Shown here: positions 1-64,000 of the stretch, in pieces | How positions within the stretch are numbered: the stretch's first letter is position 1 | Layout of the letters: every line of letters starts with the position of its first letter | Source: an uncultured Eubacteriales bacterium | GTDB lineage: Bacteria; Acidobacteriota; Aminicenantia; Aminicenantales; Saccharicenantaceae | Reading direction: 5' to 3' | DNA length: 64,000 nt | NCBI GenBank assembly: GCA_964523615.1 | Contig: CAZFZU010000006.1 | Location: 3,761 to 67,760 of the forward strand | Position numbers and translations under genes: made by a program | The notes under the pieces: generated by a model | Seen by the model: the letters and a program-made list of their open reading frames with translations, nothing else | What the model was told of the DNA's origin: nothing | The model's database searches: none

Positions 1-518
1 GTCGGGGTGAGCTGGTCGAGCGTCTTCTCCTTGAGGTCGCGGCCGACGACCGAGATGATGCGGTCCATAATGCTGGACATCTTGTCGCGGGGCAGCCAGA
101 TCTCGCCCTTGTGGATGCCGCGGACGGCCTCGGGCAGCTGGGTCGAGGCGTCGTTGAGGTCGAAATAGCCGCGGGCCCCGGCGTTGATGAGGTTGACGAT
201 CTCCTCGTGGGCCGGGATGCTGCCGAGCAGGAGGAGCTCCGACCGGCCCTGGGTCTTGGAGATCTCGCGGATGGCCTTGCAGATCTCCCTCAGGTTGGGC
301 AGGGCTTCCATGTGGGCGAAGAGGATGACCTGGGGCTTGAGCTTCTTGATCGAGTCGATGAACGACTCGATGGTGTTCTTCTCGATGTTGAGGATCTCCA
401 GGTCCGGATCCGCCTCGAGGGCTCTGAGGATCCCGGCGAGGATGATGTCGGACGGGCAGAAGACGAGCAAAGTGATCTTCTGCGATCCGGCGGTCACGGG
501 AGCTTTCTTTTTCTCCAT
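1..518 (-). CDS. NarL/LuxR-family transcriptional regulator with atypical receiver domain (3' end truncated by window edge)
   Basis: Hand-translated open frame from ATG 518, absent from the ORF track because there is no stop in the window: MEKKKAPVTAGSQKITLLVFCPSDII...KPQVILFAHMEA...AGARGYFDLN...GIHKGEIWLPRDKM...LDQLTPT. REC-like fold followed by 'LTP', the start of a LuxR HTH. Confidence 0.8.
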   Translation of the reverse strand, partial: MEKKKAPVTAGSQKITLLVFCPSDIILAGILRALEADPDLEILNIEKNTIESFIDSIKKLKPQVILFAHMEALPNLREICKAIREISKTQGRSELLLLGSIPAHEEIVNLINAGARGYFDLNDASTQLPEAVRGIHKGEIWLPRDKMSSIMDRIISVVGRDLKEKTLDQLTP

Positions 519-581
519 GCTGGCCTCGGTCCCTTTGGGCGGTTTGGTTGATCTGTTGGGCTTGTCCATCGGGTTGCCGGA

Positions 582-610
582 ATCATAGTCAATCCCCGCG
601 GGCATGTCAA
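582..610 (-). promoter_or_regulatory. sigma70-like promoter for the LuxR-family gene
   Basis: Minus strand TTGACA-17 nt-TATGAT. Confidence 0.7.
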
Positions 611-643
611 GCCGGGGGGGTGAGAGGGGGTGAGACCGCCGTC

Positions 644-1042
644 CTACGCCGGCGGCAGGCTGTTCGGGTGGAGGCGGAAGCCGCGGTCGAGGCGGACGAC
701 CACGAACTGCTGGCGGTCGTTCTTCTCCTCGAAGCGGACGTAGACGACGGCGCCGGAGAGCACCAGGCGCAGCGGGCTCTCGAGGATGAGGGTGCGGGGG
801 ATGTCGAGGAAGAGGGTCAGCCGGGAGTCGATGGTCAAGCGGGCCTTGAGCCGGAGGGAGACCTCCTGGGCGCTGATGCCGCAGACGGCGGTCCGCTCCT
901 CGAACTTCCGCCCGGCCGCGTCGAGGCCCTTGACCAAGGCCGGCAGCGACAGCTCGAAGGAGCGCTCGCGCTTCCCGTTCCGCGGCGCGGCCGGGGAGGG
1001 CGGGGCCTGGAGGGATTTGACCATGTCCATCTCGTCACGCAT
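644..1042 (-). CDS. PilZ-like domain protein (degenerate c-di-GMP motifs)
   Basis: KRERSFELSLP...CGISAQE...LVLSGAVVYVR...VVVRL follows the PilZ beta-barrel pattern; paralog of 1167-1532. Confidence 0.6.
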   Translation of the reverse strand: MRDEMDMVKSLQAPPSPAAPRNGKRERSFELSLPALVKGLDAAGRKFEERTAVCGISAQEVSLRLKARLTIDSRLTLFLDIPRTLILESPLRLVLSGAVVYVRFEEKNDRQQFVVVRLDRGFRLHPNSLPPA

Positions 1043-1114
1043 TATCCCAGTCCGCGGCGCTCTCTTGCATCGCTCATTTCGGGGAATCGCGGGGTCAAAT
1101 TCGGCTTCCGGGAG

Positions 1115-1130
1115 TCACCCCTAGGGGCTA
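1115..1130. promoter_or_regulatory. 16-bp imperfect palindrome TCACCCCTAGGGGCTA (candidate TF site, copy 1)
   Basis: 14/16 match to consensus TCAYCCYTARGGRTGA; intergenic, upstream of PilZ-like gene 644-1042. Confidence 0.4.
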
Positions 1131-1166
1131 AGCGCGGCGGCCCGCAGCGGCCGGAGGCCGGCGCCC

Positions 1167-1532
1167 TCACGCGGCGTCCGCCTGGATGAGGTACCGGGAT
1201 TCCAGACGGAGGGCGACCTGAGAGGCCCGGTCCTCGCCCTCGACCGGGTCGACGTCGACGATGGTCCCCTTGACGACCAGGCGGAGGCTGCGGCCCTCGC
1301 CCAGCTTGGGGGGCAAGACGATGGCCAGCTTCAGCCGGGAGCCCAGGGAGACGGGGTTCCGCAGCGGGAAGAGGGCGCCCTGGTGGCTCATGAAGGCCAG
1401 GGTCGTCTCCTCGTGGAAGAACGCGCCGTCCGGATCGGGCCCCTCGACGGTCATGGGCAGGGAGAGCTTGAAGCCCCGCTCGGGCGGACGGTGCCGGACG
1501 GGCCGGGAAGCCCACGCGGTCCTGCTCGACAT
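1167..1532 (-). CDS. PilZ-like domain protein (degenerate c-di-GMP motifs)
   Basis: Start chosen at ATG 1532 after a purine-rich RBS (AAAGGAAAAGGA). RPPERGFKLSLP...FMSHQG...LVVKGTIVDV...VALRL. Confidence 0.6.
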   Translation of the reverse strand: MSSRTAWASRPVRHRPPERGFKLSLPMTVEGPDPDGAFFHEETTLAFMSHQGALFPLRNPVSLGSRLKLAIVLPPKLGEGRSLRLVVKGTIVDVDPVEGEDRASQVALRLESRYLIQADAA

Positions 1533-1597
1533 TTCGACTGTTCCTTTTCCTTTGAAATTGGCGCGTCCAGTGTCCCATGGGCCCCGGGACCGGTCAA

Positions 1598-1613
1598 TCA
1601 CCCCTAAGGATGA
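1598..1613. promoter_or_regulatory. 16-bp imperfect palindrome TCACCCCTAAGGATGA (candidate TF site, copy 2)
   Basis: Directly abuts a minus-strand TTGACC (1592-1597) with a weak -10 (GACACT) 17 nt further on; upstream of PilZ-like gene 1167-1532. Confidence 0.5.
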
Positions 1614-1630
1614 ACCGCCGGGGGATATTC

Positions 1631-1659
1631 TTGACAATCCCCGCGGCCGCCGCTAGAAT
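1631..1659 (+). promoter_or_regulatory. sigma70-like promoter for proS-pcm
   Basis: TTGACA-17 nt-TAGAAT, followed by an AAGGAG RBS. Confidence 0.8.
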
Positions 1660-1688
1660 CGTAAAACGCACAAATACAAGGAGATGTC

Positions 1689-3143
1689 GTGAACGACCAG
1701 GACCGGCAGGTGAAGAGCATCACGCCCAAGAGCGAGGATTTCTCGCGCTGGTATCAGGAGATCGTCCAGAAGGCCGAGCTGGCCGACTACACCCCGATGA
1801 AGGGCATGATGGTCATCCGGCCGTACGGCTACGCGGTCTGGGAGAACGTCCGGGACGCCCTCGACCGCCGCATCAAGGCGACCGGCCACGTCAACGCCTA
1901 TTTCCCGCTGTTCATCCCCGAGAGCTTCCTCAAGAAGGAGGCCGAGCACGTCGAGGGCTTCTCGCCCGAGGTCGCCTGGGTGACGGTCGGCGGGAAGGAG
2001 GAGCTGGAGGAGCGGCTGGCCGTCCGGCCGACCTCAGAGGCCATCATCGGGCACATGTACGCCAAGTGGGTCAAGTCCTGGCGCGACCTGCCCGTCCTCG
2101 TCAACCAGTGGGCCAACATCGTCCGCTGGGAGAAGGTCACCCGGCCGTTCCTGCGGACGACGGAGTTCCTCTGGCAGGAGGGCCACACCTGCCACGAGAC
2201 GGCCGAGGAAGGCGAGGCCGAGACGCTGCGCATCCTCGATCTCTACCGGGACGTCTGCGAGTCGGAGCTGGCCATCCCCGTGCTGGCCGGACGCAAGTCG
2301 CTGTCCGAGAAGTTCGCCGGCGCCTCCATGACCTACGCCCTCGAGGCCCTGATGTCCGACGGCAAGGCCCTGCAGATGGGCACCTCGCACAATCTGGGCC
2401 AGCATTTTTCCAAGGCCTTCGACATCAAGTTCGAGGACCGCAACCAGACCCTCCAATACGTCTGGCAGACGTCCTGGGGCATGACGACGCGGACGATCGG
2501 GGCCCTGATCATGGTCCACGGCGACGACTCGGGCCTGCGTTTCCCGCCCCGCGTCGCGCCCGTCCAGGCCGTGGTCGTGCCCATCTCCGTCGGCAACTGG
2601 AAGGAGACCGTCCTGCCGGCCGCCGAAGGCGTCGTCCGGGACCTTCGCGCGGCCGGCCTGCGCGTCGCGATCGACGCCCGCGAGGAGGCCACGCCGGGCT
2701 GGAAGTTCGCCGAATACGAGATGCGCGGGGTGCCGCTGCGGATCGAGATCGGGCCGCGCGACGTCAAGGCCGGCCAAGCCGTCCTGGTCCGCCGCGACCT
2801 CAAGACCAAGGAGGCCGCGCCGCTGGCCTCGTTGGCGGCCCGCGTCCCGGCCCTGCTCGACGCCATCCAGGCCGAGCTCTTGGCCCAGGCCCGGGCCTTC
2901 CTCGAGGCCAATATCCGCGACGCCTCCGATTACGAGGCCTTCAAGGCCATCCTGGAGAACGAGCGTGGCTTCGTCCGGGCGCCCTGGTGCGGCGGCGAGG
3001 CCTGCGAGAGCCGGATCAAGGCCGAGACCATGGCCACGATCCGGGTCATCCCGCTCGACGAGGCCGAAGCGAGGACGGAGCGCCCCTGCGTCGCCTGCGG
3101 CGCCGCGGGCCAGGCGCTGGCCTACTTCGCCCGATCCTACTGA
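1689..3143 (+). CDS. proS: Proline--tRNA ligase (archaeal/eukaryote-type ProRS)
   Basis: FSRWYQEIVQKAELADY, RPTSE, FLRTTEFLWQEGHT, LQMGTSH motifs; C-terminal Cys-rich domain and terminal Tyr (FARSY). Confidence 0.97.
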   Translation: MNDQDRQVKSITPKSEDFSRWYQEIVQKAELADYTPMKGMMVIRPYGYAVWENVRDALDRRIKATGHVNAYFPLFIPESFLKKEAEHVEGFSPEVAWVTVGGKEELEERLAVRPTSEAIIGHMYAKWVKSWRDLPVLVNQWANIVRWEKVTRPFLRTTEFLWQEGHTCHETAEEGEAETLRILDLYRDVCESELAIPVLAGRKSLSEKFAGASMTYALEALMSDGKALQMGTSHNLGQHFSKAFDIKFEDRNQTLQYVWQTSWGMTTRTIGALIMVHGDDSGLRFPPRVAPVQAVVVPISVGNWKETVLPAAEGVVRDLRAAGLRVAIDAREEATPGWKFAEYEMRGVPLRIEIGPRDVKAGQAVLVRRDLKTKEAAPLASLAARVPALLDAIQAELLAQARAFLEANIRDASDYEAFKAILENERGFVRAPWCGGEACESRIKAETMATIRVIPLDEAEARTERPCVACGAAGQALAYFARSY

Positions 3144-3162
3144 ACGAGGAGGGCGGCCGCCC

Positions 3163-3789
3163 GTGTCCGAGGACTTCGCGCGCCTGCGCCGGCTGATGGT
3201 CGAGACCCAGATCCGGGCCCGGGGCGTCCGGGATCCGCGCGTCCTGGCGGCCATGGCCAAGGTCCCCCGCCATCTGTTCGTGCCCGAGGACCTGCGGGCC
3301 CGGGCCTACGCCGACGAGCCCCTGCCGATCGGCGAGGGCCAGACCATCTCCCAACCTTATATCGTCGCCTACATGACGGAGGCCCTGGGCCTGAAGGGCG
3401 GGGAGCGGGTCCTCGAGATCGGCACGGGCTCGGGCTACCAGGCGGCCGTGCTGGCCGAGCTCGCCGGCGGGGTCTGGACGGTCGAGCTCCTCGGGGCCCT
3501 GTCCCGGCGGGCCCGGGCCGTCCTCGACGGCCTCGGCTACGGCCGCGTCCATTACCGCGTCGGCAACGGCTGGGACGGCTGGCCGGAGGAGGCGCCGTTC
3601 GACGCCATCGTGGTCACCGCGGCCGCTTCCGAGGTCCCCGCCGCGCTCGAGGCCCAGCTCGCGGCCGGGGGACGCATGGTCCTGCCCGTCGGCACCGTTT
3701 TCCAGGAGCTCGTGTTGGTGCGCCGGCTCAAGAGCGGCTACGCGCGGGACAAGCTCCTGCCCGTGCGCTTCGTGCCGCTCGTCCGCTGA
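3163..3789 (+). CDS. pcm: Protein-L-isoaspartate O-methyltransferase
   Basis: GTG start after GAGGAGG; VPRHLFVP, GQTISQP, VLEIGTGSGYQAA, APFDAI, VRFVPL. Confidence 0.95.
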   Translation: MSEDFARLRRLMVETQIRARGVRDPRVLAAMAKVPRHLFVPEDLRARAYADEPLPIGEGQTISQPYIVAYMTEALGLKGGERVLEIGTGSGYQAAVLAELAGGVWTVELLGALSRRARAVLDGLGYGRVHYRVGNGWDGWPEEAPFDAIVVTAAASEVPAALEAQLAAGGRMVLPVGTVFQELVLVRRLKSGYARDKLLPVRFVPLVR

Positions 3790-3810
3790 GCCCGGGTTCC
3801 GCCGGGCGCC

Positions 3811-4356
3811 TCAGTCCTTCTCGCCGTAATACCGGACCTTGGGGGGCTTCTTGGGGTCCGAACCGAAAAAGAACAGCCACTTGTCGTGGCTCTCCTGGTC
3901 GTTCCAGATCTTGACCGACGTGTTCGTCGAGGTGCTGACGACGCCGAGGACCTGCGGGTTCTTGATGGCCGGCAGGACCCGTTCGGGGGCGATCAGGACC
4001 TCGGCGGCCGCTTCCTTGCCGCCGGGGACCCGGCCCGAGGCCAGGACGACGTTCCACTCGCCGTCGGGGCTGAACGGGTCCCGGTAGAGGCGCCGGAGGC
4101 ACTTCTTCTCGAGAAGCTCCTTGAGGCTGGCCGGGAACTTGCCGGGATTCTTCTGGACGAACAGGCGGACGGCCTCGGCGTACTGCCCGCCGCGGAAGAT
4201 GAGCTCCTCTTCCTTCTCGCGCTGGACCTCGGTCTGCCAGACCGGCAGGGCCGTGAGCAGGGCCAGGCTGATGACGAGCACGGCCAGGGCCAGGATGATC
4301 AGGACGTAGCCGGGCCGGCCGGCCGGCCCGTCACCAGGTGTTGTAAGGGGAGCCAT
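3811..4356 (-). CDS. Type II secretion pseudopilin-like protein (lacks Glu5, GspK-like)
   Basis: Prepilin-like site RPG/YVLII followed by a hydrophobic helix; QREKEEELIFRG; LRRLYRDP. Confidence 0.7.
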   Translation of the reverse strand: MAPLTTPGDGPAGRPGYVLIILALAVLVISLALLTALPVWQTEVQREKEEELIFRGGQYAEAVRLFVQKNPGKFPASLKELLEKKCLRRLYRDPFSPDGEWNVVLASGRVPGGKEAAAEVLIAPERVLPAIKNPQVLGVVSTSTNTSVKIWNDQESHDKWLFFFGSDPKKPPKVRYYGEKD

Positions 4357-4777
4357 CGATGGGCGACTTGCCTTCCGAGCCGGACTTGACGTCGACGATC
4401 CCCGGGACCTCGTTGAGCATGGGGTCCTCGGGGGAGGGGAGCTCGCGGACCTCGACCCAGGTCGTGGACTGGTTGGTCATCGGATCGACCGGGATGGCCC
4501 GGAGGTAGCTGTCCTGGACCAGGGCCTGGAGCCCGGCCGGGTACTTGCCCTTGTCCATGGCGTACTGGTCGATGAGCTTGCGCAGGATGAACAGGTTCTC
4601 CTTGAGGACGGCTTCCTTGGCCTTGACCGTCGAGGCCTTGTAGTTGGGCAGGGCGATGCCCAGGAGGAGGCCGATGATGCCCAGGACGATGATGAGCTCG
4701 ATGAGGGTGAAGCCGCGCTCACCAGTCCTTGTAGAAGGTCCCGTCGAGGGCCTTGGCCGGGCTTTTGGTGTAGACAT
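4331..4777 (-). CDS. GspG-like pseudopilin
   Basis: RG/FTLIEL N-methylation motif; GKYP..L..LV...YLRAIPVDP. Confidence 0.85.
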   Translation of the reverse strand: MSTPKARPRPSTGPSTRTGERGFTLIELIIVLGIIGLLLGIALPNYKASTVKAKEAVLKENLFILRKLIDQYAMDKGKYPAGLQALVQDSYLRAIPVDPMTNQSTTWVEVRELPSPEDPMLNEVPGIVDVKSGSEGKSPIDGSPYNTW

Positions 4778-5204
4778 CGTAGACGTTCTCCTCTCCCCAG
4801 ACGTCGTCGTCGGGATCGTCCTGGTAGGATCGCAGGCCCCAGTCGAAGGAGTTGGTCATGGGGTCGATGGGGACGCGGCGGAGGAAGCGGACGACCCGCT
4901 TGCGGCCCGAGCCCTGGCCCTTGGCGTCCTTGTCCTCGACCTCGACGCCTTTGACCAGGTCCTCGAGGGTGGGCGGATAGCCCTCGGTGTCCTTGTCGAA
5001 CTCGAACTTCTTCTCGTCGGCCAGCTTCTTCCAGGCGTCGATGGCCTCGCGCATCTGGCGCAGGGCCCGGGACAGCTGGACCTCGTTGTCGCGCTTGACG
5101 GCCATCTTGCCGAACGGCAGGGCGGCCATGGCCAGGACGGCGACGATCGAGAGGGTGATGATCATCTCGATCAGGGTGAAGCCGCGGGCGTTCCGATGGC
5201 GCAC
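4719..5204 (-). CDS. GspG-like pseudopilin
   Basis: RG/FTLIEM motif; GYPPTLEDLV; FLRRVPIDP; NVYDVYTKS. Confidence 0.85.
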   Translation of the reverse strand: MRHRNARGFTLIEMIITLSIVAVLAMAALPFGKMAVKRDNEVQLSRALRQMREAIDAWKKLADEKKFEFDKDTEGYPPTLEDLVKGVEVEDKDAKGQGSGRKRVVRFLRRVPIDPMTNSFDWGLRSYQDDPDDDVWGEENVYDVYTKSPAKALDGTFYKDW

Positions 5205-5247
5205 GTTCGCTCCCCGCCCCCGCGCCGGCCGCGGGGGCTCCTCCCGG

Positions 5248-5275
5248 ATTATAGGCCGAAGGCCGGGGAAATCAA
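5248..5275 (-). promoter_or_regulatory. Promoter for the pseudopilin trio, overlapping the pnp stop codon
   Basis: TTGATT-16 nt-TATAAT on the minus strand. Confidence 0.5.
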
Positions 5276-7464
5276 TACCGGCCGCGTCCGCCGCGGTCGC
5301 GTCCGCCCCGGCGGTCCGGGCCGTGGTCGCGGGACGGGCGCTGGGGCTCCGGGCGCGGCGTCGACTCGGGGTTCTCGCCGCCGCCCGGCTCGCAGGCCTT
5401 CTTGCTCAGCCGGATCTTGTTGTCGGCCGGGTCGATGCTGACGACCTTGACCGTCACCGTGTCGCCCAGGTGGAGGACGTCGTGGATGCTGGCGATGCGG
5501 TAGGGGGCGACCTCGGAGATGTGCAGCAGGCCGACCAGGTTGGGCATGATCTCGACGAAGGCCCCGTACTCCTCGAGCCGGACGATCTTGCCGGTGTAGG
5601 TCTGGCCGAGCTCGGCCTCGGCCGTCAGGTCGAGGATCATCTGCTTGGCCGCCTCGGCGGCCGACATGTCGGTCGAGGCGATGAGGATCTTGCCGTCCTC
5701 CTCGATGTCGATCTTGGCCCCGGTCTGGCTGACGATCTTCTTGATGATCTTGCCGGCGGGGCCGATGACCTCGCCGACCTTCTCGGGATTGATGTTGAGG
5801 ATGAGGATGCGCGGCGCGTAGACGGAGATGTCCGGGCGCGGCGCGGCGATGGTCTCCGTCATGCGGGCCAGGACCTTGAGCCGGGCGGCCTTGGACTTGG
5901 CCATGATCTCGCGGAGCATGGGCAGCGTGACACAGGCGATCTTGAGGTCGAGCTGGATGGCCGTGACGCCCTTCTCGGTGCCGGCCATCTTGAAGTCCAT
6001 GTCGCCGAAGTGGTCTTCCAGGCCGGCGATGTCGGTCAGGATGGCGTAGGGGCCGTCCGCGGAGGTGACCAGGCCCATGGCGATGCCGGCCACGATCATC
6101 TTGAGGGGCACGCCGGCGTCCATCAGGGCCAGGATGCCGCCGCAGACGGTGGCCTGAGAAGAAGAGCCGTTGCTCTCCAGGATGTCGGAGACGATGCGGA
6201 TGGTGTAGGGGAAGGTCTCGATGTCGGGGATGGCCGGCAGGATGGACTTCTCGGCCAGGGCGCCGTGCCCGATCTCGCGGCGGCCGGGGGCCCTCAGGAA
6301 GCCGACCTCGCCGACCGAGAAGGACGGGAAGTTGTAGTGGAGCATGAAGCGCTTCTTCGATTCCTCGCCCAGGCTGTCGAGCCGCTGGGCGTCCTCGAAG
6401 GTGCCCAGGGTGACGGTGGCCAGGGCCTGCGTCTCGCCGCGGGTGAACAGGGCCGAGCCGTGGGTCCGGGTCAGCAGCCCGACCTCGGCCGTGATGGGCC
6501 GGATGTCGTCGAAACCGCGGCCGTCGGTCCGCAGGTTCTTCTTGAGGACGAGCTCGCGGAAGAGCTTCTCCTCGAGCTTGGAGAACAGCCCCTTGAGCTC
6601 GAGCTTGTCCTCGGGCTTGTCCTCGGGGACGGCGGCCAGGGCGGCCTCGCGGACCGCGAACAGGGCGGCCTCGCTGGCCTTCTTGCCCTTGACCTGCATG
6701 GCCTCGAGCAGGGCCGGGCCGTGCTCGCGCTCGACCCGGGCCAGCTTCTCGGCGTCCACGGGCTTGACGGTGAAGGCCCGCTTCTTGATGCCGAGCTGGG
6801 CGAAGAGGTCCTTCTGGGCCTTGATGATGCGCTGGTTCTCGCGGTGGGCCAGCTCCAGGCCCTCGAGGACGAGGTCCTCGCCGATCTCCTGGGCGCCGGC
6901 CTCGATCATGATGACGCCGTCCTCGTTGCTGACGACGGTCATGTTGAGCGGGCTGCGGTCGAGCTCCTTGTCGGTCGGGTTGACGGCGAGGGCGCCGTCG
7001 ACGAGGCCGACCTTGACGGCGCCGAGGGGCGTCGTGAAGGGGATGTCGGAGAAGTACAGGGCGCAGGAGGCGCCGATGACGCCGAGCGTGTCGGGCTCGC
7101 TCTCGAGGTCGGCCGACAGGAGCAGGCCGACGATCTGGGTGTCGTAGAAGTAGCCCTCGGGGAAGAGCGGCCGGATGGGCCGGTCGATCAGGCGGGCCAT
7201 GAGGATCTCCCGCTCCGAGGGCCGGCCCTCGCGCTTGAAGAAGCCGCCGGGGATCTTGCCGGCCGCGTAGGTGTTCTCGCGGTAATCGACGATGAGGGGC
7301 AGGAAGTCCTTGCCCTCCTTGAGCTCCTTGCGGGACGTGGCCGTGACCAGCATCATCGTGTCGCCGTAGCGGACGACGGCCGAGCCGTCGGCCTGCTTGG
7401 CGATCCGGCCGATCTCGACGCTGAGGGTCCTCTTGTTGATCTCTAGACTGATAGTGTGGGACAT
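5272..7464 (-). CDS. pnp: Polyribonucleotide nucleotidyltransferase
   Basis: GGFFKREGRP, HGSALFTRGETQ, RREIGHG, ESNGSSS, GDMDFK; KH and S1 domains; directly downstream of rpsO. Confidence 0.98.
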   Translation of the reverse strand: MSHTISLEINKRTLSVEIGRIAKQADGSAVVRYGDTMMLVTATSRKELKEGKDFLPLIVDYRENTYAAGKIPGGFFKREGRPSEREILMARLIDRPIRPLFPEGYFYDTQIVGLLLSADLESEPDTLGVIGASCALYFSDIPFTTPLGAVKVGLVDGALAVNPTDKELDRSPLNMTVVSNEDGVIMIEAGAQEIGEDLVLEGLELAHRENQRIIKAQKDLFAQLGIKKRAFTVKPVDAEKLARVEREHGPALLEAMQVKGKKASEAALFAVREAALAAVPEDKPEDKLELKGLFSKLEEKLFRELVLKKNLRTDGRGFDDIRPITAEVGLLTRTHGSALFTRGETQALATVTLGTFEDAQRLDSLGEESKKRFMLHYNFPSFSVGEVGFLRAPGRREIGHGALAEKSILPAIPDIETFPYTIRIVSDILESNGSSSQATVCGGILALMDAGVPLKMIVAGIAMGLVTSADGPYAILTDIAGLEDHFGDMDFKMAGTEKGVTAIQLDLKIACVTLPMLREIMAKSKAARLKVLARMTETIAAPRPDISVYAPRILILNINPEKVGEVIGPAGKIIKKIVSQTGAKIDIEEDGKILIASTDMSAAEAAKQMILDLTAEAELGQTYTGKIVRLEEYGAFVEIMPNLVGLLHISEVAPYRIASIHDVLHLGDTVTVKVVSIDPADNKIRLSKKACEPGGGENPESTPRPEPQRPSRDHGPDRRGGRDRGGRGRY

Positions 7465-7488
7465 GGGGGTTTCCTTTGGAGGCGGGGC

Positions 7489-7755
7489 CTACTTGCGCAG
7501 GCCGAGCTTCTGGATGAGCTTTTCGTAGCGGCCGACATCGTTCTTCTTGATGTACTCGAGGAGCCGCTTTCTCTGGCCGACGAGCTTCATGAGGCCGGCC
7601 CGGGAATGGAAGTCCTTCTTGTGGTCGCCGAAGTGCTTGACGAGCAGGTTGATCCGCTCGGTCAACAGGGCCACCTGGACCTCGGGCGAGCCCGAATCCG
7701 TCGGGTGGGCCTGGTTCTCCTTGACGATCTTCGTTTTCTGTTCCTTGCTAATCAC
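7489..7755 (-). CDS. rpsO: 30S ribosomal protein S15
   Basis: [29 protein letters not shown]; GTG start with AGGAG RBS. Confidence 0.98.
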
Positions 7756-7788
7756 GCGTGTTGTTCTCCTGATGTTTTTTTCCGGCCC

Positions 7789-7817
7789 ATTTTAACAGAA
7801 AAGCGGCGGAATGACAA
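7789..7817 (-). promoter_or_regulatory. sigma70-like promoter for rpsO-pnp
   Basis: TTGTCA-17 nt-TAAAAT with extended -10 TG. Confidence 0.75.
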
Positions 7818-7863
7818 CACAGTCTTCGGTTTGCGGGCGGAAAAGAGGGGAGGGGCCGGGCCG

Positions 7864-8025
7864 TCAGCCGGCCAGGGCCTTCTTGCGGGCCTGGAGCTGG
7901 CGGGCGTACTTGGAGGTCAGGTTGCCCTGCTTCTCCCGGCACTCGGCCAGCTTGGCCTCGATCTCGCCCGGGGTCAGGGTGTTCATCTTCTTGCGCTTCT
8001 TGGCGTCTTTCTTCTCGTCGGCCAT
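7864..8025 (-). CDS. Small lysine-rich hypothetical protein (53 aa), below the ORF-track cutoff
   Basis: MADEKKDAKKRKKMNTLTPGEIEAKLAECREKQGNLTSKYARQLQARKKALAG; AAAGGA RBS, GC-ending codons, own promoter at 8080-8108. Confidence 0.75.
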   Translation of the reverse strand: MADEKKDAKKRKKMNTLTPGEIEAKLAECREKQGNLTSKYARQLQARKKALAG

Positions 8026-8079
8026 GGCTCGTTCCTTTCGGTGTGTCTCGGGCCGGCCGTCCGGGGACCGAGGAACGAT

Positions 8080-8108
8080 ACTCTACCAGAAAGTCGCGGC
8101 CGAGGCAA
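8080..8108 (-). promoter_or_regulatory. Promoter for the 53-aa ORF
   Basis: TTGCCT-17 nt-TAGAGT with TG extension. Confidence 0.6.
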
Positions 8109-8195
8109 ACCGGACGCCCGCCGTGTCGCCCGCCGGCGCGGCCGCGGGTTGCCGGGAACGGGGCGTTTGGACTATCATGCCCGGGAGGTGAACCC

Positions 8196-9896
8196 ATGGA
8201 CCGACGCGCCTTCCTGAGAAGCTCGTTGAAGACGGCCGCCGCGGTCTCCGCGGCCGGCTCCGGCCTCGTCCTCCAAGGCTGCTCCAAGGCCAAGGACCTC
8301 GACCTCGTCGTCGCCGGCGGCGCCGTCTACGACGGCGCCGGCGGCCCTCCCGTCGAGACCGACATCGGCGTCGCCGGGGGAGCCATCCGCGAGATCGGCC
8401 GGGTCCGCGTCTCGCGGGCCAAGGCCGTCGTCGACGCCCGCGGTCTGGCCGTTTCGCCCGGTTTCATCGACGTTCACGACCACACCGACACGGCCCTGCT
8501 CGTCAATCCCCGGGCCGAGAGCGCCGTCCGCCAGGGGGTGACGACCCTCGTCAGCGGGCAGTGCGGCGGCTCGCCCTTCCCGTTGACCGCGGAGGCCGCC
8601 GCGGGAATGAGCGAGCGGCTGGCCAAGGAGTACGGCCTGACGGCCGGCTGGACGGACATCCGCGGCTTCCTGGCCCGGATCGAGGCCTCCGGCGCGGCCC
8701 TCAACTATGCGACCTTTGTCGGCAACGGCACGGTCCGGGCCGCGGCCGTGGGTTACGACGACCGGCCCGCCTCGCCGGCCGAGCTCGAGCGAATGAAAGC
8801 CCTGGTCGCCGAGGCCATGGCCGGCGGGGCCCTGGGCCTGTCCTCCGGCCTCGAATACACGCCCAGCAGCTTCGCCTCGACGGAGGAGCTCGTCGCCCTC
8901 AGCCGGGTGGCGGCCGCCGCCGGTGGCGTCTACGCGACCCACATGCGCAACGAGGACGCCGCCGTGCTCGAGGCCGTCGACGAGGCCCTGCGCGTCGCCC
9001 GCGAGGCGCCCATCCGCCTCCAGATCTCCCACCTCAAGATCGGCGACGCCGCCAACTGGCCCAAGCTCGACGCGCTGCTGGCCGGTTTGGAGAAGGCCCG
9101 GGCCGAGGGCGTCGACCTGCGCTGCGACCGCTATCCCTACATCGCGGGCGCGACGACGCTCGGGCTGCTTTTCCCGCTCTGGGCCCGGGAGGGGACTTCC
9201 GAGGCCTTCGTGGCCCGGCTCAAGGACCCGGCCCTCGACGCCCGGCTGCGGGCGGCCATGGCCGAGGAGCTGGCCGAGCGCGGGACCTGGGAGACCGTCC
9301 TCATCTCGTCGGTGGGCACGGAGGCCAACCGCTGGGTCGAGGGCCTGAACGTCGTCGAGGCCTCGGCCAAGGCCGGCAAGGAGCCCTACGCCTTCATGCG
9401 CGACCTCCTCATCGAAGAAGGCGGTTCCGCCGGCATGATCAGCTTCTACGGCGACGAGGCCGTCCTCGAACGCATCCTGTCCCGCCCCTATGTCGGCGTG
9501 GGCGCGGACGCCGAGGCCATCGCGCCCTACGGCCCGCTCGGCAAGGGCAAGCCCCACCCCCGCAACTACGGGACCTTCCCGCGGGTCCTCGGGCGCTATG
9601 TCCGCGAGCGCAAGATCGTGACGCTCGAGGAGATGATCCGCAAGATGACGGCCATGCCCGCGGCCCACATGGGCTTCGTCCGCCGGGGCCGGCTGGAGGC
9701 CGGCTGGGCCGCCGACCTCTGTGTCTTCGATCCGGCCACGGTCGCCGACCGGGCCACGTTCAAGGAGCCGGCTGTCTACCCCGAGGGGATCCGGCACGTC
9801 GTCGTCAACGGCCAGGTCGTCGTCGCCGACGGCGAGCACACCGGGCGGCTGCCCGGCAAGGTCCTGAGGAAGGACGCCCGCGGGGCGGTGGCGTGA
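8196..9896 (+). CDS. N-acyl-D-amino-acid deacylase family amidohydrolase; predicted Tat-exported lipoprotein
   Basis: ATG 8196 after GGAGGTG; DRRAFL twin-Arg and LQGC lipobox; PGFIDVHDHTD, THMRNE, SHLK, HPRNYGTFPR. Confidence 0.88.
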   Translation: MDRRAFLRSSLKTAAAVSAAGSGLVLQGCSKAKDLDLVVAGGAVYDGAGGPPVETDIGVAGGAIREIGRVRVSRAKAVVDARGLAVSPGFIDVHDHTDTALLVNPRAESAVRQGVTTLVSGQCGGSPFPLTAEAAAGMSERLAKEYGLTAGWTDIRGFLARIEASGAALNYATFVGNGTVRAAAVGYDDRPASPAELERMKALVAEAMAGGALGLSSGLEYTPSSFASTEELVALSRVAAAAGGVYATHMRNEDAAVLEAVDEALRVAREAPIRLQISHLKIGDAANWPKLDALLAGLEKARAEGVDLRCDRYPYIAGATTLGLLFPLWAREGTSEAFVARLKDPALDARLRAAMAEELAERGTWETVLISSVGTEANRWVEGLNVVEASAKAGKEPYAFMRDLLIEEGGSAGMISFYGDEAVLERILSRPYVGVGADAEAIAPYGPLGKGKPHPRNYGTFPRVLGRYVRERKIVTLEEMIRKMTAMPAAHMGFVRRGRLEAGWAADLCVFDPATVADRATFKEPAVYPEGIRHVVVNGQVVVADGEHTGRLPGKVLRKDARGAVA

Positions 9897-10810
9897 GCCG
9901 CCGGCCCGGACGCGTCCTGTGGGCGGCCGGATGGCTGGCGCTTATGGCCGCGGCCGGGGCGGGCCTCCGGGCCCAAGTCCCCGCGTCGCCCGCCGGACCG
10001 GTCGTGCGGCTGACCTACAGGGACCTGCGGCCGGGCGAGCCGCTCCTCGTCTTCCTCGAGGACGACGGCACGGTCGTGTCCGCCCGGGTCGGCCTCCTCG
10101 GCCGCTCGGCCGAGCTGCGGCCGGCCCCGGGCTCCGCGAAAGAGGGGGCCGGGAAACGGGTCTTCGCCTTCATGGCGATCGACGTCCAGGCCAAGCCGGG
10201 CCCGGCCCTCCTCGAGGTCAAGATCGTCCGCCGGGGCGGCCGGATCGAGGACGTCCGCCGCGAGCTCGCCGTGGCCGCCCGGGCCTTTCCCTCGACCAAG
10301 CTGACCCTCGACCCGAACTACGTCACCCCGCCCGTCTCCGTCCAGGCCCGCATCAAGCGCGAGTCCGAGCTCGTCGCCCTGGCCACGAGCGTGGTCACCC
10401 CGGAGTGGCTCGGGGACGGCCCGTTCGCCCGGCCCCACGAGGCCCCGGCCTGGCCGAACTTCGGCCAGAGGCGCCTGAACAACGGCGTCCTGCAGTCGCT
10501 CCACACCGGGCTCGACCTGCGGGTCCCTCTCGGCGAGCCCATCCGGGCGGCCAACGCCGGGACGGTGGTCCTGGCCAGCGACCTCTATTTGGGGGGGAAG
10601 ACCGTCATCATCGACCACGGCCTGGGCGTCTTCAGCTCCTACGGCCACATGTCGGAGCTGCGGGTCCGCCGCGGCGAGGCCGTCCGCAAGGGCGCGACGG
10701 TCGGGCTGTGCGGCTCGACGGGGCGATCGACGGGCCCGCACCTCCACTGGTCGTTCAAGGTCCTCGAGGCCCGCGTCGACCCCGAAGCCATGTTGAAGCT
10801 GCCGCTGTGA
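9893..10810 (+). CDS. M23-family metallopeptidase with signal peptide
   Basis: GTGA overlap with the upstream stop; HTGLDL and STGPHLHW motifs. Confidence 0.9.
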   Translation: MSRRPGRVLWAAGWLALMAAAGAGLRAQVPASPAGPVVRLTYRDLRPGEPLLVFLEDDGTVVSARVGLLGRSAELRPAPGSAKEGAGKRVFAFMAIDVQAKPGPALLEVKIVRRGGRIEDVRRELAVAARAFPSTKLTLDPNYVTPPVSVQARIKRESELVALATSVVTPEWLGDGPFARPHEAPAWPNFGQRRLNNGVLQSLHTGLDLRVPLGEPIRAANAGTVVLASDLYLGGKTVIIDHGLGVFSSYGHMSELRVRRGEAVRKGATVGLCGSTGRSTGPHLHWSFKVLEARVDPEAMLKLPL

Positions 10811-10863
10811 GGGAACTTTCCCGCTTGCGTTGCGTCTACCAATGAGACTACCATAGCCGTTCC

Positions 10864-11775
10864 ATGAGCATCGAGGTCAAGGACATCCACTTCCGCTACG
10901 GCCGGGTCGTCGCCCTCGACGGCGTGACCGCGAGCCTCGGCGCCGGCGCGGTCGGCCTGCTCGGGCCGAACGGGGCCGGCAAGAGCACCCTGCTGCGCAT
11001 CCTGCTCGGCTTCCTCGTCCCCGAGAGGGGGGAGGGCAAGGTGCTGGACTTCGACATCCGCCGGGACCGGGCCATGATCCGCCGCTCCGTGGGCTACATG
11101 CCGGAGAGCGACTGCTTCGTCCCCGGCATGGACGCCGTGACCTTCACGTCCTATTTCGGCGAGCTCTCGGGCATGCCCCGCCGCGAGGCCATGAAGCGGG
11201 CCCACGAGGTCCTCTTCTACGTCGGGCTCGAGGAGGCCCGCTACCGCCTTCTCGACACCTATTCCGCGGGCATGAAGCAGCGCCTCAAGCTGGCCCAAGC
11301 CCTGGTCCACGATCCCAAGGTCCTGTTCCTCGACGAGCCGACCTCGAACCTCGACCCGACCGGCCGGGCCGAGGTCCTGGAGCTCATCCGGGACATCGCC
11401 GCGAACCGGTCCATCCAGGTCCTGCTGTCGTCCCACATCCTCGACGACATCGAGTCGCTCTGCGAGACGGTCGTCATCCTCAAGCAGGGCAAGGTCGCCG
11501 CCGAGGGCCGCATGGCCGACCTGCGGGCCATCCAATACAGCCTCTACGAGGTCCGCGTCAAGGGCGACGCGGGCCTGTTCCGCAAGGAGCTCGAGGCCGG
11601 CGGCAGCCGCGTCGACGAGACCGAGGACGGCCTGATCAAGGTCTACATGCCCGAGGCCAGCGACCGCATGGACGTCTTCCGGGCGGCCGCCCGGACCGGC
11701 GCCCAGGTCCGCTATTTCGTCAAGAGCCGGACCTCGCTCGAGGACCTCTTCGCCGGCGTCGTGGGGGTGGAATGA
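10864..11775 (+). CDS. ABC transporter ATP-binding protein
   Basis: Walker A GPNGAGKS, YSAGMKQR signature, LDEP, H-loop. Confidence 0.95.
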   Translation: MSIEVKDIHFRYGRVVALDGVTASLGAGAVGLLGPNGAGKSTLLRILLGFLVPERGEGKVLDFDIRRDRAMIRRSVGYMPESDCFVPGMDAVTFTSYFGELSGMPRREAMKRAHEVLFYVGLEEARYRLLDTYSAGMKQRLKLAQALVHDPKVLFLDEPTSNLDPTGRAEVLELIRDIAANRSIQVLLSSHILDDIESLCETVVILKQGKVAAEGRMADLRAIQYSLYEVRVKGDAGLFRKELEAGGSRVDETEDGLIKVYMPEASDRMDVFRAAARTGAQVRYFVKSRTSLEDLFAGVVGVE

Positions 11776-12647
11776 TGGCCGTCGTCCGCGAGAAGGGCTA
11801 CGCCCACTGGGACGGCCGGCTCGTCGAGCGCCGCCGGCCCTGGTGGCCTATCACGCGGGCCGGCGTCCGTCTGGCCTTCCGCAAGAAGGCTTTCCGGTTC
11901 TTTTTCGCCGGCGGCTTCCTGCCGGCCTTCTTCGCCCTGGGCGGCCTGTACGTCTCCGAGCGTTTGGAGGACTTCAAGGCCATCGTTCAGAGCAACCGGG
12001 CCCTGCTGCGGATCGACCCCGGATACTTCAGGACCTTCCTCGTCAATCCGCCCTTCCTCTTCCTCCTCCTCATCGTCCTCGTCTTCGCCGCCTCGGGCCT
12101 GGTGGCCGACGACCTCAAGCACAACTCGCTCCAGCTCTATTTCTCCCGGCCGCTCTCCAAGAAGGACTATATCCTCGGCAAGATGTCGGTCGTGGCCTTC
12201 TTCGTCCTGGCCCTGGCCGGCCTGCCCTGGCTCCTGCTCGTCGCCTTCAAGCTCGTCTTCGCCGGCAATTTCGCCTTCCTGGCCGCCTACCCGCTCCTGC
12301 CCCTGGGCATCCTGGGCTACGCCGTCTTCCTGGCCGTGTTCTTCTCGCTCTACTTCCTGCTGCTCTCGGCCTCGAGCCGCAACGCCCGCTACGTCGCCAT
12401 CCTCGTCTTCACGACCTATCTCTTCTCGGACATCCTGTCCGGTATCCTGACCGGCATCTTCCGGACGCCCTATATGGGCCTGTTCTCCATCCGGGCCAAC
12501 ATCCAGCAGGCCGGGGCGGTCTTCTTCGGCGCCAAGCCCCCGCTCGCCGTGCCGCCCGTCTGGTCGTTCGCCGTCCTGGCGGCCATCGGCGCCCTGTCGC
12601 TCGCCGTCCTCGACCGGAAGATCCGCGGCGTCGAGGTCATCAAGTGA
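11772..12647 (+). CDS. ABC-2-type permease
   Basis: Multiple TM segments; LYFSRPLSKKDYILGK motif; translationally coupled. Confidence 0.85.
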   Translation: MMAVVREKGYAHWDGRLVERRRPWWPITRAGVRLAFRKKAFRFFFAGGFLPAFFALGGLYVSERLEDFKAIVQSNRALLRIDPGYFRTFLVNPPFLFLLLIVLVFAASGLVADDLKHNSLQLYFSRPLSKKDYILGKMSVVAFFVLALAGLPWLLLVAFKLVFAGNFAFLAAYPLLPLGILGYAVFLAVFFSLYFLLLSASSRNARYVAILVFTTYLFSDILSGILTGIFRTPYMGLFSIRANIQQAGAVFFGAKPPLAVPPVWSFAVLAAIGALSLAVLDRKIRGVEVIK

Positions 12648-13570
12648 GCGCCGTCATCGCCGCCGACCGCCTGTCCAAGTACTACGGGAACGTCCTCGGC
12701 CTCAACGAGGTCAGCCTGACGGTCGAGGAGGGCATCACCGGCCTGCTCGGCCCGAACGGGGCCGGCAAGTCGACCTTCATGAAGCTCGTCACCGGCCAGC
12801 TCCGGACCGACCTGGGCACGGTCACCGTCCGCGGCCGGCGGACCTGGAACGCGCCGGACCTGTTCCGCGACATCGGGTTCTGCCCCGAGCACGACGTCTT
12901 CTACGAGGACATGACCGGCTTCGAGTTCGTGGCCGGCCTGATGCGGCTGCACGGCTTCCCGAAGGCCGAGGCCCGCGACCGGGCCGCCCGGTCGCTCGAG
13001 CTGGTCGACCTGGCCAAGGACAAGGACCGTCTCATCCGCGGCTACAGCCGGGGCATGCGCCAGCGGGTCAAGTTCGCCCAGGCCGTGGCCCACGATCCCG
13101 GCATCGTCATCCTGGACGAGCCCATGAGCGGGCTCGACCCGCTCGGCAAGCGCAAGCTCATCCGGCTCATCAAGGACTTCAAGAAGGAGGGCCGGACCAT
13201 CCTCGTCTCGAGCCACGTTCTGCCCGAGATCGAGGCCCTGACCTCGCGGGTCGTCCTCATCCACCAGGGCCGGGTCCTGGCCGAGGGGGACGTGCCCTTC
13301 ATCCGCGAGCTCATCGAGGCCCATCCGCACCAGATCTCGGTCCGCTCGAGCGACCCCCGGGGCCTGGCGGCCCGCTTCGTCGCCGACGCCTCGATCCAGA
13401 AGATGACCTTCGGCGCCGACGGCCGGAGCCTGGTCGTCGAGACGCACCGGCGCGACGAGTTCTTCGGCCGGCTGACCGGCGCGGTCCTGGAGGCCGGGAT
13501 CGAGGTCGAGGAGATCTCGTCGCCCGACGACAATCTCCAGGCCGTCTTCGAATACCTGGTGGGGAAGTGA
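12644..13570 (+). CDS. ABC transporter ATP-binding protein
   Basis: GTGA overlap; GPNGAGKS, YSRGMRQR, LDEP. Confidence 0.95.
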   Translation: MSAVIAADRLSKYYGNVLGLNEVSLTVEEGITGLLGPNGAGKSTFMKLVTGQLRTDLGTVTVRGRRTWNAPDLFRDIGFCPEHDVFYEDMTGFEFVAGLMRLHGFPKAEARDRAARSLELVDLAKDKDRLIRGYSRGMRQRVKFAQAVAHDPGIVILDEPMSGLDPLGKRKLIRLIKDFKKEGRTILVSSHVLPEIEALTSRVVLIHQGRVLAEGDVPFIRELIEAHPHQISVRSSDPRGLAARFVADASIQKMTFGADGRSLVVETHRRDEFFGRLTGAVLEAGIEVEEISSPDDNLQAVFEYLVGK

Positions 13571-13571
13571 C

Positions 13572-14372
13572 ATGAGCCTCTGGGGACCCGCCGCCCGCGT
13601 CTTCGGCGTCTTCTTCCCGCTCGGCCTCAAGACGGGCAAGACGCGGGCCCTGGCCCTGCTGGGCCTGTTCCCGGTCCTGCTGGCCGTGGTGGCCCGGATC
13701 TTCCTGCGGGGACGGTCGGGCGACATGGCCGCCGTCTTCACCGAGATCCTGATGGTCTTCTTCCTCCAGCTCTACGTCGTCATCCTGGCGCTCTTCTATG
13801 GGACGTCCGTCGTGACCGAGGAGGTCGAGAACCGCACCCTGGCCTACCTCGTGACGCGGCCCGTGCCCAAGCCGGCCGTGGTCCTAGGGAAATTCGCGGC
13901 TTACGCCCTGCTGATGCTCGCCCTCGTGGGCGTCGGCCTGGGCGCGTCCTTCTTCGTCCTCAACGCCCCCCGGATGGGCGACCCGGCCCTCTACCTGACC
14001 TTCCTGCGCTACCTGGGGGTGCTCGGCCTGGGCATCCTGGCCTACACGGCCTTTTTCGCCTTTCTCGGCGCCCTGCTCAAGAAAGCCATCATCGTCGGGC
14101 TCATCTTCGGCTTCGGCTGGGAGAACGTCATCCAGTACTTCCCCGGCTCGACGCAGAGATTCTCCGTCGTCCATTACTTGAAATCGCTCCTGCCGTACCG
14201 GCCGGCGGGGGTCGTCGGCGGGGGAGGGGGCCGCGGCGTGGCCCTGCTGCTCTTCCGGCTGGAGCCGACCCCGCCGCTGCTGGCCGTACTGGCCCTGGCG
14301 GCCATCACGGCCGTCTTCCTGGGCCTGGCCTGCCTCCTGTTCCGGACGAAGGAATATCTCTACGAGGATTGA
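13572..14372 (+). CDS. ABC-2-type permease
   Basis: EEVENRTLAYLVTRPV..VVLGKF motif; several TM segments. Confidence 0.85.
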   Translation: MSLWGPAARVFGVFFPLGLKTGKTRALALLGLFPVLLAVVARIFLRGRSGDMAAVFTEILMVFFLQLYVVILALFYGTSVVTEEVENRTLAYLVTRPVPKPAVVLGKFAAYALLMLALVGVGLGASFFVLNAPRMGDPALYLTFLRYLGVLGLGILAYTAFFAFLGALLKKAIIVGLIFGFGWENVIQYFPGSTQRFSVVHYLKSLLPYRPAGVVGGGGGRGVALLLFRLEPTPPLLAVLALAAITAVFLGLACLLFRTKEYLYED

Positions 14373-14384
14373 GGCCGCCCGGCC

Positions 14385-15413
14385 TTACTTGATCTCTTCG
14401 GCGGGCCCGTCCTTCTTGAGCTTGACGAGGTCGCCCGCTTTGGCCTGGACCATCTTGCCGAGCTTATCCAGGAGTTCCTGGGGCATATTGATCAGGACCT
14501 GAGTATAGTCCCCGCCCGAGTGGATGTCGATGGCCTCGAGGGCCTCACCGACGACCGGCTCCTGGCTCGCGAACATGGCGCCCATGGCCTTGAAGCCGTT
14601 GAGGGTCGAGGCCAGCTTTTCGTTCTGCTCCTTGGTGCCGCCGATCGTCCGGATGTCGGCCGTGAATTTGGCCAGCCGGTAGTCGAACGACATCGTCAGG
14701 CCCGTGACGCCTTCGAGGACCTGGATCTGGGGCGAGGCGGCGATGCTCTTCTTGAGCATCTCCTGCGGGATGGCGAACGCGCCCCAGGCCAGGCCCGACT
14801 TGTCGGCCTTCTTGAAGACGGCGGCGAACTCGGTGTTCTTAGCCAGGGAGTCCGCCTTCTTCTGGTGGACGTCGAGGATGCCCCGGACGCCGCGGGCGCT
14901 GCCGATGACGATGTGGGAGGCGTCGAGGAACGCCGCTTGCGTCGTCTGCTTGCCTTCGTCGCCGTCGAGGTTCGAATAAACGGCGACGCCGTTGTACATC
15001 TCTTCCTCGAGCTCGGGGGCCTTCTCCTTCATCAGGGCCAGGAGCCTGGCCTTGTCGTAGGTCATGGTGACGATGAAGCCGGCCTCGGGCTCGGCCGCGG
15101 CCCCGGCTCCGGGGGCGGGGGCGATGAGGCCGAACCCGAAATAGGAGATATCCTTCATGGGGTCGATGCCGCTCATCTTGACGAACTCGTCGTACTTGGC
15201 CTTTGCCTGGGGATCGTCCAAGGCCTTCTTGGCGGCCTCGGTCGACATCGCCCGGGCCACGTCGACGGCCACGACGCCCATGGTCGATCGGGGCAGGAGC
15301 TTGATCAGGGACTCGCCGGCCGCGGACCCGGTCTTGAGCCCCCCGGCGGGGGCGCAGGCGGCCAGGGCGAAGGCCAGGACGGCGGAGAGGGACAGGGCGG
15401 CGGTTCTTTTCAT
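14385..15413 (-). CDS. Hypothetical lipoprotein
   Basis: MKRTAALSLSAVLAFALAAC lipobox; soluble alpha/beta body; promoter TTGCCC-17-TATAGT upstream. Confidence 0.75.
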   Translation of the reverse strand: MKRTAALSLSAVLAFALAACAPAGGLKTGSAAGESLIKLLPRSTMGVVAVDVARAMSTEAAKKALDDPQAKAKYDEFVKMSGIDPMKDISYFGFGLIAPAPGAGAAAEPEAGFIVTMTYDKARLLALMKEKAPELEEEMYNGVAVYSNLDGDEGKQTTQAAFLDASHIVIGSARGVRGILDVHQKKADSLAKNTEFAAVFKKADKSGLAWGAFAIPQEMLKKSIAASPQIQVLEGVTGLTMSFDYRLAKFTADIRTIGGTKEQNEKLASTLNGFKAMGAMFASQEPVVGEALEAIDIHSGGDYTQVLINMPQELLDKLGKMVQAKAGDLVKLKKDGPAEEIK

Positions 15414-15598
15414 GGAAGGGACCTCCTACGGGTTTCTCAAGAAGATACGGGAACCCCGAGAGATAAGTTCACGGCCGGACTATAGCACTTCCGGGGGCCG
15501 GGGGGCAAATGGGCCCGTCCCCATCTTGCGACCGGGCCCGAATTGTTATAATTTTGACGCTCCGGACCGCCCCCGGCGGAGACCTGAAAGGAGACCGC

Positions 15599-16927
15599 AT
15601 GACCCCGTCCCTGACGAACCGCGCTTTCCGGCTGGCCCTCGTCCTCGTCCTGGCCGCGTCGGCCCTGGCCCCGCTCGCCGCCGGCCAATACCCGGCCGTT
15701 CTCGGCCTCAAGGACCAGGCCGCCGTCTACGACGGCTGGCTGGCCTCCCGCCTCGACAAGCTCCTGCCCGAGCTCATGCGGCGGGAGAAGATCGACATGT
15801 GGCTGGTCATCTGCCGGGAATACAACGAAGATCCCGTCTACCTGTCGCTCGTCCCCTTCGCCAGCCTGTCGGCCCGCCGCCTCAGCATCCTGGTCATGCA
15901 CGACCGGGGCGGGGACAAGGGCGTCGAGCGCTTCGCCGTCAGCCGCTACGGCGTCGGGAAGCTCTTCCCGACCGTCTGGAAGGCGGGGGAGGAGGACCAG
16001 TGGCAAGCCTTGGCCAGGGCCGTCCGGGAGCGCGATCCGAAGCGCATCGGCATCGACGAGTCGGACGTCTTCGCCTTCGGCGACGGCCTCTCGGCGTCCC
16101 TGAAGAAGAAGCTCGTCCAGGCCCTGGGCCCGGACCTCTCGAAGCGCCTCGCCGGGGCCGAGCGGCTGGCCGTCGGCTGGCTCGAGCGGCGCCTGCCCGA
16201 GGAGATCGCGGCCTACGACCGCGTCTGCGCCATCGCCCACGCCGTCATCGCCGAGGCCTTCTCGCCGGCCGTCGTAACGCCGGGCGTCACGACGACCGGC
16301 GACGTCGAGTGGTGGATCTGGGAGAAGTTCCGCGCGCTGGGCCAGACGACCTGGTTCAACCCCGGCATCTCCCTCCAGCGGCCCAAATCGAGCCCCTACG
16401 GCGACAGCCCCGTGATCCGTCCGGGCGATCTCCTCCACTGCGACATCGGCATCACCTACCTCCGCCTCAGCACCGATACCCAGCAGCACGCCTACGTCCT
16501 GAAGCCCGGCGAGACCGACGCCCCGGCCGGGCTCAAGGCCGCCCTGGCCAAGGGCAACCGGCTGCAGGACATCCTCATGGGCGAGATGAAGGAGGGCTTG
16601 ACCGGGAACGAGGTCCTGGCCGCGGCCCTCAAGCGGGCCAAGGACGAGGGCCTGAGGCCGAGCATCTACACCCACCCGCTCGGTGTCCACGGCCACGCCG
16701 CCGGCCCGACCATCGGCCTGTGGGACAAACAGGGAGGCGTGCCCGGCGACGGCGATTACCCGCTCTACGCCGACACCGTCTATTCCATCGAGCTCAACAT
16801 CACCGACGCCGTCGCCGAATGGGACGGGCAGGACGTCCAGATCGCCCTCGAGCAGGACGCCGTCTTCACGCGGGCCGGGGCCCGGTTCCTCGACCGGCGC
16901 CAGACCGAGCTCATCCTGATCCGTTAG
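15599..16927 (+). CDS. M24-family (Xaa-Pro aminopeptidase-like) metallopeptidase, secreted
   Basis: ATG 15599 after AAAGGAG; signal peptide; HCDIG, TDTQ, THPLG.HGH, SIE metal ligands. Confidence 0.85.
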   Translation: MTPSLTNRAFRLALVLVLAASALAPLAAGQYPAVLGLKDQAAVYDGWLASRLDKLLPELMRREKIDMWLVICREYNEDPVYLSLVPFASLSARRLSILVMHDRGGDKGVERFAVSRYGVGKLFPTVWKAGEEDQWQALARAVRERDPKRIGIDESDVFAFGDGLSASLKKKLVQALGPDLSKRLAGAERLAVGWLERRLPEEIAAYDRVCAIAHAVIAEAFSPAVVTPGVTTTGDVEWWIWEKFRALGQTTWFNPGISLQRPKSSPYGDSPVIRPGDLLHCDIGITYLRLSTDTQQHAYVLKPGETDAPAGLKAALAKGNRLQDILMGEMKEGLTGNEVLAAALKRAKDEGLRPSIYTHPLGVHGHAAGPTIGLWDKQGGVPGDGDYPLYADTVYSIELNITDAVAEWDGQDVQIALEQDAVFTRAGARFLDRRQTELILIR

Positions 16928-16970
16928 CGGCCCGCGGAACGGGACCCGAAAACGCCGGAGAGAGGCCGAC

Positions 16971-17552
16971 ATGAGCGAAGAGAACGCCCCGGGCGGGCCG
17001 ACGCCCTTCCAGAGGATCCTGCGGGGCCGGCGGAGCATCCGCCGCTACCTCGAGACGCCGGTGGAGTCGTGGAAGCTCAGGGCCTGCCTGGAGGCCGCCC
17101 GGCTGGCCCCCTCGGCCCACAACGCCCAGCCTTGGCGCATCGTGGTCGTCGACGAGCCCGGCCTCAAGGCCGAGCTGGCCGCCGCGGCTTTCTCCGGCCT
17201 CTACTCCGTCACGAAGTTCGCCGCCAAGGCCCCGGTGTTGCTCGTCCTCATGGCCAAGCGCCGCCTCGTCGCCCACCACCTCGGGGCCCGCCTCCAAAAG
17301 GTGCCCTACTATCTCGTCGATATGGGCATCGCCGGGGAGCACGTCGTCCTCCAGGCCGAGGAGCTCGGCCTGGCCACGTGCTGGCTGGGCTGGATCAACT
17401 ACCGGCGCGTCCGCAAGGTCCTGCGCGTGCCGCGCAAGTTCAAGATCGTGGCCATGATGCCGCTCGGCTACGCCGAGAAGAGGCCCCAGCGCGAGCCGCC
17501 CCGGAGGGGCTTCGACGAGGTCGCCTTCTTCAACCGGGTGCCGGAAGAGTGA
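16971..17552 (+). CDS. Nitroreductase family protein
   Basis: RRSIRRY, APSAHNAQPW, LGLATCW. Confidence 0.92.
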   Translation: MSEENAPGGPTPFQRILRGRRSIRRYLETPVESWKLRACLEAARLAPSAHNAQPWRIVVVDEPGLKAELAAAAFSGLYSVTKFAAKAPVLLVLMAKRRLVAHHLGARLQKVPYYLVDMGIAGEHVVLQAEELGLATCWLGWINYRRVRKVLRVPRKFKIVAMMPLGYAEKRPQREPPRRGFDEVAFFNRVPEE

Positions 17553-18724
17553 AGGACCGGCGCATGGTCCTGTTCCTGGCCGTCGCCCTGAGCATCTACG
17601 GCCTGGTCAATTTCTACGTCGCCCGCCGCGGCTTCCAGGCCCTCGCGGCGGCCCCCCGGGCCCGGACGGCGTTCCTCGTCCTGTTCGTCGCCCTGGCCCT
17701 GGCCTTTCCCGTCGGCCGCGTCCTGCTCGGCGGCGCCCGAGGCTGGTTCGCCACGGCGTTGGCCGAGGCCGGCATGTTCCACATGGCCGTGATGCTCTAC
17801 GCCCTCATGGCCGTCCTGGCCGTCGACCTCGTCCGGCTGGCGAACGCCTTCGTCCCGTTCCTGCCGCGGGACTGGACGGCCGCCGGCTCGCGAGCGGGCC
17901 TCGGCGTCTTCGCCGTCGCGGCCGGCGCGGTGGCCCTCGTCCTCGCCTACGGCGCCTGGAACGCGACCCGGCTGCGGACGGTCGACCTCGACCTCCGGCT
18001 GCCGGCCGGGAGCGGGACGGTCGAACGGCTGACCCTGGTGGCCGCCTCGGACCTCCATCTCGGCGCGCTGGTCGGCCCCCGCCGGCTCGAGAAGGTCGTG
18101 GCCCGCGTCAACGCCCTCGCCCCGGACGCCGTGCTCTTCGCCGGGGACATCGTCGACGAGTCGGTGACCGAGGCCATCGAAGCCCGGCTGGGCGGGATCA
18201 TGAGGGGCCTGAGGGCGCCGCTCGGCGTCTACGCTTGCCCGGGGAACCACGAGTTCTACAGCGGGCTCGAGCGGAACCTGGCCTGCCTCCGGTCCTGCGG
18301 CGTCACCGTCCTCCAGGACGAGGCCGTCGTCGCGGGCGGGGCCTTCCTCATCGTCGGGCGGCGCGACCCGAGCTCGCTCGGCCGGGGCGAGGTCCGGCTG
18401 TCCATCCCCGGCATTCTCGGGCGGAGCGGATTGGCCGCCACGGACCTGCCCGTCGTCGTCCTCGACCACCAGCCCCTCCGGCTCGACGAGGCCGTGGCCG
18501 CGGGGGCCGGCCTGCAGATCTCCGGGCACACCCACGACGGCCAGCTCTTCCCGATCGACGTCGTCAACGGCTTCATCTACGAGCTCAATTGGGGTTATCG
18601 CCGCAAAGGCGACACCCACTTCTATGTGACGAGCGGAGCGGGGACGTGGGGGCCGCCGGTGCGCGTCGGCAGCCGGGCCGAGATCGTCCGCATCCGCCTG
18701 ACCTTCGAGCGTCCCGCGGACTGA
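17549..18724 (+). CDS. Membrane-anchored metallophosphoesterase (YkuE/YaeI-like)
   Basis: N-terminal TM helices; SDLH, GDIVD, GNHE, LDHQP, SGHTH motifs. Confidence 0.9.
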   Translation: MKDRRMVLFLAVALSIYGLVNFYVARRGFQALAAAPRARTAFLVLFVALALAFPVGRVLLGGARGWFATALAEAGMFHMAVMLYALMAVLAVDLVRLANAFVPFLPRDWTAAGSRAGLGVFAVAAGAVALVLAYGAWNATRLRTVDLDLRLPAGSGTVERLTLVAASDLHLGALVGPRRLEKVVARVNALAPDAVLFAGDIVDESVTEAIEARLGGIMRGLRAPLGVYACPGNHEFYSGLERNLACLRSCGVTVLQDEAVVAGGAFLIVGRRDPSSLGRGEVRLSIPGILGRSGLAATDLPVVVLDHQPLRLDEAVAAGAGLQISGHTHDGQLFPIDVVNGFIYELNWGYRRKGDTHFYVTSGAGTWGPPVRVGSRAEIVRIRLTFERPAD

Positions 18725-18744
18725 CCGAGAACTTGCCTAGCAAG

Positions 18745-19047
18745 GGTACTTCTCCGGTTTCCGGGAAGACCCTCTCTCGGGCTTTAGGCTCACAACGGGG
18801 AGCGGATTCCGAGGAGCGGACCAGGCAGGATCGGGACGGAGTCCCCGGAGTCCCGATCCTGCGAGATCCCTTGAGAAAACGCTCTTTCCCGATATCTCCC
18901 GGAGCCGCTCCTCCGAGCGACTCCGGAGCGGCGCTGATGGTCGCTTCGGGGACTCCGCTCCCCGCCGCCCCTCCTCCAGCAACGGGGACCTTCGAGGCAA
19001 CATCCTTCGCCGCCGCGAGAGGGAGACCCGGAAAGGGGAGAAGAACC
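18745..19047. ncRNA. Candidate ~300-nt structured RNA or MITE-like element (unassigned)
   Basis: Nested inverted repeats: outer stem 18749-18776/19017-19043, inner stem 18797-18806/18954-18963, perfect 13-bp hairpin 18825-18837/18850-18862 and further hairpins. Confidence 0.35.
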
Positions 19048-19081
19048 AAAAAAAGGGAGAAAGGCGCGGGCCTTTCTCCCT
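19048..19081 (-). terminator. Rho-independent terminator of skp
   Basis: 12-bp stem AGGGAGAAAGGC/GCCTTTCTCCCT, 4-nt loop, T-tract on the minus strand. Confidence 0.9.
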
Positions 19082-19106
19082 TCGGAGCTCGTCAGGGGGG
19101 AGGGGA

Positions 19107-19655
19107 TTACTTCTTGACGGGGGGCGTCGCGGCCTTGGACTGGTCGTAGCGCCGGATGACCTCGTCGGTGATGTCGATCGTCGGGCTGGCCGTGACGACG
19201 CCGCTCGACATGGCGTCGAGGACGAGGTCGAGGCCGCGCTCCTTGGCCAGGTTCTCGATGACGACGACCATCTCGCCGCGGATCTTGTTGATGAGGTTGT
19301 TGGCGAAGGCCTGCCCGTCGCGGGTGGCGTCCTCTTCGTAGCGCTTGCGCTCGGTCGACTTCTTCTCGATGTCGGACTGGATGCCCGCCAGGGCCTCGTT
19401 GGTCATCGTCAGCCGTCCCGTCGAGAGCTTGTTCTCGAGCAGCCGGATGGCGTCGTCGAGCTTCTGGATGTCGTTCTTGATCTTGGTGTCGCGGTCCTGC
19501 ATCTGGGCCAGGGCCTTCTTGCCTTCGGCGCAGGTCTCGAACGCCTTCTGGGAGTTGATGATGGCCACCTTGCTCACCTGCTGGGCGTACGTCGCGCCGA
19601 CGACGGCCAGGACGAACAGGATGACGAGGGGGGCGAGAGTGCGGAATCTGTTCAT
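19107..19655 (-). CDS. skp: OmpH/Skp outer-membrane chaperone
   Basis: Signal peptide, KVAIINSQKAF, coiled coil, GLDLVLD, DITDEVI. Confidence 0.9.
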   Translation of the reverse strand: MNRFRTLAPLVILFVLAVVGATYAQQVSKVAIINSQKAFETCAEGKKALAQMQDRDTKIKNDIQKLDDAIRLLENKLSTGRLTMTNEALAGIQSDIEKKSTERKRYEEDATRDGQAFANNLINKIRGEMVVVIENLAKERGLDLVLDAMSSGVVTASPTIDITDEVIRRYDQSKAATPPVKK

Positions 19656-19716
19656 GGGACCTCCTATCGTGTCCTAATCCTCTTAACTCATTCCATTCGG
19701 GAATAGATGCGGTATT

Positions 19717-20838
19717 CTACCACGACGCGCCGATTTTTTTAAGGGTCTCGTCGATCCGGGCCAGGGCCGCCCGGAGATAGCCCGCTTCGGGACCGTAGCC
19801 GAAACGGAGGTAGCCGTCGAGCTCGAAGTGGTCCCCGGGGACGGCCAGGACGCTCTGTTCCCGGATGAGGCGCTCGACGAGCTCGGTCGAATTGACCTCC
19901 AGGCCGTAGCGGGCGAAGCAGATGGCCCCGGCCTTGGGCGGCCGGAAGGAGAACAGCCCGGCGTGGGCCCGGAGCCAGGCCTCCAGGACGGGGAAGTTGG
20001 CGTTGAGGATGCCCCGGGTCCGGGCCAGGATGCGTTCCCTGGCCGCCGGTTCCAGGGCGAGGGCGGCCAGCCGGTCGCTCAGGGCCGAGGGCGAGATGGT
20101 CGTGTAATCGTGGTAGGGCCAGGTGCGCTTGACGACGTCCTCGGGCCCGGCGATCCAGCCGATGCGCAGGCCCGGCAGGCCGTAGGCCTTGGACAGGCCG
20201 TTGACGACGAGCACGCGTTCGGCCAGGCCCCAGAAGCTCGGGGTGGTGACGCCGGAGAGCTCGGCCCCCCGGTAGACCTCGTCGGCCAGGATCCAGGCCC
20301 CGGCCTTCTCGGCCAGGCCGACGACGGCTTTCATGACCTCGGGCGTGAGGACCGAGCCGGTCGGGTTGTTGGGATTGGTCAGGACGATGAGCTTGGTCTT
20401 CGGGGTCACCAGCCGGGCCATCTCGTCGAGGTCGGGCTGCCAGTCGAGCTCCTCCCTCAGGGTGAAGGTCTTGACCTTGGCCCCGAAGGCCCGCATCAGG
20501 CCGCCCATCTGCATGTAATTGGGCAGCTCGAAGAGGACCTCGTCGCCGGGCTCGATGAGGCTCCACATGAGCAGGAAGTTGGCCTCCGAGGAGCCGGCCG
20601 TGGTCAGGATCTGCTCCAGGCCGGCGCCGGGGTAGAGCGCGGCGATGCGCTCGCGCAGGGGGACGGTGCCGTTCGTCTGGGTGTAGCCGAGCTCGACGCG
20701 CGTGAGCTCCTCGAGCTGGGCCGGGGTCAGGAGCTCCGCCAGGGTCATGGGGTGGACGCCGCTCTCGGACAGGTTGTAGTCGACGACGTTCTCCCAGACC
20801 GACTGCATCCGCTCCATCTTGAACAGGTCGATCTTCAT
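19717..20838 (-). CDS. PLP-dependent aminotransferase class I/II
   Basis: NPNNPTG, DEVY, NGLSKAYGLPGLRIGW; begins 22 nt after the DUF106-like gene. Confidence 0.92.
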   Translation of the reverse strand: MKIDLFKMERMQSVWENVVDYNLSESGVHPMTLAELLTPAQLEELTRVELGYTQTNGTVPLRERIAALYPGAGLEQILTTAGSSEANFLLMWSLIEPGDEVLFELPNYMQMGGLMRAFGAKVKTFTLREELDWQPDLDEMARLVTPKTKLIVLTNPNNPTGSVLTPEVMKAVVGLAEKAGAWILADEVYRGAELSGVTTPSFWGLAERVLVVNGLSKAYGLPGLRIGWIAGPEDVVKRTWPYHDYTTISPSALSDRLAALALEPAARERILARTRGILNANFPVLEAWLRAHAGLFSFRPPKAGAICFARYGLEVNSTELVERLIREQSVLAVPGDHFELDGYLRFGYGPEAGYLRAALARIDETLKKIGASW

Positions 20839-20860
20839 GGGCAGCCTCTCACGCGGGGAT

Positions 20861-21688
20861 TCAGATCTCGACCTTGAGGACGCCCTTCAGCGCGAAACCG
20901 AGGGCGATCGACAGGACGAGGTAGGCGACGAGCCAGTGGACGTTCGAACCGAGCACCGGAAGGCCGGCGGCCGGGTAGAGGACCTCGACGGAACGGATGG
21001 GTCCGCCTCCGGGCAGAGGGGGTTCGCCGGGGAAGAGGACGCGCTTCCCGAAGGAGCCCCGGGACGCCAGCGCGGAGATCCGGGCCAGCCGGTCCCCGCC
21101 GGCGACGACGGTCTTGCCGAAGGCCAGGGAGCCGGCCCGGACGACGAGGCGTCCCGACCCGGGCCCGACGGCCCGGACGCGCCAGACGGCTTCGCCCAGG
21201 TCGGCGACGCGGACGACGGGGGACGTGACCTCGATGAACCCGGGAGTCTCGAGGGCCAGGTCGAGCGAGGCGGGATCGACGCCCGGCTCGAAGCGGGCCT
21301 TGACCAGGGTCTCCCGCCCCGGCGAGAGCGGCGCCCGGTCGTACCAGACCGAGAGCTGGGCCAGGATGAGGACGAGCGGCACGATCATGACGGCCAGGGG
21401 CCGCAGGTTGGCGGCAAGATAGGCCAGGTTGGCCTTGAGCACGCCGGCCTGGGCCGACAGGGTCACCCGCATGTCGTCCTTGTACAACCGCATCTCCAGC
21501 AGGTGGGCCTTGATGCGGTCCTTGGCCCGGCGGATGGCGGCCTGGTTCGAGGTCAGCTTGTAGACCTCGAGCATGAGCAGGGCCGTCAGGAGCGAGACGG
21601 CGATCAGCCCGGCCCACGGGGACATCCCCCGGAAGGGCCAGAGGACCGCCCCGACGAGCCCGCCGAAGACGACGTTGACCGCGTGCAT
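20861..21688 (-). CDS. DUF106/EMC3/TMCO1-like (Oxa1-superfamily) three-TM membrane protein with inserted soluble domain
   Basis: ATG 21688 after GAGGA. TM1 (GLIAVSLLTALLML), basic coiled coil (NQAAIRRAKDRIKAHLL), TM2 beginning RPLAVMIVPLVLIL, beta-rich insert, terminal TM3 (WLVAYLVLSIALGFALK). Confidence 0.6.
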   Translation of the reverse strand: MHAVNVVFGGLVGAVLWPFRGMSPWAGLIAVSLLTALLMLEVYKLTSNQAAIRRAKDRIKAHLLEMRLYKDDMRVTLSAQAGVLKANLAYLAANLRPLAVMIVPLVLILAQLSVWYDRAPLSPGRETLVKARFEPGVDPASLDLALETPGFIEVTSPVVRVADLGEAVWRVRAVGPGSGRLVVRAGSLAFGKTVVAGGDRLARISALASRGSFGKRVLFPGEPPLPGGGPIRSVEVLYPAAGLPVLGSNVHWLVAYLVLSIALGFALKGVLKVEI

Positions 21689-21701
21689 ATGATCGATCCT
21701 C

Positions 21702-21784
21702 AACCTGGATTAGTCATGAAAACGCCGTGTTCCTCCATCACAACAGACGATCCAAGACCGGGAATCTCATGAATCGTCCAGGTT
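21702..21784. repeat. 18-bp imperfect inverted repeat spanning the intergenic gap
   Basis: AACCTGGATTAGTCATGA (21702-21719) and TCATGAATCGTCCAGGTT (21767-21784); 15/18 match, each arm containing TCATGA. Confidence 0.7.
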
Positions 21785-21974
21785 AGCCGATGTAGCCAAG
21801 CCCCTTGAGCTTCTTCTTGATCTCCTCTTCGGAGTCGGCCTCCTCGATCTTGGCCACTTCTTTCTCGAGGCAGTGGGCGACGAACTCCTCGACCGAGGAG
21901 TAGCCGGACATCTCGGCGTACTTCTTGATCTTGGCGAAGAGAGCCTTGTCGACGGCGACTTTCACGGTGGCCAT
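21783..21974 (-). CDS. 63-aa ribbon-helix-helix-like protein with C-terminal LKGLGYI tail
   Basis: AAGGAG RBS; VKVAV strand, two helices joined by GYSSVEEF; ends EEEIKKKLKGLGYIG. Confidence 0.85.
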   Translation of the reverse strand: MATVKVAVDKALFAKIKKYAEMSGYSSVEEFVAHCLEKEVAKIEEADSEEEIKKKLKGLGYIG

Positions 21975-21992
21975 GGCGATGCTCCTTGTCCG

Positions 21993-24008
21993 TCAGGTCT
22001 TGGCGAGAACGTCCCGGCCGATCATGCCGGCCGGCTTCTCGGCGTCGAAGAGGCTCAGCACGGAGGCCGTCAAGTCCTCCAGGGCCGGGGCCTCGGCCGT
22101 GAACTTCCTGTTCGCGAAGGCGATGCCCGGCAGGACGTCCGGGGCCGACATGTGGTCGCCGCTCCAGCGCTGGGTGTTGTCCTCGAGGACTTCGCGCGGG
22201 AAGCCGCCGAGCGGCGACTGCCAGGAGATGCGGTAGCCCGGGGCGAAGCCCAGGACGATGTCCGGGGCCTGCTCCAGGTTGGGGCCGCGGTAGGCCTCTT
22301 TGGCGACGAAGGCCCTGCGGACGACCTGATCGCCCGTGACGGGGTCCCGCAAGGCCTCGAGCCGGCGGACGATCTCCCGGACGAGATTGTCCTTGTCGGC
22401 TCCCGGCTCCACGGCGCCCTGGCCCTCGCGCCCGCGCTCGTTGATGTAGAGGCCGTTGAGGCCCATGCCGTAGGCCCGCGTCTTCGACCAGTCCGTGTTG
22501 TCGAAGTAGGCCGACTCCTCCTGCTTCCAGGGCCGTTTCAACCGGTGGAAACCCTCGCGGACGAGCCAGGTGTTGAGGTTGAAGCCGCGGCGGAAGGTGT
22601 TGAAGCCGTGGTCCGACATGACCAGGACGACCGTGTCCTTGTCGGCTTTTTTCAAGGCCAGGTCGAGGGCCCGGTCCATTTCGCCGTAGGTCCGGGCGAT
22701 GACGTCGCCGAAGCGGGCGGCCAGCTTTTCGTCGTAGGCCGGGTGGCCGGGATCGGTCAGGCGCCAGAACATGTGCTGGCGTTGGTCGGCGTTGGAAAAG
22801 TAGTAGAACAGCAGCCCCGCGTCGAGGCGGCCGAGCTCGTATTCGAGCATGGCCATGCTCTCCTCGTAGACGAGGTTGTCGAGATGGAGGAACTCCTCCT
22901 CGTCGAGAACGCCGTTCTCCAGGGCGCTCGTGTCGGCCGGCAGCCCCTTGGTGAAATAGGGGCCGAAGCGCCTCTCGAGGTCCCGGGCGTAGGACTCCGG
23001 CGTGGACAGGGGCAGGGCCGGGCGGGCCGGGTCCATGTGGATGGGCGAGACGTAGAGCTTGAACTTGGGCCGGACCTCCTTGAGGTAGAACAGGCAGATG
23101 CCGTGGACGCTCTGGGTCGGCATGAGCCCGAAGCGGACCCTCTGCCAGCCGCTCCACTCGCCCTGGCGGAGGACGAACTCGCGGCCCTGGAGGACGATCT
23201 TGGCCGCGGCGTGCTCGGGGTCGAGGAAGACCTGGAAGGGCACGGACGCCTCCGGGGAGCCGACCTTGAAGGCGTTCGTCGGGCCCTTGAGCTCGGCCTC
23301 GACCCGGTCGCCGACGACGAAGACGTCGTAGACCCGGCCGCCGCCGCCGGCCTCCTGGACGACGGACGCCGAGGCGTTCGTGTAATAGCTGAAGATGCCG
23401 TACGAGCCCTTGAGGTCGGGCGTGTTCATGCCGGCGAGCGTCCGCTGCTCCGACTCGACGGGCGGGTAGTTCGAGGGCATCTTGAAGACGGTCGCCGGGA
23501 CGCCGCGGTCCTCGAGGACCTGCCAGAAGGCCCGGCCCTTGCGGAGGTTCCGGACCTGGCCGCCCGAGAGGGGGATGAGCGTCTTGCCGAGGCGGATGGT
23601 CTTCCCGCCGCCGGTCGTCTCGGTGGCCGAGAAGACGGGGACGTAGGTCTTGGGATCGCGGTTGAAGAAATCGAAGATGGCGTGTCCGCCGGGGTCCATG
23701 CCGGTGATGAAGTTGGACCAGGCCACCGGCGTCTGGGGCGGCAGGCTGGTGCCGAGCGGCCGGAAGTCCCCGCCCCGCTCGAGGAGCCGCCGGAAGGCCG
23801 GCAGGCGGCCCTCGTCGATCCAGCGTTTCGTCAGGACGGGGTCGAGGCCGTCGAGACCGAGCACGATGACCTTCTTCCCGTCCCGGGACGGGCCGAACGA
23901 GCGGGGGGAGAGCCGGGCCGCTCCGCCCAGCCCCAGGGCCGCCGAGGCGGCCACGCCGGCCTTGAGGAATTCACGCCGCGAGAGCCGCGCGCGCCCGTGT
24001 CCGCTCAT
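21993..24008 (-). CDS. Alkaline phosphatase superfamily (COG3379-like phosphodiesterase) protein, Tat signal
   Basis: ATGA overlap at 24005-24008; SRREFLK; GLDG, PPQT(nucleophile)PVAW, DQRQH, SDHG, GDH. Confidence 0.9.
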   Translation of the reverse strand: MSGHGRARLSRREFLKAGVAASAALGLGGAARLSPRSFGPSRDGKKVIVLGLDGLDPVLTKRWIDEGRLPAFRRLLERGGDFRPLGTSLPPQTPVAWSNFITGMDPGGHAIFDFFNRDPKTYVPVFSATETTGGGKTIRLGKTLIPLSGGQVRNLRKGRAFWQVLEDRGVPATVFKMPSNYPPVESEQRTLAGMNTPDLKGSYGIFSYYTNASASVVQEAGGGGRVYDVFVVGDRVEAELKGPTNAFKVGSPEASVPFQVFLDPEHAAAKIVLQGREFVLRQGEWSGWQRVRFGLMPTQSVHGICLFYLKEVRPKFKLYVSPIHMDPARPALPLSTPESYARDLERRFGPYFTKGLPADTSALENGVLDEEEFLHLDNLVYEESMAMLEYELGRLDAGLLFYYFSNADQRQHMFWRLTDPGHPAYDEKLAARFGDVIARTYGEMDRALDLALKKADKDTVVLVMSDHGFNTFRRGFNLNTWLVREGFHRLKRPWKQEESAYFDNTDWSKTRAYGMGLNGLYINERGREGQGAVEPGADKDNLVREIVRRLEALRDPVTGDQVVRRAFVAKEAYRGPNLEQAPDIVLGFAPGYRISWQSPLGGFPREVLEDNTQRWSGDHMSAPDVLPGIAFANRKFTAEAPALEDLTASVLSLFDAEKPAGMIGRDVLAKT

Positions 24009-26131
24009 GCTTTCTTTCCCTTCGCTTCCCGCGAGAGGCCGGCGACGTCGACCAGGCCCCGGCCGTCCATATGGGCCGGCGGGGTCAGGCCGAAGAGCTC
24101 CAGGACGGTCGGGGCCAGGTCCATGATGGAGGGCTGGTCGGTCCTGAGGCGCAGGCTCGAGAACAGCACGCCCGGGACCAGGGCCGGGTCGATGCAGTGG
24201 TCGCCGCTCCAGGCCTTGACGTTGTCCTCGATGACCGTGTCGTCGACGATGCCCGTGACGCCGTCCCAGGAGGCCCGATATCCCTCGTTGTACCCGATGA
24301 TGAGGTCCGGGGCGTTGTCCCGGTACGGCCCGGCGTAGACGGCGTCGCGGTCGTAGACGCGGGTGACGGCCGGGGGGCCGCTCGGCCCGTCGCGCAGGGC
24401 CTCGAGCTTGCGGGCCAGCTCGGCCTTGAGGGCCGCGGCTTCGGCGCCGGGGGCGACGGTGCCGCGCGCCTCCCGGTCCCTGAGGTTGAGGTAGATGCCG
24501 CCGAGCCCCAGGCCGTAGGCCCGGGTCCGCCCCCAGTCGACGTCCTTGAACCATTCGCCGCTCGTCTCCCGTCCCTCGTTCAGGGCCAGGTAGCCGTTCT
24601 TCCGGAGCCAGGAGTTGAGGTTGACCCCCCGGCGGAAAGACTTGAAGCCATGGTCGGACATGACGAACAGGGCGTCGCGGGGGCCGAGCCCCTCGGCGAC
24701 CCGGCCGACGAGCCCGTCCATCTTCTTATAGAGATCCTCGACGACGGCCGCGCTCATCCGGGCCGGACCGGCCTTGAGGGCCGGATGGGCTTTGTCGAGG
24801 TAGCGGAAGAACATGTGCTGGACGCTGTCGGTCGTCTCGAAGACGATCGCGACCAGGCCCTTCGAAGTCTTGGCCAGGGCGTTGCGGAGCATGGCCTCCC
24901 AGGCCTCGTGGTTGTCGTAGGTCAGCTCGAGGAAGGCCTTCTCGTCGAGGGCGCCCTCGTTGAGGGCCCAGGTGTCGTTGGCCTCGCCCAGGGTGATGTA
25001 ACGGCCCAGGAGCTTGGCCAGGTAGACCGAGTAGATGAACGGATGGGAGATGGGCAGGGCGGGCTTCTCGGGGTCGATGTTGAGGGGCGTGACGTACATC
25101 TCGAACGGGGGCTCGAGCGAGGCGATGCGGAAGCGGCAGATGCCCCGGACCTTGACCCCCAGGCCGGCCCGGAAAACGACCGGCGTCCACGGGCTGAAGG
25201 TCTTCTCTTTGAGGAAGAACGGCTTCTCGCGGCCGACGGCGACGCGGGCCCCGCCGGCCGCCCGGTCGATGGCCACGGTCAGGGGGACGCGGATCTCCTC
25301 GGGGACCCTGAGCAGCGAGTTCTCCGGGCCCGCGAGCTCGGTCCGGATGACGTCGCCCTCGCGGCGGACCAGGACGGCCACGCCGCCCTCGTGCTTGCGG
25401 ACCTTCTCGGCGTCCTCGGTGAAGAAGGCGAACGTCCCCTGGCTGCCTTTGAGGTCGGGGGCGCACATGCCGGAGAGCAGGTGGCCCTTGAACTTCTCCG
25501 GCGGGAAGGTGATGGGCACGCGCAGGACCGTGGCCGGCACGCCCTTCTCGCCGAGGACCTTCCAGAACGGCACGCTCCGGCGCATCCCCCGGACCTCGGG
25601 CTTGGAGAGCGGGACGAGATACTTGCCCAGGGCCAAGGTCCGCTTGGGCCGGCCGATGCGGGCCGAGGACAGGTCCGGGAGATAGGTCCGGGGGTCGCGG
25701 CTGAGGAAGTCGAAGATGTTGTGCTTGGAGGGCTCCGAGCCGGTCATAAAGGACGACCAGGCGACGGGGGAGATGGCCGGGGTCGTCGTCCGCAGGCGGG
25801 CGTAGGCCCCGTCCTTGCGCAGTCGGGCCAGGTTCGGGAGCTTGCCCTCGGCCATGAACTTCTCGGCCAGCGTCGGTTCCAAGCCGTCGAGCCCGAGGAT
25901 GACGACGCGGTCGACCCGGCTGCGGCCGAGGGCCCGCCGGCCGCGGACCGTCCGCCACAGGAAGCGGAACGGCCAGGACAGGAACGAGAACAGGGCCAGG
26001 ACGAAGGTCAGGAAGAGGACCAGGAAGGAGGACAGGAAGGCGAAGCCGGCCCCAGGCCCGATGTAGCCGGCGAGAGGGGAGGCCAGGGCGAGGAGGGCGG
26101 CCGCCGCGAGGATCGTGCCCGTCCGCTTCAT
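24005..26131 (-). CDS. Alkaline phosphatase superfamily protein with signal peptide, YIGPG motif and TM anchor
   Basis: TGATG overlap at 26129-26133; MKRTGTILAAAALLALASPLAG-YIGPGAGFAF-TM-basic stretch; GLDG, PAISPVAW, DSVQH, SDHG, GDH. Confidence 0.9.
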   Translation of the reverse strand: MKRTGTILAAAALLALASPLAGYIGPGAGFAFLSSFLVLFLTFVLALFSFLSWPFRFLWRTVRGRRALGRSRVDRVVILGLDGLEPTLAEKFMAEGKLPNLARLRKDGAYARLRTTTPAISPVAWSSFMTGSEPSKHNIFDFLSRDPRTYLPDLSSARIGRPKRTLALGKYLVPLSKPEVRGMRRSVPFWKVLGEKGVPATVLRVPITFPPEKFKGHLLSGMCAPDLKGSQGTFAFFTEDAEKVRKHEGGVAVLVRREGDVIRTELAGPENSLLRVPEEIRVPLTVAIDRAAGGARVAVGREKPFFLKEKTFSPWTPVVFRAGLGVKVRGICRFRIASLEPPFEMYVTPLNIDPEKPALPISHPFIYSVYLAKLLGRYITLGEANDTWALNEGALDEKAFLELTYDNHEAWEAMLRNALAKTSKGLVAIVFETTDSVQHMFFRYLDKAHPALKAGPARMSAAVVEDLYKKMDGLVGRVAEGLGPRDALFVMSDHGFKSFRRGVNLNSWLRKNGYLALNEGRETSGEWFKDVDWGRTRAYGLGLGGIYLNLRDREARGTVAPGAEAAALKAELARKLEALRDGPSGPPAVTRVYDRDAVYAGPYRDNAPDLIIGYNEGYRASWDGVTGIVDDTVIEDNVKAWSGDHCIDPALVPGVLFSSLRLRTDQPSIMDLAPTVLELFGLTPPAHMDGRGLVDVAGLSREAKGKKA

Positions 26132-27423
26132 CAGTAGTTCTTGAGGATGATCGGGGCCAGGTCGGCGATGCGGAGGTCGTCGCCGTGGTCCTCGACCGAC
26201 CAGAAGAAGGCGTCGTCCCAGGTGTGCATGCCTTGGAGGCCGGAGCGGCCGAAGACCTCCTTCCGGCGGACCGAGCCCTTCATGTCGAAGCCGGGCTCGC
26301 CCACGACGACGAGGTCCGGGCCCTTGGCGGCGTGCGGACCGTGGTAGACCTCCTCGTTGAAGAAGACCTTCTTGACGACGCGCCGGCCCTCGTAGGTCAG
26401 CTGCTCGAGCTTGCCGGCGATCTCCTGGCGCAGGGCCCGGCGGGCGCTCCGCGCGATCGTGCCCTTGGGGAAGCGGTCCTTGAGGTGGATGTAGATCCGG
26501 TTGGGGTCGAGAGCGAAGGCCTTGGTCCGGCCGTGGATGTCGCCGAGCCCCGTCGGCTCGGGCTTGAGGAAACGGAGGTAGCCGTTCTGCTCGAGCCAAG
26601 CGTTGAGATAGACCTCCTGGACGATGCCCGTGAAGCCGTGGTCGGACAGGATGTAGAAACCGGCGTAGGTGTTGGTGAGCTTGTGGTAGGCGGCGACGAT
26701 CTTGCCGATGAGACGGTCGATGTGGCGGTAGAAGTCGAGAAAGCGCTCATGGGAGGGGTGGCCGGGGTCCTCGTAGGCGCGCCACAGGAAGTGGTGGAGA
26801 CGGTCGGTCCCCGTGACGACGTACTCGAAGTAGTCCCAGTCCCCTTCCCAGAAGTGGTTGAGGGCTTTTTGCCCCCCGGCCATGGTCTTGGTCAGCTCCT
26901 GCCAGAGGACCTCGGGGCTCTCGCGGCATTTGAGGATGTCGACGTCGATCTGGTAGCCCATCTGCTCGAGGGCGGCCCGGTAGGTCGTCGGCCAGACGGC
27001 CTTGGCCAGCTCCAGGGCCACGAAACCGGACACGAGGACGCCCTCGATCTCGCGGGCCGGGTAGGTCGAGGGCTGGTTGATGACGATGCTCCGGCGGCCC
27101 TTGGCGCCCAGGCGGTCCCAGAGGGTGGGGGCCTTGACGTCGAGGTAATTGGGGAAGCGGATGTCGTAGGATCGGGGCTTGAAGTCGGTGAAGCCGAAGA
27201 TCCCATGGCTGCCCGAGTCCGTCCCGGTCATGAAATCCGTCCAGGACACGGCCGAGATCTCGGGCAGGCTGGCCTTCATCCGGTGGAGCCGGCCGATGTC
27301 CATGAGGCGGGCCATGGTCGACATGATCCCCCGGCGGGCCAGCTCGGCGATCATGCCGTAGGGCACGCCGTCGAGGCCGATGACGCAGGCTTTTTCAGTC
27401 TTTTTTCGCTTCGCTACGGCCAT
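26131..27423 (-). CDS. Alkaline phosphatase superfamily protein, no export signal
   Basis: GLDG, PEISAVSW, DRLHH, SDHG, GMH; lacks the long central insert of the two paralogs. Confidence 0.9.
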   Translation of the reverse strand: MAVAKRKKTEKACVIGLDGVPYGMIAELARRGIMSTMARLMDIGRLHRMKASLPEISAVSWTDFMTGTDSGSHGIFGFTDFKPRSYDIRFPNYLDVKAPTLWDRLGAKGRRSIVINQPSTYPAREIEGVLVSGFVALELAKAVWPTTYRAALEQMGYQIDVDILKCRESPEVLWQELTKTMAGGQKALNHFWEGDWDYFEYVVTGTDRLHHFLWRAYEDPGHPSHERFLDFYRHIDRLIGKIVAAYHKLTNTYAGFYILSDHGFTGIVQEVYLNAWLEQNGYLRFLKPEPTGLGDIHGRTKAFALDPNRIYIHLKDRFPKGTIARSARRALRQEIAGKLEQLTYEGRRVVKKVFFNEEVYHGPHAAKGPDLVVVGEPGFDMKGSVRRKEVFGRSGLQGMHTWDDAFFWSVEDHGDDLRIADLAPIILKNY

Positions 27424-27453
27424 GGCGCGGCTTCTTCCGGCTTGGAAATCAGG

Positions 27454-27482
27454 ATTTTACCTCAATCCGGCCGTCCGGTCAA
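27454..27482 (-). promoter_or_regulatory. Promoter of the AlkP operon
   Basis: TTGACC-17 nt-TAAAAT. Confidence 0.75.
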
Positions 27483-27545
27483 CCGGTCCGGGTTGACTTT
27501 GCCGGGGCGGAGGGATTAAATGGGGGCTTCGAAAAGAGAGGCGAC

Positions 27546-28946
27546 ATGACAGGCAGGGACAGACTCCGCGACCGGTTGGTCCGGGAATACCGCAAGAAGA
27601 CGGCCCGCAGCCGGACGGTCTACCGCCGGGCCCAGAAGGTCATGATCGAGGGCGGCAGCCATTCCATCCGGCTCTGGCGCCCGTACCCGTTCTTCGCGGC
27701 CGGGGCCGAGGGGCCCTTCGTCCGCGACGTCGACGGCAACACCTACATCGACTACTGGCAGGGGCACTACGCCAACATCCTGGGCCACAATCCCGGCTTC
27801 GTCCGGCGGGGCATGGCCGCGAGCGTCGGCCGGGGCGCCCTCCACACGGGCTTCGAGGCCGGCCACCAGATCGAGCTGGCCGAGGCCCTCGTCCGGGCCG
27901 TCGGCGGCGGCGAGGGCAAGGTCCGCTTCACGACCTCCGGCACCCTGGCCACGATGTACGCCGTCATGCTGGCCCAGGGGCTGACCGGCCGCGACCTCGT
28001 GCTCAAGGTCGGCGGCGGCTGGCACGGGGCCTCGCCCTACCTTCTTAAAGGCGTCAAGTACCATCCGGGCTCGGGCTTCGAGGGCCCCGAATCGGCCGGC
28101 CTGCTCGACGACATCGTCCGGCGGACCCTGGTCACCCGGTTCGACGACGGCGACGACCTGGCCAGGATCATGGCCGCCCACGGCGACCGCATCGCCTGTT
28201 TCATCGTCGAGCCCTTCCTCGGGGTCGGCGGCTTCCTGGCGGCCTCCCGCGAATACCTGGCCCTGGCCCGCGAGCTGACGGCCCGCCACGGGGTCCTGCT
28301 CGTCTTCGACGAGATCATCTCCGGCTTCCGATTCGCCCCGGCCGGCGTCCAGACCCTCTACGGGATCCGGCCCGATCTGTCGACCTTCGGCAAGATCATC
28401 GGCGGCGGCCACGCCGTGGCCGCGGTCGTCGGACCGGCCCGGACGATGGAGGCCTGCGAGCGCGACCTCGGCGGCCGCGGCCGGGTCATGTTCGAAGGCG
28501 GCACCTTCTCGTCCCACTCCGAATACATGCGGGCCGGGTTGCTCATGCTCGGCCGCCTGGCCGCCCGGGCCGCGACGGTCTACCCGAAGCTGGCCCGCGC
28601 GGGCGAGACCCTGCGGCGGGGCATCGAGGAGGCCTTCGCCGCCGCCGGCCTGAGGGCCCGCTGCACGGGCGGCGGCAACGACGTCGTCCGCGGCAGCTCG
28701 ATGTTCATGGTCCATTTCCCGAAAGGGGAGGAAGGGCGCGTCGACCGGCCCGAGACCCTCCAGGACGCCGGGCGCATGGACCTCGCCCTGCGGGAGGACC
28801 TGCTCAAGCTGGCCCTGCTCGTCAACGGCGTCAACGTCGTCCACGGCGGCGGGGCGGTCTCCGCGGCCCACGGCCCGAAGGAGATCGCGGCGACCTTGGC
28901 CGCCTACGGCGAGGCGGCCCGGCTGATCGCGGACCATGGGGATTGA
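27546..28946 (+). CDS. Aminotransferase class III (glutamate-1-semialdehyde aminomutase-like)
   Basis: DVDGNTYIDY, FTTSGT, WHG, FDEIISGFR, TFGKIIGGG. Confidence 0.85.
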   Translation: MTGRDRLRDRLVREYRKKTARSRTVYRRAQKVMIEGGSHSIRLWRPYPFFAAGAEGPFVRDVDGNTYIDYWQGHYANILGHNPGFVRRGMAASVGRGALHTGFEAGHQIELAEALVRAVGGGEGKVRFTTSGTLATMYAVMLAQGLTGRDLVLKVGGGWHGASPYLLKGVKYHPGSGFEGPESAGLLDDIVRRTLVTRFDDGDDLARIMAAHGDRIACFIVEPFLGVGGFLAASREYLALARELTARHGVLLVFDEIISGFRFAPAGVQTLYGIRPDLSTFGKIIGGGHAVAAVVGPARTMEACERDLGGRGRVMFEGGTFSSHSEYMRAGLLMLGRLAARAATVYPKLARAGETLRRGIEEAFAAAGLRARCTGGGNDVVRGSSMFMVHFPKGEEGRVDRPETLQDAGRMDLALREDLLKLALLVNGVNVVHGGGAVSAAHGPKEIAATLAAYGEAARLIADHGD

Positions 28947-28964
28947 CGCCGCCGGCGCGGACGC

Positions 28965-31670
28965 CTATCCGCCGGTCACCGCGGTGAAAGCGTAGGCGCC
29001 GCTCTCGACCTCGAAGACGACGCTGCCGCCGTCGTCCCCGGCCGGCGAGACGCCGGGCACGCGGACGACCTCGTGGCCGGCCCGCCAGACCGTTTTCCCC
29101 GATTCGAGGACCCGGGCCCCCGGGCCCGGCAGGGGGACGTGGACCTCGGCCGTCGCCCCGGCGGGGATCCCGATCTCGAGAGCGAACGTCCCATCCGCCC
29201 TTCTCCAGGACGAGGAGACCTGGCCCGAGACGGTCTCGAGCCTGGCTTCGACGAACGTCAAGTCACCGAGGGGACGCGGCCGGACCCGGACCCTGGTCCA
29301 ACCCGGCAGGGCGGGGGACAGGCCGGCCAGGACGCGGTAGAACCAGGCGTCGATGCTGCCTAGCATGATGTGGTTCTGAGAGTTCATGGCGTGGCCGCCG
29401 AGCTTCTCCCAGCGCTCCCAGAGGGTCGTCGCGTCCTCGGCGACCATGTAGCCCCAACCCGGATAGCTTTTCCGGGTCGCCACCCGGAAGGCCGTCTCGC
29501 CGCGGCCGGCCTCGGTCAGGACGTCGAGCAGGTAGCGCGTGCCGAGGATGCCGGTGTCGAGGTGGAAATCCTGGAGGACCTCGACGCTGCGGAGCAGGGA
29601 GGCCAGGACCTTGTCCTTGCGGTCGGCGGGCACCATGTCGAGATAGAGGGGCAGGAGGTTGGCGGTCTGGTTGGGGTGGTTGTCGACCGGGCTGACCCGG
29701 ACCGCGGCGTATTGCGAGTCGCCGAGGTAGGTGTCGTTGAAAGCCGTCTTGACGGATTCGGCGAGCCGTTCGAACTCGCGGACCTCGTCCTCCCGGCCCA
29801 GGACGCCCGCCAGCCGGGCCATGACGAGGACGTCGTGGTAATAATACCAGGTCGAGGTCAGGTCGACCGGGGTCTTCTTGGGGACGACGCTCCCGGGCGG
29901 GCACCAGTCGCCGTACTTGCCCAGGGTCCGGACGATGCGGCGGTCCGTGTGGCGGCCGAGAAAGCCGACGTACCTCTTCAGGGCGGCGTAATGGGCCTCG
30001 ACGAAGCGGCGGTCTCCCGTGTGCCGCCAGAGGAGGTCGACGAGCGTGGCGTAGGCGGACGACCAGGCCGGGTCGGCCGGATAGAGCCGGGGGAGATAGG
30101 GCGGCACGACGTCGGGCAGGCTGCCGTCCTCCTTCTGGGCCAGGCGGATGTCGTCCAGGTACTTGGCGTAGAAGGCCGTCATGTCGAAATTGAAGACGGC
30201 CTCCTCGGCCGAGAGGTGGGCGTCGCCGAGCCAGCCGTGGCGCTCGTCGCGCTGGGGGCAGTCCGTGGGGATGCTCATGAGGTTCGAGAGCTGGCCGCGG
30301 ACGACGTTGTCGTGGATCCGCTCGATCAGGCCGTCGGAGCAGCGGAAACGGCCCGTCCGCCGGACGTCCGAGTGGACGAAGGCCGCCTCGAGGGCGTCCG
30401 GGCCGGGCGGGCCGGGGAAGCCCGTCATCTCGACGTAGCGGAAGCCGTGATAGGTGAACCGGGGCTCGAAGACCTCGGGCCCGCCGCCGCGGAGGACGTA
30501 GACGTCGGTGGCCTCGGCGTTCTCGTTCGGCCCGACGTTGAGCGTGCCGTCCTCGTGGAGGAGCTCGGCGTGGCGGAGGCGGACCTCGGCGCCCATCGGC
30601 CCCTCGACCTTCAACCGGACCCAGCCGGAGAAGTTCCGGCCGAAGTCGTAGATCAGGGCCCCGGAGGGCAAGCGTTCGACCGAACGCGGCCCGAAGCGTT
30701 CGACGACCCGGACGGGCGGCAGGGTCTGCGCGGCCAGGGGATAGCCGTCGACCTCGACGGCCTTGGCCCAGGCCCGGTCGTCGAAGCCCGGCCGGTCCCA
30801 GCCGTCGACGAGGATGCGGGCGTCGGTGCGCTCGCCGTAGTACAGGCCGTTCTCGGCCAGCGGCCCGGCGGAGGTCCTCCAGCTCTCGTCGGAAGCGACG
30901 ACGGACCGGGCCCCGCTCTCGTACTCGATCTCGATGCGGCAGGCCAGGCGGGGCCCGCCGTAGCCGTAGGCCTGGGTGTGCCGGCCGTTGCCGAGGATGA
31001 CCCCGACGGCGTTCCGGCCCCGCACCAGGGCCGTGACGTCGTGGACGGCGTAAAGGGCCTTCTTGCGGTAGTCCGTCCAGCCGGGGTCGAGGACGCTCGT
31101 CCCGGCCTTCCCGCCGTTCAGGCGCAGCTCGTAGTGGCCGAGCCCGCAGATGAAGACCAGGGCCAGGGCCACCCGTTCCTCGCAACCGAACTCTTTGCGC
31201 AGGTACACGGCGTGGGCCTGGGCGTCGTCGGCGCCCTGGTGGCCGAGCAGGAGCGTGCCCTTGGAGCGGAATTCGCGGACCTCGCGGGCGGCGATCCAGC
31301 GCGCCTTCCACTCGCGGGGATCGAGGAAGCCGGTGACGAAAGCGGCCGGCCCGCTCCAAGGGCTGGGGCGCCCCTCGCGGTCCCACCAGCGGACCTTCCA
31401 ATGATAGCGGGAGCAGCTCTGAAGCGGCTCGCCTCCGTAGGGGAGCCCGGGCGGCCCGCCGGCGGCCGGCCGCTGGTCCGAATCCCAGAGATCGCCGATG
31501 TCGCCGCGCAGCAGCTCGGCCGAGGAGGCGACCAGGACCTGCCAGAAAGCCGGACGGTCGCCCCGGACGGGGCTTTCGACCGTCCACGTCAGGCGCGGCG
31601 ACGCGGCGTCGACGCCCAGGGGCTCTTCGAGGTACTCGCAGCGGAGGTTCGCGGGCGGGCGCGGGGTCAT
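28965..31670 (-). CDS. Alpha-L-rhamnosidase (GH78), no signal peptide
   Basis: NLRCEYL, DFGRNFSGW, PTDCPQRDERHGWLGDA, TTLWERW, SQNHIM. Confidence 0.92.
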   Translation of the reverse strand: MTPRPPANLRCEYLEEPLGVDAASPRLTWTVESPVRGDRPAFWQVLVASSAELLRGDIGDLWDSDQRPAAGGPPGLPYGGEPLQSCSRYHWKVRWWDREGRPSPWSGPAAFVTGFLDPREWKARWIAAREVREFRSKGTLLLGHQGADDAQAHAVYLRKEFGCEERVALALVFICGLGHYELRLNGGKAGTSVLDPGWTDYRKKALYAVHDVTALVRGRNAVGVILGNGRHTQAYGYGGPRLACRIEIEYESGARSVVASDESWRTSAGPLAENGLYYGERTDARILVDGWDRPGFDDRAWAKAVEVDGYPLAAQTLPPVRVVERFGPRSVERLPSGALIYDFGRNFSGWVRLKVEGPMGAEVRLRHAELLHEDGTLNVGPNENAEATDVYVLRGGGPEVFEPRFTYHGFRYVEMTGFPGPPGPDALEAAFVHSDVRRTGRFRCSDGLIERIHDNVVRGQLSNLMSIPTDCPQRDERHGWLGDAHLSAEEAVFNFDMTAFYAKYLDDIRLAQKEDGSLPDVVPPYLPRLYPADPAWSSAYATLVDLLWRHTGDRRFVEAHYAALKRYVGFLGRHTDRRIVRTLGKYGDWCPPGSVVPKKTPVDLTSTWYYYHDVLVMARLAGVLGREDEVREFERLAESVKTAFNDTYLGDSQYAAVRVSPVDNHPNQTANLLPLYLDMVPADRKDKVLASLLRSVEVLQDFHLDTGILGTRYLLDVLTEAGRGETAFRVATRKSYPGWGYMVAEDATTLWERWEKLGGHAMNSQNHIMLGSIDAWFYRVLAGLSPALPGWTRVRVRPRPLGDLTFVEARLETVSGQVSSSWRRADGTFALEIGIPAGATAEVHVPLPGPGARVLESGKTVWRAGHEVVRVPGVSPAGDDGGSVVFEVESGAYAFTAVTGG

Positions 31671-31693
31671 GGCGGCATCCTTTTTCCGGCGGA

Positions 31694-33175
31694 TCAGGGG
31701 GCGGCTTCGGCCAGGAAGTAGTCGGCGACCTCGATGCCGTATTTGGCCGGGTCGAGGGCCGTGGCGATCGTCCGGGTGAAACGGCCGGTCGCGGGGTCCC
31801 GCTCGGTCAGATCGACGACCGGGCCGTCGACCTTGCGGCCGTCGGCGCCGGCGACGATCTTGACGGCCGGCCGCATGAGGAAGCGAGCTTCGGGATTGAC
31901 GTCGCGGACGAGGCCGATCTCGCCCGTCGTCAGGGCCACCAGCGTGCCGATGGGGAAGACCCCCATCATGTTGACGAAGGCCTTGAGGATGACGGGATTG
32001 AACTCCGTGCCGCTCTGGTCGAGCATGACGCTCAGGGCCTCGGCCCGGCTGAAGTCCTTGCTCCGGTAGACGCGCCTGGTGGTGATGGCGTCGAAGACGT
32101 CGACGACCTTGACGATCTTGCTGAACAGGTTGACGTCGTCCTTCTTGAAGTAGCGGGGATAGCCGCTGAGGTCCTCCTTGATGTGGTGCTCCAAGGCGAC
32201 GTGGATGGCCCGCAGGGGCAGCCGGCGGAACTCCTTGAGCAGGACGAGCTTCTCGGCCCCGTGGAAGGGATGCTTCTCCATGACCTCCCGTTCGGCGTCG
32301 GTCAGCCGGCCCGGCTTGTTGAGGATCTCGAGCGGGGTCCGGGTCTTGCCGAGGTCGTGGAAGAAGGCGGCCATGCCCAGGTCGACGAGCTCGGTCCGGC
32401 TCAGTCCCAGGCGGCGGCCGAGGGCCGTGGCCAGAAGGCAGACGTTGACGGAATGATTGAGGGTGTACTCGTCGTGGTTCTTGATGTTGGTCAGGCCCTG
32501 GATGAAGGCCTCGTCCTCGACGATGTGGTTGTAAATGGACTGCATGAGCCGGCGGGTCGTGCTGATCTTGATGGGCTCGTTGCGCTGGTCCCGGGCGAAG
32601 GATTCCTTGAGGTGGACGATGCTCAGGAAGAACATCCGGGCCGCGTTCTGGTGGAGGCCCTGGACGGCCTCCTCGGCCGTGATCTTCTCGAGGTCGACGT
32701 GGACGACGCCGGCCGCGTCGAGATCGGCCTCCAGCCGGGCGAAGCCGGCCTCGTCCTTCTTGTCGCGCTTGGCGAACAAGGACATGAAACGCAGGAGCTC
32801 GTCCCGGTCCAGGCCGGCCTTGAAGACCACGGCCTCGACGCCCCGGGTCCGGAACTCCTCGAGCACCGATTTGAAGATGCCGTAGGTGCCGACGCCGAAC
32901 TTGAGGCGCACGCCGTTGAGCATGAGCGCGCCGTGGCGGGAGCGGAGCTCGACGTCGCCCGCGTCGGCCAGGGCGGCGGCCAGGCTCTCGTGGAGCAGCC
33001 CCCCCTGGGTGACGAAAGCGTCGTTGGCGATGTCGTAGATCTTGGCGATCTTGTCGACGATATGGAAACGGATGAGCAGCTCGACCCCGCTCTTTTGGAA
33101 GGCCCGGGACTCCGGGGCGCGGGGAGCCGCCGGCCTGATCTCGGGCGCGGTCTTGACCGGGTCCTTCTCGTCCAT
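31694..33175 (-). CDS. HD-GYP domain protein (putative c-di-GMP phosphodiesterase)
   Basis: EYTLNHSVNV, HDLGK, HHIKEDLSGYP, VVDVFDAIT..R.YR. Confidence 0.9.
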   Translation of the reverse strand: MDEKDPVKTAPEIRPAAPRAPESRAFQKSGVELLIRFHIVDKIAKIYDIANDAFVTQGGLLHESLAAALADAGDVELRSRHGALMLNGVRLKFGVGTYGIFKSVLEEFRTRGVEAVVFKAGLDRDELLRFMSLFAKRDKKDEAGFARLEADLDAAGVVHVDLEKITAEEAVQGLHQNAARMFFLSIVHLKESFARDQRNEPIKISTTRRLMQSIYNHIVEDEAFIQGLTNIKNHDEYTLNHSVNVCLLATALGRRLGLSRTELVDLGMAAFFHDLGKTRTPLEILNKPGRLTDAEREVMEKHPFHGAEKLVLLKEFRRLPLRAIHVALEHHIKEDLSGYPRYFKKDDVNLFSKIVKVVDVFDAITTRRVYRSKDFSRAEALSVMLDQSGTEFNPVILKAFVNMMGVFPIGTLVALTTGEIGLVRDVNPEARFLMRPAVKIVAGADGRKVDGPVVDLTERDPATGRFTRTIATALDPAKYGIEVADYFLAEAAP

Positions 33176-33184
33176 GTCCGTTCC

Positions 33185-35047
33185 CTAGTCCTTGTCCGGG
33201 CCCGCCGTGGGCATGCGCGTCAGGGCCGCCGTGCAGGCCTCGCGGACGGCCCGGGTCCGGCCGATGGCGCCCTTCTGGAGGAGGCCCGAGGCCTCGGCGG
33301 TGGCCATGCTCTCCAGGCCGGCGACGGCGGCCAGGCGCATCTCGAGGGCCCTGCGCGATCCGAATAGGGGCGCTTTCTTCAAGATCCGGCCCAGGAAGGC
33401 CAGGGCCTCGGGGGACCGGGTCCGGCCGAGGAAGGCCAGGATGGCTGCCTTCTCTTTGAGGCTCTTGTCGCGGAATCCGGGGGCCGAGGCCTCGCGGACG
33501 ATCTGTTGGACGCGGGCCCCGCCCTCGCCGGGATCGAGCTTCATGGCCGCCTGGATGCGGACCTCCTCGTCGGGGTCCTTGAGGAAGCCGAGGAGGATGC
33601 GGTTGGCCATCTCGTCCCCGACCTGCCCGAGGACGTGGACGACCTCGAGCTTGATGTCGCGGTTCTGGAAGTTCAGGAAGGTCGACAGGTGGGGGAGGCC
33701 CTTGCGCTCGGGGAGCCGGGCCAGGATCCCGACCAGCTCGCGGGCCAGGTCGGGCCGGGCCGGGTCGGCCAAGGCCGCCAACAACCCGGGCTGGGAGGCG
33801 CCGGTCCGCTCGATGAAACCGAGGACCTTGTGCCGGGCCTCGCCGTCGGGGGCGATGTCGTGGAGCCCGGCGGCCAATCCCAGGGCCGGCGGGCCGAGGA
33901 GCCCGAAGAAACCGAGCAGCGACTCCCAGTCGAGGGCCTTCTTCTTCTCGAGGAGGGCCTTGACGGCTTCGACCGTCTTGGGGCTGACGACGCGGCGGAG
34001 GAAGGCGTCGAGCGGGGCCGTCTTGGCGGGATCGCCGGCCAGGTGCCGGCCGAGCTCCTGGACCTTCTGGATGATGAGGACCGGGACCTGGAAGTCGCCG
34101 CGCTGGAGCCGGTCGAAATTGTATTCGAGCAGGGCGTCGAGGCTGGCTTGGCGGCCGGCCTCGTCCTCCTCGAGATAGACGATCTCGACCATGAGGTTGA
34201 TGTACTCTTCCTCGGCCGAGATGGTCCGGTTCGCGCGGACCATCCGCTCGAGGGACTGGAGCTCGGCCTCGGTCAGGGTGGGATCCATGCCCGCGGCCGG
34301 GCTCCTCTCGCCCGCCGTCCGCTCCTGGTCCGCGGCCTCCACAGGAACGGGGGCCGGATCCGGGCCGGCGCCGTCCGCCCGTTCGGCGGCCCGGCGGACC
34401 TCCTCGCGGTCGGGGCCGTCGAGCTCGATGCGGCCCTGGACGAGCTTGGACGCGTCGACCCGGACCTCGATCCTTTCCCCGGCCAGGTCCTCGGGCAGGC
34501 CGGGGACGTCCTGGCGACGGATGTCCTCGCCGCGCCGCTCGGCCAGGATGCGGCTCTCGAGGTATTCGTCGGGCGCGTAATACTGGATGTTGGGGAAGTC
34601 GCGCTCCCAGAGGGCGGCCACGATGTCGCAGTCCTCGGCCGGCTTCTGGGCCTCGGCCTTGACCAGCTCGAGGAACTCCAGGACCTCCGGGCGGTCCAGG
34701 CCTTCGTAGAAATAGAGGATGTGCAGCCCGTCCTTGAAGAAGAAGAACGGCAGGCTCTTGATGGCCACCTCGTCGGAATAGACCGGCTTGCCCTCGTAGA
34801 CGAACGAGAACTCCTCGATGGCGACCTGGAGCTTCTGGTGGGCGGCCAGGAAAGCCGTGAATTTAGCCGTGAGCTGGTCGACGAAGTTGAGGACCGTGGC
34901 GTGGTCGGTCGGGAAGATCTTCATGGCCGAGACGGTGTTGGCCAGGTAATGAAGGAGGTCCTTGACCCTCTCGGTGCGGGCGGGGTCGGACGGCGGTTCG
35001 ACGGACGTCTCGGCGGCTCGGGGCGTCGGATCCTGAGGACTGGTCAT
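33185..35047 (-). CDS. HEAT-repeat protein
   Basis: C-terminal repeats (DIKLEVVHVLG, DPDEEVRIQAA, EMRLAAVAGL, AVREAC); coupled to the HD-GYP gene. Confidence 0.8.
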   Translation of the reverse strand: MTSPQDPTPRAAETSVEPPSDPARTERVKDLLHYLANTVSAMKIFPTDHATVLNFVDQLTAKFTAFLAAHQKLQVAIEEFSFVYEGKPVYSDEVAIKSLPFFFFKDGLHILYFYEGLDRPEVLEFLELVKAEAQKPAEDCDIVAALWERDFPNIQYYAPDEYLESRILAERRGEDIRRQDVPGLPEDLAGERIEVRVDASKLVQGRIELDGPDREEVRRAAERADGAGPDPAPVPVEAADQERTAGERSPAAGMDPTLTEAELQSLERMVRANRTISAEEEYINLMVEIVYLEEDEAGRQASLDALLEYNFDRLQRGDFQVPVLIIQKVQELGRHLAGDPAKTAPLDAFLRRVVSPKTVEAVKALLEKKKALDWESLLGFFGLLGPPALGLAAGLHDIAPDGEARHKVLGFIERTGASQPGLLAALADPARPDLARELVGILARLPERKGLPHLSTFLNFQNRDIKLEVVHVLGQVGDEMANRILLGFLKDPDEEVRIQAAMKLDPGEGGARVQQIVREASAPGFRDKSLKEKAAILAFLGRTRSPEALAFLGRILKKAPLFGSRRALEMRLAAVAGLESMATAEASGLLQKGAIGRTRAVREACTAALTRMPTAGPDKD

Positions 35048-35094
35048 GAGCGGCCACCACTCAGTTTAGTCAAAAAGCGGGTCCCGTCAACGGA

Positions 35095-35119
35095 AAAATC
35101 GGGCCGCCGCGAGGCGGCC
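35095..35119 (-). terminator. Probable weak intrinsic terminator after rhaA
   Basis: GGCCGCC/GGCGGCC stem, 4-nt loop, short T run 3 nt downstream on the minus strand. Confidence 0.45.
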
Positions 35120-35121
35120 TG

Positions 35122-36387
35122 TCAGCGGCGGCTGAGGACGCGGCGCTCGTAGGCCTCGACCTCGCGGAGCCATTCGTCGGCCGGCGGCACTCCGGACTTC
35201 AGGCAATGGTAGTCCCAGACGGCACCGTAGGGCAGCGCTTTGAGCTCCTCGAAGAGGACCAGCCGGTCGAGGGCCTTGGCCGGCGGGTCGAGCTCCTTGA
35301 CCCGGTCGTGCGGTTCGAGCAGGGCCAGCAGCAGGGCTTTGAGGAAGGACCGCGCTCCCAGGACCCAGGCCCCGATGCGGTTGACGCTGGCGTCGAAATA
35401 GTCCAGGGCGACATGGATGCGCTCCAGGGCGCCGCTGCGGACGATCTCGGCGGCCAGCTCGCGGACCTCGTCGGTGAGCAGGACGATGTGGTCGCTGTCC
35501 CAGCGGACGCCCCGGCTGACGTGGAGCAGGAGCTCGCCGGTGAAAGGCAGGAGGGCGGAGATCTTGTCGGCCACGGATTCGGTCGGGTGGAAGTGGCCGA
35601 GGTCGAGGCAGACCATCTTCTGCCGGGTCAGGGCGTAGCCCAGGTAGAACTCGTGCGAGCCGACGACGAAGGATTCGCTGCCGATGCCGAAGAGCTTGCT
35701 CTCGAGCGAGTCCTTGATCTGCTGGGGGCTGTATTCGACCTCGTAGATCTCGTCGAGGGAGCGCCGCAGGGCCGCCCTGGCGCCGGTCCGGTCGGCCGGG
35801 ACGTCCTTCGAGCCGTCGGGGATCCACAGGTTGTGGAGGCAGGCCGCCTGTTGCTCGCGGCCGATGGAGGCGGCGATCTTGCGGCAGCACCTGACGTGCT
35901 CGACCCAGAACTTGCGGGTCCCGTTCTCGCGGCTGCTCAAGGTGAAGCCGGAAGCGGCCTTGGGATGGGCGAAGCAGGTGGGGTTGAAGTCGATCTTGAG
36001 GCCCTGGCGGCGGGCCCATTCGGTCCAGCCGCGGAAGTGCTCGGGCTCCAGGGCGTTGCGGTCGACCGGCCGGCCGTTGAGCTCGGCGTACATGGCGTGG
36101 AGGTTGACCCGGTGACGGCCGGGGATGAGGGCCAGGGCCTGCTGGATGTCGGCCCTGAGCTCGTCGGCCGTCCGGGCCCGCCCGGGGTGCCCGCCGGTGA
36201 CCTGGAGCCCGCTGCCGTCGAGCCCGCCCGGCTGGGGCTCGAAGCCGCGGACGTCGTCGCCCTGCCAGCAATGGAGGGACAGGGCGAACCCCCGCAGGCG
36301 CTCCAGGGCCTTGTCCGTGTCGACGCCCCGCTCGGCATACTTGTCGCGCGAGGACAGATAGGCTTTTTCGATGGCCGTCGGATCCAT
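35122..36387 (-). CDS. rhaA: L-rhamnose isomerase
   Basis: Start at ATG 36387; SLHCWQGDDV, NLHAMY, DFNPT, NLWIPDG, ESKLFGIGSE, DLGHFHP, VRWDSDH. Confidence 0.95.
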   Translation of the reverse strand: MDPTAIEKAYLSSRDKYAERGVDTDKALERLRGFALSLHCWQGDDVRGFEPQPGGLDGSGLQVTGGHPGRARTADELRADIQQALALIPGRHRVNLHAMYAELNGRPVDRNALEPEHFRGWTEWARRQGLKIDFNPTCFAHPKAASGFTLSSRENGTRKFWVEHVRCCRKIAASIGREQQAACLHNLWIPDGSKDVPADRTGARAALRRSLDEIYEVEYSPQQIKDSLESKLFGIGSESFVVGSHEFYLGYALTRQKMVCLDLGHFHPTESVADKISALLPFTGELLLHVSRGVRWDSDHIVLLTDEVRELAAEIVRSGALERIHVALDYFDASVNRIGAWVLGARSFLKALLLALLEPHDRVKELDPPAKALDRLVLFEELKALPYGAVWDYHCLKSGVPPADEWLREVEAYERRVLSRR

Positions 36388-36415
36388 CCTCAACCCTCCC
36401 CGAAGGAACGCCATG

Positions 36416-36444
36416 GTTATAAGCCTCCTCGCTCCCGTTGTCAA
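36416..36444 (-). promoter_or_regulatory. Promoter for rhaA
   Basis: TTGACA-17 nt-TATAAC; the -35 overlaps the rhaB stop. Confidence 0.7.
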
Positions 36445-37934
36445 GCTTCGAGGATGTCCCGGAACCGCCGGTAGGCCGCGTCCCAGGCGGCGGTCGGGCC
36501 AGAGGGTTCGTAGAGCGACGGCGCGAAGGACTCGCGGACGATGCGCCGGATCTCCGCCGGCGAATCGACCAACCCCAAGGCCATGGCCTGGACGAGGATG
36601 TTGCCGACGGCCGTGGCCTCGGCCGGGCCGGCTACGACGGGCAGGCCGGAGGCCTCGGCCGTCAGCCGGCACAGGAGCGCGTTGCGCGAGCCGCCGCCGA
36701 TGATGTGGACGCGGTCGATGGGGTGGCCGAGGACGTCCCGGAGCTGGTCGAGAACGGTGCGGTATTTCAAGGCCAGGCTCTCCAGGACGGCCCGGACCGT
36801 GGCGGCTTTGGTCGAAGGCGGCGTCTGCCCGGTCCGCCGGCAGTAGGCGGCCACGGCCTCGGGCATGTCCGGCGGATTGAGGAAGAGGGGATCGTCCGGA
36901 TCGATGAGCGCGGCGAACCGGGGGGCGGTCTCGGCGGCGGCGGCGAGCTCCTCGTAGGTGGCCTGGTCGCCGGCCGCTGCCCAGGCCTTGCGGCAGCCCT
37001 GCAGGAGCCACAGCCCGGTGACGTTCTTGAGGAAGCGGACGGCCCCGCCGACGCCGCCCTCGTTCGTGAAATTGGCCGCCAGGGAGGCCGGTGAGATGAC
37101 CGGGGCCGGCGCTTCGACGCCGACGAGGGACCAGGTGCCCGAGGAGATGTAGGCCCAGCGCCCGCCCTCGGCCGGCACTGCGGCCACGGCCGAGGCCGTG
37201 TCGTGGCTGGCCGTCAGGACGACGGGCACGTCGCGGAGGCCCGTTTCGCCGATGACCGCGTCGGAGAGGGGCCCCAGCACGGTACCCGGCTCCGCGACAG
37301 GCCGCAGGATCGGGCGCGAGAAGCCCATGGCCTGGAACAGGCCCGGGACCCAGGTCCGCGTCCGCGGATCGAGCATCTGCGAGGTCGAAGCGATGGTGGC
37401 TTCGGCCGCCTTCCGGCCGGTCAGGAGATAGAGGAACAGGTCCGGCATGAACAGGAGGTCGGTCGCGGCCTCGAGCTGGGGAGCCCGGTCGCGGACCATG
37501 GCGTAGAGCTGGAACAGGGTGTTGAAGGGCATGAACTGGATGCCCGTCGCCTCGTACAGATCGGTCCGGGGCACGAGCTTGAGATAGTCCTCCATGGCCC
37601 CGGCGTTGCGGACGTCGCGGTAGCAGAACGGCAGGCCGAGGAGGCGGCCGTCGGCGGCCAGGAGGCCGAAATCGACGCCCCAGGTGTCGACCGAGAGACT
37701 GTCGGGACGGACCCCCGTCGCGGCCGCGGCGTCGCGCATGGCCGCCTTCATCTCGTCGAGCAGGGCGTAGACGTTCCAATGGATGTGGCCGGAGAGCGTC
37801 AGGGGGGTGTTGGGGAAGCGGCGGACCTCGTGGACCGAGAGGCGGCCGCCGGCGAGCTCGCCGAGGACGGCCCGGCCGCTCTCGGCGCCGAGGTCGAAGG
37901 CCAGGATGCGGGCGGTGTTCGGGGATCGGGCCAT
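36441..37934 (-). CDS. rhaB: Rhamnulokinase (FGGY family)
   Basis: AFDLGAESGR, DTWGVDF, YRD.R, ASHDTASA, SSGTWSL, GGGSRN, EATAVGN. Confidence 0.93.
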   Translation of the reverse strand: MARSPNTARILAFDLGAESGRAVLGELAGGRLSVHEVRRFPNTPLTLSGHIHWNVYALLDEMKAAMRDAAAATGVRPDSLSVDTWGVDFGLLAADGRLLGLPFCYRDVRNAGAMEDYLKLVPRTDLYEATGIQFMPFNTLFQLYAMVRDRAPQLEAATDLLFMPDLFLYLLTGRKAAEATIASTSQMLDPRTRTWVPGLFQAMGFSRPILRPVAEPGTVLGPLSDAVIGETGLRDVPVVLTASHDTASAVAAVPAEGGRWAYISSGTWSLVGVEAPAPVISPASLAANFTNEGGVGGAVRFLKNVTGLWLLQGCRKAWAAAGDQATYEELAAAAETAPRFAALIDPDDPLFLNPPDMPEAVAAYCRRTGQTPPSTKAATVRAVLESLALKYRTVLDQLRDVLGHPIDRVHIIGGGSRNALLCRLTAEASGLPVVAGPAEATAVGNILVQAMALGLVDSPAEIRRIVRESFAPSLYEPSGPTAAWDAAYRRFRDILEA

Positions 37935-37954
37935 GCGTCGCTCTCGAGACCATG

Positions 37955-37983
37955 GTTATATGCGCAACGGGCCCGGTTTTCAA
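37955..37983 (-). promoter_or_regulatory. Promoter for rhaB
   Basis: TTGAAA-17 nt-TATAAC. Confidence 0.65.
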
Positions 37984-38063
37984 GTCCGGGAACGGGAGTT
38001 GGAAAAGCGTCGCCGATTCGGCTAGAATAACTCCCGGTCAACGCCCATCCCCGCCGAGGTGAC

Positions 38064-39383
38064 ATGCCGCTCGAAGACAAGCTCAAACAGCTCCGCCGCG
38101 AGCGCGAGGCCCGCGCCTCGCGCGCCCAGTCGGTCGAGAAGGCCTGGGAGAGGATCGACGGGGACGACGGCCTGAGCGTCAAGCAGAAGCTCGAGCGCCT
38201 CATCGCCCTGACCGACAAGGGCCGCGGCCCGGCGCCCCGGACCGAGGCGCGCCCGGTCGAGATCAGGCGCCGGGAGCCGGTCGAGGTCTTCGAGAACGCC
38301 TATGTCCTCGGGGCGAGCTACGGCCGGATCCCCATCTCCATGGGCCTGCAGGTGCCGGCCGATATCCTGGGCTTTCTCAGCCGGGAGGCGGCCTTCGAGG
38401 GCCTCGACTTGTCGACGGCGGTCTTCCTCGACCTCGAGACGACGGGCCTGGCCGGCGGCACGGGCACGGTCCCGTTCCTGGTCGGCCTGGCCTACTTCCG
38501 GGACGAGCGCTTCAAGGTCACGCAGTTCTTCCTCCACGACATGGCCGAAGAGGAGCGCCTCGTCCGCGAGCTCGGCGAGTTCGTCGGGGACATGGGCTTC
38601 AAGTCGGTCGTCACCTACAACGGCAAGGCCTACGACATGCCGCTCGTCGAGACGCGCTTCGCGATGCACCGGGCGGCCTGCCCCCTGCGCGGCCTGCCCC
38701 ACCTCGACTTCCTGTTCTCGGCCCGCAGCCTCTGGAAGCACAAGTACGACAGCTGCCGGCTCTTCACCCTGGCCCAGCAGATCTGCCAGGCCGAGAGGTC
38801 CGAGGACATCCCCGGGGCCGAGATCCCCGGGCGTTATTTCCAGTACATCCGCAACGGCGACTTTTCGCTCATCGAGCCCATCATCTACCACAACCAGGAG
38901 GACCTGCTGTCGCTCCTGGGCGTGGTCGTGGCCGGGGCCATCCTCGTCGAGCGCAACCGGGCCTCGGCCGCGCGCGGGGACGGCGACGCCATGGACCTCT
39001 TCGGCGTGGCCAAGCTGTTCGAGAAGGCGGGCGACACGACGAAGTCGGCCGCCCTGCTCGAGCAGGCCCTGGCCAGCGGCCGGGGCCTGACGGCGGAGGT
39101 GTCCCAGGTCGCGCGCAAGAAGCTCTCCCACCACTTCAAGAAGGCCAAGGACTGGGACAAGGCCCTGTCGTTCTGGCAGGAGGGGGCCTCGGGAGACGAG
39201 CTCGAGAGCTACCGCGAGATGGCCATGTACTACGAGCACCAGGCCAAGGACTTCGCCGAAGCCGCGCGCCTGGCCACCGAGGGCCTGGCCCTGGCCAAAG
39301 AGAAGCGGCAATTCGCGGCCGAGAAGGACTTCGAGAAGCGCCTCGGCCGCGTCAAGGCCAAGATGGCCAAGGGCGGGGGGTAG
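38064..39383 (+). CDS. RNase H-like DEDD exonuclease with TPR-like C-terminus (YprB/MrfB-like)
   Basis: FLDLETTGL, TYNGKAYD, HLDFL, YHNQEDL; helical-repeat tail. Confidence 0.85.
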   Translation: MPLEDKLKQLRREREARASRAQSVEKAWERIDGDDGLSVKQKLERLIALTDKGRGPAPRTEARPVEIRRREPVEVFENAYVLGASYGRIPISMGLQVPADILGFLSREAAFEGLDLSTAVFLDLETTGLAGGTGTVPFLVGLAYFRDERFKVTQFFLHDMAEEERLVRELGEFVGDMGFKSVVTYNGKAYDMPLVETRFAMHRAACPLRGLPHLDFLFSARSLWKHKYDSCRLFTLAQQICQAERSEDIPGAEIPGRYFQYIRNGDFSLIEPIIYHNQEDLLSLLGVVVAGAILVERNRASAARGDGDAMDLFGVAKLFEKAGDTTKSAALLEQALASGRGLTAEVSQVARKKLSHHFKKAKDWDKALSFWQEGASGDELESYREMAMYYEHQAKDFAEAARLATEGLALAKEKRQFAAEKDFEKRLGRVKAKMAKGGG

Positions 39384-39390
39384 GCGGACG

Positions 39391-40398
39391 ATGAAGGCCA
39401 TGGTCCTCGGCGCGAGCGGCCTGGTGGCCGGGCATCCGCTCGAGCTGAGGGACGCGCCCGTTCCCGAGATCGGCCCGGAAGATATCCTCATCAGGGTCCG
39501 CGCCTGCGGCGTCTGCCACACCGACCTCCACGCCGTCGAGGGGGAGCTCCCCGAGGCGAAGCTCCCCCTCGTCCCGGGGCACGAGGTCATTGGCGTCGTC
39601 GAGCGGGCGGGGGAGAGGGTCCGGAGATTCAAGGCCGGCGACCGGGTCGGCGCGGCCTGGCTGCGCTCGGCCTGCGGCGACTGCCGCTTCTGCCTGTGCG
39701 GCCGGGAGAACCTCTGCGAATCGGCCCGCTTCAACGGCTATCACGCCGACGGCGGCTACGCCGAGTTCATGGCCGTGCCCGAGCTGTTCGCTTACGCCGT
39801 TCCGGAGCGGTTCGGCGACGCGGAGGCCGCGCCGCTCATGTGCGCGGGGATCGTCGGATACCGGGCCTTGGCCCTGAGCGGTTTCGAGCGGGGAGGGACC
39901 CTCGGCCTCTACGGCTTCGGCGCCTCGGCCCACATCGCCCTCCAGGTCGCCAAACATCGGGGAGCGAAGGTGTTCGTCTTCTCGCGGGGCGAAGCGCACC
40001 GGAGGATGGCCTTGGACCTGGGCGCCGACTGGGCGGGGACGGCCCGGGACGCGCCGCCGGAGAAGCTGACCAACGCGATCATCTTCGCTCCCGTGGGCGC
40101 GCTTTACTTGGACGCCCTCCGCGTCCTCGACCGGGGCGGGACGGCGGCCTCGGCCGGCATCCACATGAGCCCCGTTCCGGAGCTGGACTACGACCGGCTC
40201 CTCTACCACGAGCGCCGCATGGTCAGCGTGGCCAACGCCACCCGGGCGGACGGCGAAGCGCTCTTGGCCCTCGCGGCCGAGATCCCCATCCGGACGAAAG
40301 TCCGGGTGTTCCCGCTGGAGGCGGCCAACGAGGCCCTGGCCCTGCTCAAGGCCGGGCAGATCGACGGCGCCGCCGTCTTGAAAATCGGCCCCGAATAG
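39391..40398 (+). CDS. Zinc-dependent alcohol dehydrogenase (MDR)
   Basis: CGVCHTDLH, GHE, CGDCRFC...NLC, LMCAG, GFGASA. Confidence 0.93.
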   Translation: MKAMVLGASGLVAGHPLELRDAPVPEIGPEDILIRVRACGVCHTDLHAVEGELPEAKLPLVPGHEVIGVVERAGERVRRFKAGDRVGAAWLRSACGDCRFCLCGRENLCESARFNGYHADGGYAEFMAVPELFAYAVPERFGDAEAAPLMCAGIVGYRALALSGFERGGTLGLYGFGASAHIALQVAKHRGAKVFVFSRGEAHRRMALDLGADWAGTARDAPPEKLTNAIIFAPVGALYLDALRVLDRGGTAASAGIHMSPVPELDYDRLLYHERRMVSVANATRADGEALLALAAEIPIRTKVRVFPLEAANEALALLKAGQIDGAAVLKIGPE

Positions 40399-40406
40399 GT
40401 TATAGT
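40378..40406 (+). promoter_or_regulatory. Promoter for tRNA-Arg
   Basis: TTGAAA-17 nt-TATAGT, overlapping the ADH 3' end. Confidence 0.7.
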
Positions 40407-40427
40407 AAACCCGCTTTTCCGCCCTGC

Positions 40428-40487
40428 GCGCCCGTAGCTCAGTTGGATAGAGCGTCTGACTACGAATCAGCAGGTCGGGTGTTCGAG

Positions 40488-40501
<14 letters not shown>
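40428..40501 (+). tRNA. tRNA-Arg (ACG), no encoded CCA
   Basis: Acceptor GCGCCCG/CGGGCGC, D arm GCTC/GAGC, anticodon loop CT-ACG-AA, T arm GGGTG-TTCGAGT-CACCC; U27-C43 mismatch. Confidence 0.95.
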
Positions 40502-41882
<1,381 letters not shown>

Positions 41883-41911
41883 GAGGGGACTCCTTTGCGC
41901 GCCGGCGCCGG

Positions 41912-42601
41912 CTACCGGGGCGGCTCGGCCGGCCGTTCGACGAGCCAATGGCGGACGAACCGGTAGGGGATGTTGAGGGCCGGGACGCAGAGCAGGATGA
42001 CGATGACGATGTCCAGGCGGTTAGCGACGGCGAAGCCGAAGACGCCGAGGTAGACGAGGCCCCGGAAATCTCCGCTCGCCCCCGAGCCCGTCTGGACCTT
42101 CTTGTACTCGCGTTCGAGATAGTAGAGGACCATCTGGAGCATGTAGGCGGCCAGGCCGAACAGGCTCAGGAAATAGAAGCCCAGCCGGCCCGATTGGATG
42201 TAATAGCCGGTGACCATGGCCCCGAGGACGAAGAAATCGGTGATCCGGTCGAGATAGAGGTCGAGGTAGGCCCCGAACCGGGTGCACATGTCCCGCGACC
42301 GGGCCAGCATGCCGTCGGCCCCGTCGAACAGGGTGCCGGCGTAGATGAGCAGGCCCGCGGCGATGAAGCTCCGATGGGTGCCGCCGAGGAAGGCCGCGGC
42401 GCCGGCCAGGCTCAGGACGAAAGCCGCCACGGTCAGGTGGTTCGGACGGAGCTTCAGGCGCATGGCCGCCCGGACGATGAGGGCGGCGACGGGGCGGTTG
42501 ACGAGCCGGTCGGCTTGGACGATCCGGGGCAGACGGGCGGGCAGGGGCGGCTTGAGGGCCGCTTCCAGGTCGAAGGCGTTCTTGTCCTCGGACGTTTCCA
42601 T
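41912..42601 (-). CDS. CDP-alcohol phosphotransferase family protein
   Basis: PNHLT; DGADGMLAR.....RFGAYLDLYLD signature. Confidence 0.92.
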   Translation of the reverse strand: METSEDKNAFDLEAALKPPLPARLPRIVQADRLVNRPVAALIVRAAMRLKLRPNHLTVAAFVLSLAGAAAFLGGTHRSFIAAGLLIYAGTLFDGADGMLARSRDMCTRFGAYLDLYLDRITDFFVLGAMVTGYYIQSGRLGFYFLSLFGLAAYMLQMVLYYLEREYKKVQTGSGASGDFRGLVYLGVFGFAVANRLDIVIVILLCVPALNIPYRFVRHWLVERPAEPPR

Positions 42602-42658
42602 GTTCGAGCTCTTCGCGATGAGGTCGAGGCGTTCGAGCCCCGCGAACGACGAAGGACG

Positions 42659-42728
42659 ATTCTAAGCCCCGCGGCAGGCGGTGTCAACTTTCCGGCGGCT
42701 TGCCGGTATCCCGCCTCTCTCTTATAAT
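42659..42728. promoter_or_regulatory. Back-to-back divergent promoters of the inositol module
   Basis: Minus strand: TTGACA(42687-42682)-17-TAGAAT(42664-42659). Plus strand: TTGCCG(42700-42705)-17-TATAAT(42723-42728). Confidence 0.75.
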
Positions 42729-42735
42729 GAGCCCC

Positions 42736-43524
42736 ATGCGCCATCCCCTTACGCCCGCGAGGGCTTCGCTGAGCCCTTGGTCCCCGGCCCGTTGGGGCAA
42801 GGGCTTGGCCCGCCTCAATTTCCGGCGGGCCGGCGAATGCGCCGCCGTGCTCCGGTGGCTCGAGGCCGGGGCGGGGGAGCGGGTCCTCGATATCGGCAGT
42901 GGCGACGGCTATTACGACTGGCGCGTCAGCCGCTCGGGCGCCCGCGTCACCGGGATCGACCTCCACGAGAAGCGACTGGCCTTCGCCCGCCGGCATTACG
43001 CTGACGAACGAACGGAGTTCCTGACCATGGACGCCGAGCGGGCCGACTTCCCGCCCGGCTCGTTCGACAAGGCCATGAGCCTCTGCGTCATGGAGCATCT
43101 CGGCGACGACGAGAAGGTCCTGCGGAACGTGGCCCGGGCCCTCGTGCCGGGCGGGCGGTTCGTCTTCTCGGCCGACAGTCTGTCGAATCCCGGGCTCGGG
43201 CCCCATGAGAGGGAGCGGCACCGCGCCCGGTACGCCGTGCGGACGTTCTACACGCCGGAGGTCGTGCGGGCCAAGCTCGACCGGGCCGGTTTCGAGGTCG
43301 AGGCGACGGGCTTCGTCATGGACACGGCCTTCGACCTGGCCTTCGTCCGGATGTCCTGGGCCCTCGACCGGCTCCCGGGCCTCCTCGTCCCCGCCCGCGT
43401 GATCGGCTATCTCCTGCTCGGCGCCGCTTGGTCCGCGGTCACCGCCGCCCGGGGCCGGACGCTGCCGTCGGACGCGCCGGGCGGCCTGACCATCGTCGTC
43501 CGGGCCAGAAAGAAAAGCGCGTGA
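42736..43524 (+). CDS. Class I SAM-dependent methyltransferase
   Basis: VLDIGSGDG, GIDL, MDAE..DF..GSFD; start uncertain (42727 or 42736). Confidence 0.88.
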   Translation: MRHPLTPARASLSPWSPARWGKGLARLNFRRAGECAAVLRWLEAGAGERVLDIGSGDGYYDWRVSRSGARVTGIDLHEKRLAFARRHYADERTEFLTMDAERADFPPGSFDKAMSLCVMEHLGDDEKVLRNVARALVPGGRFVFSADSLSNPGLGPHERERHRARYAVRTFYTPEVVRAKLDRAGFEVEATGFVMDTAFDLAFVRMSWALDRLPGLLVPARVIGYLLLGAAWSAVTAARGRTLPSDAPGGLTIVVRARKKSA

Positions 43525-45272
43525 CGCCTCCCGAGACCTGCGTCATCATCGCCGCCGGCCGCGGCAGCCGCCTGGCCGGGCGCGCGGCGAGCAAGCCCCT
43601 GCTCGAGGTCGCCGGCCGGCCTCTCATCGACCGGGCCATCGACGCGGCCCGCCGCGCCGGGGTCCGCCGGTTCGTCGTCGTGACCGGATACGAAGCGGCG
43701 GCGGTCGAGGCCCACCTGGCCGCTCGCGCGGCGGCCGAAGGCCTGGCCATCGAGACGCTCCGGAACGACGAGTGGGAGAAGGACAACGGGCTCTCGGTCC
43801 TCAAGGCCCGCGGCCGGGCCGGCGAGCGCTTCTTCCTGCTCATGGCCGACCATGTCGTCGACCCGGGCCTGCTCGCCGGGCTGGCCGCGGGGGGCGGCGA
43901 CGCCGGGGGGATCGTCCTGGCCGTCGACCGGCGCGTCGAAGGCCATCCTCACGTCGACCTCGACGACGTCACCCGGGTCCGCGTCGAGGGCGGCCGCATC
44001 GCGGAGATCGGCAAGCGCATCGACGTTTTCAACGCCTTCGACACCGGGGTCTTCCTCTGCACGCCGGGCCTCTTCGAGGCCCTCGAGGAGAGCCAGGCCC
44101 GCGGCGACTTCACTCTGTCCGGAGGCGTCCGCGCCCTCGCCGCGAGGGGCCGGGCCCGGACCTGGGATGCCGGCGCCCTGTTCTGGATCGACGTCGATGA
44201 CGAGGCCGCGCTGGCGAAAGCCGAGGCGGCCGTCGCCGCCGGGCTGGCCGGACCGGCCGGCGGGGATCCGGCCTGCCGGCCGCGGCGGCCGATCGGACCG
44301 GCCCGGCTCCTCTTCTGCGCGGCCGGCTTCCTGCTCCTCGTCTACCTGGTTTGGCGGATCGGTTTCGAGGCCGCCCTCGCCCAGGTCGCCCGGTTCGGCC
44401 CCTGGTTCCTGGCGATCACCGCGATCTCTTTCGGCTGGCTCTTCCTCCAGGCCTGCGCCTGGTCCCTCATCCAGGCCGCCCACTTCCGGCGGGTCCCGCT
44501 CTCGAGCCTGTTCCGGGCCAAGATCATCGGCGACACGCTCAACGCCCTCATCCCCACGGCCAGCGTCGGCGGCGACGCCGCGCGGGCTTTCCTGGTCCGG
44601 CGCCACGCGCCGCTCGAGGAGGCCATCCCGGGCGTGCTCGTCGACAAGACCGTCGAGTTCGCCGCGGGCAGCCTGTTCCTGGCGACCGGTTTCCTGCTCA
44701 GCCTGCTCTTCGTCGACCTGCCCGGCTGGATGGACGCCGTCGCGGCGGCCTGCCTCGCCGGAATGGCTTTCGGGGTGGCGGCCCTGGTCCTGCTTCAGAA
44801 AAAGGGAGCGGCCTGGACCCTCGACCGGCTGGGCCGGTTGGTCCCCGGCGTCCGCCGGTTCGTCGCGAGGAAGGAGGACGGCGTCCGGGCCCTCGACCGC
44901 AATCTCCGCCTCGTCTGCGGCCGCCTCGACGCCCGGACGGGCGCCGCGGCCGCCCTGCACTTCGCGGCCCGGGTCCTCGGCGCCGGCGAGGTCCTCATCG
45001 TCATGAGGGTCCTCGGATCGCCCGTGCCCTTCATCGAGGCGGTCTTCATCGCGGCCGGCGTCAGCATCGTCAACACGGCCCTGTTCGTCGTGCCCGGGCA
45101 TCTGGGCGTCATGGAGAGCGCCCACGTCCTCATCCTGCGGAGCCTGGGCTTCGCGGCGGAGACCGGGCTCGGCGTGGGCCTCATCCGGCGGCTCCGCAAG
45201 ATAGCGACGATGGCGGCGGGCCTGGCGCTGCTCTCGCTGGACAAGGGATATCGGTCCAAGGGGGGAACATGA
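43521..45272 (+). CDS. Nucleotidyltransferase (IPCT/LicC-like) fused to a lysylphosphatidylglycerol-synthase-TM/flippase-like domain
   Basis: GTGA overlap; IIAAGRGSRL...KPL, NDEWEKDNGLS, MADH, DTG.F, WIDVDD; then a multi-TM region with N.LIPTASVGGD and PGHLGVME; no internal stop. Confidence 0.8.
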   Translation: MTPPETCVIIAAGRGSRLAGRAASKPLLEVAGRPLIDRAIDAARRAGVRRFVVVTGYEAAAVEAHLAARAAAEGLAIETLRNDEWEKDNGLSVLKARGRAGERFFLLMADHVVDPGLLAGLAAGGGDAGGIVLAVDRRVEGHPHVDLDDVTRVRVEGGRIAEIGKRIDVFNAFDTGVFLCTPGLFEALEESQARGDFTLSGGVRALAARGRARTWDAGALFWIDVDDEAALAKAEAAVAAGLAGPAGGDPACRPRRPIGPARLLFCAAGFLLLVYLVWRIGFEAALAQVARFGPWFLAITAISFGWLFLQACAWSLIQAAHFRRVPLSSLFRAKIIGDTLNALIPTASVGGDAARAFLVRRHAPLEEAIPGVLVDKTVEFAAGSLFLATGFLLSLLFVDLPGWMDAVAAACLAGMAFGVAALVLLQKKGAAWTLDRLGRLVPGVRRFVARKEDGVRALDRNLRLVCGRLDARTGAAAALHFAARVLGAGEVLIVMRVLGSPVPFIEAVFIAAGVSIVNTALFVVPGHLGVMESAHVLILRSLGFAAETGLGVGLIRRLRKIATMAAGLALLSLDKGYRSKGGT

Positions 45273-46801
45273 AGATCGGCGGGCGTTCGGTCCGCGAAGA
45301 CCGGGACACGACGGAGGTTTCGGCGATCGTCGACGGTTACCGCCTGTGGTACCGGGTGCCGCGATCGTACGCCGTCACCGATTCGGCCGATCCCTTCCTC
45401 GCGGCGGCCCTGTTCCCGGCCATGAGGCTGGGGCGGAAGATCGAGGTCGATCCGGCTCTGTCGGTGTCGCCGCGGCTGCTCGAGAACCTCCGCGCCCTTC
45501 AGGAGATCCATCACGTCTGGAATCCCCAGCTTCGGATCGTCCCCATCGAGGCCAGGACCGCGCCGGGCCGGGCCCTGCGCGACGGGGTCCTGTCCTTCTT
45601 CTCGGGCGGGGTCGACAGCTTGTACACGTTCCTGAAGCGCCAGGAAGAACTGACGCATCTCGTCCATATCCAGGGCTTCGATTTTTCCGCGGAGAGCGGG
45701 GACTCCGGGGCCTTGATCGCGGCGGACCTGACCGACCTGTCGCAGCTCGCCTTCAAGCTTCTGGCGCCGGCCAACGCGGTCCGGGCGTTCCTGAGATCCC
45801 GGCTGTCGCCGAAGACCCTGTCGGACTTGGCCGAATACCGGCGATCGGGGGAGGTCCCCGAGGGCCTGGAAGAGGCTCTGGCCGGGGACCTGAACAGGGT
45901 CCTGACGGAGGGGCCGATCTGGCAGGACCGGCGTTTCGCCGGGATCGCCCTCCGGCCGGAGACCCGGGAACTCCTGGCGGCGGGGCCGCCTCCCGAAGAC
46001 ACGGTCCGGCTCAACCGGCGACTTCTCGAAGACGCTTTTCCTCTGGAGATCTCGCGTCCGCGCGGCCGGTCCTTCGACATCGCCGTCGACCGGAACACCC
46101 GGTTCGTCGAGAACGCCGGGAAGACCCTGGTCCCGGTGGCGACGAATTATTTCTCCTTCGGCTACCGCTACAACTTGAGCCGGACCCTGACGCAGGGGAA
46201 TTCTTTGGCTTGCGTCGCCCTGCTCCTGGGATTCCCGCGCGTCTATATCCCGGGCGCCTATTCCTACGGCCAACTCATCCCCCTGGGGTCCCATCCGCTG
46301 ACGGACCCTCTCTGGTCGAACGGGAGCGTCGCGATCGTCCACGACGGGGCCGAGGTCCAACGGGTGGACAAGGTCGTCAAGATCGCCCGGAACAGGGATG
46401 CCCTGGCGAATCTGAGGGTCTGTTTCACCGATATGAACGTCAATTGCGGCCGGTGCTCCAAATGCCTGCGGACGATGATCCCGCTGGCCCTGCTCGACGC
46501 TCAGGCGCCCCCCTTTCCCCCCCTGCCTTCGCTCCGGAAGATCCGCCGGATGCGCCTGGCCAACGAGAACGAGCGGAAGTACTTCAAGGAGAATTTCGAC
46601 GCGTCTTTGGGCGCCGCGCGGCCGGAGCTCAGGCGCGCGCTGAGTTCCGTCCTCAGGCGGTACGAGCGGCGCCGGCTGCTCGAGGACATCGACGCCCAGC
46701 TGCTCGGCGGCTGGGTCAGGAAGGCCTACCGGCGGATCTTCGCGTCGGGCGAGCGACACGTCCGGATCGGCGCGACGCCGCCTGATGGCGGCACCCTATA
46801 G
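45269..46801 (+). CDS. PP-loop (adenine nucleotide alpha-hydrolase) protein with CGxCxKC motif and ~125-aa insertion
   Basis: ATGA overlap; FFSGGVDS; GSHP.TDPLWS; NCGRCSKCLRT. Confidence 0.7.
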   Translation: MKIGGRSVREDRDTTEVSAIVDGYRLWYRVPRSYAVTDSADPFLAAALFPAMRLGRKIEVDPALSVSPRLLENLRALQEIHHVWNPQLRIVPIEARTAPGRALRDGVLSFFSGGVDSLYTFLKRQEELTHLVHIQGFDFSAESGDSGALIAADLTDLSQLAFKLLAPANAVRAFLRSRLSPKTLSDLAEYRRSGEVPEGLEEALAGDLNRVLTEGPIWQDRRFAGIALRPETRELLAAGPPPEDTVRLNRRLLEDAFPLEISRPRGRSFDIAVDRNTRFVENAGKTLVPVATNYFSFGYRYNLSRTLTQGNSLACVALLLGFPRVYIPGAYSYGQLIPLGSHPLTDPLWSNGSVAIVHDGAEVQRVDKVVKIARNRDALANLRVCFTDMNVNCGRCSKCLRTMIPLALLDAQAPPFPPLPSLRKIRRMRLANENERKYFKENFDASLGAARPELRRALSSVLRRYERRRLLEDIDAQLLGGWVRKAYRRIFASGERHVRIGATPPDGGTL

Positions 46802-48037
46802 GAGGGACGCCCGTCCGGCCGGACCGGCGTAGAGCCTTCGTTGATGCCGGTTCACCAGGAGGTCCTCGTCGCCGAACGCCCGGAGGACGTCGACGCTCTC
46901 GAGCAAGGGTCCCGCGACCTGCTCGTTGAAGGTGAGATCGGCCGCTCCGTTGATCTCGATGAGGACCGGTTCTCCGGCCTGATCGAGCGCCAGGTCCAGG
47001 CCGAGCAGGCGGTAAAAAGGGAAGGCCCTCTGAACGTCCTCGGCGAAGGCGGCGAGACGGTCCCACTCCGGGACCGCGCGGCCGGCGAAGACGATCCCCG
47101 TCGTCGGATGGGCCGGATAGGCCCGGGATCTCTTGTCGTAGGCGGGGCCCCTCAACCGGCCGTCGCGGACATCGATGCCGACCCCGATGCCGCCCGCGCT
47201 CCAATTGTCGATGAGGGCGCCCCCGACGCCGGCCCTCAGCGCGGCGCTGACGATCAGGACCTCCCCCCGGCCCGTCAGCATGGTCAGGACGCGGACCGTA
47301 TTGAGCGAAGTCTCCGCGAACGCGGCCATGCGGGCGTCCTGGCGGACGACCTCCTGGACGACGGCCTTCTCCGTGAGGACGAGATCCCCGAGCTCTTGGA
47401 AGCCCGTTCCGGACCTGACGCGAACGCCCCGGTCCGTCCTCTCCGCCAGGACGATGTTCCGTCCCGTCTCCCCGAATTGCGGCTTGATGATCACCGCTCC
47501 GGCCGCGGAGGTCCGGAGCCAGCCCTCGATCAGGGACCGATAGTCGTTGGCGGGATCGACGACGCCGTAGATCGGAGGCGTTCGGATCCCCAGGGCCTGG
47601 CAGAGCAGGCCGCAGAGATATTTGTCGTTGAAGATCACGCGGTAGACCGGGGGCTGGACGGCCTTTCTCAATCGCCGCTGCTGATGGGGATGGTAATTCG
47701 ATCCGTAATAGTATTTCCAGGCGCTCCGGTCGACCTCCCACAGGCGATAGCGTTCGTAGTGGTCCGGGAAGGTCCTGTACGAGAAGAACAGGACGAGGAG
47801 ATCGCCGGCCGTCCGCCAGCCCGGAGTCTTCATGTCGGCGCGGGACCTGACGCGCGCGTAGCAGGACGGCAACTGGAGGAACTGCTTGAAGCGCTCGTAG
47901 CGGAGGCGCAAGCCGGGGAAGAGGCGTCGCTTCAGTTCCCGGTAGACGCGAAGAGCCCTCGCGAAGGCCGGCTCGGCCGGGGCGGGAACCCCGGACGGCA
48001 CGGCCGCCGGGGCTTCGGGGGGTCTTAGCGGACTCAC
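46796..48037 (-). CDS. Sugar-transfer-associated ATP-grasp protein
   Basis: FNDKY, IIKP..G..G, VVQE, NTVRVLT, DNWSAGG, GLDLA, IEIN. Confidence 0.85.
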   Translation of the reverse strand: MSPLRPPEAPAAVPSGVPAPAEPAFARALRVYRELKRRLFPGLRLRYERFKQFLQLPSCYARVRSRADMKTPGWRTAGDLLVLFFSYRTFPDHYERYRLWEVDRSAWKYYYGSNYHPHQQRRLRKAVQPPVYRVIFNDKYLCGLLCQALGIRTPPIYGVVDPANDYRSLIEGWLRTSAAGAVIIKPQFGETGRNIVLAERTDRGVRVRSGTGFQELGDLVLTEKAVVQEVVRQDARMAAFAETSLNTVRVLTMLTGRGEVLIVSAALRAGVGGALIDNWSAGGIGVGIDVRDGRLRGPAYDKRSRAYPAHPTTGIVFAGRAVPEWDRLAAFAEDVQRAFPFYRLLGLDLALDQAGEPVLIEINGAADLTFNEQVAGPLLESVDVLRAFGDEDLLVNRHQRRLYAGPAGRASLL

Positions 48038-48201
48038 GCGGCTAGGGTATCCCTCGTCCGGAGGGGTGTCAAGGCTCCGGTCCGGTTTGACTCCGATCGT
48101 CCTGTTGGGGTATCATTCCGGCCGTAGAGAAACGGACCTTAACTGTCGGCGGACCTTGCGGTTAGGACGTCCGTCCGGAACCGATACAGGAAGCGGAGAC
48201 C

Positions 48202-49281
48202 ATGACAGATCAGACTGCGGCCGGCCGGCCAGGGACCCGGGCGGGGTCCCCGCTCGCCGGGCCGGAGGAGACCGTCCTCGTCACCGGATCGGGCGGCTTC
48301 ATCGGGGCCCGGGTCGTCGATGCGCTGCTCCGCCGGGGCTACCGGAACCTGCGGTGCTTCGTGCGTCCCGGGAGCGGAAACCCGCTCCTCGCGGCCGTCC
48401 TCAAGGAGCATCCGGATCACCGCTGCGAGATCCTGGCCGGGAACCTGCTCTCGCGGGACGACTGCGCGAAAGCGGCCGCCGGCGCTTCCGTCATCTATCA
48501 CCTGGTGGCCGGGCGGGGGAAATCCTTCCCCGGCTGTTTTCAGGGATCGGCCGTCACCACGCGAAACCTGCTCGACGCCGCCGTCGCCGGAAGGGCCCTC
48601 AAGCGGTTCGTCAACGTCAGCTCCTTCATCATCTATTCCAACCGGGGATTGGCCCGGAACGCCGTCTGGGACGAATCGTGCCCGCTCGAGGACGACCTCG
48701 AGAAGCGCTTCGACGCCTATCTCTACGGCAAGTTCAAGCAGGACGAGATCGTCCGGGCGTATCACGAGAAGCACGGCCTGCCGTATACCATCGTCTGCCC
48801 CGGCATCGTCTTCGGACCGGGCCGGAAGGCCCTGCCGGGCTCCCTGGGGCTGGACACTTTCGGCATCTTCATGCGCGTCGGAGGGGCCGGCCGGATGCCT
48901 CTGACCTATGTGGACAATTGCGCCGAGGCCATCGTCCTGGCGGGCCTCGTGCCGGGCGTCGAGGGCGAGGTCTTCAACGTCATGGACGACGACCTTCCCA
49001 AGAGCCGGAGGTTCCTGCGGCTGTACAAGAAGCGGGTCGGCCGGTTCCGTTCCGTGTGGGTCCCTTATCCGGTCGCCTATCTCCTGAGCTGGTTCTGGGA
49101 GCTGTACGCGGGCTGGTCCGAGGGACAGCTGCCCCCGGTGTTCAACCGCCGCAATTGCGCCTTCTCCTGGAAGGGGCACCGCTACGCCAACCGCAAGCTC
49201 AAGGACCGCCTCGGTTGGCAATGCCGGGTGCCCATGAACGAGGCTTTAGAACGCTATTTCGAGTATCAGAAAGAAGGCTGA
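48202..49281 (+). CDS. NAD-dependent epimerase/dehydratase (extended SDR)
   Basis: TGSGGFIG, VSS, YLYGK (YxxxK). Confidence 0.88.
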   Translation: MTDQTAAGRPGTRAGSPLAGPEETVLVTGSGGFIGARVVDALLRRGYRNLRCFVRPGSGNPLLAAVLKEHPDHRCEILAGNLLSRDDCAKAAAGASVIYHLVAGRGKSFPGCFQGSAVTTRNLLDAAVAGRALKRFVNVSSFIIYSNRGLARNAVWDESCPLEDDLEKRFDAYLYGKFKQDEIVRAYHEKHGLPYTIVCPGIVFGPGRKALPGSLGLDTFGIFMRVGGAGRMPLTYVDNCAEAIVLAGLVPGVEGEVFNVMDDDLPKSRRFLRLYKKRVGRFRSVWVPYPVAYLLSWFWELYAGWSEGQLPPVFNRRNCAFSWKGHRYANRKLKDRLGWQCRVPMNEALERYFEYQKEG

Positions 49282-49282
49282 G

Positions 49283-50392
49283 ATGGAGAGAACGCGGGTG
49301 GCGATCGTCGGATGCGGGAACATCGCCGATCAACACGCCGCCCAGATCAGGCGCCTGCCGGGCTGCGAGATCGTCGCCGCGTGCGATACGGACGAGCTCA
49401 TGGCCGGCCAGCTCGCCGAGCGCTTCCACGTCCCCCTCGTCTTCACGGACGCGGCCCGGATGCTCCGCGAGGCCGGGCCGGACGCGGTCCACATCACCAC
49501 CCCGGCCCAATCGCACTTCCCCCTCGGCCGGATGTGCCTCGAAGCGGGCTGCCACGTCTATATGGAAAAGCCGTTCACGGAAACGGCGGCCGAGACCGGG
49601 GCCCTGCTCCGTCTCGCCCGGGAGAGGGGCCGCAGGATCACGGCCGGGCACAACCTGCAGTTCAATCCCGAGGCCGTCCGCATGCGGGAACTGGTCCGGT
49701 CCGGCTTCCTCGGCGGGCCGCCCGTGCACATGGAAGTCGTCCAGTGCTATTCCCACGACGAGCCCACCTACGGCCGGATCGTGTTGGCCGACCCGGGCCA
49801 CTGGGTCCGCCGCCTGCCCGGCTCGCTGTCCCAGAACCTCATCAGCCACGGCATCGGCAAGCTCGCGGAGTTCCTGGCCGGGGACGATCCCCGGATCATC
49901 TCCCTGAGTTTCAGCAGCCCGTATCTGAGGGGTTTGGGACTCACGGACATCGTCGACGAGGTCCGGGCGACCATCCAGGACGAGCGGGGGACGACCGCGT
50001 TCTTCCTCTTCACGACGCAATTCGGCACCGGGTCCAACGAGCTGCGCCTCTACGGCAAGTCGGCCAACCTGGTCGTGGACAACACGAACCGGACCGTCCT
50101 CCGCGTCCGCCCGTCGGCCTACAAGAGCTATATGCGTTATTTCTTCGCCCCCTGGACGGACGCCCGGGAACACCTGAGGAACTCGTCCCGCAACATCAAG
50201 CTCTTCGCCCGGAACGACTTCCACATGGACTACGGGATGAAGAAGCTGATGGAGCTGTTCTACGCCGCCGTGCGGGAGGGCGGGCCCGATCCGATCCCGG
50301 CCGACCAGATCCTGAGGACCGCCAGGATCATGGAGACGATCTTCCGGCAGATGCCGGGCTCTCGTGTTCCGGACGGTCCCGCGACCCCTTGA
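49283..50392 (+). CDS. Gfo/Idh/MocA family oxidoreductase
   Basis: IVGCGNIA, HVYMEKP, GHN. Confidence 0.9.
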   Translation: MERTRVAIVGCGNIADQHAAQIRRLPGCEIVAACDTDELMAGQLAERFHVPLVFTDAARMLREAGPDAVHITTPAQSHFPLGRMCLEAGCHVYMEKPFTETAAETGALLRLARERGRRITAGHNLQFNPEAVRMRELVRSGFLGGPPVHMEVVQCYSHDEPTYGRIVLADPGHWVRRLPGSLSQNLISHGIGKLAEFLAGDDPRIISLSFSSPYLRGLGLTDIVDEVRATIQDERGTTAFFLFTTQFGTGSNELRLYGKSANLVVDNTNRTVLRVRPSAYKSYMRYFFAPWTDAREHLRNSSRNIKLFARNDFHMDYGMKKLMELFYAAVREGGPDPIPADQILRTARIMETIFRQMPGSRVPDGPATP

Positions 50393-50396
50393 GACC

Positions 50397-51581
50397 GTGC
50401 GATACCTCATCCTGAACGACATCCCGACCCCGTGGCGGGAACCCGTCTACGAACGGGTCCATCGGGCCCTGGGGGGGGACGTCCGGGTGGCCTATTTCAA
50501 GGGCAACGAGAAACGGCGGCTGTGGACCTTCAAACAGGGGAGCCATCCCAAGACGATCCTGCGAGGCCTGACGATCACGATCCGGGGCACGGAACGGTTC
50601 TTCAACCCCGGCATCGTGCCGCTTCTCCTCCGGGACCGGCCCCGCTTCGCTTTGCTGGCGACGTGCATCAAGGACCCGACGTTCTGGCTGGCGGCGGTCG
50701 TCCTCAGGCTCCTCGGGACCAGGATCGCCCTGCTCGAGGACACGTGGTCCGGCCGCGACCGGGGGATCGGGCCCCTGCAGAAGCTGGCCCGCCGGACCGT
50801 CTACCGGGCCTTCGGCGACGCGTTCGTCGGCACCAGCCGGCAGGCCCTCGCCTTGTACCGGCATTATCATCCGCGGATCGGACCGGAGCAGGAATCGTTG
50901 AGCCACCTCGTGGCGGACAACGCCTATTTCCTGGCCCGGCTGGGAGACCGGAGTTTCGAGCGACGCTACGACATCATGTTCTCGGGCCGCATCGTCCCGG
51001 TGAAGAACCCGGTGTTCTTCGCCCAGGTCTGCGCCGCCGTGAGGTCCCGAATGGGCCGGTGCCGCGTCCTGATCATCGGTGACGGTGACGAGGCCCTCAA
51101 GGCGGCCATGCGGGCCGTCTTCGACGCCCGCGGCGTGGACTACGACTTCGCGGGCTTCATTCCCCACGACCGGCTGCCCGATCACTACGCCCAGGCGAAG
51201 CTGCTCCTGCTGCCCACTTCGGGCGACTGCTGGGGCGTCGTCATCAACGAGGCCATGCTGGCCGGGAGCCCCGTGATCACGACCGACATGACCGCGGCCG
51301 CGGGCGAGCTCGTCCTGGACGGGCAGAACGGGCGTGTCCTGCCCCTCGACGTCGAGGCCTGGGCCCAGGCGATCGTCGAGCTCCTCCAGGACGCCGGAAG
51401 ATACGGGCGGTTCTCGGCGAGCGCGCGGGACAAGGTCCGGGAATTCGATTTCGACCGGGCGGCGGAGGGGATCCTCGAGGCCTTTCGCTATCTGGACGGC
51501 GCCGGCGGCCCGGGCCCGCGGAGCGAGCGGCCGCTCACCGGTCGGCCTCATGGGCCCCGATATCGGGGGCCGAGCCTTTGA
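50397..51581 (+). CDS. Glycosyltransferase family 4
   Basis: FSGRIVPVKN, DCWGVVINEAM..G.PVI; start uncertain (50364 or 50397); 3' end overlaps the convergent gene by 47 nt. Confidence 0.88.
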   Translation: MRYLILNDIPTPWREPVYERVHRALGGDVRVAYFKGNEKRRLWTFKQGSHPKTILRGLTITIRGTERFFNPGIVPLLLRDRPRFALLATCIKDPTFWLAAVVLRLLGTRIALLEDTWSGRDRGIGPLQKLARRTVYRAFGDAFVGTSRQALALYRHYHPRIGPEQESLSHLVADNAYFLARLGDRSFERRYDIMFSGRIVPVKNPVFFAQVCAAVRSRMGRCRVLIIGDGDEALKAAMRAVFDARGVDYDFAGFIPHDRLPDHYAQAKLLLLPTSGDCWGVVINEAMLAGSPVITTDMTAAAGELVLDGQNGRVLPLDVEAWAQAIVELLQDAGRYGRFSASARDKVREFDFDRAAEGILEAFRYLDGAGGPGPRSERPLTGRPHGPRYRGPSL

Positions 51582-54282
51582 GGACGCGGCGGCCGCCGGA
51601 ATCGCTGTAGAGCCAGATCTTGTCGCCGTCCGCCCAGGTCAGAGGCGAGGCCAGCGTGATCGTCTTCGTCGCGTAATCGATGGCGGTGATCCGGACCGCA
51701 TTGGCGACCGTTCCGACGGCGATCCAATCGGGGAAATGGGTCACGCCGTGGGTCAGCCCGGAACCCCACGTTCCGTCCTGGAAGAGGAACGCGTCCTCGA
51801 CGACCAGGGTCAGGCTGCCGGTCCCGCTTCCGTTGGCCAGAGTGAGCGGCGCGCCGGCGTCGACGCACGGGGAGCCGGCCGACAGACGCAGGTCGGGCAG
51901 GACCAGGCTGGACTTGTCCGACATATCCGGATTGGCGAACACGGGATCGGAGTTGAAGTTGTTCGCGTAGGTGACCTGGGGCAGGATGTTGGCCGTTCCG
52001 ACCCGCCATTCCTGGAAGTTGTCGAAGACGATGTTGTTCTTGACGACGACGTTCGTCGGCCAGTCGTCGTAAGCGGCATACGACCAGATGCACACGCCGT
52101 GCTTGAATTGGTCGCCGTAGATGGAGGCGTCGCCGTAGCCGCCGTGATAGATCGTGTTATGGTAGACCCGCCCCCAGCTCCCGCTCTTGAGGTTCGTGGC
52201 CTCCCCGCCCTTGGGCTGCATCTTGCTGTAGTAGCCCATGCCGCCGTTCCCGTAGATGTCGTTGTATCGGACGATCGTGTGGCAGCCGGCGTTCTCGATC
52301 CCCGTCGCGCCGTCGTCGTCCGGCGGGGTCCCGGCGTATCCGATCCGGTTGCCCTCGATCAGGGTGTGGAAGGCCGTGCCCGGATTCTCGCCGGAGTTGG
52401 ACAGGAGGATGTTCCTGTTCCCGAAATACCCGCTCGCGGGGACGTTGTCGAATCGCTTGGTGAGGTCCCTGAAATACGCCCCTTCGTTATGGAAGACGTT
52501 GTTCCGGACGACGTTGAACTGCCCGCCGATGTCGATGCAGTCGTGACCGCCGTAGAAGAAGACGTTGTCCTCGAAGGTGTTGTGGGAGGTCGTGTCGTCG
52601 TAATTGCTGCTGATCCTGATGGTCCCGAGGTCCTCCCCCGTCAGGTAATCGATCTTGCCGTACCGGGAAAAGGTATTGTGGTGGAGCCAGTTGTCCCGGG
52701 TCTTGGCCTTCGCGTTGCGGGCCGAGTTCCAGTCCGTGATATAGCCGAGCTGATAATCGCCGGAGCTGCGGTCGAAGGCGCAATTCGAGATCTCGTTGAA
52801 GCAGGCGCCGTAGCCGATGTAGAAGAACGCCCCCGAGTTCGAGCTCACGATGCCGTCGACCTTGATATAGCTGACGCCCTGGAGCTTGACGGCCCAACGC
52901 CCCCCGGCTTCGTCGACCGTGAACCTGGCGATCTCGCCGCCGTAGGCCTGGAAGACGATCCTGTTCTCCTTGGTGCCGGACCGGACCGGGGCCACGGATG
53001 TGGCGTAGGTCCCGCCGCGAAGACTGACGACATCCCCGGCGGCGGCGTTCGTGTTCGCCGTGCGCAAGGAACAGCACGCCGATCCCGCCAGAGGGGAGTC
53101 GCTCCGGGCGTCTTGCCACGAGGCCGTTCCGGTGGGGCTGACCCAATAGGTCCCGGCCGTGACGTTCCCCGAACCGACGAGGACGCGGCGGCTGTGGCTT
53201 TGAGCGCCGGAAGGCCCGGTCACCGAGAGGGTCACGTTGTACGTCCCGGCGCCGGCGAAGGCGTGGCCGGGGTTCCGCTCCGCGCTCGTCGAACCGTCGT
53301 TGAAATCCCAGGCCCAGGCCGTCGCTTCCCCGGTCGACAGGTCCGTGAACTGGACGACCTGGCCGACGTCCGGGTAGGCCGGCGTGTAGGTGAAAGAGAC
53401 GGCGGGCGTGGCGCCCGTCACGACGACGGTCCGGCTCGCGCTCTTGGAGCCGGAGCCGTTGGAATTGGTGAGGCTGACCGTGTAGGACCCGGCGGCCGCG
53501 TAGACGTGGCTCGGATGACGCTGGCTGCTCGACGTGCCGTCCCCGAACTTCCAGAACCAAGCCGTCGGATTGCCGGTCGAGGTGTCCGTGAACTGGACCG
53601 ATTGGCCCGCGGACGGCTCGCTCGGCGAGTACGTGAAGGACGCGGTCAGGACCGACATGGTCGCCACGGTGATCGTCTTGGCGGCCCGGCGCGTACCGGA
53701 ACTGCCGGTGCACGTCAGGGAGACCGTATAATAGCCGGCCTTGGCGAACGCATGGCTGGGGTTCTTCACCGTGCTCGTCGTCCCGTCCCCGAAATCCCAG
53801 AGCCAGGATTTCGGGTCGCCCGGCGTCGTGTCGGCGAATGACACGGTCTGCCCGACGCCGGGGGAGGTCGGGCTATGGACGAACGAAGCCGAGAGACTAT
53901 CCGGCAGGACCGCGAAGGTCCGAACGGTCTTCTTGGAGCTGGTGCCGGTCGTCGCCGTCAGCGTGACCCGGAAAAAGCCGGAACGGCGGAACGTGTGGAC
54001 CTCGTTCTGCCGGGTGCTCGTGACCCCGTCGCCGAAGTCCCAGAGCCAGAACTGGACCGCCTCGGTGGCCTCGCCCCTGAAGGAGACCGGTTGCCCCTGA
54101 ACGGGCACGGCGGGGGAGTAGGCGAGCGTGATCCGGAAACCGGACGTCAGTTGCGCGAGACGGCTGAGGCGGCTCTGGGCCTGCGCGGGCAGTCCCAGGA
54201 GCTGAAGGCCGATCGTCCCGATAAGTAAGGCGCGCAGGGTCCGGAGATGGTCAGTCCGGCGACTCGTCGTACTCGAGGCCAT
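51535..54282 (-). CDS. Secreted protein: 4 PKD domains plus right-handed parallel beta-helix
   Basis: ATG 54282 after GGAGGAG; signal peptide; W.W.FGDG x3 and WAWDFNDG; Asn-rich beta-helix repeats; C-terminal APDIGAHE. Confidence 0.85.
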   Translation of the reverse strand: MASSTTSRRTDHLRTLRALLIGTIGLQLLGLPAQAQSRLSRLAQLTSGFRITLAYSPAVPVQGQPVSFRGEATEAVQFWLWDFGDGVTSTRQNEVHTFRRSGFFRVTLTATTGTSSKKTVRTFAVLPDSLSASFVHSPTSPGVGQTVSFADTTPGDPKSWLWDFGDGTTSTVKNPSHAFAKAGYYTVSLTCTGSSGTRRAAKTITVATMSVLTASFTYSPSEPSAGQSVQFTDTSTGNPTAWFWKFGDGTSSSQRHPSHVYAAAGSYTVSLTNSNGSGSKSASRTVVVTGATPAVSFTYTPAYPDVGQVVQFTDLSTGEATAWAWDFNDGSTSAERNPGHAFAGAGTYNVTLSVTGPSGAQSHSRRVLVGSGNVTAGTYWVSPTGTASWQDARSDSPLAGSACCSLRTANTNAAAGDVVSLRGGTYATSVAPVRSGTKENRIVFQAYGGEIARFTVDEAGGRWAVKLQGVSYIKVDGIVSSNSGAFFYIGYGACFNEISNCAFDRSSGDYQLGYITDWNSARNAKAKTRDNWLHHNTFSRYGKIDYLTGEDLGTIRISSNYDDTTSHNTFEDNVFFYGGHDCIDIGGQFNVVRNNVFHNEGAYFRDLTKRFDNVPASGYFGNRNILLSNSGENPGTAFHTLIEGNRIGYAGTPPDDDGATGIENAGCHTIVRYNDIYGNGGMGYYSKMQPKGGEATNLKSGSWGRVYHNTIYHGGYGDASIYGDQFKHGVCIWSYAAYDDWPTNVVVKNNIVFDNFQEWRVGTANILPQVTYANNFNSDPVFANPDMSDKSSLVLPDLRLSAGSPCVDAGAPLTLANGSGTGSLTLVVEDAFLFQDGTWGSGLTHGVTHFPDWIAVGTVANAVRITAIDYATKTITLASPLTWADGDKIWLYSDSGGRRVLKGSAPDIGAHEADR

Positions 54283-54373
54283 GCGGTTCTCCTCCGTGCA
54301 GGTTCTGTGTGTCCCGGCGATCAGGCGCTTCCGGACAACGCGTCCATTCTGGCCCAGGTGAGCGGCTCGGGTA

Positions 54374-54389
54374 TCACCCTTTAGGGGGA
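54374..54389. promoter_or_regulatory. 16-bp imperfect palindrome TCACCCTTTAGGGGGA (candidate TF site, copy 3)
   Basis: 14/16 match to TCAYCCYTARGGRTGA; intergenic, upstream of the PKD/beta-helix gene; CAGAAT lies 22 nt downstream on the minus strand. Confidence 0.4.
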
Positions 54390-54457
54390 TTCCCGGGAGC
54401 ATAATCTCCGGAACGGACTAGCCATCCGAGGGGGACTCCAGACCGGGACCCACCGGC

Positions 54458-56164
54458 TCAGCGGTCGTCCCGGACATCGGTGGATTCGTGGGCCCCGATG
54501 TCGGGCGCGCGTCCATGGAGGACCTGCCGGCCGTCGGAATCCCGGAACAGCCAGACGGGGGCCCGCGTTTTCCAGGTCTTGGGCCCGGCGAGGATGATGA
54601 GTCCGTCCTCGTAGGAGATCGATCGGATCTCGACGACGTTGTCGACGGTCCCGATGGCGATCCAGTCCGGCCGGACCCCGGAGAGCGAGGACCCCCAAGT
54701 CCCGTCCTGAAAGACATAGGCGTCCGCCACGTGAAGCCGCGTGGCCCGGAAGCCCGGCTCGACGGCCGCCGTGAGGCCGATGCCCTTATCGATACAGGGA
54801 GAGCCGGGCCGCAGCCTCAGGTCGGGCGATCCCCGGCTGGCCTTGTCCGACAGGTCCGGGTCCCGGAAATGGGGATCCGAGCCGAAGTTGTTGGCGTAGG
54901 TGATCTGAGGCAGTATGTTCCTGGACCCGACGCGCCATTCGTTGGCGTTGCCGAAAACGATGTTGTTCTTGATGACGACGTCGCGGGGCCAGTCGTCGTA
55001 GGACCGGTAGGACCAGACGCAGATGCCGTGCTTGAATTGGACGTCGATGCTGGGGTCGCCGAACCCGTTGGCGTAAACGGAGTTGTTGTACACCCTGGCC
55101 CGGCTGCCGCTCAACAGAGCCGAACCGGTCTCGGGGTGATCGCCCTGCATTTTGCTGTAATATCCCATCCCTCCGTTGCCGTAGATGTCGTTGTAGCGGG
55201 CGACGGTGTGGACACCGGCGTTCTCGATCCCGCACGAACCGTCGTCGTCGGGCGGCGTGCCCGCGTGGCCGATCCGGTTGCCTTCGATCAGGGTGTGATG
55301 GGCCGTCCCGGGGCCTTGGCCGTAGTTCGACAAGAGGACGTTCCGGTTCCCGAAGAAACCGCTGAGCGGCTTGTTCCTGCTGGTCCCGGCGGTGTCCTCG
55401 AAATAGGCCTCCTCGTTATGGAACACGTTGTTCCTGACGACATTGAAGCGGCCGCCGATATCCAGGAGGTCGTGCCCGCCGTAGAAGAACACATTGTGCT
55501 CGAAGGTCGTGTGGCTGGACGGATCGGACCTGAGACCGGAGATCCTGACGGTGCCCAGGTCGTTGCCTTCGCGGACGGCTCCGTACCTCGAAAAGACGTT
55601 GTGATGGAGCCAGTTGTGGTCCGACGGCGCGCCGGCCTCGAACGCCGTGTCGTAAAAGGAGATCAGGCCGACCGAATACTGCCCTCCGCTCCGGTCGAAG
55701 ACGCAGTGGGCGATCTCGTTGTAGCAGGCCCCGTCGCCGAGGAAGAAGAAGGCTTGAGAGCCCTCGCTGTGGATGCCGAACACTTTGATGTGGCTCCGGC
55801 CGACGACGGTGATGGCCCGTTCGCCGGCCACCCGGAACACCGGGACCTCTCCGGAGTGGGCCCGGAACACGATCGGACGGTCCGCGGCGCCAGAATTCGC
55901 CGGCCGGATGCCCGTCGCGTAGGTCCCGCCGCGCAGCCGGACCGTGTCTCCGGCCGAAGCGCGGGCGTTGGCCGAGCCGATGGAACAGCAGTCCTTCCCT
56001 TCGAGGGGAGCTTCGCTCCGGGCGTCCGCCCAGGCCGCCGTGCCCTCGGGGCTCACCCAGTAGATCGCCCCTTCGGCGGGCCGGCCGGTCCTGCCCGCGG
56101 GAAGGGAGCCCGTCAACCACAGGGCCCCGGCCAGGAGACAGAGCGACCTCAGGATGGGAGACAC
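54458..56164 (-). CDS. Secreted right-handed parallel beta-helix protein (PKD-less paralog of 51535-54282)
   Basis: Signal peptide; shared blocks with the paralog (GNGGMGYYSKMQ, FKHG.C.WSY..YDDWP, NILPQ.TYANNF.SDP, APDIGAHE). Confidence 0.85.
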   Translation of the reverse strand: MSPILRSLCLLAGALWLTGSLPAGRTGRPAEGAIYWVSPEGTAAWADARSEAPLEGKDCCSIGSANARASAGDTVRLRGGTYATGIRPANSGAADRPIVFRAHSGEVPVFRVAGERAITVVGRSHIKVFGIHSEGSQAFFFLGDGACYNEIAHCVFDRSGGQYSVGLISFYDTAFEAGAPSDHNWLHHNVFSRYGAVREGNDLGTVRISGLRSDPSSHTTFEHNVFFYGGHDLLDIGGRFNVVRNNVFHNEEAYFEDTAGTSRNKPLSGFFGNRNVLLSNYGQGPGTAHHTLIEGNRIGHAGTPPDDDGSCGIENAGVHTVARYNDIYGNGGMGYYSKMQGDHPETGSALLSGSRARVYNNSVYANGFGDPSIDVQFKHGICVWSYRSYDDWPRDVVIKNNIVFGNANEWRVGSRNILPQITYANNFGSDPHFRDPDLSDKASRGSPDLRLRPGSPCIDKGIGLTAAVEPGFRATRLHVADAYVFQDGTWGSSLSGVRPDWIAIGTVDNVVEIRSISYEDGLIILAGPKTWKTRAPVWLFRDSDGRQVLHGRAPDIGAHESTDVRDDR

Positions 56165-56166
56165 GG

Positions 56167-57078
56167 CTAGAAATCCCGCGTCTTCCTCATCTCGATCCCC
56201 GCCGCGGCGGCCAGCCGGCTCAGATGGTAGGCGGCGCCTTCGAGACGTTTCACCCAGACATGGGCGCCGAGGATGCGGGTCACCGGAGCGCTGACGGCGA
56301 ATGCGAGCAGGGCGACCGCCGACTTGACCAGGGACGCCGCCGTCTTGGGCCCACGGCCTTCACGGACGGAGTATTTGTGAGCGTTATAGCCGTTGACCAG
56401 GGCGCGCCGGACGAAGTAGGCCTTGTCCCAGCGCTCGGGGAGGATGACCTCATAGACGGGCGCTTCGTCCACGGCCACGAACCGAAAGCCCGCATCCATC
56501 GCCTGCCTGAAGAACGCTTGGTCCGAGCCTCCCGTCCGGAAGGCCTCGTCGAAGCGGAGAGAATCCCTGTCGAAGACGTCCTTCTTGAGCAACACGTTGC
56601 CGGTGTAGCATTGATCCCACCGCAGCCGCGTCCCGGTCCGCCGGCGAGGCAGGTCCGACAATCGGCTTTTGATCAGCCAGTCCGGCGGGGCTTGGTCGAA
56701 GAACGGGACGACCGGTCCCAACGCGCCGTCCACGTCGAAGGTCCTCACGGCCTCGTAGAGGGTCCGCAGCCAGTGCGGAGGAGGGATCTCGTCGTCGTCG
56801 ATGATGGCGATGAACGGCCCCTTGGCCAATCCCAGGGCATGGTTTCGCGCGAACGGGATCCCTTTCCGCGGTTCGACGCCGTAGATCACATCCAAGGGCG
56901 ATCCCGGACCGAGGCGCTCGACCTCGGCGCGCGCCGGGCCTTCGGGATCGTTGTCGACGACGACCACGGAGAAGGTGAACAGTCCGTCCGTCCGCTGGAG
57001 GGCGAGGTTCCGCAGGAGCCGGGCCAGCAGGGCGTTGCGGCGGTAGGTGCAGACACAGACCGTGATGTGATCGGCCAT
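56167..57078 (-). CDS. Glycosyltransferase family 2
   Basis: ATG 57078 after GGAGGA; VCVCTYRR, VVVDND, ARN, IIDDDE, GGSD. Confidence 0.92.
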   Translation of the reverse strand: MADHITVCVCTYRRNALLARLLRNLALQRTDGLFTFSVVVVDNDPEGPARAEVERLGPGSPLDVIYGVEPRKGIPFARNHALGLAKGPFIAIIDDDEIPPPHWLRTLYEAVRTFDVDGALGPVVPFFDQAPPDWLIKSRLSDLPRRRTGTRLRWDQCYTGNVLLKKDVFDRDSLRFDEAFRTGGSDQAFFRQAMDAGFRFVAVDEAPVYEVILPERWDKAYFVRRALVNGYNAHKYSVREGRGPKTAASLVKSAVALLAFAVSAPVTRILGAHVWVKRLEGAAYHLSRLAAAAGIEMRKTRDF

Positions 57079-57163
57079 GGCGTTCCTCCGGGCCCAGTAT
57101 AGCGGACTCGACGGGGCGGGACCAAGGGAAATCTTCCGCCCTTCCGGCCGCAGGGACACCCGG

Positions 57164-57192
57164 TTGACATCACCTATCCCGGGCGATATATT
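57164..57192 (+). promoter_or_regulatory. Promoter for the enolase-like/phosphatase pair
   Basis: TTGACA-17 nt-TATATT. Confidence 0.75.
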
Positions 57193-57246
57193 GAGGTTAG
57201 CGACGGCTCCGTCCTTCCGGAAACGCGCAGGAAAGAGGTGAACGCG

Positions 57247-58419
57247 ATGCCCGTGATCAGGAAGTTGGCCTGCCGCAGGATCCTCAACTCCCACGTCGAG
57301 TTCACCAACGAGTTCGTCGTCGAGCTCGCCGACGGGGCCATCGGCCTCGGAGGCTCGCCGCAGGGCGAGACCATCAGCATCTATGAGGACAAGAGGACGG
57401 GGATAGGCCCCGAGACGGTCGTCCGGAAGCTCGAAGCGGCCGGCGTCCTCGGCCGCGAGATCGATCAGGCGGGATTCGACGCCGTCCTGGAGAGCGAGAT
57501 CCCCCATATCGGCAGGAACAACGCCTTCGGCCTGTCGCTGGCTTTCTTCAACGCGACGCGAGAGACCCGGACGCTCGCCGAGCTCTTCGGGCGGCCTCCG
57601 GCCCCGCTGGCCCCGCCGCGACTGTGCCTGAACATCCTCAACGGGGGCTGGCACGCCTACACCAATCCGGTCTTGAGCGATTTCCACGAGTACATCCTGG
57701 TCGCCAAGAGCACCGATATCGCGGCCGTCATCGCGGACCACAACGAGATCCAGAGGACGGTGAGGGACAAGCTTCTCGGCCAGTCCAAAACGGTCGTCTC
57801 GGGCCATCCGGTCAACCGTTTCGCCACCGCCGACAACCGGGAATGCATCGATTTCCTGCTCAAGGTCCGGGACGGCCTGGGCCTCGCGGACAAGTACGAT
57901 CTCATGATCGACGCCTCGGCCGGGGACCTCTGGTCCGACGGGGGATACCGGCTGCCCATCACCGACGGCTCGGTCCGGACCCCGGAACAGTTCCACGGCT
58001 ATTGGCTGGACATCATCCGCGAGTACGGGCTGCGCCTCCTCGAGGACCCCTTCCGCGAGCAGGACCCGGAGAGCTGGACCGGGCTCACGACCGCCCAGGG
58101 GTCCTGCTGGACCATCGGGGACAATTTCTATTCGTCGAGCGCCGCGCGGATCGAGGAAGGCGCGGCTCACCGCCGCACGCACGGGGCCGTCATCAAGCCC
58201 AATCAGGCCGGGACCGTCACGGCCGTCCGGCGGGCCGTCGAGGCTTGCCGCAAGACCGGTCAGGTCGCCATCACGTCCCACCGGTCCATCAGCACCGAAG
58301 AGACCTTCATCTCCACGCTCACCTGCCTGTCCGGCGTCGGGTATATCAAGATCGGCCCGCTGGCGACGGATTACTCGTCGGTCGTCCGGTTGAACGCGAT
58401 CATCAGGCTCACGGAGTAG
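57247..58419 (+). CDS. Divergent enolase-superfamily protein (not canonical Eno)
   Basis: LNILNGG.H, MIDASA, LLEDP, IGDN, IKPNQAG, SHRS, IKIG retained; PSGAST, GDEGG and RSER motifs missing. Confidence 0.85.
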   Translation: MPVIRKLACRRILNSHVEFTNEFVVELADGAIGLGGSPQGETISIYEDKRTGIGPETVVRKLEAAGVLGREIDQAGFDAVLESEIPHIGRNNAFGLSLAFFNATRETRTLAELFGRPPAPLAPPRLCLNILNGGWHAYTNPVLSDFHEYILVAKSTDIAAVIADHNEIQRTVRDKLLGQSKTVVSGHPVNRFATADNRECIDFLLKVRDGLGLADKYDLMIDASAGDLWSDGGYRLPITDGSVRTPEQFHGYWLDIIREYGLRLLEDPFREQDPESWTGLTTAQGSCWTIGDNFYSSSAARIEEGAAHRRTHGAVIKPNQAGTVTAVRRAVEACRKTGQVAITSHRSISTEETFISTLTCLSGVGYIKIGPLATDYSSVVRLNAIIRLTE

Positions 58420-58425
58420 GCCCCC

Positions 58426-59052
58426 ATGCCGGTCCAAACCACCATCAGCACCATGCGGCACGCCCACACCCGTTACAACGCCGAGAAACGGTACGCCGGG
58501 ACCATCGACATCCCCCTGAGCCCGCTCGGCGTGCGGGACGCCCGCAGGGCGGCGGCGAAGCTGGCCGGGACGGGCTTCGACGTGGTCCTGACCTCGACGC
58601 AGAAAAGGGCCTATCAGACGGCCGAGATCCTCGTGGGGGACAGGGTCCGCATCGTCCGGAACAAGCTCTGCAACGAGCGCCGGTTCGGCGTGATGGAAGG
58701 ATTGACCTGGGACGACATCCAAACCCTCGATCCTCCCATCCTCATGATCCGGGTCGGGGCGGACCTGCACACCGTGAATCCCCGCGGCGGCGAACCGTTC
58801 GAGGAGGTCTGGGAGAGGGCCAGGAAGTTCCGCCGGTTCGTTTTCGAGAAGTACGCCGGCTCGAACGTCCTCGTCGTCTCCCATGGCGTGTTCCTGCAGA
58901 TGTTCCACGGCGTTCTCAGGGGTTTGAATTGCATCGAATCCCTGGCCAGCTATCCGGCCAACCTCGAGATGTCCCGGTTCCGCTTCGCCGGCCGCCGTCT
59001 GACGGACGAGGAAGTCGTCAGGCTGTCCGACGCCGTTCTCTTCAAATGGTAG
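58426..59052 (+). CDS. Histidine phosphatase (phosphoglycerate mutase) family protein
   Basis: RHAHT (RHG variant), S...RAYQTA, NERRFG, VSHG. Confidence 0.9.
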   Translation: MPVQTTISTMRHAHTRYNAEKRYAGTIDIPLSPLGVRDARRAAAKLAGTGFDVVLTSTQKRAYQTAEILVGDRVRIVRNKLCNERRFGVMEGLTWDDIQTLDPPILMIRVGADLHTVNPRGGEPFEEVWERARKFRRFVFEKYAGSNVLVVSHGVFLQMFHGVLRGLNCIESLASYPANLEMSRFRFAGRRLTDEEVVRLSDAVLFKW

Positions 59053-59073
59053 GACAGGCGGCCGAACGCCGCC

Positions 59074-59964
59074 TCACAGGAGCTTGGCCGGCAGACGGAG
59101 CAGGTCCCCCATGGTGGCCTGGGCCAGGTCGGTCAGATAGGTGTCGATCCCCCCGTTCGGAGAGAAGGTCATCTCGCCGAAATAGGCCCGGCCGCCGACG
59201 CTGAAGAAGTCCATGCGGACGAAGGGGAACGGCTTCGAAAGCGCCTCGGCCGCCGCGATGATCTCGTCGTAGGCGTCCGGCTTGGGGATGTCCCGGTTGG
59301 CCAGGAGGCTCGTCTTGCTGTAGGCCAGCTTGTTCGCCCAGCCCAGGTCGTAGAAATCGTAATTCGCCCTCTTCTCGTTCCTGTCCGTACAGGCCATGGT
59401 GCAGTGGGCCCGGCCGTCGAAGCAATAGACCTTGTAATCGTTGACCGGCTTGCCGGAGGGTTCCTGGAGATAGGCCTCGCAGATGATCCGGGGGACGATC
59501 GACGCGTAGTGGAGCTCCCCCACGATCTGGCTGATGTCGGTCCTCATCCACGCGCGCAGCTTGTCCTTCGTGGCTTCGATGTCGAGGCGGGCCTTGTCCT
59601 TGCAGAAAATGTTGAAGCCGCACCCGTGCGTGGCCTTCAGGACGAACTGGTCCGGCAGCCGGCCGAAATCGATCTCGTCGACGTGGGCGTAGACTCCGTA
59701 CAGCTCTTTCAGCAGACGGCCCAGGCCGTTCTCCTCAAGGTAGGAGCGGACGGCGTATTTGTCGGCGCACCGGACCTTGAGCGGATGCCGCCAATAGAGA
59801 TTGAGCCAGAGGAGCTTTTCGTCGAACGACCTCGGGTCCTTGATGTCGAGCCACTTGCCGGTCGCCCGATGATAGCGATACTGGGTCAACAGCAGAGGCG
59901 AGACCCGGAGCATGCCCCGGACCAGCAGCTCGCCGAGCCTTTCCTTGAACCGGCGCGCGGCCAT
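59074..59964 (-). CDS. TupA-like ATP-grasp protein
   Basis: FDEKL.WL, ADKYAVR, FVLKATHGCG, IICE, DYKVYCFDG, FVRMDF, FGEMTFSP. Confidence 0.9.
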   Translation of the reverse strand: MAARRFKERLGELLVRGMLRVSPLLLTQYRYHRATGKWLDIKDPRSFDEKLLWLNLYWRHPLKVRCADKYAVRSYLEENGLGRLLKELYGVYAHVDEIDFGRLPDQFVLKATHGCGFNIFCKDKARLDIEATKDKLRAWMRTDISQIVGELHYASIVPRIICEAYLQEPSGKPVNDYKVYCFDGRAHCTMACTDRNEKRANYDFYDLGWANKLAYSKTSLLANRDIPKPDAYDEIIAAAEALSKPFPFVRMDFFSVGGRAYFGEMTFSPNGGIDTYLTDLAQATMGDLLRLPAKLL

Positions 59965-59966
59965 GG

Positions 59967-60947
59967 TCAGACCCATTCCGGGTTCGAGCCCCACTTTTCG
60001 CCGAGGGTCTCGTCCAAGCTGAAGATATCGAAGGAGCGGAAGAGTTCGACGCCGACGGGATAGGGCGTGAGCTCTCCGAAGTAGATCCTATCCTGGAGAC
60101 TGTAGAGGTCGACCCTGATGAAATTGAAACCCACGGCCAGGGACTCCGCCAAGCTCAGCATGGCGGCGAGGTTCCGCGGCTTGGGGGGATCGATGTTGTG
60201 CTGCTTGAAGCCCGGCCTGAAACGGAGCCGGACGAAATCCCTGTCGACGGAGACGGACCTCGGGTTCTTGTGCCTGTCGAGGTGGACCGTGATGAGCTCC
60301 GTGCGTCCCGAGAAACAGTAGAACTTGTAATCGACCGGCGGCTGGCCGTGGTCGTCGATGAATTCCTCGATGAGGATCATCGGCTTGATGTTCTTATAGC
60401 CCCAGGCGATCCCCAAGTAGGTGTCCTCCGCGTAATTCTCCGAGAGCCACTTCTTGAGCTGCGCGGCGATGGCCGCGCGGTCGGCCCGGGCCTTGTCGGT
60501 GACCAGGACATTGTAACGGCAACCGTGGTTCGTCTTGATCACGAACCGGTCCGGCAGCCGGTCGTAGGGGATGGCCTCGGGGGTTTCCCCGCTCCACAGG
60601 AGGGGGATGAGGTTGTCGGTCCCCACTTTCTCGGCGACATAGCCGCGGACGAGGCGTTTATCGGAGATCGTGGTCAGGAGCGGGTGCCGGGACATCAGCA
60701 TCCGGCTCCAGAGCTTTTCTCCGAAACGGCGGGGCCGGACGAAATCCGGCCAATACCGGTAGACGACGAGAAAGGCGAGCCCGACCATCCCGCGCAACAG
60801 CGGATCGGCGGGCTTGTCCTTCAGGAAGAGGCGGGCGTAGGCCCGGACGAGCGGGTAATAGACCGAGTTGAAGAGCTTCTTCGAGTATTCGACATAGATC
60901 AAGACGGTCTGGATGCTCCCTGTCGCGATGCGTTCAGACGGCCCCAT
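59967..60947 (-). CDS. TupA-like ATP-grasp protein
   Basis: FGEKL, SDKRLVR, FVIKTNHGC, DYKFYCF, FIRVDLY, FGELTPYP; start uncertain. Confidence 0.88.
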   Translation of the reverse strand: MGPSERIATGSIQTVLIYVEYSKKLFNSVYYPLVRAYARLFLKDKPADPLLRGMVGLAFLVVYRYWPDFVRPRRFGEKLWSRMLMSRHPLLTTISDKRLVRGYVAEKVGTDNLIPLLWSGETPEAIPYDRLPDRFVIKTNHGCRYNVLVTDKARADRAAIAAQLKKWLSENYAEDTYLGIAWGYKNIKPMILIEEFIDDHGQPPVDYKFYCFSGRTELITVHLDRHKNPRSVSVDRDFVRLRFRPGFKQHNIDPPKPRNLAAMLSLAESLAVGFNFIRVDLYSLQDRIYFGELTPYPVGVELFRSFDIFSLDETLGEKWGSNPEWV

Positions 60948-61062
60948 TCTTGACCAGGCGGCGGCAAAAGTCAAGGAGCCCGTCCCGGCCCCCCACCCCG
61001 CGCCGCGTTGCTTTTGCCGTGGTGGGCGGCTATAATCATCCATCACTCGAACGGGGAGGGCC

Positions 61063-61995
61063 ATGGCGCTCGTTAGCATCCTGACGCCTGTTTTCGACGG
61101 GGCCGCCCACCTCCGCGCCTGCATCGAAAGCGTCCTCGGACAGACCTACCGGGACTGGGAATACGTCATCGTCGACAACTGCAGCCGGGACGCGACCCCC
61201 GACATCATCCGCGAATACGCCCGGCGGGACCCGAGGATCCGGATCGTCACCAATCGCTCGTTCGTCGGCATCATCGAGAACCACAACATCGCCTTCGCCG
61301 AGATGAGCCCGAACGCCGCCTATTGCAAGGTCGTCCAGGCCGACGACTGGATCTATCCCGAATGCGTCGAAAAATTCGTCCGCCTTTGCGAGGCGAACCC
61401 CTCCGTCACTCTCGCGACCGCCTATCGCCTGGACGGCGACACCGTCGGCCTCAAAGGCTTGCCCGAGTCCCAGTCGGTCTTCCCGGGCCGGGAGATCGCC
61501 AGGAGCTTCTTCTACGACGAGCGCCGCGACATCTTCGGGTCCCCGACCTCCTATTTCCTGAGGGCGCGGTCGGTCCGGTCCGATCCCCCCTTTTTCAATC
61601 CTTCGAACATGTATGCCGATGTGGAAGCCTGTCTCAAGGCCCTCAGGGACGGGGACCTCGGGTTCATCCACGAGGTCTTGACTTTCACCCGAAGGCCGGC
61701 GGACGCGCAGACGCCCAAGAGCCACTATCTGCGGATGACCTATCCGTCGTACCTGTGGATCATGAGGAACCACGGGAGGGATTTCTTGACCGAAGCGGAA
61801 GTGGACGAGCTCGTCGAACGACATCTCCGGACCTACTACCGGATGCTGGCTCGCGATCTGGTCAACTTCCGGCGGAATTGGGGCTTCTGGCGCTTCCATT
61901 TCCGGACCTTGCGGGAGGTCGGGCATCCGTTCGATCCGTTCCGCTTCCTGGCCGCGCTGGCGCGCCTGCCCGGAGAGAAGTGGCCGGCAGCGTAA
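61063..61995 (+). CDS. Glycosyltransferase family 2
   Basis: SILTPVFDG, IVDNCSRD, QADD; promoter TTGCTT-17-TATAAT at 61008-61036. Confidence 0.92.
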   Translation: MALVSILTPVFDGAAHLRACIESVLGQTYRDWEYVIVDNCSRDATPDIIREYARRDPRIRIVTNRSFVGIIENHNIAFAEMSPNAAYCKVVQADDWIYPECVEKFVRLCEANPSVTLATAYRLDGDTVGLKGLPESQSVFPGREIARSFFYDERRDIFGSPTSYFLRARSVRSDPPFFNPSNMYADVEACLKALRDGDLGFIHEVLTFTRRPADAQTPKSHYLRMTYPSYLWIMRNHGRDFLTEAEVDELVERHLRTYYRMLARDLVNFRRNWGFWRFHFRTLREVGHPFDPFRFLAALARLPGEKWPAA

Positions 61996-62014
61996 GGGCG
62001 GACGGTCGACCGGG

Positions 62015-63373
62015 CTAATTCTCGATCAAGAAGCTCTTCAAGCTGTCCATGTTCAAGGGGCCTTCCTTCTTCATGAGAATGCGGCCCACGGACAGGATCA
62101 GGAACCCGTTCATGACCGCCCCCACGAGGGCGTAGGCCATGACGGTCTGATAAGCAGAGAGAAAAAGCCCCCCGAGGACGAGCGCCGCTGTCCGGGCGGC
62201 GAGAAGCCCGATGTCGTAGAAGAAGACGAAGCGTTGGATCCTGATGATCCGGCCGAAGAGGACCGCCGGCAGGTTGCAGAAGACGACGGCCATCCAGATC
62301 ATCAGGCTGCGCGAAAGCTCGCCGGCCGTTTCCCATTGCGCCCCGAAGACCCAGGCGAACAATTGAGGCGCCCAGATGAGAATGACGGCCGTCGGCACGA
62401 GGACCAGGGCCAGGAGGGTGGCGGTGACTTTGACGTAGAGGGCCGCCAAGCTGCGGCCCTGGTGTTGGCTTTCGCTGGCTTTCTGGAACAAGACCTGGCG
62501 CAGGGAGCTCAGGATGAAGCCCATCGGGAAGGTCAGCACGGTCATGGCGAACGCGTAGGCCCCCGCGATGGGCAATCCGAAGAAGCGGGTCAACAACAGG
62601 ACCGGGAGCCCCGCGGACACGGCGTTGATGACGTTCTGGGACGCCGAATAGACGGGGAAGTCCCGGTATTCCTTGGCCAGCTTGGCCAAGCCGGCCCGGC
62701 GAGTCTTCGCCAAAAGGGCTGGGAGGTCCGGGCGCAGGACCTTGACGAGGTTGACGCTCGCCGCCGCGTTGCCCAGGATATTGGCGACGATCAGGCCGGG
62801 GGCGCCGAGCTTGAGGACGCCGAACCCGATGCTCGCGCCCTTGCCGGCCAGGCTCCGGATCACCTGTGACGAGGACGTCTCTTTGAAGGCCTTGGTCCGG
62901 ACGGCCCAGGCCTGGCAGGCGTAATTCAGCCCGCTGATGAGCGTGGAGAGCACCAACAGGGCCAGGGGCCAGAAGCCCGCGGTCTTCATGAGGCCGTTCA
63001 CGGCCGCAGGGGCGATCACACAGGCGACGAGAGTCGCCAGGCCGACGGCCGCGGTACAGACGAAGGAGATGGCCAACAGGCCCAGAGCGTCCTCTCTCTC
63101 CTTCGGCAGCATGACCGCTTGGCTGTAATCCAGGGTCACGCCCGCGGCGATGATGCCGGCGAGCGCGCCGAAGGAACCCGCGATCCCGAAGTCGGACGGG
63201 GTGAAGAGACGGCTGATGACGGGCGCCAGGCCCATGCTGATGACCTGGGCGATCCCCGTGCCGGCCATGACGACGAGGATGTTCTTGAAGAAGACCGAGG
63301 CCTTGACCTTGCCGGTCAGCTCCCGGAGATAGGATCGCTTCGCTCGGGCATCGGGGAGAGAGGATCGGCTCAT
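62015..63373 (-). CDS. wzx: Oligosaccharide flippase (Wzx/MOP family)
   Basis: GTGIAQ...P.ISRLFTP.DFG; many TM segments; YRDFP.YS. Confidence 0.85.
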   Translation of the reverse strand: MSRSSLPDARAKRSYLRELTGKVKASVFFKNILVVMAGTGIAQVISMGLAPVISRLFTPSDFGIAGSFGALAGIIAAGVTLDYSQAVMLPKEREDALGLLAISFVCTAAVGLATLVACVIAPAAVNGLMKTAGFWPLALLVLSTLISGLNYACQAWAVRTKAFKETSSSQVIRSLAGKGASIGFGVLKLGAPGLIVANILGNAAASVNLVKVLRPDLPALLAKTRRAGLAKLAKEYRDFPVYSASQNVINAVSAGLPVLLLTRFFGLPIAGAYAFAMTVLTFPMGFILSSLRQVLFQKASESQHQGRSLAALYVKVTATLLALVLVPTAVILIWAPQLFAWVFGAQWETAGELSRSLMIWMAVVFCNLPAVLFGRIIRIQRFVFFYDIGLLAARTAALVLGGLFLSAYQTVMAYALVGAVMNGFLILSVGRILMKKEGPLNMDSLKSFLIEN

Positions 63374-64000
63374 GGGCCCGCGGCCACCTCTCCGTCCGGC
63401 GCCTCAAGGGTCCCAGGCCCCCGACGCGCTCTCGTCGAGGAACAGATCGTGAAAAAGAGGAGGATCGCGGTCGACTGCGCGGTGAAGGTATCGATGGAGG
63501 ATTCCCCGATATTATGGACCAGGACCACGACCAGATACCAGATCCAAAGGAGCGCCCAGTAGAGGTCGCGAGAGAGCTCCCGGTGGGCTTTCCGGCACGA
63601 AGACAGCAGGAACAGGGCGACGAGGAGCAATCCGGCGAGGCCCGTCCCTATGAGGACGTCCAGATAGCCGCTGTGAGCGCCGCTGATCTTGAAGGCATCC
63701 CTGGTTCGGGACGTCCAGAACCCCCCGAAACCTCGCCCGATGAGCGGGCTGCCCATGACGACCGGCATGAGGGAGGCCCAGACCTGGGTCCGGCCGGTCA
63801 AAGTGGCGTCGCGGCCCGCGGTGGAGGCGAAGAAACCGATGGTCGACCCGCTGATGAAGACCGTGACGACGCCGAAAAGCACGATGAACGCGGTCAACGC
63901 CATCAGCCAGCCGGCCTTGACGCGTTTCCCGGCCTTCTCGCGGGCGTAGATGCCGGCCGCGATCAGCAGGCCGGCCAGAAAAGCGTAGATCGAAGTGGCG
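63370..64000 (-). CDS. O-antigen ligase/polymerase (Wzy_C) family protein, 5' part outside window
   Basis: Frame stays open to the window edge; TLTGRT..W, GRGFGGFW, AHSGYLDVL. Confidence 0.85.
   Translation of the reverse strand, partial: ATSIYAFLAGLLIAAGIYAREKAGKRVKAGWLMALTAFIVLFGVVTVFISGSTIGFFASTAGRDATLTGRTQVWASLMPVVMGSPLIGRGFGGFWTSRTRDAFKISGAHSGYLDVLIGTGLAGLLLVALFLLSSCRKAHRELSRDLYWALLWIWYLVVVLVHNIGESSIDTFTAQSTAILLFFTICSSTRARRGPGTLEAPDGEVAAGP

Follow-up and report, generated by a model that had tools for sequence, protein, structure and literature searches.

Atypical LuxR-type regulators are already known, as is the WLPR variant of the c-di-GMP motif that some of them carry. For regulators of the VpsT type, this motif has been defined as W[F/L/M][T/S]R (PMC6237807), and dimerisation is abolished by mutating I141 in VpsT or L137 in QstR (PMC3359988, PMC6237807). 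QstR of V. cholerae carries WLPR and is fully functional at low c-di-GMP, dimerising in E. coli without a signal; its R130A substitution has a mild effect (a 10-fold loss), and P129T renders it dependent on c-di-GMP (PMC6237807). BrpT of V. vulnificus bears the same WLPR and acts independently of c-di-GMP (PMC6237807). A later paper from the BrpT authors found that promoter binding by this protein does not depend on c-di-GMP (PMC6113621), and in a review table the Kd of BrpT is given as 135 µM vs 3.2 µM for VpsT (PMC10519070).

The window analysed here is a stretch of 64,000 nucleotides from an uncultured bacterium of the Aminicenantia. Its minus strand encodes, at the position 1 side, a regulator whose PDB sequence matches (LiaR/VraR, DevR and NarL) place it in the NarL/LuxR family. 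The start codon is the ATG at 516-518, and the reading frame leaves the window at the position 1 side, so that the minus strand of 3-518 encodes MEKKKAPVTAGSQKITLLVFCPSDIIL...HKGEIWLPRDKMSSIMDRIISVVGRDLKEKTLDQLTP (MEKKK...LDQLTP; 172 codons). This part comprises the pseudo-receiver domain, WLPR, helix α6 and the first linker residues (LTP). The GerE/LuxR helix-turn-helix (HTH) lies beyond position 1, outside the window; in the full-length homologues of 229-230 amino acids it is represented by the C-terminus LTPTEFQVLRLIGQGKSNDEIAELMFISKNTVRSHIKSIYAKLDTHSRLQLALYAINSALF, which matches the Pfam GerE/LuxR HTH (PF00196, 74 bits). The features of the regulator gene in the window are as follows:

3..518, minus strand: regulator coding sequence, N-terminal 172 of 230 codons, from the translation and the full-length homologues P0001 and P0004
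450-464, minus strand: VFCPS (aa 19-23), end of strand β1, with C21/P22 at the acidic pair (DD)
312-326, minus strand: ILFAH (aa 65-69), end of strand β3, with A68 at the phosphoacceptor Asp
222-224, minus strand: G99, at the switch Thr/Ser
156-170, minus strand: GYFDL (aa 117-121), strand β5, with L121 at the conserved Lys
87-107, minus strand: GEIWLPR (aa 138-144), α5/α6 junction, coordinates from the translation
87-98, minus strand: WLPR, that is W141 L142 P143 R144, the proline variant of the VpsT W[F/L/M][T/S]R
33..89, minus strand: predicted helix α6, R144 to about D162, RDKMSSIMDRIISVVGRD (AF2 helix 143-161 in P0004 numbering)

An initial annotation of this DNA had read the gene as that of a pseudo-receiver LuxR-type regulator, and this reading held. 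The four strings that it named (VFCPS, ILFAH, GYFDL and GEIWLPR) were all found by translation, with WLPR at exactly nt 87-98, and the gene is indeed absent from the track of open reading frames (ORFs), since the ORF lister leaves out frames that run off the ends of the window. The losses that it listed, of the acidic pair, the phosphoacceptor Asp and the Lys, were borne out by the alignments to LiaR/VraR and to 72 NarL-type relatives. The residue assignments come from the alignment with LiaR (5hev) and from a read-out of the corresponding columns across those 72 relatives. Aligned in this way to LiaR/VraR, the protein has all five receiver phosphorylation residues, catalytic or switch, replaced (C21/P22, A68, G99 and L121). 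The replacement of the Thr/Ser by G99 is an addition to the losses named earlier.

At the acceptor position, the family carries A, T, I or S and never D, as read across about 160 loci (80 species-level genomes, plus 80 metagenome loci that are more divergent) wherever the pattern was readable. No kinase domain was found among the genes within ±10 kb of the regulator in six contigs. Because the receiver residues are replaced, the acceptor is never Asp and no kinase is encoded within 10 kb, the view that the regulator would act independently of phosphorylation is well supported.

The Pfam Response_reg model did not match either the 172-residue fragment or the full-length protein, even at E = 1, a failure that shows what appears to be strong remodelling of the receiver. 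For this reason, the receiver fold was established by phmmer against PDB sequences and by an AF2 model. The phmmer search with the full-length protein gave end-to-end alignments with LiaR/VraR, DevR, NarL and DesR, of which LiaR/VraR (5hev) was the best match (E 4e-21). The AF2 model, built on an alignment of 81 sequences, has a mean pLDDT of 81.9 and consists of a (βα)5 fold, the helix spanning 143-161 and an HTH with four helices. LiaR/VraR, DesR, NarL and DevR are thus the best matches in sequence and fold and share the domain order of the regulator; however, they possess the acidic pair, Asp, Thr/Ser, Lys and cognate kinases, none of which the regulator has. It therefore resembles canonical NarL/FixJ proteins in its receiver fold and GerE HTH and departs from them in its phosphorylation residues and in the lack of a nearby kinase. 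The automatic label LiaR was rejected, as the regulator is without a phosphoacceptor.

A homology search returned 963 relatives, the best 120 of which are all at least 88% identical; the relatives are named as Aminicenantes proteins, and the automatic JGI label is 'NarL family response regulator LiaR'. A search of a representative library gave one full-length representative at 367 bits, followed by generic NarL relatives at about 100 bits, which shows the family as an isolated, tight clade; no intermediate relatives for tracing the origin of WLPR were found in that search. No NCBIfam model covers the family, and no equivalog cut-off was approached. Across 80 species, the regulator has a median identity of 91.8% with the window copy, vs 82.3% for ProRS, 70.8% for pzC (the PilZ gene downstream of the regulator), about 60% for pzA and pzB (two genes upstream of it) and 58% for CoaE. 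The regulator is a near-invariant core gene of the Aminicenantes. Within the protein, the mean conservation per column reaches 1.0 in the linker, 0.995 in GEIWLPR, 0.986 in α6 and 0.978 in the HTH, but 0.845 in the receiver, which is the least conserved part; α6 is among the most conserved segments. The near-complete invariance from WLPR through α6 fits a constrained interface, which may serve self-association or contact with a partner.

The initial annotation had gone on to propose that the protein may be a phosphorylation-independent c-di-GMP sensor, and this proposal stands in part. In a BLASTP comparison with the VpsT reference sequence (PDB chain 3kln), HKGEIWLPR lies opposite LQDEMWLTR (E 1e-16, 33% identity over 117 C-terminal residues), which places WLPR in register with WLTR. 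W, L and R agree with W[F/L/M][T/S]R, and the third position, Pro143, does not; the motif is instead the WLPR in place of WLTR that defines the proline-variant regulators QstR and BrpT. All four residues are invariant in 82 family sequences, and WLPR was counted in 80/80 loci of the metagenome set, a figure biased by the fact that one of the scan patterns contained IWLPRD. A sixth helix is also predicted: the AF2 α6 comprises 19 residues and starts right after W-L-P, as α6 of VpsT does, and the hydrophobic M151, at R+7 by ungapped register, occupies the position of the dimer contact VpsT I141/QstR L137.

The register itself proved to be common. W-x-x-R occupies the same alignment columns in 31/72 of the nearest non-family NarL-type relatives, where the third residue is E in 15, G in 6, D in 4 and S in 1, with others making up the rest and P in none. 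The phosphoacceptor Asp is lost in 14/31 of these W-x-x-R relatives vs 6/41 of the others; as the 72 relatives were chosen by similarity to the query, the W-x-x-R frequencies are indicative only. Judged by these alignments, WLPR at the α5/α6 position is no chance match, yet it is not specific to VpsT. Because W-x-x-R is present in 31/72 relatives, mostly with an acidic third residue, it looks like a structural feature of an α6-bearing subfamily and not a signature of a nucleotide site.

The regulator is also no closer to VpsT or CsgD than to other NarL-type proteins. By phmmer, VpsT matched at E 2e-12 over residues 115-226 only, whereas LiaR/VraR matched at 4e-21 over the full length; in Foldseek, VpsT ranked 24th-30th, after VraR/LiaR, ChrA, DesR, NarL, RcsB and EvgA; and the NCBIfam CsgD model scored 60.7 bits vs a cut-off of 250. 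Neither its sequence nor its fold marks the regulator as specifically VpsT-like. With VpsT (3KLN/3KLO), it shares a receiver-like domain, the extra helix α6, the GerE HTH, the W-L-x-R register and the hydrophobic residue at R+7, and VpsT, too, works without phosphorylation. The two differ in that VpsT has Thr at motif position 3 (WLTR) and keeps an Asp at the acceptor position of its sequence, where the regulator has Pro and Ala, respectively, and their sequence similarity does not extend beyond residues 116-226 (33% identity). VpsT is not known to have PilZ neighbours. With QstR and BrpT, the regulator shares the identical WLPR and a hydrophobic α6 contact (L137 in QstR, M151 here), and by analogy a signal-independent dimer would be expected of it as well. 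These are, however, proteins of the Vibrio clade that are likened to it by motif and literature, whereas the pairing with PilZ is a feature of the regulator described here.

Of the proposal that the regulator senses c-di-GMP, phosphorylation independence and the register of WLPR thus stand, and the step from WLPR to sensor does not. That step is weak because Pro lies outside the motif, QstR and BrpT are independent of c-di-GMP, W-x-x-R is common and VpsT ranks low among the matches, and the regulator is probably not a direct sensor of c-di-GMP.

The genes around the regulator offer a different link to the nucleotide. Two PilZ-like genes had been noted upstream of it:

644..1042, minus strand: pzB, 132 aa, PilZ-fold paralogue (hhalign to the pzC family, probability 99.4%, E 5e-22)
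1167..1532, minus strand: pzA, 121 aa, PilZ-fold paralogue (hhalign to the pzC family, probability 99.6%, E 2e-23)

As neither pzA nor pzB had a direct match in Pfam or NCBIfam, their full-length homology was established by profile-profile comparison with pzC. The PilZ fold of both upstream genes is upheld by these comparisons (probability 99.4-99.6%), but they probably do not bind nucleotide, as their motif columns are degenerate. In pzB, KRER is out of the RxxxR register and GISAQE stands in the place of D/NxSxxG; in pzA, the RPPER of the window copy is no constant feature of the family, and FMSHQG is without the D/N. The gene pzC itself begins about 20 nt after the stop codon of the regulator, on the same strand and beyond position 1 of the window, with no terminator between the two. 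It matches Pfam PilZ (PF07238) above the gathering score in 25/25 members, and 78-79 of 79 sequences keep its RRxxxR (RRxEWR) and NxSxxG (NISxxG) motifs unchanged. The RxxxR and (D/N)xSxxG columns are therefore intact in pzC, outside the window, and variable or substituted in pzA and pzB. A profile search of pzC against the PDB gave a weak match only, to B. subtilis YpfA/MotI (E 0.13).

Gene order was compared in six contigs with the identical protein and in 80 GTDB species genomes, nearly all of them Aminicenantes (268 relatives found). The shared order is proS (divergent), pzA (121 aa), pzB (132 aa), the regulator, pzC (135 aa) and coaE. Nearly all of the 80 species genomes have pzC directly downstream of the regulator, as do 65/65 evaluable divergent loci, that is, loci of a metagenome branch with 56-68% identity to the divergent homologue used as query (P0125). 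In the same branch, pzB lies upstream of the regulator in 50/53 loci and pzA in 38/53. Because pzC is retained in 65/65 loci, compared with 50/53 for pzB and 38/53 for pzA, the regulator-pzC pair is the persistent core of the module. The conservation of the order pzA-pzB-regulator-pzC across the Aminicenantes is newly seen here, and a LuxR pseudo-receiver flanked on both sides by PilZ paralogues did not turn up in the literature searched. Nevertheless, the region from S15 through RF2 is syntenic as a whole in these genomes, so that gene order alone is no proof of functional coupling to PilZ.

Upstream of the regulator, a promoter was predicted:

582..610, minus strand: predicted regulator promoter, TTGACA-17 nt-TATGAT, agreeing with the consensus at 11/12 positions

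A consensus scan gave 3 promoter sites vs 0.1 expected, and the -35 element, as CTTGACA at about -93, is kept in at least 90% of 109 anchored upstream regions, including those of low-GC relatives. The regulator is in this way shown to have its own near-consensus σ70 promoter, as predicted from these hexamers. By exact k-mers and by stacking anchored on the -35 element, no conserved block besides the promoter hexamers, and no operator, was found. A tandem TCTCACCCCC (x2) beside the -35 element was considered as an operator and rejected, as it is confined to close relatives. On the strength of the promoter sequence, transcription of the regulator looks constitutive.

Contigs from sludge metatranscriptomes (95-99% identical) cross the regulator-pzC junction in 4/4 runs; two of the RNA contigs start 10-45 nt past the predicted transcription start (near position 575), and one spans pzA through pzC, although assemblies of RNA runs may include DNA or fuse distinct transcripts. 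The pattern is consistent with a transcript of regulator-pzC(-coaE), with pzA-pzB contributing some read-through.

Farther along the window lie two features that had been cited as c-di-GMP-related context, and both are present as described:

31697-33184, minus strand: HD-GYP gene, with HDLGK and HHIKEDLSGYP in its translation
about 46.8-64 kb: glycan locus

They show that the organism possesses genes for c-di-GMP turnover and for polysaccharide. As evidence of linkage to the regulator they were rejected because of their distances from it, 31 kb and more than 46 kb. No paper mentioning the Aminicenantes together with c-di-GMP was found in the literature searched.

The explanation that we favour, with a probability of about 0.5, is that the gene encodes an orphan pseudo-receiver regulator which would dimerise through α6, would not bind c-di-GMP with high affinity and would receive its input in trans via PilZ. 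The proline variant would allow α6, with M151 at the dimer contact, to form an active dimer without high-affinity c-di-GMP binding, in analogy to QstR and BrpT, and with such a dimer DNA binding would need neither phosphorylation nor direct sensing of the nucleotide. Considering that transcription looks constitutive, control of the regulator would probably be post-translational. The most likely route would be contact of the regulator by c-di-GMP-loaded pzC, while pzA and pzB, without binding the nucleotide, would act as competitors or adaptors. Input in trans through pzC is proposed on two grounds, namely the seemingly constitutive promoter and the constant presence of a gene for a canonical c-di-GMP receptor beside the regulator. 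A c-di-GMP link through this adjacent canonical PilZ gene is plausible, and c-di-GMP input, if there is any, is more likely to come via pzC than by direct binding to the regulator. A PilZ protein of P. aeruginosa reportedly interacts with HinK (work cited in PMC12564702), which is alike in concept in that a single-domain PilZ protein senses c-di-GMP and passes the signal to a DNA-binding regulator by contact; the regulator there possibly belongs to another family, and the pairing described here is known from genes alone. A fuller version, which we put forward only tentatively, is a four-gene module leading from c-di-GMP to transcription, in which c-di-GMP-bound pzC would dock on the pseudo-receiver/α6 and switch dimerisation or DNA binding, pzA and pzB being nucleotide-blind.

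The regulator could, alternatively, bind c-di-GMP directly in the manner of VpsT, at W141/R144 at the base of α6, with a nucleotide-bridged dimer switching on DNA binding. The exact register with WLTR, the match and invariance of W, L and R, the predicted α6 with a hydrophobic residue at the I141-equivalent position and the c-di-GMP parts of the organism (HD-GYP and PilZ) all speak for this, and the c-di-GMP dependence of QstR P129T shows that, the Pro aside, a pocket of this kind can remain competent (PMC6237807). We nevertheless consider direct binding unlikely. The Pro at position 3 does not fit W[F/L/M][T/S]R, and its invariance in the family suggests that the variant has been selected for; both WLPR proteins studied are independent of c-di-GMP (PMC6237807, PMC6113621), with a Kd of about 135 µM for BrpT (PMC10519070). 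In addition, W-x-x-R occurs in 31/72 nearest relatives, mostly with E, G or D as the third residue, and VpsT is only the 24th-30th structural match. As QstR and BrpT come from the distant Vibrio (VpsT being 33% identical over 117 residues), the effect of the Pro could differ here, and weak or cooperative c-di-GMP binding may occur, W and R both being invariant.

Somewhat less doubtful is a constitutively active regulator of the housekeeping type, devoid of any link to c-di-GMP, whose expression level would set its activity and for which the PilZ genes would be mere neighbours or part of the regulon. The near-consensus promoter without a conserved operator is consistent with it, as are the flanking housekeeping genes (ProRS, CoaE, HU, PNPase and S15) in a block that is syntenic throughout and the ability of QstR to dimerise without any signal (PMC6237807). 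Against it, three paralogous PilZ genes bracket the one regulator, and the regulator-pzC pairing persists in 65/65 divergent loci even where pzA or pzB is lost; the gap to pzC is about 20 nt on the same strand without a terminator, and RNA contigs span the junction. Finally, the degenerate receiver could be a sensor of some other input, be it a small ligand or a protein from outside the PilZ family. There are precedents among atypical response regulators, some of which bind metabolites while others are governed by partner proteins, and the receiver-like domain, which is so remodelled that Pfam Response_reg no longer recognises it, is kept under purifying selection (0.845) although it is not phosphorylatable. 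However, the receiver is also the least conserved part of the protein, and the data name no specific ligand site or partner, which makes such sensing the least probable of these explanations. Our preferred reading remains that of an orphan regulator with an α6 dimer and PilZ input in trans.

In summary, W-L-x-R at the α5/α6 junction is by itself no mark of a c-di-GMP site, which corrects an easy over-reading. The exact WLPR variant goes with lost c-di-GMP dependence in both cases studied, QstR and BrpT, and W-x-x-R is found in many NarL-type relatives, being associated in the sample of 72 with a missing phosphoacceptor Asp. The regulator is among the most conserved genes of its neighbourhood across the Aminicenantes (91.8% vs 82.3% for ProRS) and is always paired with a canonical PilZ receptor, which makes it a candidate master regulator. 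If the four-gene module is real, a PilZ partner would take over in trans the nucleotide sensing that VpsT carries out in cis at W-x-x-R, and a previously undescribed module would control a class-wide master regulator in an uncultured lineage. The regulator-pzC pair offers a testable entry into c-di-GMP signalling in a lineage without a cultured model.

Across 80 Aminicenantes species genomes (loci L007-L086), the median identity of the pseudo-receiver NarL/LuxR-type regulator (window 1-518) is 91.8%, versus 82.3% for the neighbouring prolyl-tRNA synthetase. The features surrounding the regulator are:

1689-3143, prolyl-tRNA synthetase gene
615-636, minus strand, perfect tandem direct repeat, TCTCACCCCC twice over
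past window position 1, minus strand of the window, pzC, a PilZ gene of 135 aa (L001:10801-11208 and L012:3714-4118 in two of the loci compared)

The gene pzC lies downstream of the regulator, beyond the window edge, with a gap of approximately 20 nt between the two, and among the three PilZ paralogs it is the only one with canonical c-di-GMP motifs, RRxEWR and NISxxG both being invariant in it. In three divergent metagenome loci (L098, L104 and L105), the regulator-pzC pair is kept and neither of the degenerate upstream paralogs, pzA and pzB, is found within 3 kb upstream; pzA and pzB therefore appear to be dispensable or encoded elsewhere. The TCTCACCCCC repeat, positioned past the pzB stop codon and ahead of the regulator's -35 promoter element, is retained in close relatives only (approximately 22 of 125 upstream regions).

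Further features of the window are:

3811-5204, minus strand, three small genes with a PCMT methyltransferase gene on one side and PNPase on the other
21996-27456, minus strand, three tandem genes whose products carry PF01663 (type I phosphodiesterase / nucleotide pyrophosphatase) domains
31697-33184, minus strand, HD-GYP phosphodiesterase gene with HDLGK and HHIKEDLSGYP motifs
33188-35065, minus strand, HEAT-repeat protein gene adjoining the HD-GYP gene
within 40491-45269, minus strand, myo-inositol-1-phosphate synthase and CDP-alcohol phosphatidyltransferase genes
within 40491-45269, plus strand, nucleotidyltransferase-LPG_synthase_TM domain fusion gene
46799-63999, glycan biosynthesis locus
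51538-54417, 960-aa protein with four PKD domains, part of the glycan locus

The small-gene cluster is, judged by sequence, pseudopilin-like, because two of its three genes carry the prepilin-type N-terminal methylation motif (Pfam N_methyl); the third gave no Pfam match. The three genes of 40491-45269, taken together, suggest synthesis of an inositol-phospholipid or an inositol-phosphate solute. The glycan locus includes unusual ATP-grasp enzymes (one sugar-transfer-associated and two TupA-like), as well as an epimerase, a GFO/MocA oxidoreductase, a GT1 glycosyltransferase and a Polysacc_synt_3 flippase. The HD-GYP phosphodiesterase has an uncharacterised N-terminal region of approximately 230 aa, and the PF01663 ORFs, read stop-to-stop, overlap one another, their gene starts being provisional.

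Among NarL-type relatives from outside the family, chosen by similarity to the regulator (alignment A1, P0144-P0270), the phosphoacceptor Asp is lost in 14 of the 31 with W-x-x-R, compared with 6 of the 41 without it. At the alpha5/alpha6 junction of these proteins the motif usually takes the form GE.W[IV][EGD]R. W-x-x-R may characterise a broader group of regulators that work without phosphorylation and form dimers via alpha6.

Follow-up and report, generated by a model that had tools for sequence, protein, structure and literature searches.

We suggest that an operon of six genes (g1 to g6) in the 64-kb window, by which we mean the whole stretch of DNA that was analysed, taken from an uncultured Aminicenantes bacterium, contains one instance of a conserved membrane module with five components, and that its products form a trans-membrane complex whose substrate is a membrane-bound phospho- or sulfo-ester; we put the probability of this reading at roughly 40%. 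The conserved core consists of g2, g3, g4 and g5, usually accompanied by a small, predicted cytoplasmic enzyme of the AlkP superfamily, which is g1 in the window and a short sulfatase-family protein in other loci. No description of this gene combination was found in the literature, in keeping with the original prediction, which knew of none.

The six genes are co-directional on the minus strand behind one sigma-70-like promoter (Table 1), and the TGATG and ATGA overlaps and 18-94 nt gaps that had been predicted were reproduced: g1 and g2 meet at TGATG, g2 and g3 at ATGA, and the gaps after g3, g4 and g5 measure 18, 94 and 22 nt, respectively. A stretch of 9.1 kb holds two sites resembling TTGACC-17-TAAAAT, where 0.4 would be expected, and many related loci likewise have a TTGAC/TATAAT-type promoter immediately before g1. 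An apparent inverted repeat in this upstream region (GTCAAC...GTTGAC) is made up of the g1 -35 box and the apparent -35 box of a divergent aminotransferase-III gene, and the distance between the two boxes varies among relatives. The only strong terminator lies past the gene for an OmpH/Skp-like chaperone, so the transcript may extend over seven genes, this one included. The chaperone gene comes after g6 in most Aminicenantes loci, though not in loci L001 and L022 or in distant loci; it is a neighbour only, outside the conserved core. PADLOC models match none of the six proteins, and an anti-phage defence system (e.g. PglZ/BREX) was rejected as an identity for the operon.

Table 1. Features of the operon and its downstream flank, in positions of the window.
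Feature	Positions	Strand	Description
Promoter-like site of g1-g6	27454..27482	-	TTGACC-17-TAAAAT, sigma-70-type, ~30 nt upstream of the g1 ATG
g1	26131..27423	-	NPP/AlkP-type enzyme, COG3379-like, soluble, 430 aa; PF01663 E 2.4e-33
g2	24005..26131	-	NPP-type enzyme, 708 aa, N-terminal hydrophobic hairpin; PF01663 E 4e-36
g3	21993..24008	-	g2 paralog, 671 aa, candidate twin-arginine signal SRREFLK; PF01663 E 6e-29
g4	21783..21974	-	63 aa; RHH-like N-terminal half, acidic linker, invariant tail L-x-G-L-G-Y-[IL]-x(0-1)
g4-g5 spacer	21689..21782	-	mostly an ~88-nt insertion with terminal inverted repeats; nearest relatives lack the insertion
g5	20861..21688	-	predicted DUF106/Ylp1-type Oxa1-superfamily membrane protein, 275 aa; family profile against MJ0480
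g6	19717..20838	-	class I/II PLP aminotransferase, 373 aa; PF00155 E 5e-47, 161 bits
OmpH/Skp-like periplasmic chaperone gene	19107..19655	-	co-directional, after g6; PF03938 E 1e-23
Terminator-like hairpin	19052..19083	-	intrinsic type, 14-bp stem and T run; first strong one downstream of the gene set

About 80 species of Aminicenantes have the gene set, as do Paludibaculum and many metagenomic lineages, and all lineages that could be named are Acidobacteriota. Among GTDB species representatives the order g1-g5 is unchanged down to 40% g5 identity, and elsewhere many orders occur, g2-g4-g5-g3, g3-g4-g5-g2-g1 and g2-g3-g5-g4-g4 among them; in L001 the set is retained despite changed flanks. 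When a scan was seeded on the anchor motif of g2 only, g5 was found in 42 and g4 in 41 of the 48 evaluable metagenomic loci, and in the other 6 loci with a g2-type anchor no g5 was detectable nearby. The original prediction had staked itself on co-occurrence of the genes in other genomes; they do co-occur, in the same and in permuted orders, and so it stands on this point. The idea that unrelated genes are juxtaposed by chance, or that they form an anti-phage defence island with PglZ-like members of the AlkP superfamily, draws on superfamily membership in common with PglZ and nothing more. It is already contradicted by the synteny data, in which the set persists at well over 100 loci although the flanks change and the genes stand in many different orders, and we consider it extremely improbable.

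Three AlkP paralogs with intact metal ligands and a Ser/Thr nucleophile had been predicted, and the alignment bears this out. In g1, g2, g3 and 26 orthologues of g2 and g3, the catalytic columns (Asp, Asp/His, Asp-His, His) are invariant and the nucleophile column, which aligns with the region of Thr90 in Xanthomonas NPP, always holds Ser or Thr; g1 has Ser at this position and retains its metal ligands. The enzymes g1, g2 and g3 look catalytically competent, and they match PF01663 at 116.6, 125.6 and 102.1 bits (cut-off 23). What they share with the NPP/ENPP phosphodiesterases and PhnA (PF01663) is the core of the AlkP superfamily, the set of bimetal ligands and the Ser/Thr nucleophile, but the similarity is remote, reaching E ~1e-7 with a 26-sequence profile and giving no match with a single sequence, and the sole match of g1-g3 in an NCBIfam search was PhnA, far below threshold. 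In contrast to these relatives, g2 and g3 carry a beta-rich insertion of ~230 aa, which interrupts the PF01663 match of g2, and they form an obligate pair that is predicted to be split across the membrane. A formylglycine sulfatase identity was ruled out for all three enzymes: the motif C/S-x-P-x-R is absent from the nucleophile position, which is occupied by P-x-x-S/T-x-V-x-W. The number three did not hold throughout. The two large paralogs are constant, but the third enzyme varies, being g1-like in 0-2 copies or a sulfatase-family protein of ~287 aa; g1 is missing in L001 and L022, and the ~287-aa protein takes its place in distant loci.

The large paralogs g2 and g3 are anciently duplicated NPP-type metalloenzymes that are always paired. 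Their orthologue groups separate in every lineage examined, and proteins from distant loci are 45-52% identical to the window's own type (g2 or g3), compared with 35-40% to the other type. From their N-termini, the two are predicted to lie on opposite faces of the inner membrane. The anchor of g2 (xAYIGPGAGFAFLSSF...WPFRF, then an Arg/Lys cluster) is almost invariant across 68 loci, and a hydrophobic hairpin followed by a basic cluster predicts a cytoplasmic catalytic domain; the predicted structure of g2 has a pLDDT of 44. The hairpin probably stays uncleaved, since in many orthologues the -1/-3 positions before AYIGPGAG are unfit for signal peptidase I. The N-terminus of g3, LSRREFLKAGVAASAALGLGG, contains the motif S/T-R-R-x-F-L-K followed by a hydrophobic stretch and scores 20.8 bits against Pfam TAT_signal, just under the cut-off of 22.7. 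Its RR motif is kept in Aminicenantes orthologues, and more distant orthologues have a lipobox Cys, a Tat signal plus a lipobox, or a Sec signal; g3 is predicted to be exported, every orthologue having a Tat, lipoprotein or Sec export signal. The small enzyme g1 has no signal peptide and is therefore predicted to be cytoplasmic.

The Oxa1-like assignment of the membrane protein was also upheld. In a search of the PDB, the family profile of g5 had a single match, 5c8j (MJ0480/Ylp1), at E 8.2e-9, covering residues 8-124 of MJ0480 and, weakly, its last TM. PF01956 matches 9 of 30 family members (best 1.4e-6), the window protein by itself has no Pfam match, and for g5 there are 2322 representative clusters (50% identity) that match at E<=1e-3. 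We placed the start of g5 at the ATG at 21688, not at the TTG at 21703, because homologues show it. The protein is predicted to consist of TM1, a cytoplasmic coiled coil, TM2, an Ig-like periplasmic domain of ~125 aa and TM3; its AF2 model (pLDDT 91.7) has helices at 24-46, 49-68, 73-116 and 252-268, and basic residues cluster in the 47-94 segment. Foldseek relates the beta domain to Ig-like/filamin/SbsC folds and gives no significant match for the helical core. From these profiles, g5 is predicted to belong, as a bacterial protein, to the DUF106/Ylp1/EMC3 branch of the Oxa1 superfamily. In this superfamily archaeal Ylp1/MJ0480 (DUF106) and its eukaryotic relatives EMC3, TMCO1 and GET1 likewise have a three-TM core whose TM1 and TM2 are joined by a cytoplasmic coiled coil. 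Unlike them, g5 is bacterial and carries the Ig-like domain in its TM2-TM3 loop; DUF106 is treated in the literature as archaeal/eukaryotic (PMC5868721, PMC8887752). Moreover, those proteins are general housekeeping insertases, whereas g5 is encoded beside specific enzyme partners, and where known insertases have an EMC6/GET2-type membrane subunit as partner, g5 would have a soluble, RHH-like tailed protein.

The hairpin of g2 raises the question of dedicated biogenesis. A hairpin of two hydrophobic segments with a very short loop is the classic client of a YidC/Oxa1 insertase, and g2, encoded beside an Oxa1-superfamily gene, begins in just this way, much like the YidC-dependent hairpins of the M13 procoat type, from which it differs in the likely absence of cleavage. 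On this account g5, with g4 as a cytosolic cofactor, would be a private insertase that leaves g2 after insertion, and g1-g3 would be hydrolases of an ordinary kind, recovering phosphate (or sulfate) from organic esters both in the cell and outside it; the nearest solved relatives of g2 and g3 are indeed hydrolases (Xanthomonas NPP, PhnA, ENPPs), and g3 would be exported, as many scavenging phosphatases are. However, private insertion leaves unaccounted for the conserved periplasmic domain of g5, the obligate pairing of g2 and g3 since an ancient duplication, the invariant g4 tail common to APS kinase and sulfatase-family partners, and the PAPS-synthesis and sulfotransferase genes embedded in some loci, and g4 is highly charged, with no hydrophobic groove for a transmembrane client. 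We know of no precedent for a private insertase serving a single client, and we consider this account unlikely.

The likeness of g4 to RHH proteins (CopG/Arc/MetJ/NikR N-terminal domain) lies in a strand-helix-helix pattern, which residues 4-42 fit, the turn G-Y-S-S-x-x-E included, and its matches are sub-threshold: the window protein scores 17 bits against RHH_1 (E 0.0058, cut-off 20.5), 5 of 14 family members match RHH_1 (best E 1e-4), and the match to the NikR RHH domain is weak and non-significant (E 0.3). It differs from RHH proteins in its acidic linker and in the invariant C-terminal LGY tail, which non-regulatory enzymes have too. The invariant columns are A20, G24, Y25, E30, F31, H34, E39, L56, G58, L59, G60 and Y61, and no other part of the protein is under as much constraint as the tail. 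In related loci the tail is also borne by APS kinases, sulfatase-family proteins, TPR lipoproteins and a second RHH protein, and never by the COG3379 proteins of these loci. Wherever both were detected g4 neighbours g5, frequently with a 4-nt overlap, and the pair, which is the tightest link of the gene set, stands alone in L090. With its putative DNA-binding fold, g4 may be simply a regulator. That it is the operon's RHH transcriptional autoregulator and nothing else, with no physical role in a membrane complex, accords with the RHH_1 similarity, the NikR-like motif, a size and position as in small regulators, and the naming of homologues as CopG/Arc/MetJ regulators in some sources. We nevertheless hold this to be rather unlikely: conservation is lowest in the predicted DNA-reading beta-strand, which varies, while the tail does not change between lineages whose g5 identity is 30-35% and occurs on enzymes that are not regulators; g4 keeps to g5 and not to the promoter-proximal end; and, apart from the two divergent -35 boxes, the region upstream of g1 showed no conserved repeat or operator. 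The regulatory and complex roles are compatible, and a membrane-sequestered regulator is possible.

The original prediction had treated the PLP aminotransferase as part of a six-gene unit. The operon is real, but g6 is not part of its core: of 80 Aminicenantes loci 69 have a g6-type aminotransferase, compared with only 5 of 41 metagenomic loci, and g6 is a lineage-specific accessory that is replaced by others elsewhere. It retains the Schiff-base Lys motif (SKAYGLPGLRIGW), its closest models are PRK07324, GntC and VioD, and against NCBIfam no equivalog cut-off was reached (NF005593, 315 bits against a cut-off of 476). The accessories of other lineages are PAPS-synthesis genes, sulfotransferases or LtaS-like enzymes, several of which end in an LGY tail. 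The module often has LtaS-like sulfatase-family proteins beside it, and the "sulfatase" family neighbours in related loci have W-T-x-P-S-H, an LtaS/EptA-like motif with a Thr nucleophile. ATP sulfurylase and APS kinase genes lie within the operon in L137, L098 and L203 (APS kinase also in L156), sulfotransferase genes occur in L088, L089, L119, L121, L149 and L191, and cysD/cysNC adjoin the module in L083 and L085. On the same strand and no more than 8 kb away, 8 of 41 metagenomic loci and 2 of 9 distant loci have sulfation genes; one locus has the order RHH-LGY, ATP sulfurylase, g1-like, APS kinase-LGY, g1-like, g2, g3, g4, g5. The predicted opposite sidedness of g2 and g3, the g4-g5 kernel, this link to PAPS and sulfation, and the shared LGY tail are points that go beyond the original prediction.

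With such genes in or beside the module of several loci, and with APS kinase fused to an LGY tail, the module could belong to a sulfation pathway. Its AlkP-family enzymes would then serve the nucleotide/ester side of PAPS-dependent envelope sulfation, as a PAP or PAPS/APS phosphoesterase inside and in sulfo-ester processing outside, the PAPS genes having been lost or relocated in Aminicenantes; NPP-type enzymes do cleave nucleotide phosphoanhydride and phosphosulfate-type bonds. Yet only ~20% of the loci outside Aminicenantes, and 1 of the 80 Aminicenantes loci, have such genes within 8 kb, there is none within the 64-kb window, its own operon included, and the formylglycine motif is lacking in g1-g3. 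We find this proposal doubtful.

For the trans-membrane complex that we favour, a works-like analogy is offered by LtaS, EptA/MCR, OpgB/MdoB and BcsG, which have membrane-tethered extracytoplasmic AlkP-fold domains with a Ser/Thr nucleophile and use a lipid as the donor of a head group. These belong to the sulfatase-family branch, carry their own multi-TM domain and are single-sided, whereas the module has core enzymes of NPP type, one predicted on each side, and a separate Oxa1-type membrane protein. In the complex, which would be stable, g5 would be the membrane platform that inserts the g2 hairpin or holds it in the bilayer, its periplasmic Ig-like domain would contact g3, and its cytoplasmic coiled coil would bind g4. 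First g2 in the inner leaflet and then g3 in the outer would act on a phospho- or sulfo-ester embedded in the membrane, either a lipid or a lipid-linked head group, and an amphipathic intermediate would cross through the Oxa1-type groove of g5. We propose this crossing because insertases of the Oxa1 superfamily scramble lipids (PMC11047089). Making or modifying the head group would fall to the variable neighbours, which are the aminotransferase here and ATP sulfurylase, APS kinase, sulfotransferase or LtaS-like sulfatase-family enzymes elsewhere, and the LGY tail would serve as a docking peptide, bringing g4 and these partners to the complex. Because the AlkP paralogs are never tailed themselves, they are the probable receptors; since tails occur both on cytoplasmic proteins (APS kinase, g4) and on exported ones (lipoprotein sulfatases), a single receptor fits only if both g2 and g3 bind. 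The "phosphoester transfer complex" and "own assembly factor" of the original prediction are likewise things that we infer.

In its most elaborate form, the proposal would make a bacterial EMC3/Ylp1-type Oxa1 protein the membrane core of a two-sided machine, in which one NPP-like paralog on the cytoplasmic face and one on the periplasmic face pass a lipid-linked phospho- or sulfo-ester head group across the membrane through its insertase-type groove and the LGY tail is a docking code for PAPS-synthesising enzymes, LtaS-like transferases and an RHH adaptor or regulator; we think it quite improbable that all of this is right. If it were, such a machine would allow the envelope, for instance, to be sulfated or phospho-decorated outside the cytoplasm, and the LGY tail would be a previously unrecognised modular docking code.

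We suggest that the first five genes of the operon form a functionally coupled membrane module, with a probability of roughly 0.8. Numbered from the promoter end, they encode three paralogous AlkP/NPP-type enzymes of the COG3379-like kind (g1, g2 and g3), a small ribbon-helix-helix (RHH) protein with a C-terminal LGY tail (g4) and a DUF106/Ylp1-type membrane protein of the Oxa1 superfamily (g5); an aminotransferase gene, g6, follows. When the window's proteins were mapped onto each of 80 Aminicenantes loci, collected from GTDB species representatives by searching with a 10-sequence g5 alignment, the order g1-g2-g3-g4-g5 was seen in essentially every sufficiently long locus, even where g5 identity falls to 40%. 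One genome (loci L001/L022) has wholly different flanks and lacks g1, with g2 to g6 intact. A search with aligned divergent g5 proteins gave more distant loci, whose genes were then read in context. Paludibaculum fermentans (order Bryobacterales) has g2-g3-g4-g5 between genes for sulfatase-family proteins of 288 aa (before g2) and 700 aa (after g5), and other distant lineages have the order g2-g4-g5-g3, or a sulfotransferase gene between or after the core genes. Elsewhere (L090), a g4 homologue overlaps a shortened g5 homologue (197 aa, its beta domain reduced) by 4 nt, and AlkP genes are absent within 10 kb of this isolated pair; the minimal kernel is therefore g4-g5.

The co-occurrence in other genomes on which the original prediction depended was also found in an independent scan of metagenome contigs, seeded with the DNA encoding the g2 anchor motif alone, the other families being detected by HMMs. 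A same-strand g5 was present in 42 of the 48 loci with sufficient sequence and g4 in 41, and g4 adjoined g5 in all cases with both detected; a detectable nearby g5 was missing from six. Linkage in this many gene orders rules out chance juxtaposition. A reading as a defence system was also rejected, none of the six proteins matching a known defence-system model. The placement of the module in the Acidobacteriota is that of the nameable loci, most related loci being metagenomic and without taxonomy. In two loci (L116 and L143) the order is g2(-g3)-g5-g4-g4, with g4 tandemly duplicated downstream of g5.

The window is high-GC DNA (65-72% G+C), and uncultured Candidatus Aminicenantes (phylum Acidobacteriota) account for all of its closest relatives. 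All parts of the predicted operon were found there: six same-strand genes, with g1/g2 and g2/g3 overlapping at TGATG and ATGA, respectively, followed by gaps of 18, 94 and 22 nt. The start of g5 was placed at the ATG at 21688 because its homologues measure 275 aa. Promoter-type sites number two in the 9.1-kb region versus 0.4 expected, an OmpH/Skp gene comes directly after g6, and the sole match in an Rfam search of the window for regulatory RNAs was a distant tRNA. The inverted repeat upstream of g1 was rejected as an operator: among relatives its halves lie between about 6 and 40 nt apart, and they are best explained as the -35 hexamers of two divergent promoters set back to back, the second serving a class-III aminotransferase gene. 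In most Aminicenantes relatives the operon is bordered by that gene and a GH78 alpha-L-rhamnosidase gene; both are absent where the flanks differ (L001) and are therefore neighbours, not parts of the module.

Several other features of the window may be recorded. The g4-g5 spacer holds an insertion of about 88 nt with terminal inverted repeats AACCTGGA...TCCAGGTT and a predicted long hairpin (-31.9 kcal/mol, z -1.65). In the closest relatives (L005-L007) this spacer is just 6 nt, and neither the window nor 2.4 Mb of related loci gave a second copy; as to its nature, a MITE-like element and a stem-loop acquired between the cistrons are both conceivable. Synthesis of inositol phospholipids, uncommon among bacteria, is suggested by an overlapping gene pair for myo-inositol-1-phosphate synthase and a CDP-alcohol phosphatidyltransferase. 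A polysaccharide or teichuronopeptide-like biosynthesis cluster contains three sugar-associated ATP-grasp genes (one ATPgrasp_ST, two TupA-like) and genes for an epimerase, a GFO/IDH oxidoreductase, a GT1 glycosyltransferase, a Polysacc_synt_3 flippase and a 955-aa PKD-repeat protein.

Coordinates of features in the window and in related loci (L numbers)
Feature	Position	Strand	Remarks
Operon, promoter to g6	27482-19717	minus	
Promoter-like site TTGACC-17-TAAAAT	27482-27454	minus	
Intergenic region with inverted repeat GTCAACC...GGTTGAC	27483-27545		upstream of g1; the repeat overlaps the -35 box
g4-g5 spacer	21689-21782	minus	
Intrinsic-terminator-like hairpin	19083-19052	minus	sole strong one; downstream of OmpH/Skp gene
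Class-III aminotransferase	27546-28946	plus	divergently transcribed flank
GH78 alpha-L-rhamnosidase	28965-31670	minus	flank
myo-Inositol-1-phosphate synthase and CDP-alcohol phosphatidyltransferase	40491-42601	minus	overlapping genes
tRNA-Arg	40428-40502		adjoins the preceding pair
Polysaccharide or teichuronopeptide-like cluster	~46800-63400		
g4 and shortened g5 homologue	L090 9810-10594		
LGY-tailed proteins near module	L137 3231-3980; L165 1596-2501; L085 10827-12929; L083 11548-12894		
LGY-tailed protein near module	L089 4782-5267	minus	
Further LGY-tailed proteins near module	L149, L134, L098, L116, L174		
CysD-like ORFs	L083 1693-2493; L118 5475-6326 (minus, reverse-strand coordinates)		end ...QKLRSLGYM

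The three AlkP paralogs match PF01663 (NPP / type I phosphodiesterase) well above threshold. As predicted, they share the same metal-ligand columns, which are invariant in 26 g2/g3 orthologues of very different lineages, and the nucleophile column, Ser or Thr without exception, lines up with the Thr90 region of Xanthomonas NPP. Their likeness to solved structures is remote: a profile was needed (E ~1e-7), and PDB searches with the single g1 and g2 sequences gave no match. By motif and model g1 to g3 belong to the NPP-type AlkP family, in which they make up a distant subfamily without a solved structure; we found no characterised member and, in a literature search on COG3379, no relevant description. 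An insertion of about 230 aa interrupts the PF01663 match in g2 and g3. An AF2 model of g2, with an alignment of the three window paralogs only, had a pLDDT of 44 and no usable fold; the model suggests no more than that the g2 insertion, at about residues 234-351, is all-beta.

The paralogs differ in their N-termini. There is no signal peptide in g1. A hydrophobic segment in g2 is followed by a near-invariant turn, x-A-Y-I/V-G-P-G-A-G-F, and by a second, strongly conserved hydrophobic helix that ends WPFRF before an Arg/Lys cluster, so that by the positive-inside rule it is predicted to be a hairpin anchor with the enzyme on the cytoplasmic face. We read the hairpin as uncleaved because the residues preceding the turn often break the signal-peptidase -1/-3 rule. 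In g3 there is a canonical twin-arginine motif, SRREFLK, kept in the Aminicenantes orthologues. Every distant locus has one g2-type enzyme, 45-52% identical to that of the window and with the AYIGPGAG hairpin, and a second, g3-type enzyme with a lipoprotein, Tat or Sec signal. Therefore, it appears that the duplication and the opposite predicted sidedness are old and have been maintained. No pattern coupled g5 shortening to specific g2/g3 deletions, length differences being scattered and uninformative, and the g2 anchors vary too much in general to set the g5-less loci apart. Two loci of a lower-GC lineage (L118 and L211) are exceptions to the linkage, having a g2-g3 pair while neither g4 nor g5 could be detected in the 6-8 kb downstream; their g2 has the AYIGPGAG anchor and a different second helix, and their g3 is Tat-type.

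The label "Oxa1-like" given to g5 in the original prediction proved correct. The single sequence has no Pfam match; a profile of 30 family members gave only one PDB match, to the archaeal DUF106 YidC-like protein MJ0480/Ylp1 (E 8e-9 across TM1, the coiled coil and TM2; the last TM gave another, weak match). PF01956 (EMC3_TMCO1) is matched by 9 of those 30, and many homologues carry the JGI label DUF106. A confident AlphaFold model from the family alignment (pLDDT 91.7) shows TM1, a long cytoplasmic helical hairpin into TM2, a beta-sandwich of about 125 residues and TM3. Foldseek did not recover the helical Oxa1 core in this model, and it is the profile match to MJ0480 that settles the Oxa1-type identity; for the sandwich, Foldseek gave matches to Ig-like domains, among them filamin repeats and S-layer SbsC. 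The model thus adds a predicted Ig-like domain within the extracytoplasmic loop. DUF106 has been treated as archaeal and eukaryotic (PMC5868721, PMC8887752), and our literature search for bacterial DUF106 returned no relevant description. The bacterial branch comprises 2322 clusters at 50% identity and, although of the same family by sequence and architecture, g5 differs from every described member in being bacterial, in carrying the Ig insertion and in having dedicated partner genes.

Residues 1-42 of the 63-aa g4 fit the RHH pattern with sub-threshold matches; RHH_1 is matched by 5 of 14 relatives, and a NikR-like GYSSxxE turn is present. An acidic linker then leads to the C-terminal end L-K-G-L-G-Y-I-G, the most conserved part of the protein (L56, G58, L59, G60 and Y61 invariant), which is constant across lineages where g5 identity is only 26-35% and the presumed DNA-reading strand is variable. 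That g4 is a plain autoregulator, as its RHH part might imply, we consider unlikely; regulation and docking could also be combined. The tail consensus is an acidic stretch, then [IV]-x-x-L-[KR]-x-L-G-Y-[ILVM] and 0-1 residue to the C-terminus. Within the window only g4 carries it. In related loci it also ends two APS kinases (E 5e-63 and 7e-60 to Pfam APS_kinase), several sulfatase-family proteins (some of them multi-TM LtaS-like forms, others lipoproteins whose nucleophile motif is of the Thr type), TPR-like lipoproteins and a second RHH protein, and none of the COG3379-type enzymes. A literature search for the motif found no description, and the tail has the look of a short linear motif, hitherto unrecognised, for docking or modification. 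Two ORFs judged CysD-like (sulfate adenylyltransferase subunit 2), both by inspection and in phmmer searches that used the ORF as query, have ends resembling the tail; such an end may be normal for CysD or be a docking motif related to the tail.

The aminotransferase had been counted as part of the system. It is, however, a lineage-dependent accessory: it follows g5 in 69 of 80 Aminicenantes loci and in just 5 of 41 metagenomic loci, and several Aminicenantes loci without it have OmpH or other genes directly after g5. The class I/II PLP enzyme g6 has PRK07324, GntC and VioD as its best models, each below the equivalog cut-off. Phosphonate catabolism (PhnA plus aminotransferase) was set aside: PhnA matches lie far below threshold, g6 best matches class I/II models and no AEP-transaminase model, and conservation of the core does not extend to the aminotransferase. 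Outside the Aminicenantes, the g1 position is taken by a predicted cytoplasmic sulfatase-family protein of about 287 aa in 5 of 9 distant and 10 of 41 metagenomic loci. Same-strand sulfate-activation or sulfotransferase genes occur in about one-fifth of non-Aminicenantes loci, most clearly in L137 (RHH-LGY, ATP sulfurylase, g1-like, APS kinase, g1-like, g2, g3, g4, g5), and cysD and cysNC-type genes lie near the module in Paludibaculum and L083. That the AlkP enzymes serve the PAPS pathway seems to us improbable.

The conserved five-family set, the intact paralogs of opposite predicted sidedness, the DUF106 protein with its Ig-like domain, the tailed RHH protein and the lineage-variable head-group-type enzymes together led us to a mechanism centred on g5. 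The products would assemble on g5 into a trans-membrane complex in which g5 inserts or holds the g2 hairpin, the second helix of which is conserved far beyond what a plain anchor requires; the Ig-like domain would contact g3, and the cytoplasmic coiled coil would bind g4. At the two leaflets, g2 and g3 would act on a membrane-embedded phospho- or sulfo-ester. Since lipid scrambling has been reported for insertases in general (PMC11047089), the Oxa1-type groove of g5 could provide the crossing path. The LGY tail would be a docking peptide, and since it occurs on cytoplasmic and exported partners and never on COG3379 enzymes, its simplest receptor would be a surface common to g2 and g3, such as the insertion. 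We regard this mechanism, with its complex, two-leaflet enzymes and docking tail, as doubtful; a single compromise estimate for coupled module and mechanism falls somewhat short of even odds. That g5 is simply a private insertase and g1 to g3 are scavenging hydrolases we think quite unlikely.

The nearest functional analogues of the module are the envelope phospho-substituent transferases LtaS, EptA, OpgB and BcsG which, unlike it, belong to the sulfatase branch, have their own membrane domains and act on one side. We rate the system's architecture as new and each fold as known; a literature search found no description of the combination, and we know of no described system with an obligate homologous AlkP-fold pair split across the cytoplasmic membrane. 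The g2/g3 arrangement may point to a new route for processing phospho- or sulfo-esters bound to the membrane, perhaps in envelope sulfation beyond the cytoplasm. The module also ties a large bacterial DUF106 branch to a small, defined set of partners, the DUF106/EMC3/GET1 branch having been described as archaeal and eukaryotic, and g5 would offer a simple bacterial model for client recognition or lipid movement by EMC3/GET1-type insertases. Paludibaculum fermentans is a described species with the module, which makes experiments more approachable. Even if the module proved to be scavenging phosphatases with a private insertase, this would still be a new role for a DUF106 protein.

Follow-up and report, generated by a model that had tools for sequence, protein, structure and literature searches.

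The 275-aa protein encoded on the minus strand at 20861..21688 of the window (the whole 64,000-nucleotide stretch of DNA analysed) is supported by sequence comparisons as a bacterial homolog of the DUF106/EMC3/TMCO1 type within the Oxa1 superfamily, with a predicted extracytoplasmic insert. Its gene belongs to a conserved module that also encodes a ribbon-helix-helix (RHH) protein of 63 aa and phosphodiesterases (PDE1, PDE2 and PDE3) of PF01663, the alkaline-phosphatase (AlkP) superfamily. Our preferred reading, held with slightly less than even confidence, is that this inner-membrane protein is a dedicated partner of co-transcribed PDE2, inserting the anchor of that enzyme and maybe holding it afterwards.

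The DUF106-like gene and its predicted architecture

The open reading frame begins with an ATG at 21688, ends with a stop codon at 20861-20863, and was assigned from the ORF itself, its family and its homology to PF01956 and MJ0480. It is a conserved, transcribed gene and more than a chance ORF. At E<=1e-3 the family comprised 2,703 clusters at 50% identity, with members nearly all 265-290 aa long and matching the window protein end to end. Gene boundaries were identical in public assemblies. Metatranscriptome contigs from sludge covered the gene, and one contig bridged its junction with the RHH gene. An alternative TTG start at 21703 had no homolog support; homologs begin M-H/T-x-V-N.

Family members were found in Acidobacteriota, Bdellovibrionota, Myxococcota, Gemmatimonadota, Dadabacteria, Binatia and others, according to taxon labels that are the MAG submitters' own and include some obvious placeholders. 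The loci are labelled as bacterial MAGs of several phyla, making the host neither archaeal nor eukaryotic by label. Size (265-282 aa) and architecture were retained in every phylum sampled.

AlphaFold2 (AF2) modelling of the window protein with a 28-sequence alignment gave a mean pLDDT of 81.9 and a pTM of 0.66. AF2 secondary structure and conservation delimited an N-terminal helix (aa 2-19) and TM1 (aa 24-43) at 21560..21685 (minus strand, as for all features described here). P24, S32 and L40 are conserved in the TM1 region, which is followed by a T-S-N-Q motif (aa 46-49). A basic coiled-coil hairpin, predicted to be cytoplasmic from AF2, charge count and alignment to MJ0480, occupies aa 44-95 (21404..21559), with modelled helices at 49-68 and 73-93 (pLDDT about 88-90). 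TM2 (aa 96-117; 21338..21403) was placed by an AF2 helix at 95-117 and by conservation; it begins R96-P-L-A-V-M-I-V-P104, in which P97 is invariant and P104 almost so. The TM2-TM3 loop (aa 118-250; 20939..21337) is predicted from AF2 and Foldseek to form a periplasmic Ig-like beta-sandwich, with strands within 126-250 (pLDDT about 90) and the conserved motifs W169-R and P220-G-E-x-P-L-P. The protein ends in TM3 and a short C-terminal tail (aa 251-275; 20864..20938; H-W-L-V-A-Y-L-V-L-S...L-K-G-V-L-K-V-E-I), with a modelled helix at 252-271 and WLVAYLVLS at residues 252-260. Conserved polar or helix-breaking residues in the TMs are S32, T35, P97, P104, Q111 and S260. The sequence-only reading had described TM1, a basic coiled coil, TM2 starting RPLAVMIVP, a beta domain of ~130 aa and TM3, and both AF2 and the sequence agree with this order.

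Foldseek searches with the full model returned Ig-like beta-sandwiches only (SbsC, filamin, SusA N-domain; E about 6e-3), all aligned to the insert. An insert-deleted, single-sequence AF2 model was poor (pLDDT 68, pTM 0.29), with one continuous helix at 49-118. An insert of 125-130 aa occupied the TM2-TM3 loop in every member examined, in all phyla sampled. Between aa 44 and 96 there are 11 K/R residues against 4 D/E, an excess that argues for a cytoplasmic hairpin, and a hairpin in the cytoplasm would put the beta domain outside the membrane. A three-TM core with N-out/C-in topology is thus predicted from the AF2 helices and the positive-inside count, for the hairpin as well as the C-terminal tail (KGVLKVEI).

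Homology to DUF106 and comparison with known insertases

Pfam searches matched PF01956 in 10 of 47 diverse family members (best E 1.4e-6), and every other family in at most three of the 47. One member (P0127) scored above the PF01956 gathering score (28.6 vs 27.1 bits), and the family consensus sequence scored below a single natural member. The window protein alone had no Pfam match at E<=1, PF02096 included; PF02096 was likewise absent among the 25 most-matched Pfam families listed for the 47 members. Beyond PF01956, the DUF106-like protein had no match in Pfam, NCBIfam or PADLOC. When family profiles were searched against 177,635 PDB sequences, MJ0480/Ylp1 was the only match, at E 0.0038 and then at 1.2e-8; these searches gave no direct match to EMC3, TMCO1 or Get1/WRB. 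With the MJ0480 fragment from the PDB alignment as query there were only 8 candidates, one of which matched (P0290).

Successive hhalign comparisons with archaeal PF01956 proteins gave probabilities of 93.5%, 96.6% and 98.1%. Against 113 archaeal proteins, the value was 96.6% with the insert kept. With the insert removed, the profile comparison with PF01956 that the sequence-only reading had suggested reached 98.1% (E 8e-14, 138 colinear columns), and the alignment began at the N-terminal helix and ran through all three TMs and the C-terminal tail as far as the last residue. Identity to archaeal members was only about 20%. The SNQ of the T-S-N-Q motif lined up with the archaeal '...ATDQ' motif, and TM2 with archaeal 'MRPxxxTxIP' and MJ0480 'FRPMIYTWVP'. 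TM3 alone aligned to archaeal TM3 'sWFWFYLi~SiIFSsILRKv~kV' (E 2.9e-5) and weakly to MJ0480 173-197. In MJ0480 and in DPANN-archaeal (Pacearchaeota/Nanoarchaeota) proteins it was the coiled-coil region that aligned with the hairpin. The DUF106/EMC3/TMCO1-like homology noted from the sequence was thus borne out by Pfam, PDB profile searches and hhalign alike.

We consider it very improbable that the protein is not a true homolog and that its resemblance to DUF106 arose by convergence or is an artefact of composition, hydrophobic helices being combined with a charged coiled coil. Such composition can inflate profile scores, the low identity to archaeal members would be in keeping with this explanation, and so would the lack of a Pfam match for the window protein alone. 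However, MJ0480 was twice the single match in the PDB set, the alignment without the insert is colinear from end to end with an independent match for TM3, and the same landmark residues coincide in both families.

The order of elements is the same in archaeal Ylp1/MJ0480, a DUF106 protein (PF01956, COG1422, arCOG02673; PDB 5C8J), and in the window protein: an N-terminal helix, TM1, a cytoplasmic coiled-coil hairpin, a TM2 that contains R-P and a Pro in mid-helix, TM3, and a C-tail that is short and basic. The N-out/C-in topology of Ylp1/MJ0480 is predicted for the window protein as well. Ribosome binding and substrate crosslinking have been shown for MJ0480. Archaeal DUF106 proteins are compact (about 180-210 aa) with a short TM2-TM3 loop (about 45 aa in MJ0480, from aligned positions), in contrast to the ~130-aa Ig-like domain of the window protein. 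Because this domain fills the loop, the window protein appears to be a variant rather than an ordinary DUF106 member. The eukaryotic ER proteins EMC3, TMCO1 and Get1/WRB resemble it in having a three-TM core and a cytosolic coiled coil, and EMC3 and TMCO1 belong to PF01956. The window protein shares its superfamily, and presumably its kind of activity, with bacterial YidC (PF02096). Gram-negative YidC carries a large periplasmic beta-sandwich domain (P1), which separates TM1 from TM2 and so precedes the conserved five-TM core, whereas the window protein has three TMs and its beta-sandwich is between the last two core helices. Genomic setting differs too: YidC is a housekeeping protein and the window gene is operon-bound; archaeal DUF106 genes lie beside secY and ribosomal genes (PMC5898192), and the window gene lies in a phosphodiesterase operon. 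The window module has an RHH protein and AlkP-superfamily partners and no EMC6/Get2-type gene. Clients of the EMC3/TMCO1/Get1 type are simple, with small translocated segments (PMC5868721), and the PDE2 anchor fits this description.

The phosphodiesterase module and the PDE2 anchor

All genes of the module lie on the minus strand. PDE3 (26131..27423) is a 430-aa PF01663 paralog, identified from Pfam and sequence, which has no signal sequence and is predicted to be cytoplasmic. PDE2 (24005..26131), identified from Pfam and public gene calls, is a 708-aa PF01663 enzyme with an N-terminal membrane anchor and is the proposed client or partner. PDE1 (21993..24008), whose boundaries are those of public gene calls, is a 671-aa paralog with a twin-arginine (TAT) signal (SRREFLKAG), predicted to be periplasmic from Pfam matches to PF01663 and TAT_signal; its ortholog in the distant locus L081 has a lipobox in place of the TAT signal. 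ATGA overlaps join PDE3 to PDE2 and PDE2 to PDE1, the stop codon of PDE3 overlapping the ATG of PDE2 and the ATG of PDE1 overlapping the PDE2 stop codon.

The RHH gene (21783..21974), assigned from Pfam RHH_1 and its orthologs, usually abuts the DUF106-like gene. The RHH_1 match was weak for the RHH protein of the window, and 11 of 30 orthologs matched (best E 6.2e-7). The C-terminus of the RHH protein is invariant (L-x-G-L-G-Y-[IL]-x). In the PDB, the RHH profile weakly matched ribosomal uL13 and the alpha C-terminal domain of RNA polymerase (E about 0.01), which we regard as chance matches. In 58 of 76 loci the DUF106-like start lay -1 to +6 nt from the RHH stop. At this junction the window has a strain-specific intergenic segment of 94 nt, with imperfect inverted repeats of 16 nt at its ends (21689..21782, minus strand), where relatives have 5-6 nt.

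Linkage was observed in both directions. Starting from the DUF106-like protein, PDE2 and PDE1 were found upstream on the same strand in 76 of 80 loci; PDE3 was present in 75 of these related loci and the RHH gene in 74, and the RHH gene also recurred across phyla. In L081 and L082, which hold distant members of about 32-35% identity, PF01663 genes and a gene for a 62-65-aa protein were again nearby. Gene order was changed and the outer flanks were different in L081; the L082 contig is 3.4 kb long and lacks outer flanks. A search with a single distant protein (P0227) gave one locus. Starting from the PDE2 anchor motif, and counting only loci with at least 5.5 kb downstream, a DUF106-like gene was found on the same strand in 31 of 34. 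It came directly after PDE2(-RHH) or after PDE2-PDE1-RHH, and many loci consisted of PDE2-(RHH)-DUF106-like only, with no PDE1 between. Three PDE2 loci with ample flanks (L086, L094 and L111) had no DUF106-like gene nearby and no diverged copy detectable with either HMM. PADLOC identified nothing, so a known defence system is unlikely.

Public annotations name PDE2 'alkaline phosphatase family protein/nucleotide pyrophosphatase'. Its catalytic part had no PDB relative at E<=0.01 and only faint PhnA-like matches in NCBIfam. The anchor region (25916..26131), defined from sequence and conservation, consists of a signal-peptide-like first hydrophobic segment, H1 (aa 1-22), followed by Y23-I-G-P-G-A-G-F-A-F, then by a TM and then by an Arg-rich flank (RFLWRTVRGRRALGRSR). 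Mean pairwise identity was 0.956 for the tail and motif and 0.855 for the TM, compared with 0.696 for the catalytic part, and the anchor ranked 26th by conservation among 661 windows of 24 residues. The Y-I-G-P-G-A-G-F motif and TM are conserved as strongly as the active-site segments.

H1 was present in 96 PDE2 orthologs and absent in 21 (about a fifth). Its end is mostly A-x-A or L-x-A, with the Tyr of the motif immediately following, and the 21 orthologs that lack it begin a few residues before this Tyr. Both forms are predicted to give the same short N-out tail. The sequence-only reading had described a short N-out tail before the AlkP TM; the tail is present, but it follows H1 and would be exposed only after cleavage. 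Two observations on the anchor speak against an insertion role. Conservation at the level of the active site suits a permanent TM-TM complex at least equally, and H1, found in most orthologs, could direct hairpin insertion by Sec/YidC without a special factor.

Possible roles of the DUF106-like protein and their significance

The proteins that the Oxa1 superfamily inserts are simple, having few TMs and small regions to translocate (PMC5868721). The sequence-only reading had raised the idea of a dedicated insertase or chaperone for the anchored AlkP enzyme, and this idea is strengthened by the two-way linkage across phyla and the very high conservation of the anchor. A three-TM protein of the DUF106/Ylp1/EMC3 type, rather than the YidC type, would sit in the inner membrane with its N-terminus out and its C-terminus in, the hairpin in the cytoplasm and the Ig-like domain (~130 aa) in the periplasmic TM2-TM3 loop. 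Mature PDE2 would start with an uncharged tail of 7 residues (Y-I-G-P-G-A-G); after it would come one TM, a flank rich in Arg/Lys and then, in the cytoplasm, the catalytic domain. In the most probable mechanism, the three-TM core would take the PDE2 anchor into the bilayer and flip its tiny N-tail to the periplasm, and the DUF106-like protein may retain the anchor afterwards. The Ig-like domain and the cytoplasmic RHH protein could provide extra contacts, for example with exported PDE1 or the coiled coil. The analysis shows homology, domain order, a predicted topology, linkage of the genes, conservation of the anchor and transcription. From these we infer that the protein acts as an insertase or holdase, that it has a hydrophilic groove, which client it serves, and what the Ig-like domain and the RHH protein do. 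A wider proposal, which we regard as possible and put forward more cautiously, is that this widespread bacterial three-TM Oxa1 branch is a paired insertase-client system for one N-tail-anchored AlkP enzyme, with the near-invariant YIGPGAGF-TM anchor recognised via the groove and/or the Ig-like domain and with the RHH protein as third component.

A somewhat less likely possibility, in our view, is that the protein is instead a permanent structural subunit and no insertase. The DUF106 fold would then serve to scaffold a phosphodiesterase complex that spans the membrane: the TMs would bind the PDE2 anchor, the Ig-like domain would dock PDE1, and the coiled coil would hold the RHH protein and/or PDE3. 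Anchor conservation like that of an active site is typical of stable helix-helix packing, and an Ig-like insert is a typical protein-binding fold. The presence of paralogs on both sides of the membrane (PDE1 with a TAT signal or lipobox, anchored PDE2, signal-less PDE3) and of an RHH protein with an invariant C-terminal peptide also suits such a complex. However, docking of PDE1 cannot be the core role, because many loci have no intervening PDE1, and all landmarks common to the archaeal insertase homologs are kept (SNQ/TDQ, R-P and P in TM2, the C-terminal tail). The scaffold also overlaps with insertion, as release of the client need not follow once an insertase has done its work.

Service as a general accessory insertase, a second housekeeping route that would act alongside YidC/Sec on many small membrane proteins, with an incidental or regulatory operon position, appears improbable. 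YidC, Ylp1, EMC3, Get1 and TMCO1 all serve many clients (PMC5868721), and transcripts in sludge metatranscriptomes would agree with such a role. Nevertheless, linkage to the YIGPGAGF-anchored enzyme persists across phyla despite changing gene order and flanks, and the adjoining secY and ribosomal genes of archaeal orthologs (PMC5898192) have no counterpart here. A little less probable again is another membrane function on the same fold, either a conduit for ions or small molecules or a ligand sensor regulating the phosphodiesterases through the Ig-like domain. A Ca2+-channel role has been ascribed to TMCO1 (PMC12385146; with discussion in PMC5868721), and an extracytoplasmic Ig-like domain could bind a ligand; against this, we found no sequence feature of a channel or signalling output domain, and no Pfam, NCBIfam or PADLOC family other than PF01956 was matched.

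In the papers searched, the three-TM lineage of DUF106/Ylp1, EMC3, TMCO1 and Get1 is presented as archaeal and eukaryotic, with bacteria using the five-TM YidC (PMC5868721, PMC8887752, PMC5898192), and the non-archaeal PF01956 sequences left out of one study were EMC3 and TMCO1 (10.1101/2020.12.20.422553). Our literature search found no description of a bacterial DUF106 branch and nothing relevant on Aminicenantes YidC or the anchor motif. A large bacterial family spanning multiple phyla bears on the diversification of the Oxa1 superfamily. The analysis also draws attention to an uncharacterised module of three phosphodiesterase paralogs, common among bacteria of sediment, soil and sludge. If the paired insertase-client reading is true, the DUF106 lineage would not be confined to archaea and eukaryotes, and the module would be a minimal, genetically defined model of client-specific insertion of the Oxa1 type. 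Through its constant association with a single enzyme whose N-out anchor is very simple, the family offers a candidate system of one insertase and one client with a sequence-defined recognition element, which is rare in the field and testable in E. coli.

The DUF106-like gene and its predicted membrane topology

The DUF106-like ORF occupies 20861-21688 on the minus strand, starts with ATG and encodes 275 aa. The window has a G+C content of 63-73% and contains numerous spurious antisense ORFs. Comparison with 1.84 billion cluster representatives returned 2,703 clusters at E≤1e-3 and 836 at E≤1e-30; nearly all were 265-290 aa long with end-to-end matches. The boundaries inferred here for the four upstream neighbours were those in public gene calls, and metatranscriptome contigs covered the gene. 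On these three grounds, the ORF is a genuine gene. Its nearest relatives came from MAGs labelled Candidatus Aminicenantes or Acidobacteriota (93% identity for the family protein P0001, 91% for locus L001), and the exact sequence was found again in anaerobic-digester and sludge metagenomes. Elsewhere in the window, a long ORF at 27516-28937 (minus strand) was a spurious antisense frame without a family match. The true gene opposite it (27546-28946, plus strand) resembles glutamate-1-semialdehyde 2,1-aminomutase (HemL; NCBIfam E 5e-79, under the equivalog cut-off).

An AlphaFold2 model built with 28 homologs (mean pLDDT 81.9, pTM 0.66) contained an N-terminal helix (aa 2-19), TM1 (aa 24-43), a helical hairpin (aa 49-68 and 73-93), TM2 (aa 95-117, beginning R96-P-L-A-V-M-I-V-P), a beta-rich domain with strands within aa 126-250 (pLDDT about 90) and TM3 (aa 252-271, WLVAYLVLS...). 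With 11 K/R and 4 D/E, the hairpin region is predicted to be cytoplasmic by the positive-inside rule. This would place the N-terminus and beta domain outside and the short KGVLKVEI tail inside. The ORF, model and charge count bore out every detail of the layout proposed in the sequence-only reading: TM1, a basic coiled coil, TM2, a beta-rich domain of ~130 aa and TM3. Foldseek with the whole model matched solely Ig-like beta-sandwiches (S-layer SbsC domains, filamin repeats and amylase N-domains; E about 6e-3), and every match fell on the beta-rich domain. We regard this ~130-aa Ig-like domain as an insertion in the TM2-TM3 loop. Single-sequence prediction of the insert-deleted protein was of low quality (pTM 0.29).

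Relationship to the DUF106/EMC3 family

Searched alone against Pfam and NCBIfam, the window protein gave no match. Among 47 family members (29-71% identity to it), 10 matched PF01956 (EMC3_TMCO1) and any other Pfam family was matched by at most three. P0127, one of these proteins, scored above the PF01956 gathering threshold (28.6 vs 27.1 bits, E 1.4e-6, profile positions 15-117). A close-homolog profile compared with all PDB sequences had archaeal MJ0480/Ylp1 (5C8J) as its sole match (E 0.0038). MJ0480 was again the sole match to a more diverse, insert-deleted profile (E 1.2e-8), with a second, weak stretch aligning with TM3. In hhalign comparisons, the family alignment reached 93.5% probability against one archaeal PF01956 protein and 96.6% (E 6.6e-10) against 113 from DPANN archaea (Pacearchaeota/Nanoarchaeota-type lineages), covering TM1, the coiled coil and TM2. 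Deletion of residues 121-245 raised the latter to 98.1% (E 8.1e-14); this alignment ran colinearly through 138 columns, beginning at the N-terminal helix and reaching the final residue. TM3 by itself gave E 2.9e-5 against the archaeal proteins. Landmarks common to the two families include T-S-N-Q after TM1 (archaeal A-T-D-Q), R/K-P and a second Pro in TM2, F-G-W ahead of TM3, a Ser within TM3 and the C-terminal L-[KR]-x-V-x-K-V. JGI automatic annotation calls many members 'uncharacterized membrane protein (DUF106 family)'. We take homology to PF01956 proteins to be established at the level of family profiles, and the earlier claim of a DUF106/EMC3/TMCO1-type homolog is supported at that level.

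DUF106 has been described as archaeal and eukaryotic (PMC5868721, PMC8887752, PMC5898192, 10.1101/2020.12.20.422553); in one of these studies, the excluded non-archaeal PF01956 sequences were EMC3 and TMCO1. In the part of the literature searched, we found nothing on bacterial DUF106, on the PDE2 anchor motif described below, or on Aminicenantes and YidC. The protein is homologous to the PF01956 family but differs from it in host domain of life, large loop insert and genomic context, and we therefore call it a departing homolog within a known kind, not a separate kind.

A conserved phosphodiesterase module

Four genes lie upstream on the same strand: three PF01663 (AlkP-superfamily) paralogs, PDE3 (26131-27423, without a signal sequence), PDE2 (24005-26131, with an N-terminal membrane anchor) and PDE1 (21993-24008, with a twin-arginine signal), and a gene for a 63-aa ribbon-helix-helix (RHH) protein (21783-21974). 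Public names for the PDE proteins are 'alkaline phosphatase family protein', 'nucleotide pyrophosphatase' and 'predicted AlkP superfamily phosphohydrolase/phosphomutase'. ATGA start/stop overlaps at PDE3/PDE2 (26129-26133) and PDE2/PDE1 (24005-24008) suggest translational coupling of the paralogs. The export signal of PDE1 is of the twin-arginine type in the window and of the lipoprotein type (…ALLTSC) in locus L081 (5424-7340); its compartment appears conserved, its export route not. Downstream lie an aminotransferase gene and an OmpH/Skp gene. The latter, two genes downstream (19107-19655, minus strand), had a contig depth of about 115 in sludge metatranscriptomes, compared with about 5 for the module genes.

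The RHH protein is part of the module in all phyla sampled. Its last residues are an invariant L-x-G-L-G-Y-[IL]-x, and it could be a regulator or structural adaptor. The spacing between its stop and the start of the DUF106-like gene is usually -1 to +6 nt, and the two genes are usually translationally coupled. In one Aminicenantes MAG (L049, about 5800-6825), the RHH frame continues without a break into that of the DUF106-like gene (...KGLGLHLLRTMGIVNL...); the two are either naturally fused or joined by a frameshift error of long-read assembly. In the window, 94 nt (21689-21782) lie between the RHH stop codon and the ATG of the DUF106-like gene, compared with 5-6 nt in close relatives L001-L003. 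This segment ends in 16-nt imperfect inverted repeats (CCTGGAnnnnTCATGA), with only two copies in the window, folds as a hairpin (-34 kcal/mol, z -1.64) and by eye seems lower in G+C than its flanks. About 20 sludge/digester metagenome runs contained it, one metatranscriptome contig spanned it, and a related strain from another run lacked it. It could have arisen as a miniature inverted-repeat insertion or could act as a regulatory hairpin.

Among 80 species-level genomes found via the DUF106-like protein (40-91% identity), 76 had PDE2 and PDE1, 75 had PDE3 and 74 had the RHH gene, all on the same strand; missing genes were mostly at contig ends. Two distant members were retrieved independently. 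L081 had the module again, with PDE3 relocated downstream and unrelated outer flanks (a PIN/PhdYeFM toxin-antitoxin pair and a sulfatase-TPR protein); on L082, a 3.4-kb contig, the DUF106-like gene was accompanied only by a PF01663 gene and a 62-aa gene.

In the reverse direction, the back-translated PDE2 anchor motif Y-[IV]-G-P-G-A-G-F-[AV]-F was scanned over 185,579 genomes and matched at least 120 stretches. Among the matches listed, a PF01663 ORF followed the motif wherever enough of the 8-kb block remained; two blocks ending <150 nt past the motif gave no PF01663 match. Downstream DNA extended for 5.5 kb or more in 34 of the listed loci, and 31 of these had the DUF106-like gene on the same strand. 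It lay 2.0-2.4 kb (PDE2-[RHH]-gene) or 4.0-4.6 kb (PDE2-PDE1-RHH-gene) downstream, and 1 kb upstream in two additional loci. From these arrangements, the core of the module consists of three genes, those for PDE2, the RHH protein and the DUF106-like protein. L086, L094 and L111 had a YIGPGAGF-anchored PDE2, >7 kb of downstream DNA and no DUF106-like gene nearby, even by HMM searches with relaxed settings; these genomes may encode the partner at another site or lack it. Positive loci among the matches listed carried the labels Bryobacterales, Terriglobia, Vicinamibacteria, Bdellovibrionota, Myxococcota, Gemmatimonadota, Dadabacteria, Binatia, Thermodesulfobacteriota, Eisenbacteria, Lentisphaerae and 'Tritonobacter'. 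Taxonomy follows MAG submitter labels, ignoring several evident placeholders from one bulk-binning project. The 265-282-aa architecture, including the insert, was identical across all labelled groups.

The PDE2 anchor and possible roles

In 45 loci found via the DUF106-like protein with a full-length PDE2 ORF bearing Y-[IVL]-GPGAG, mean pairwise identity was 0.956 for the tail and motif, 0.855 for the remaining TM and 0.696 for the catalytic part. The first 24-residue window ranked 26th of 661, on par with active-site segments. A first hydrophobic segment (H1) was present in 96 of 117 evaluable PDE2 orthologs, ending mostly in A-x-A or L-x-A just before the Tyr, which resembles a signal-peptidase site. 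The remaining 21 orthologs, chiefly from Bryobacterales and Terriglobia, start just 3-12 residues ahead of the Tyr. With or without H1, mature PDE2 would have a tiny uncharged N-out tail, cross the membrane through a TM with an Arg/Lys-rich flank behind it and place its catalytic domain in the cytoplasm. Papers defining the Oxa1 superfamily portray its translocon-independent clients as simple proteins that have few TMs and translocate only small regions (PMC5868721), a description that the predicted mature PDE2 fits.

A general housekeeping role is improbable because of the linkage to the PDE module. A channel or sensor has little support and is, if anything, slightly less probable still; lack of homology to DUF106, also with little support, is the least credible reading. 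We tentatively favour, at somewhat below even chances, an insertase or holdase dedicated to the anchor of PDE2. The nearest rival, which we hold to be rather unlikely, makes the protein a scaffold subunit that stays permanently in a membrane phosphodiesterase complex. That the anchor is so extremely conserved favours a lasting, sequence-specific contact; that the protein keeps all family landmarks favours retained insertase mechanics. The insertase/holdase and scaffold readings are not exclusive.
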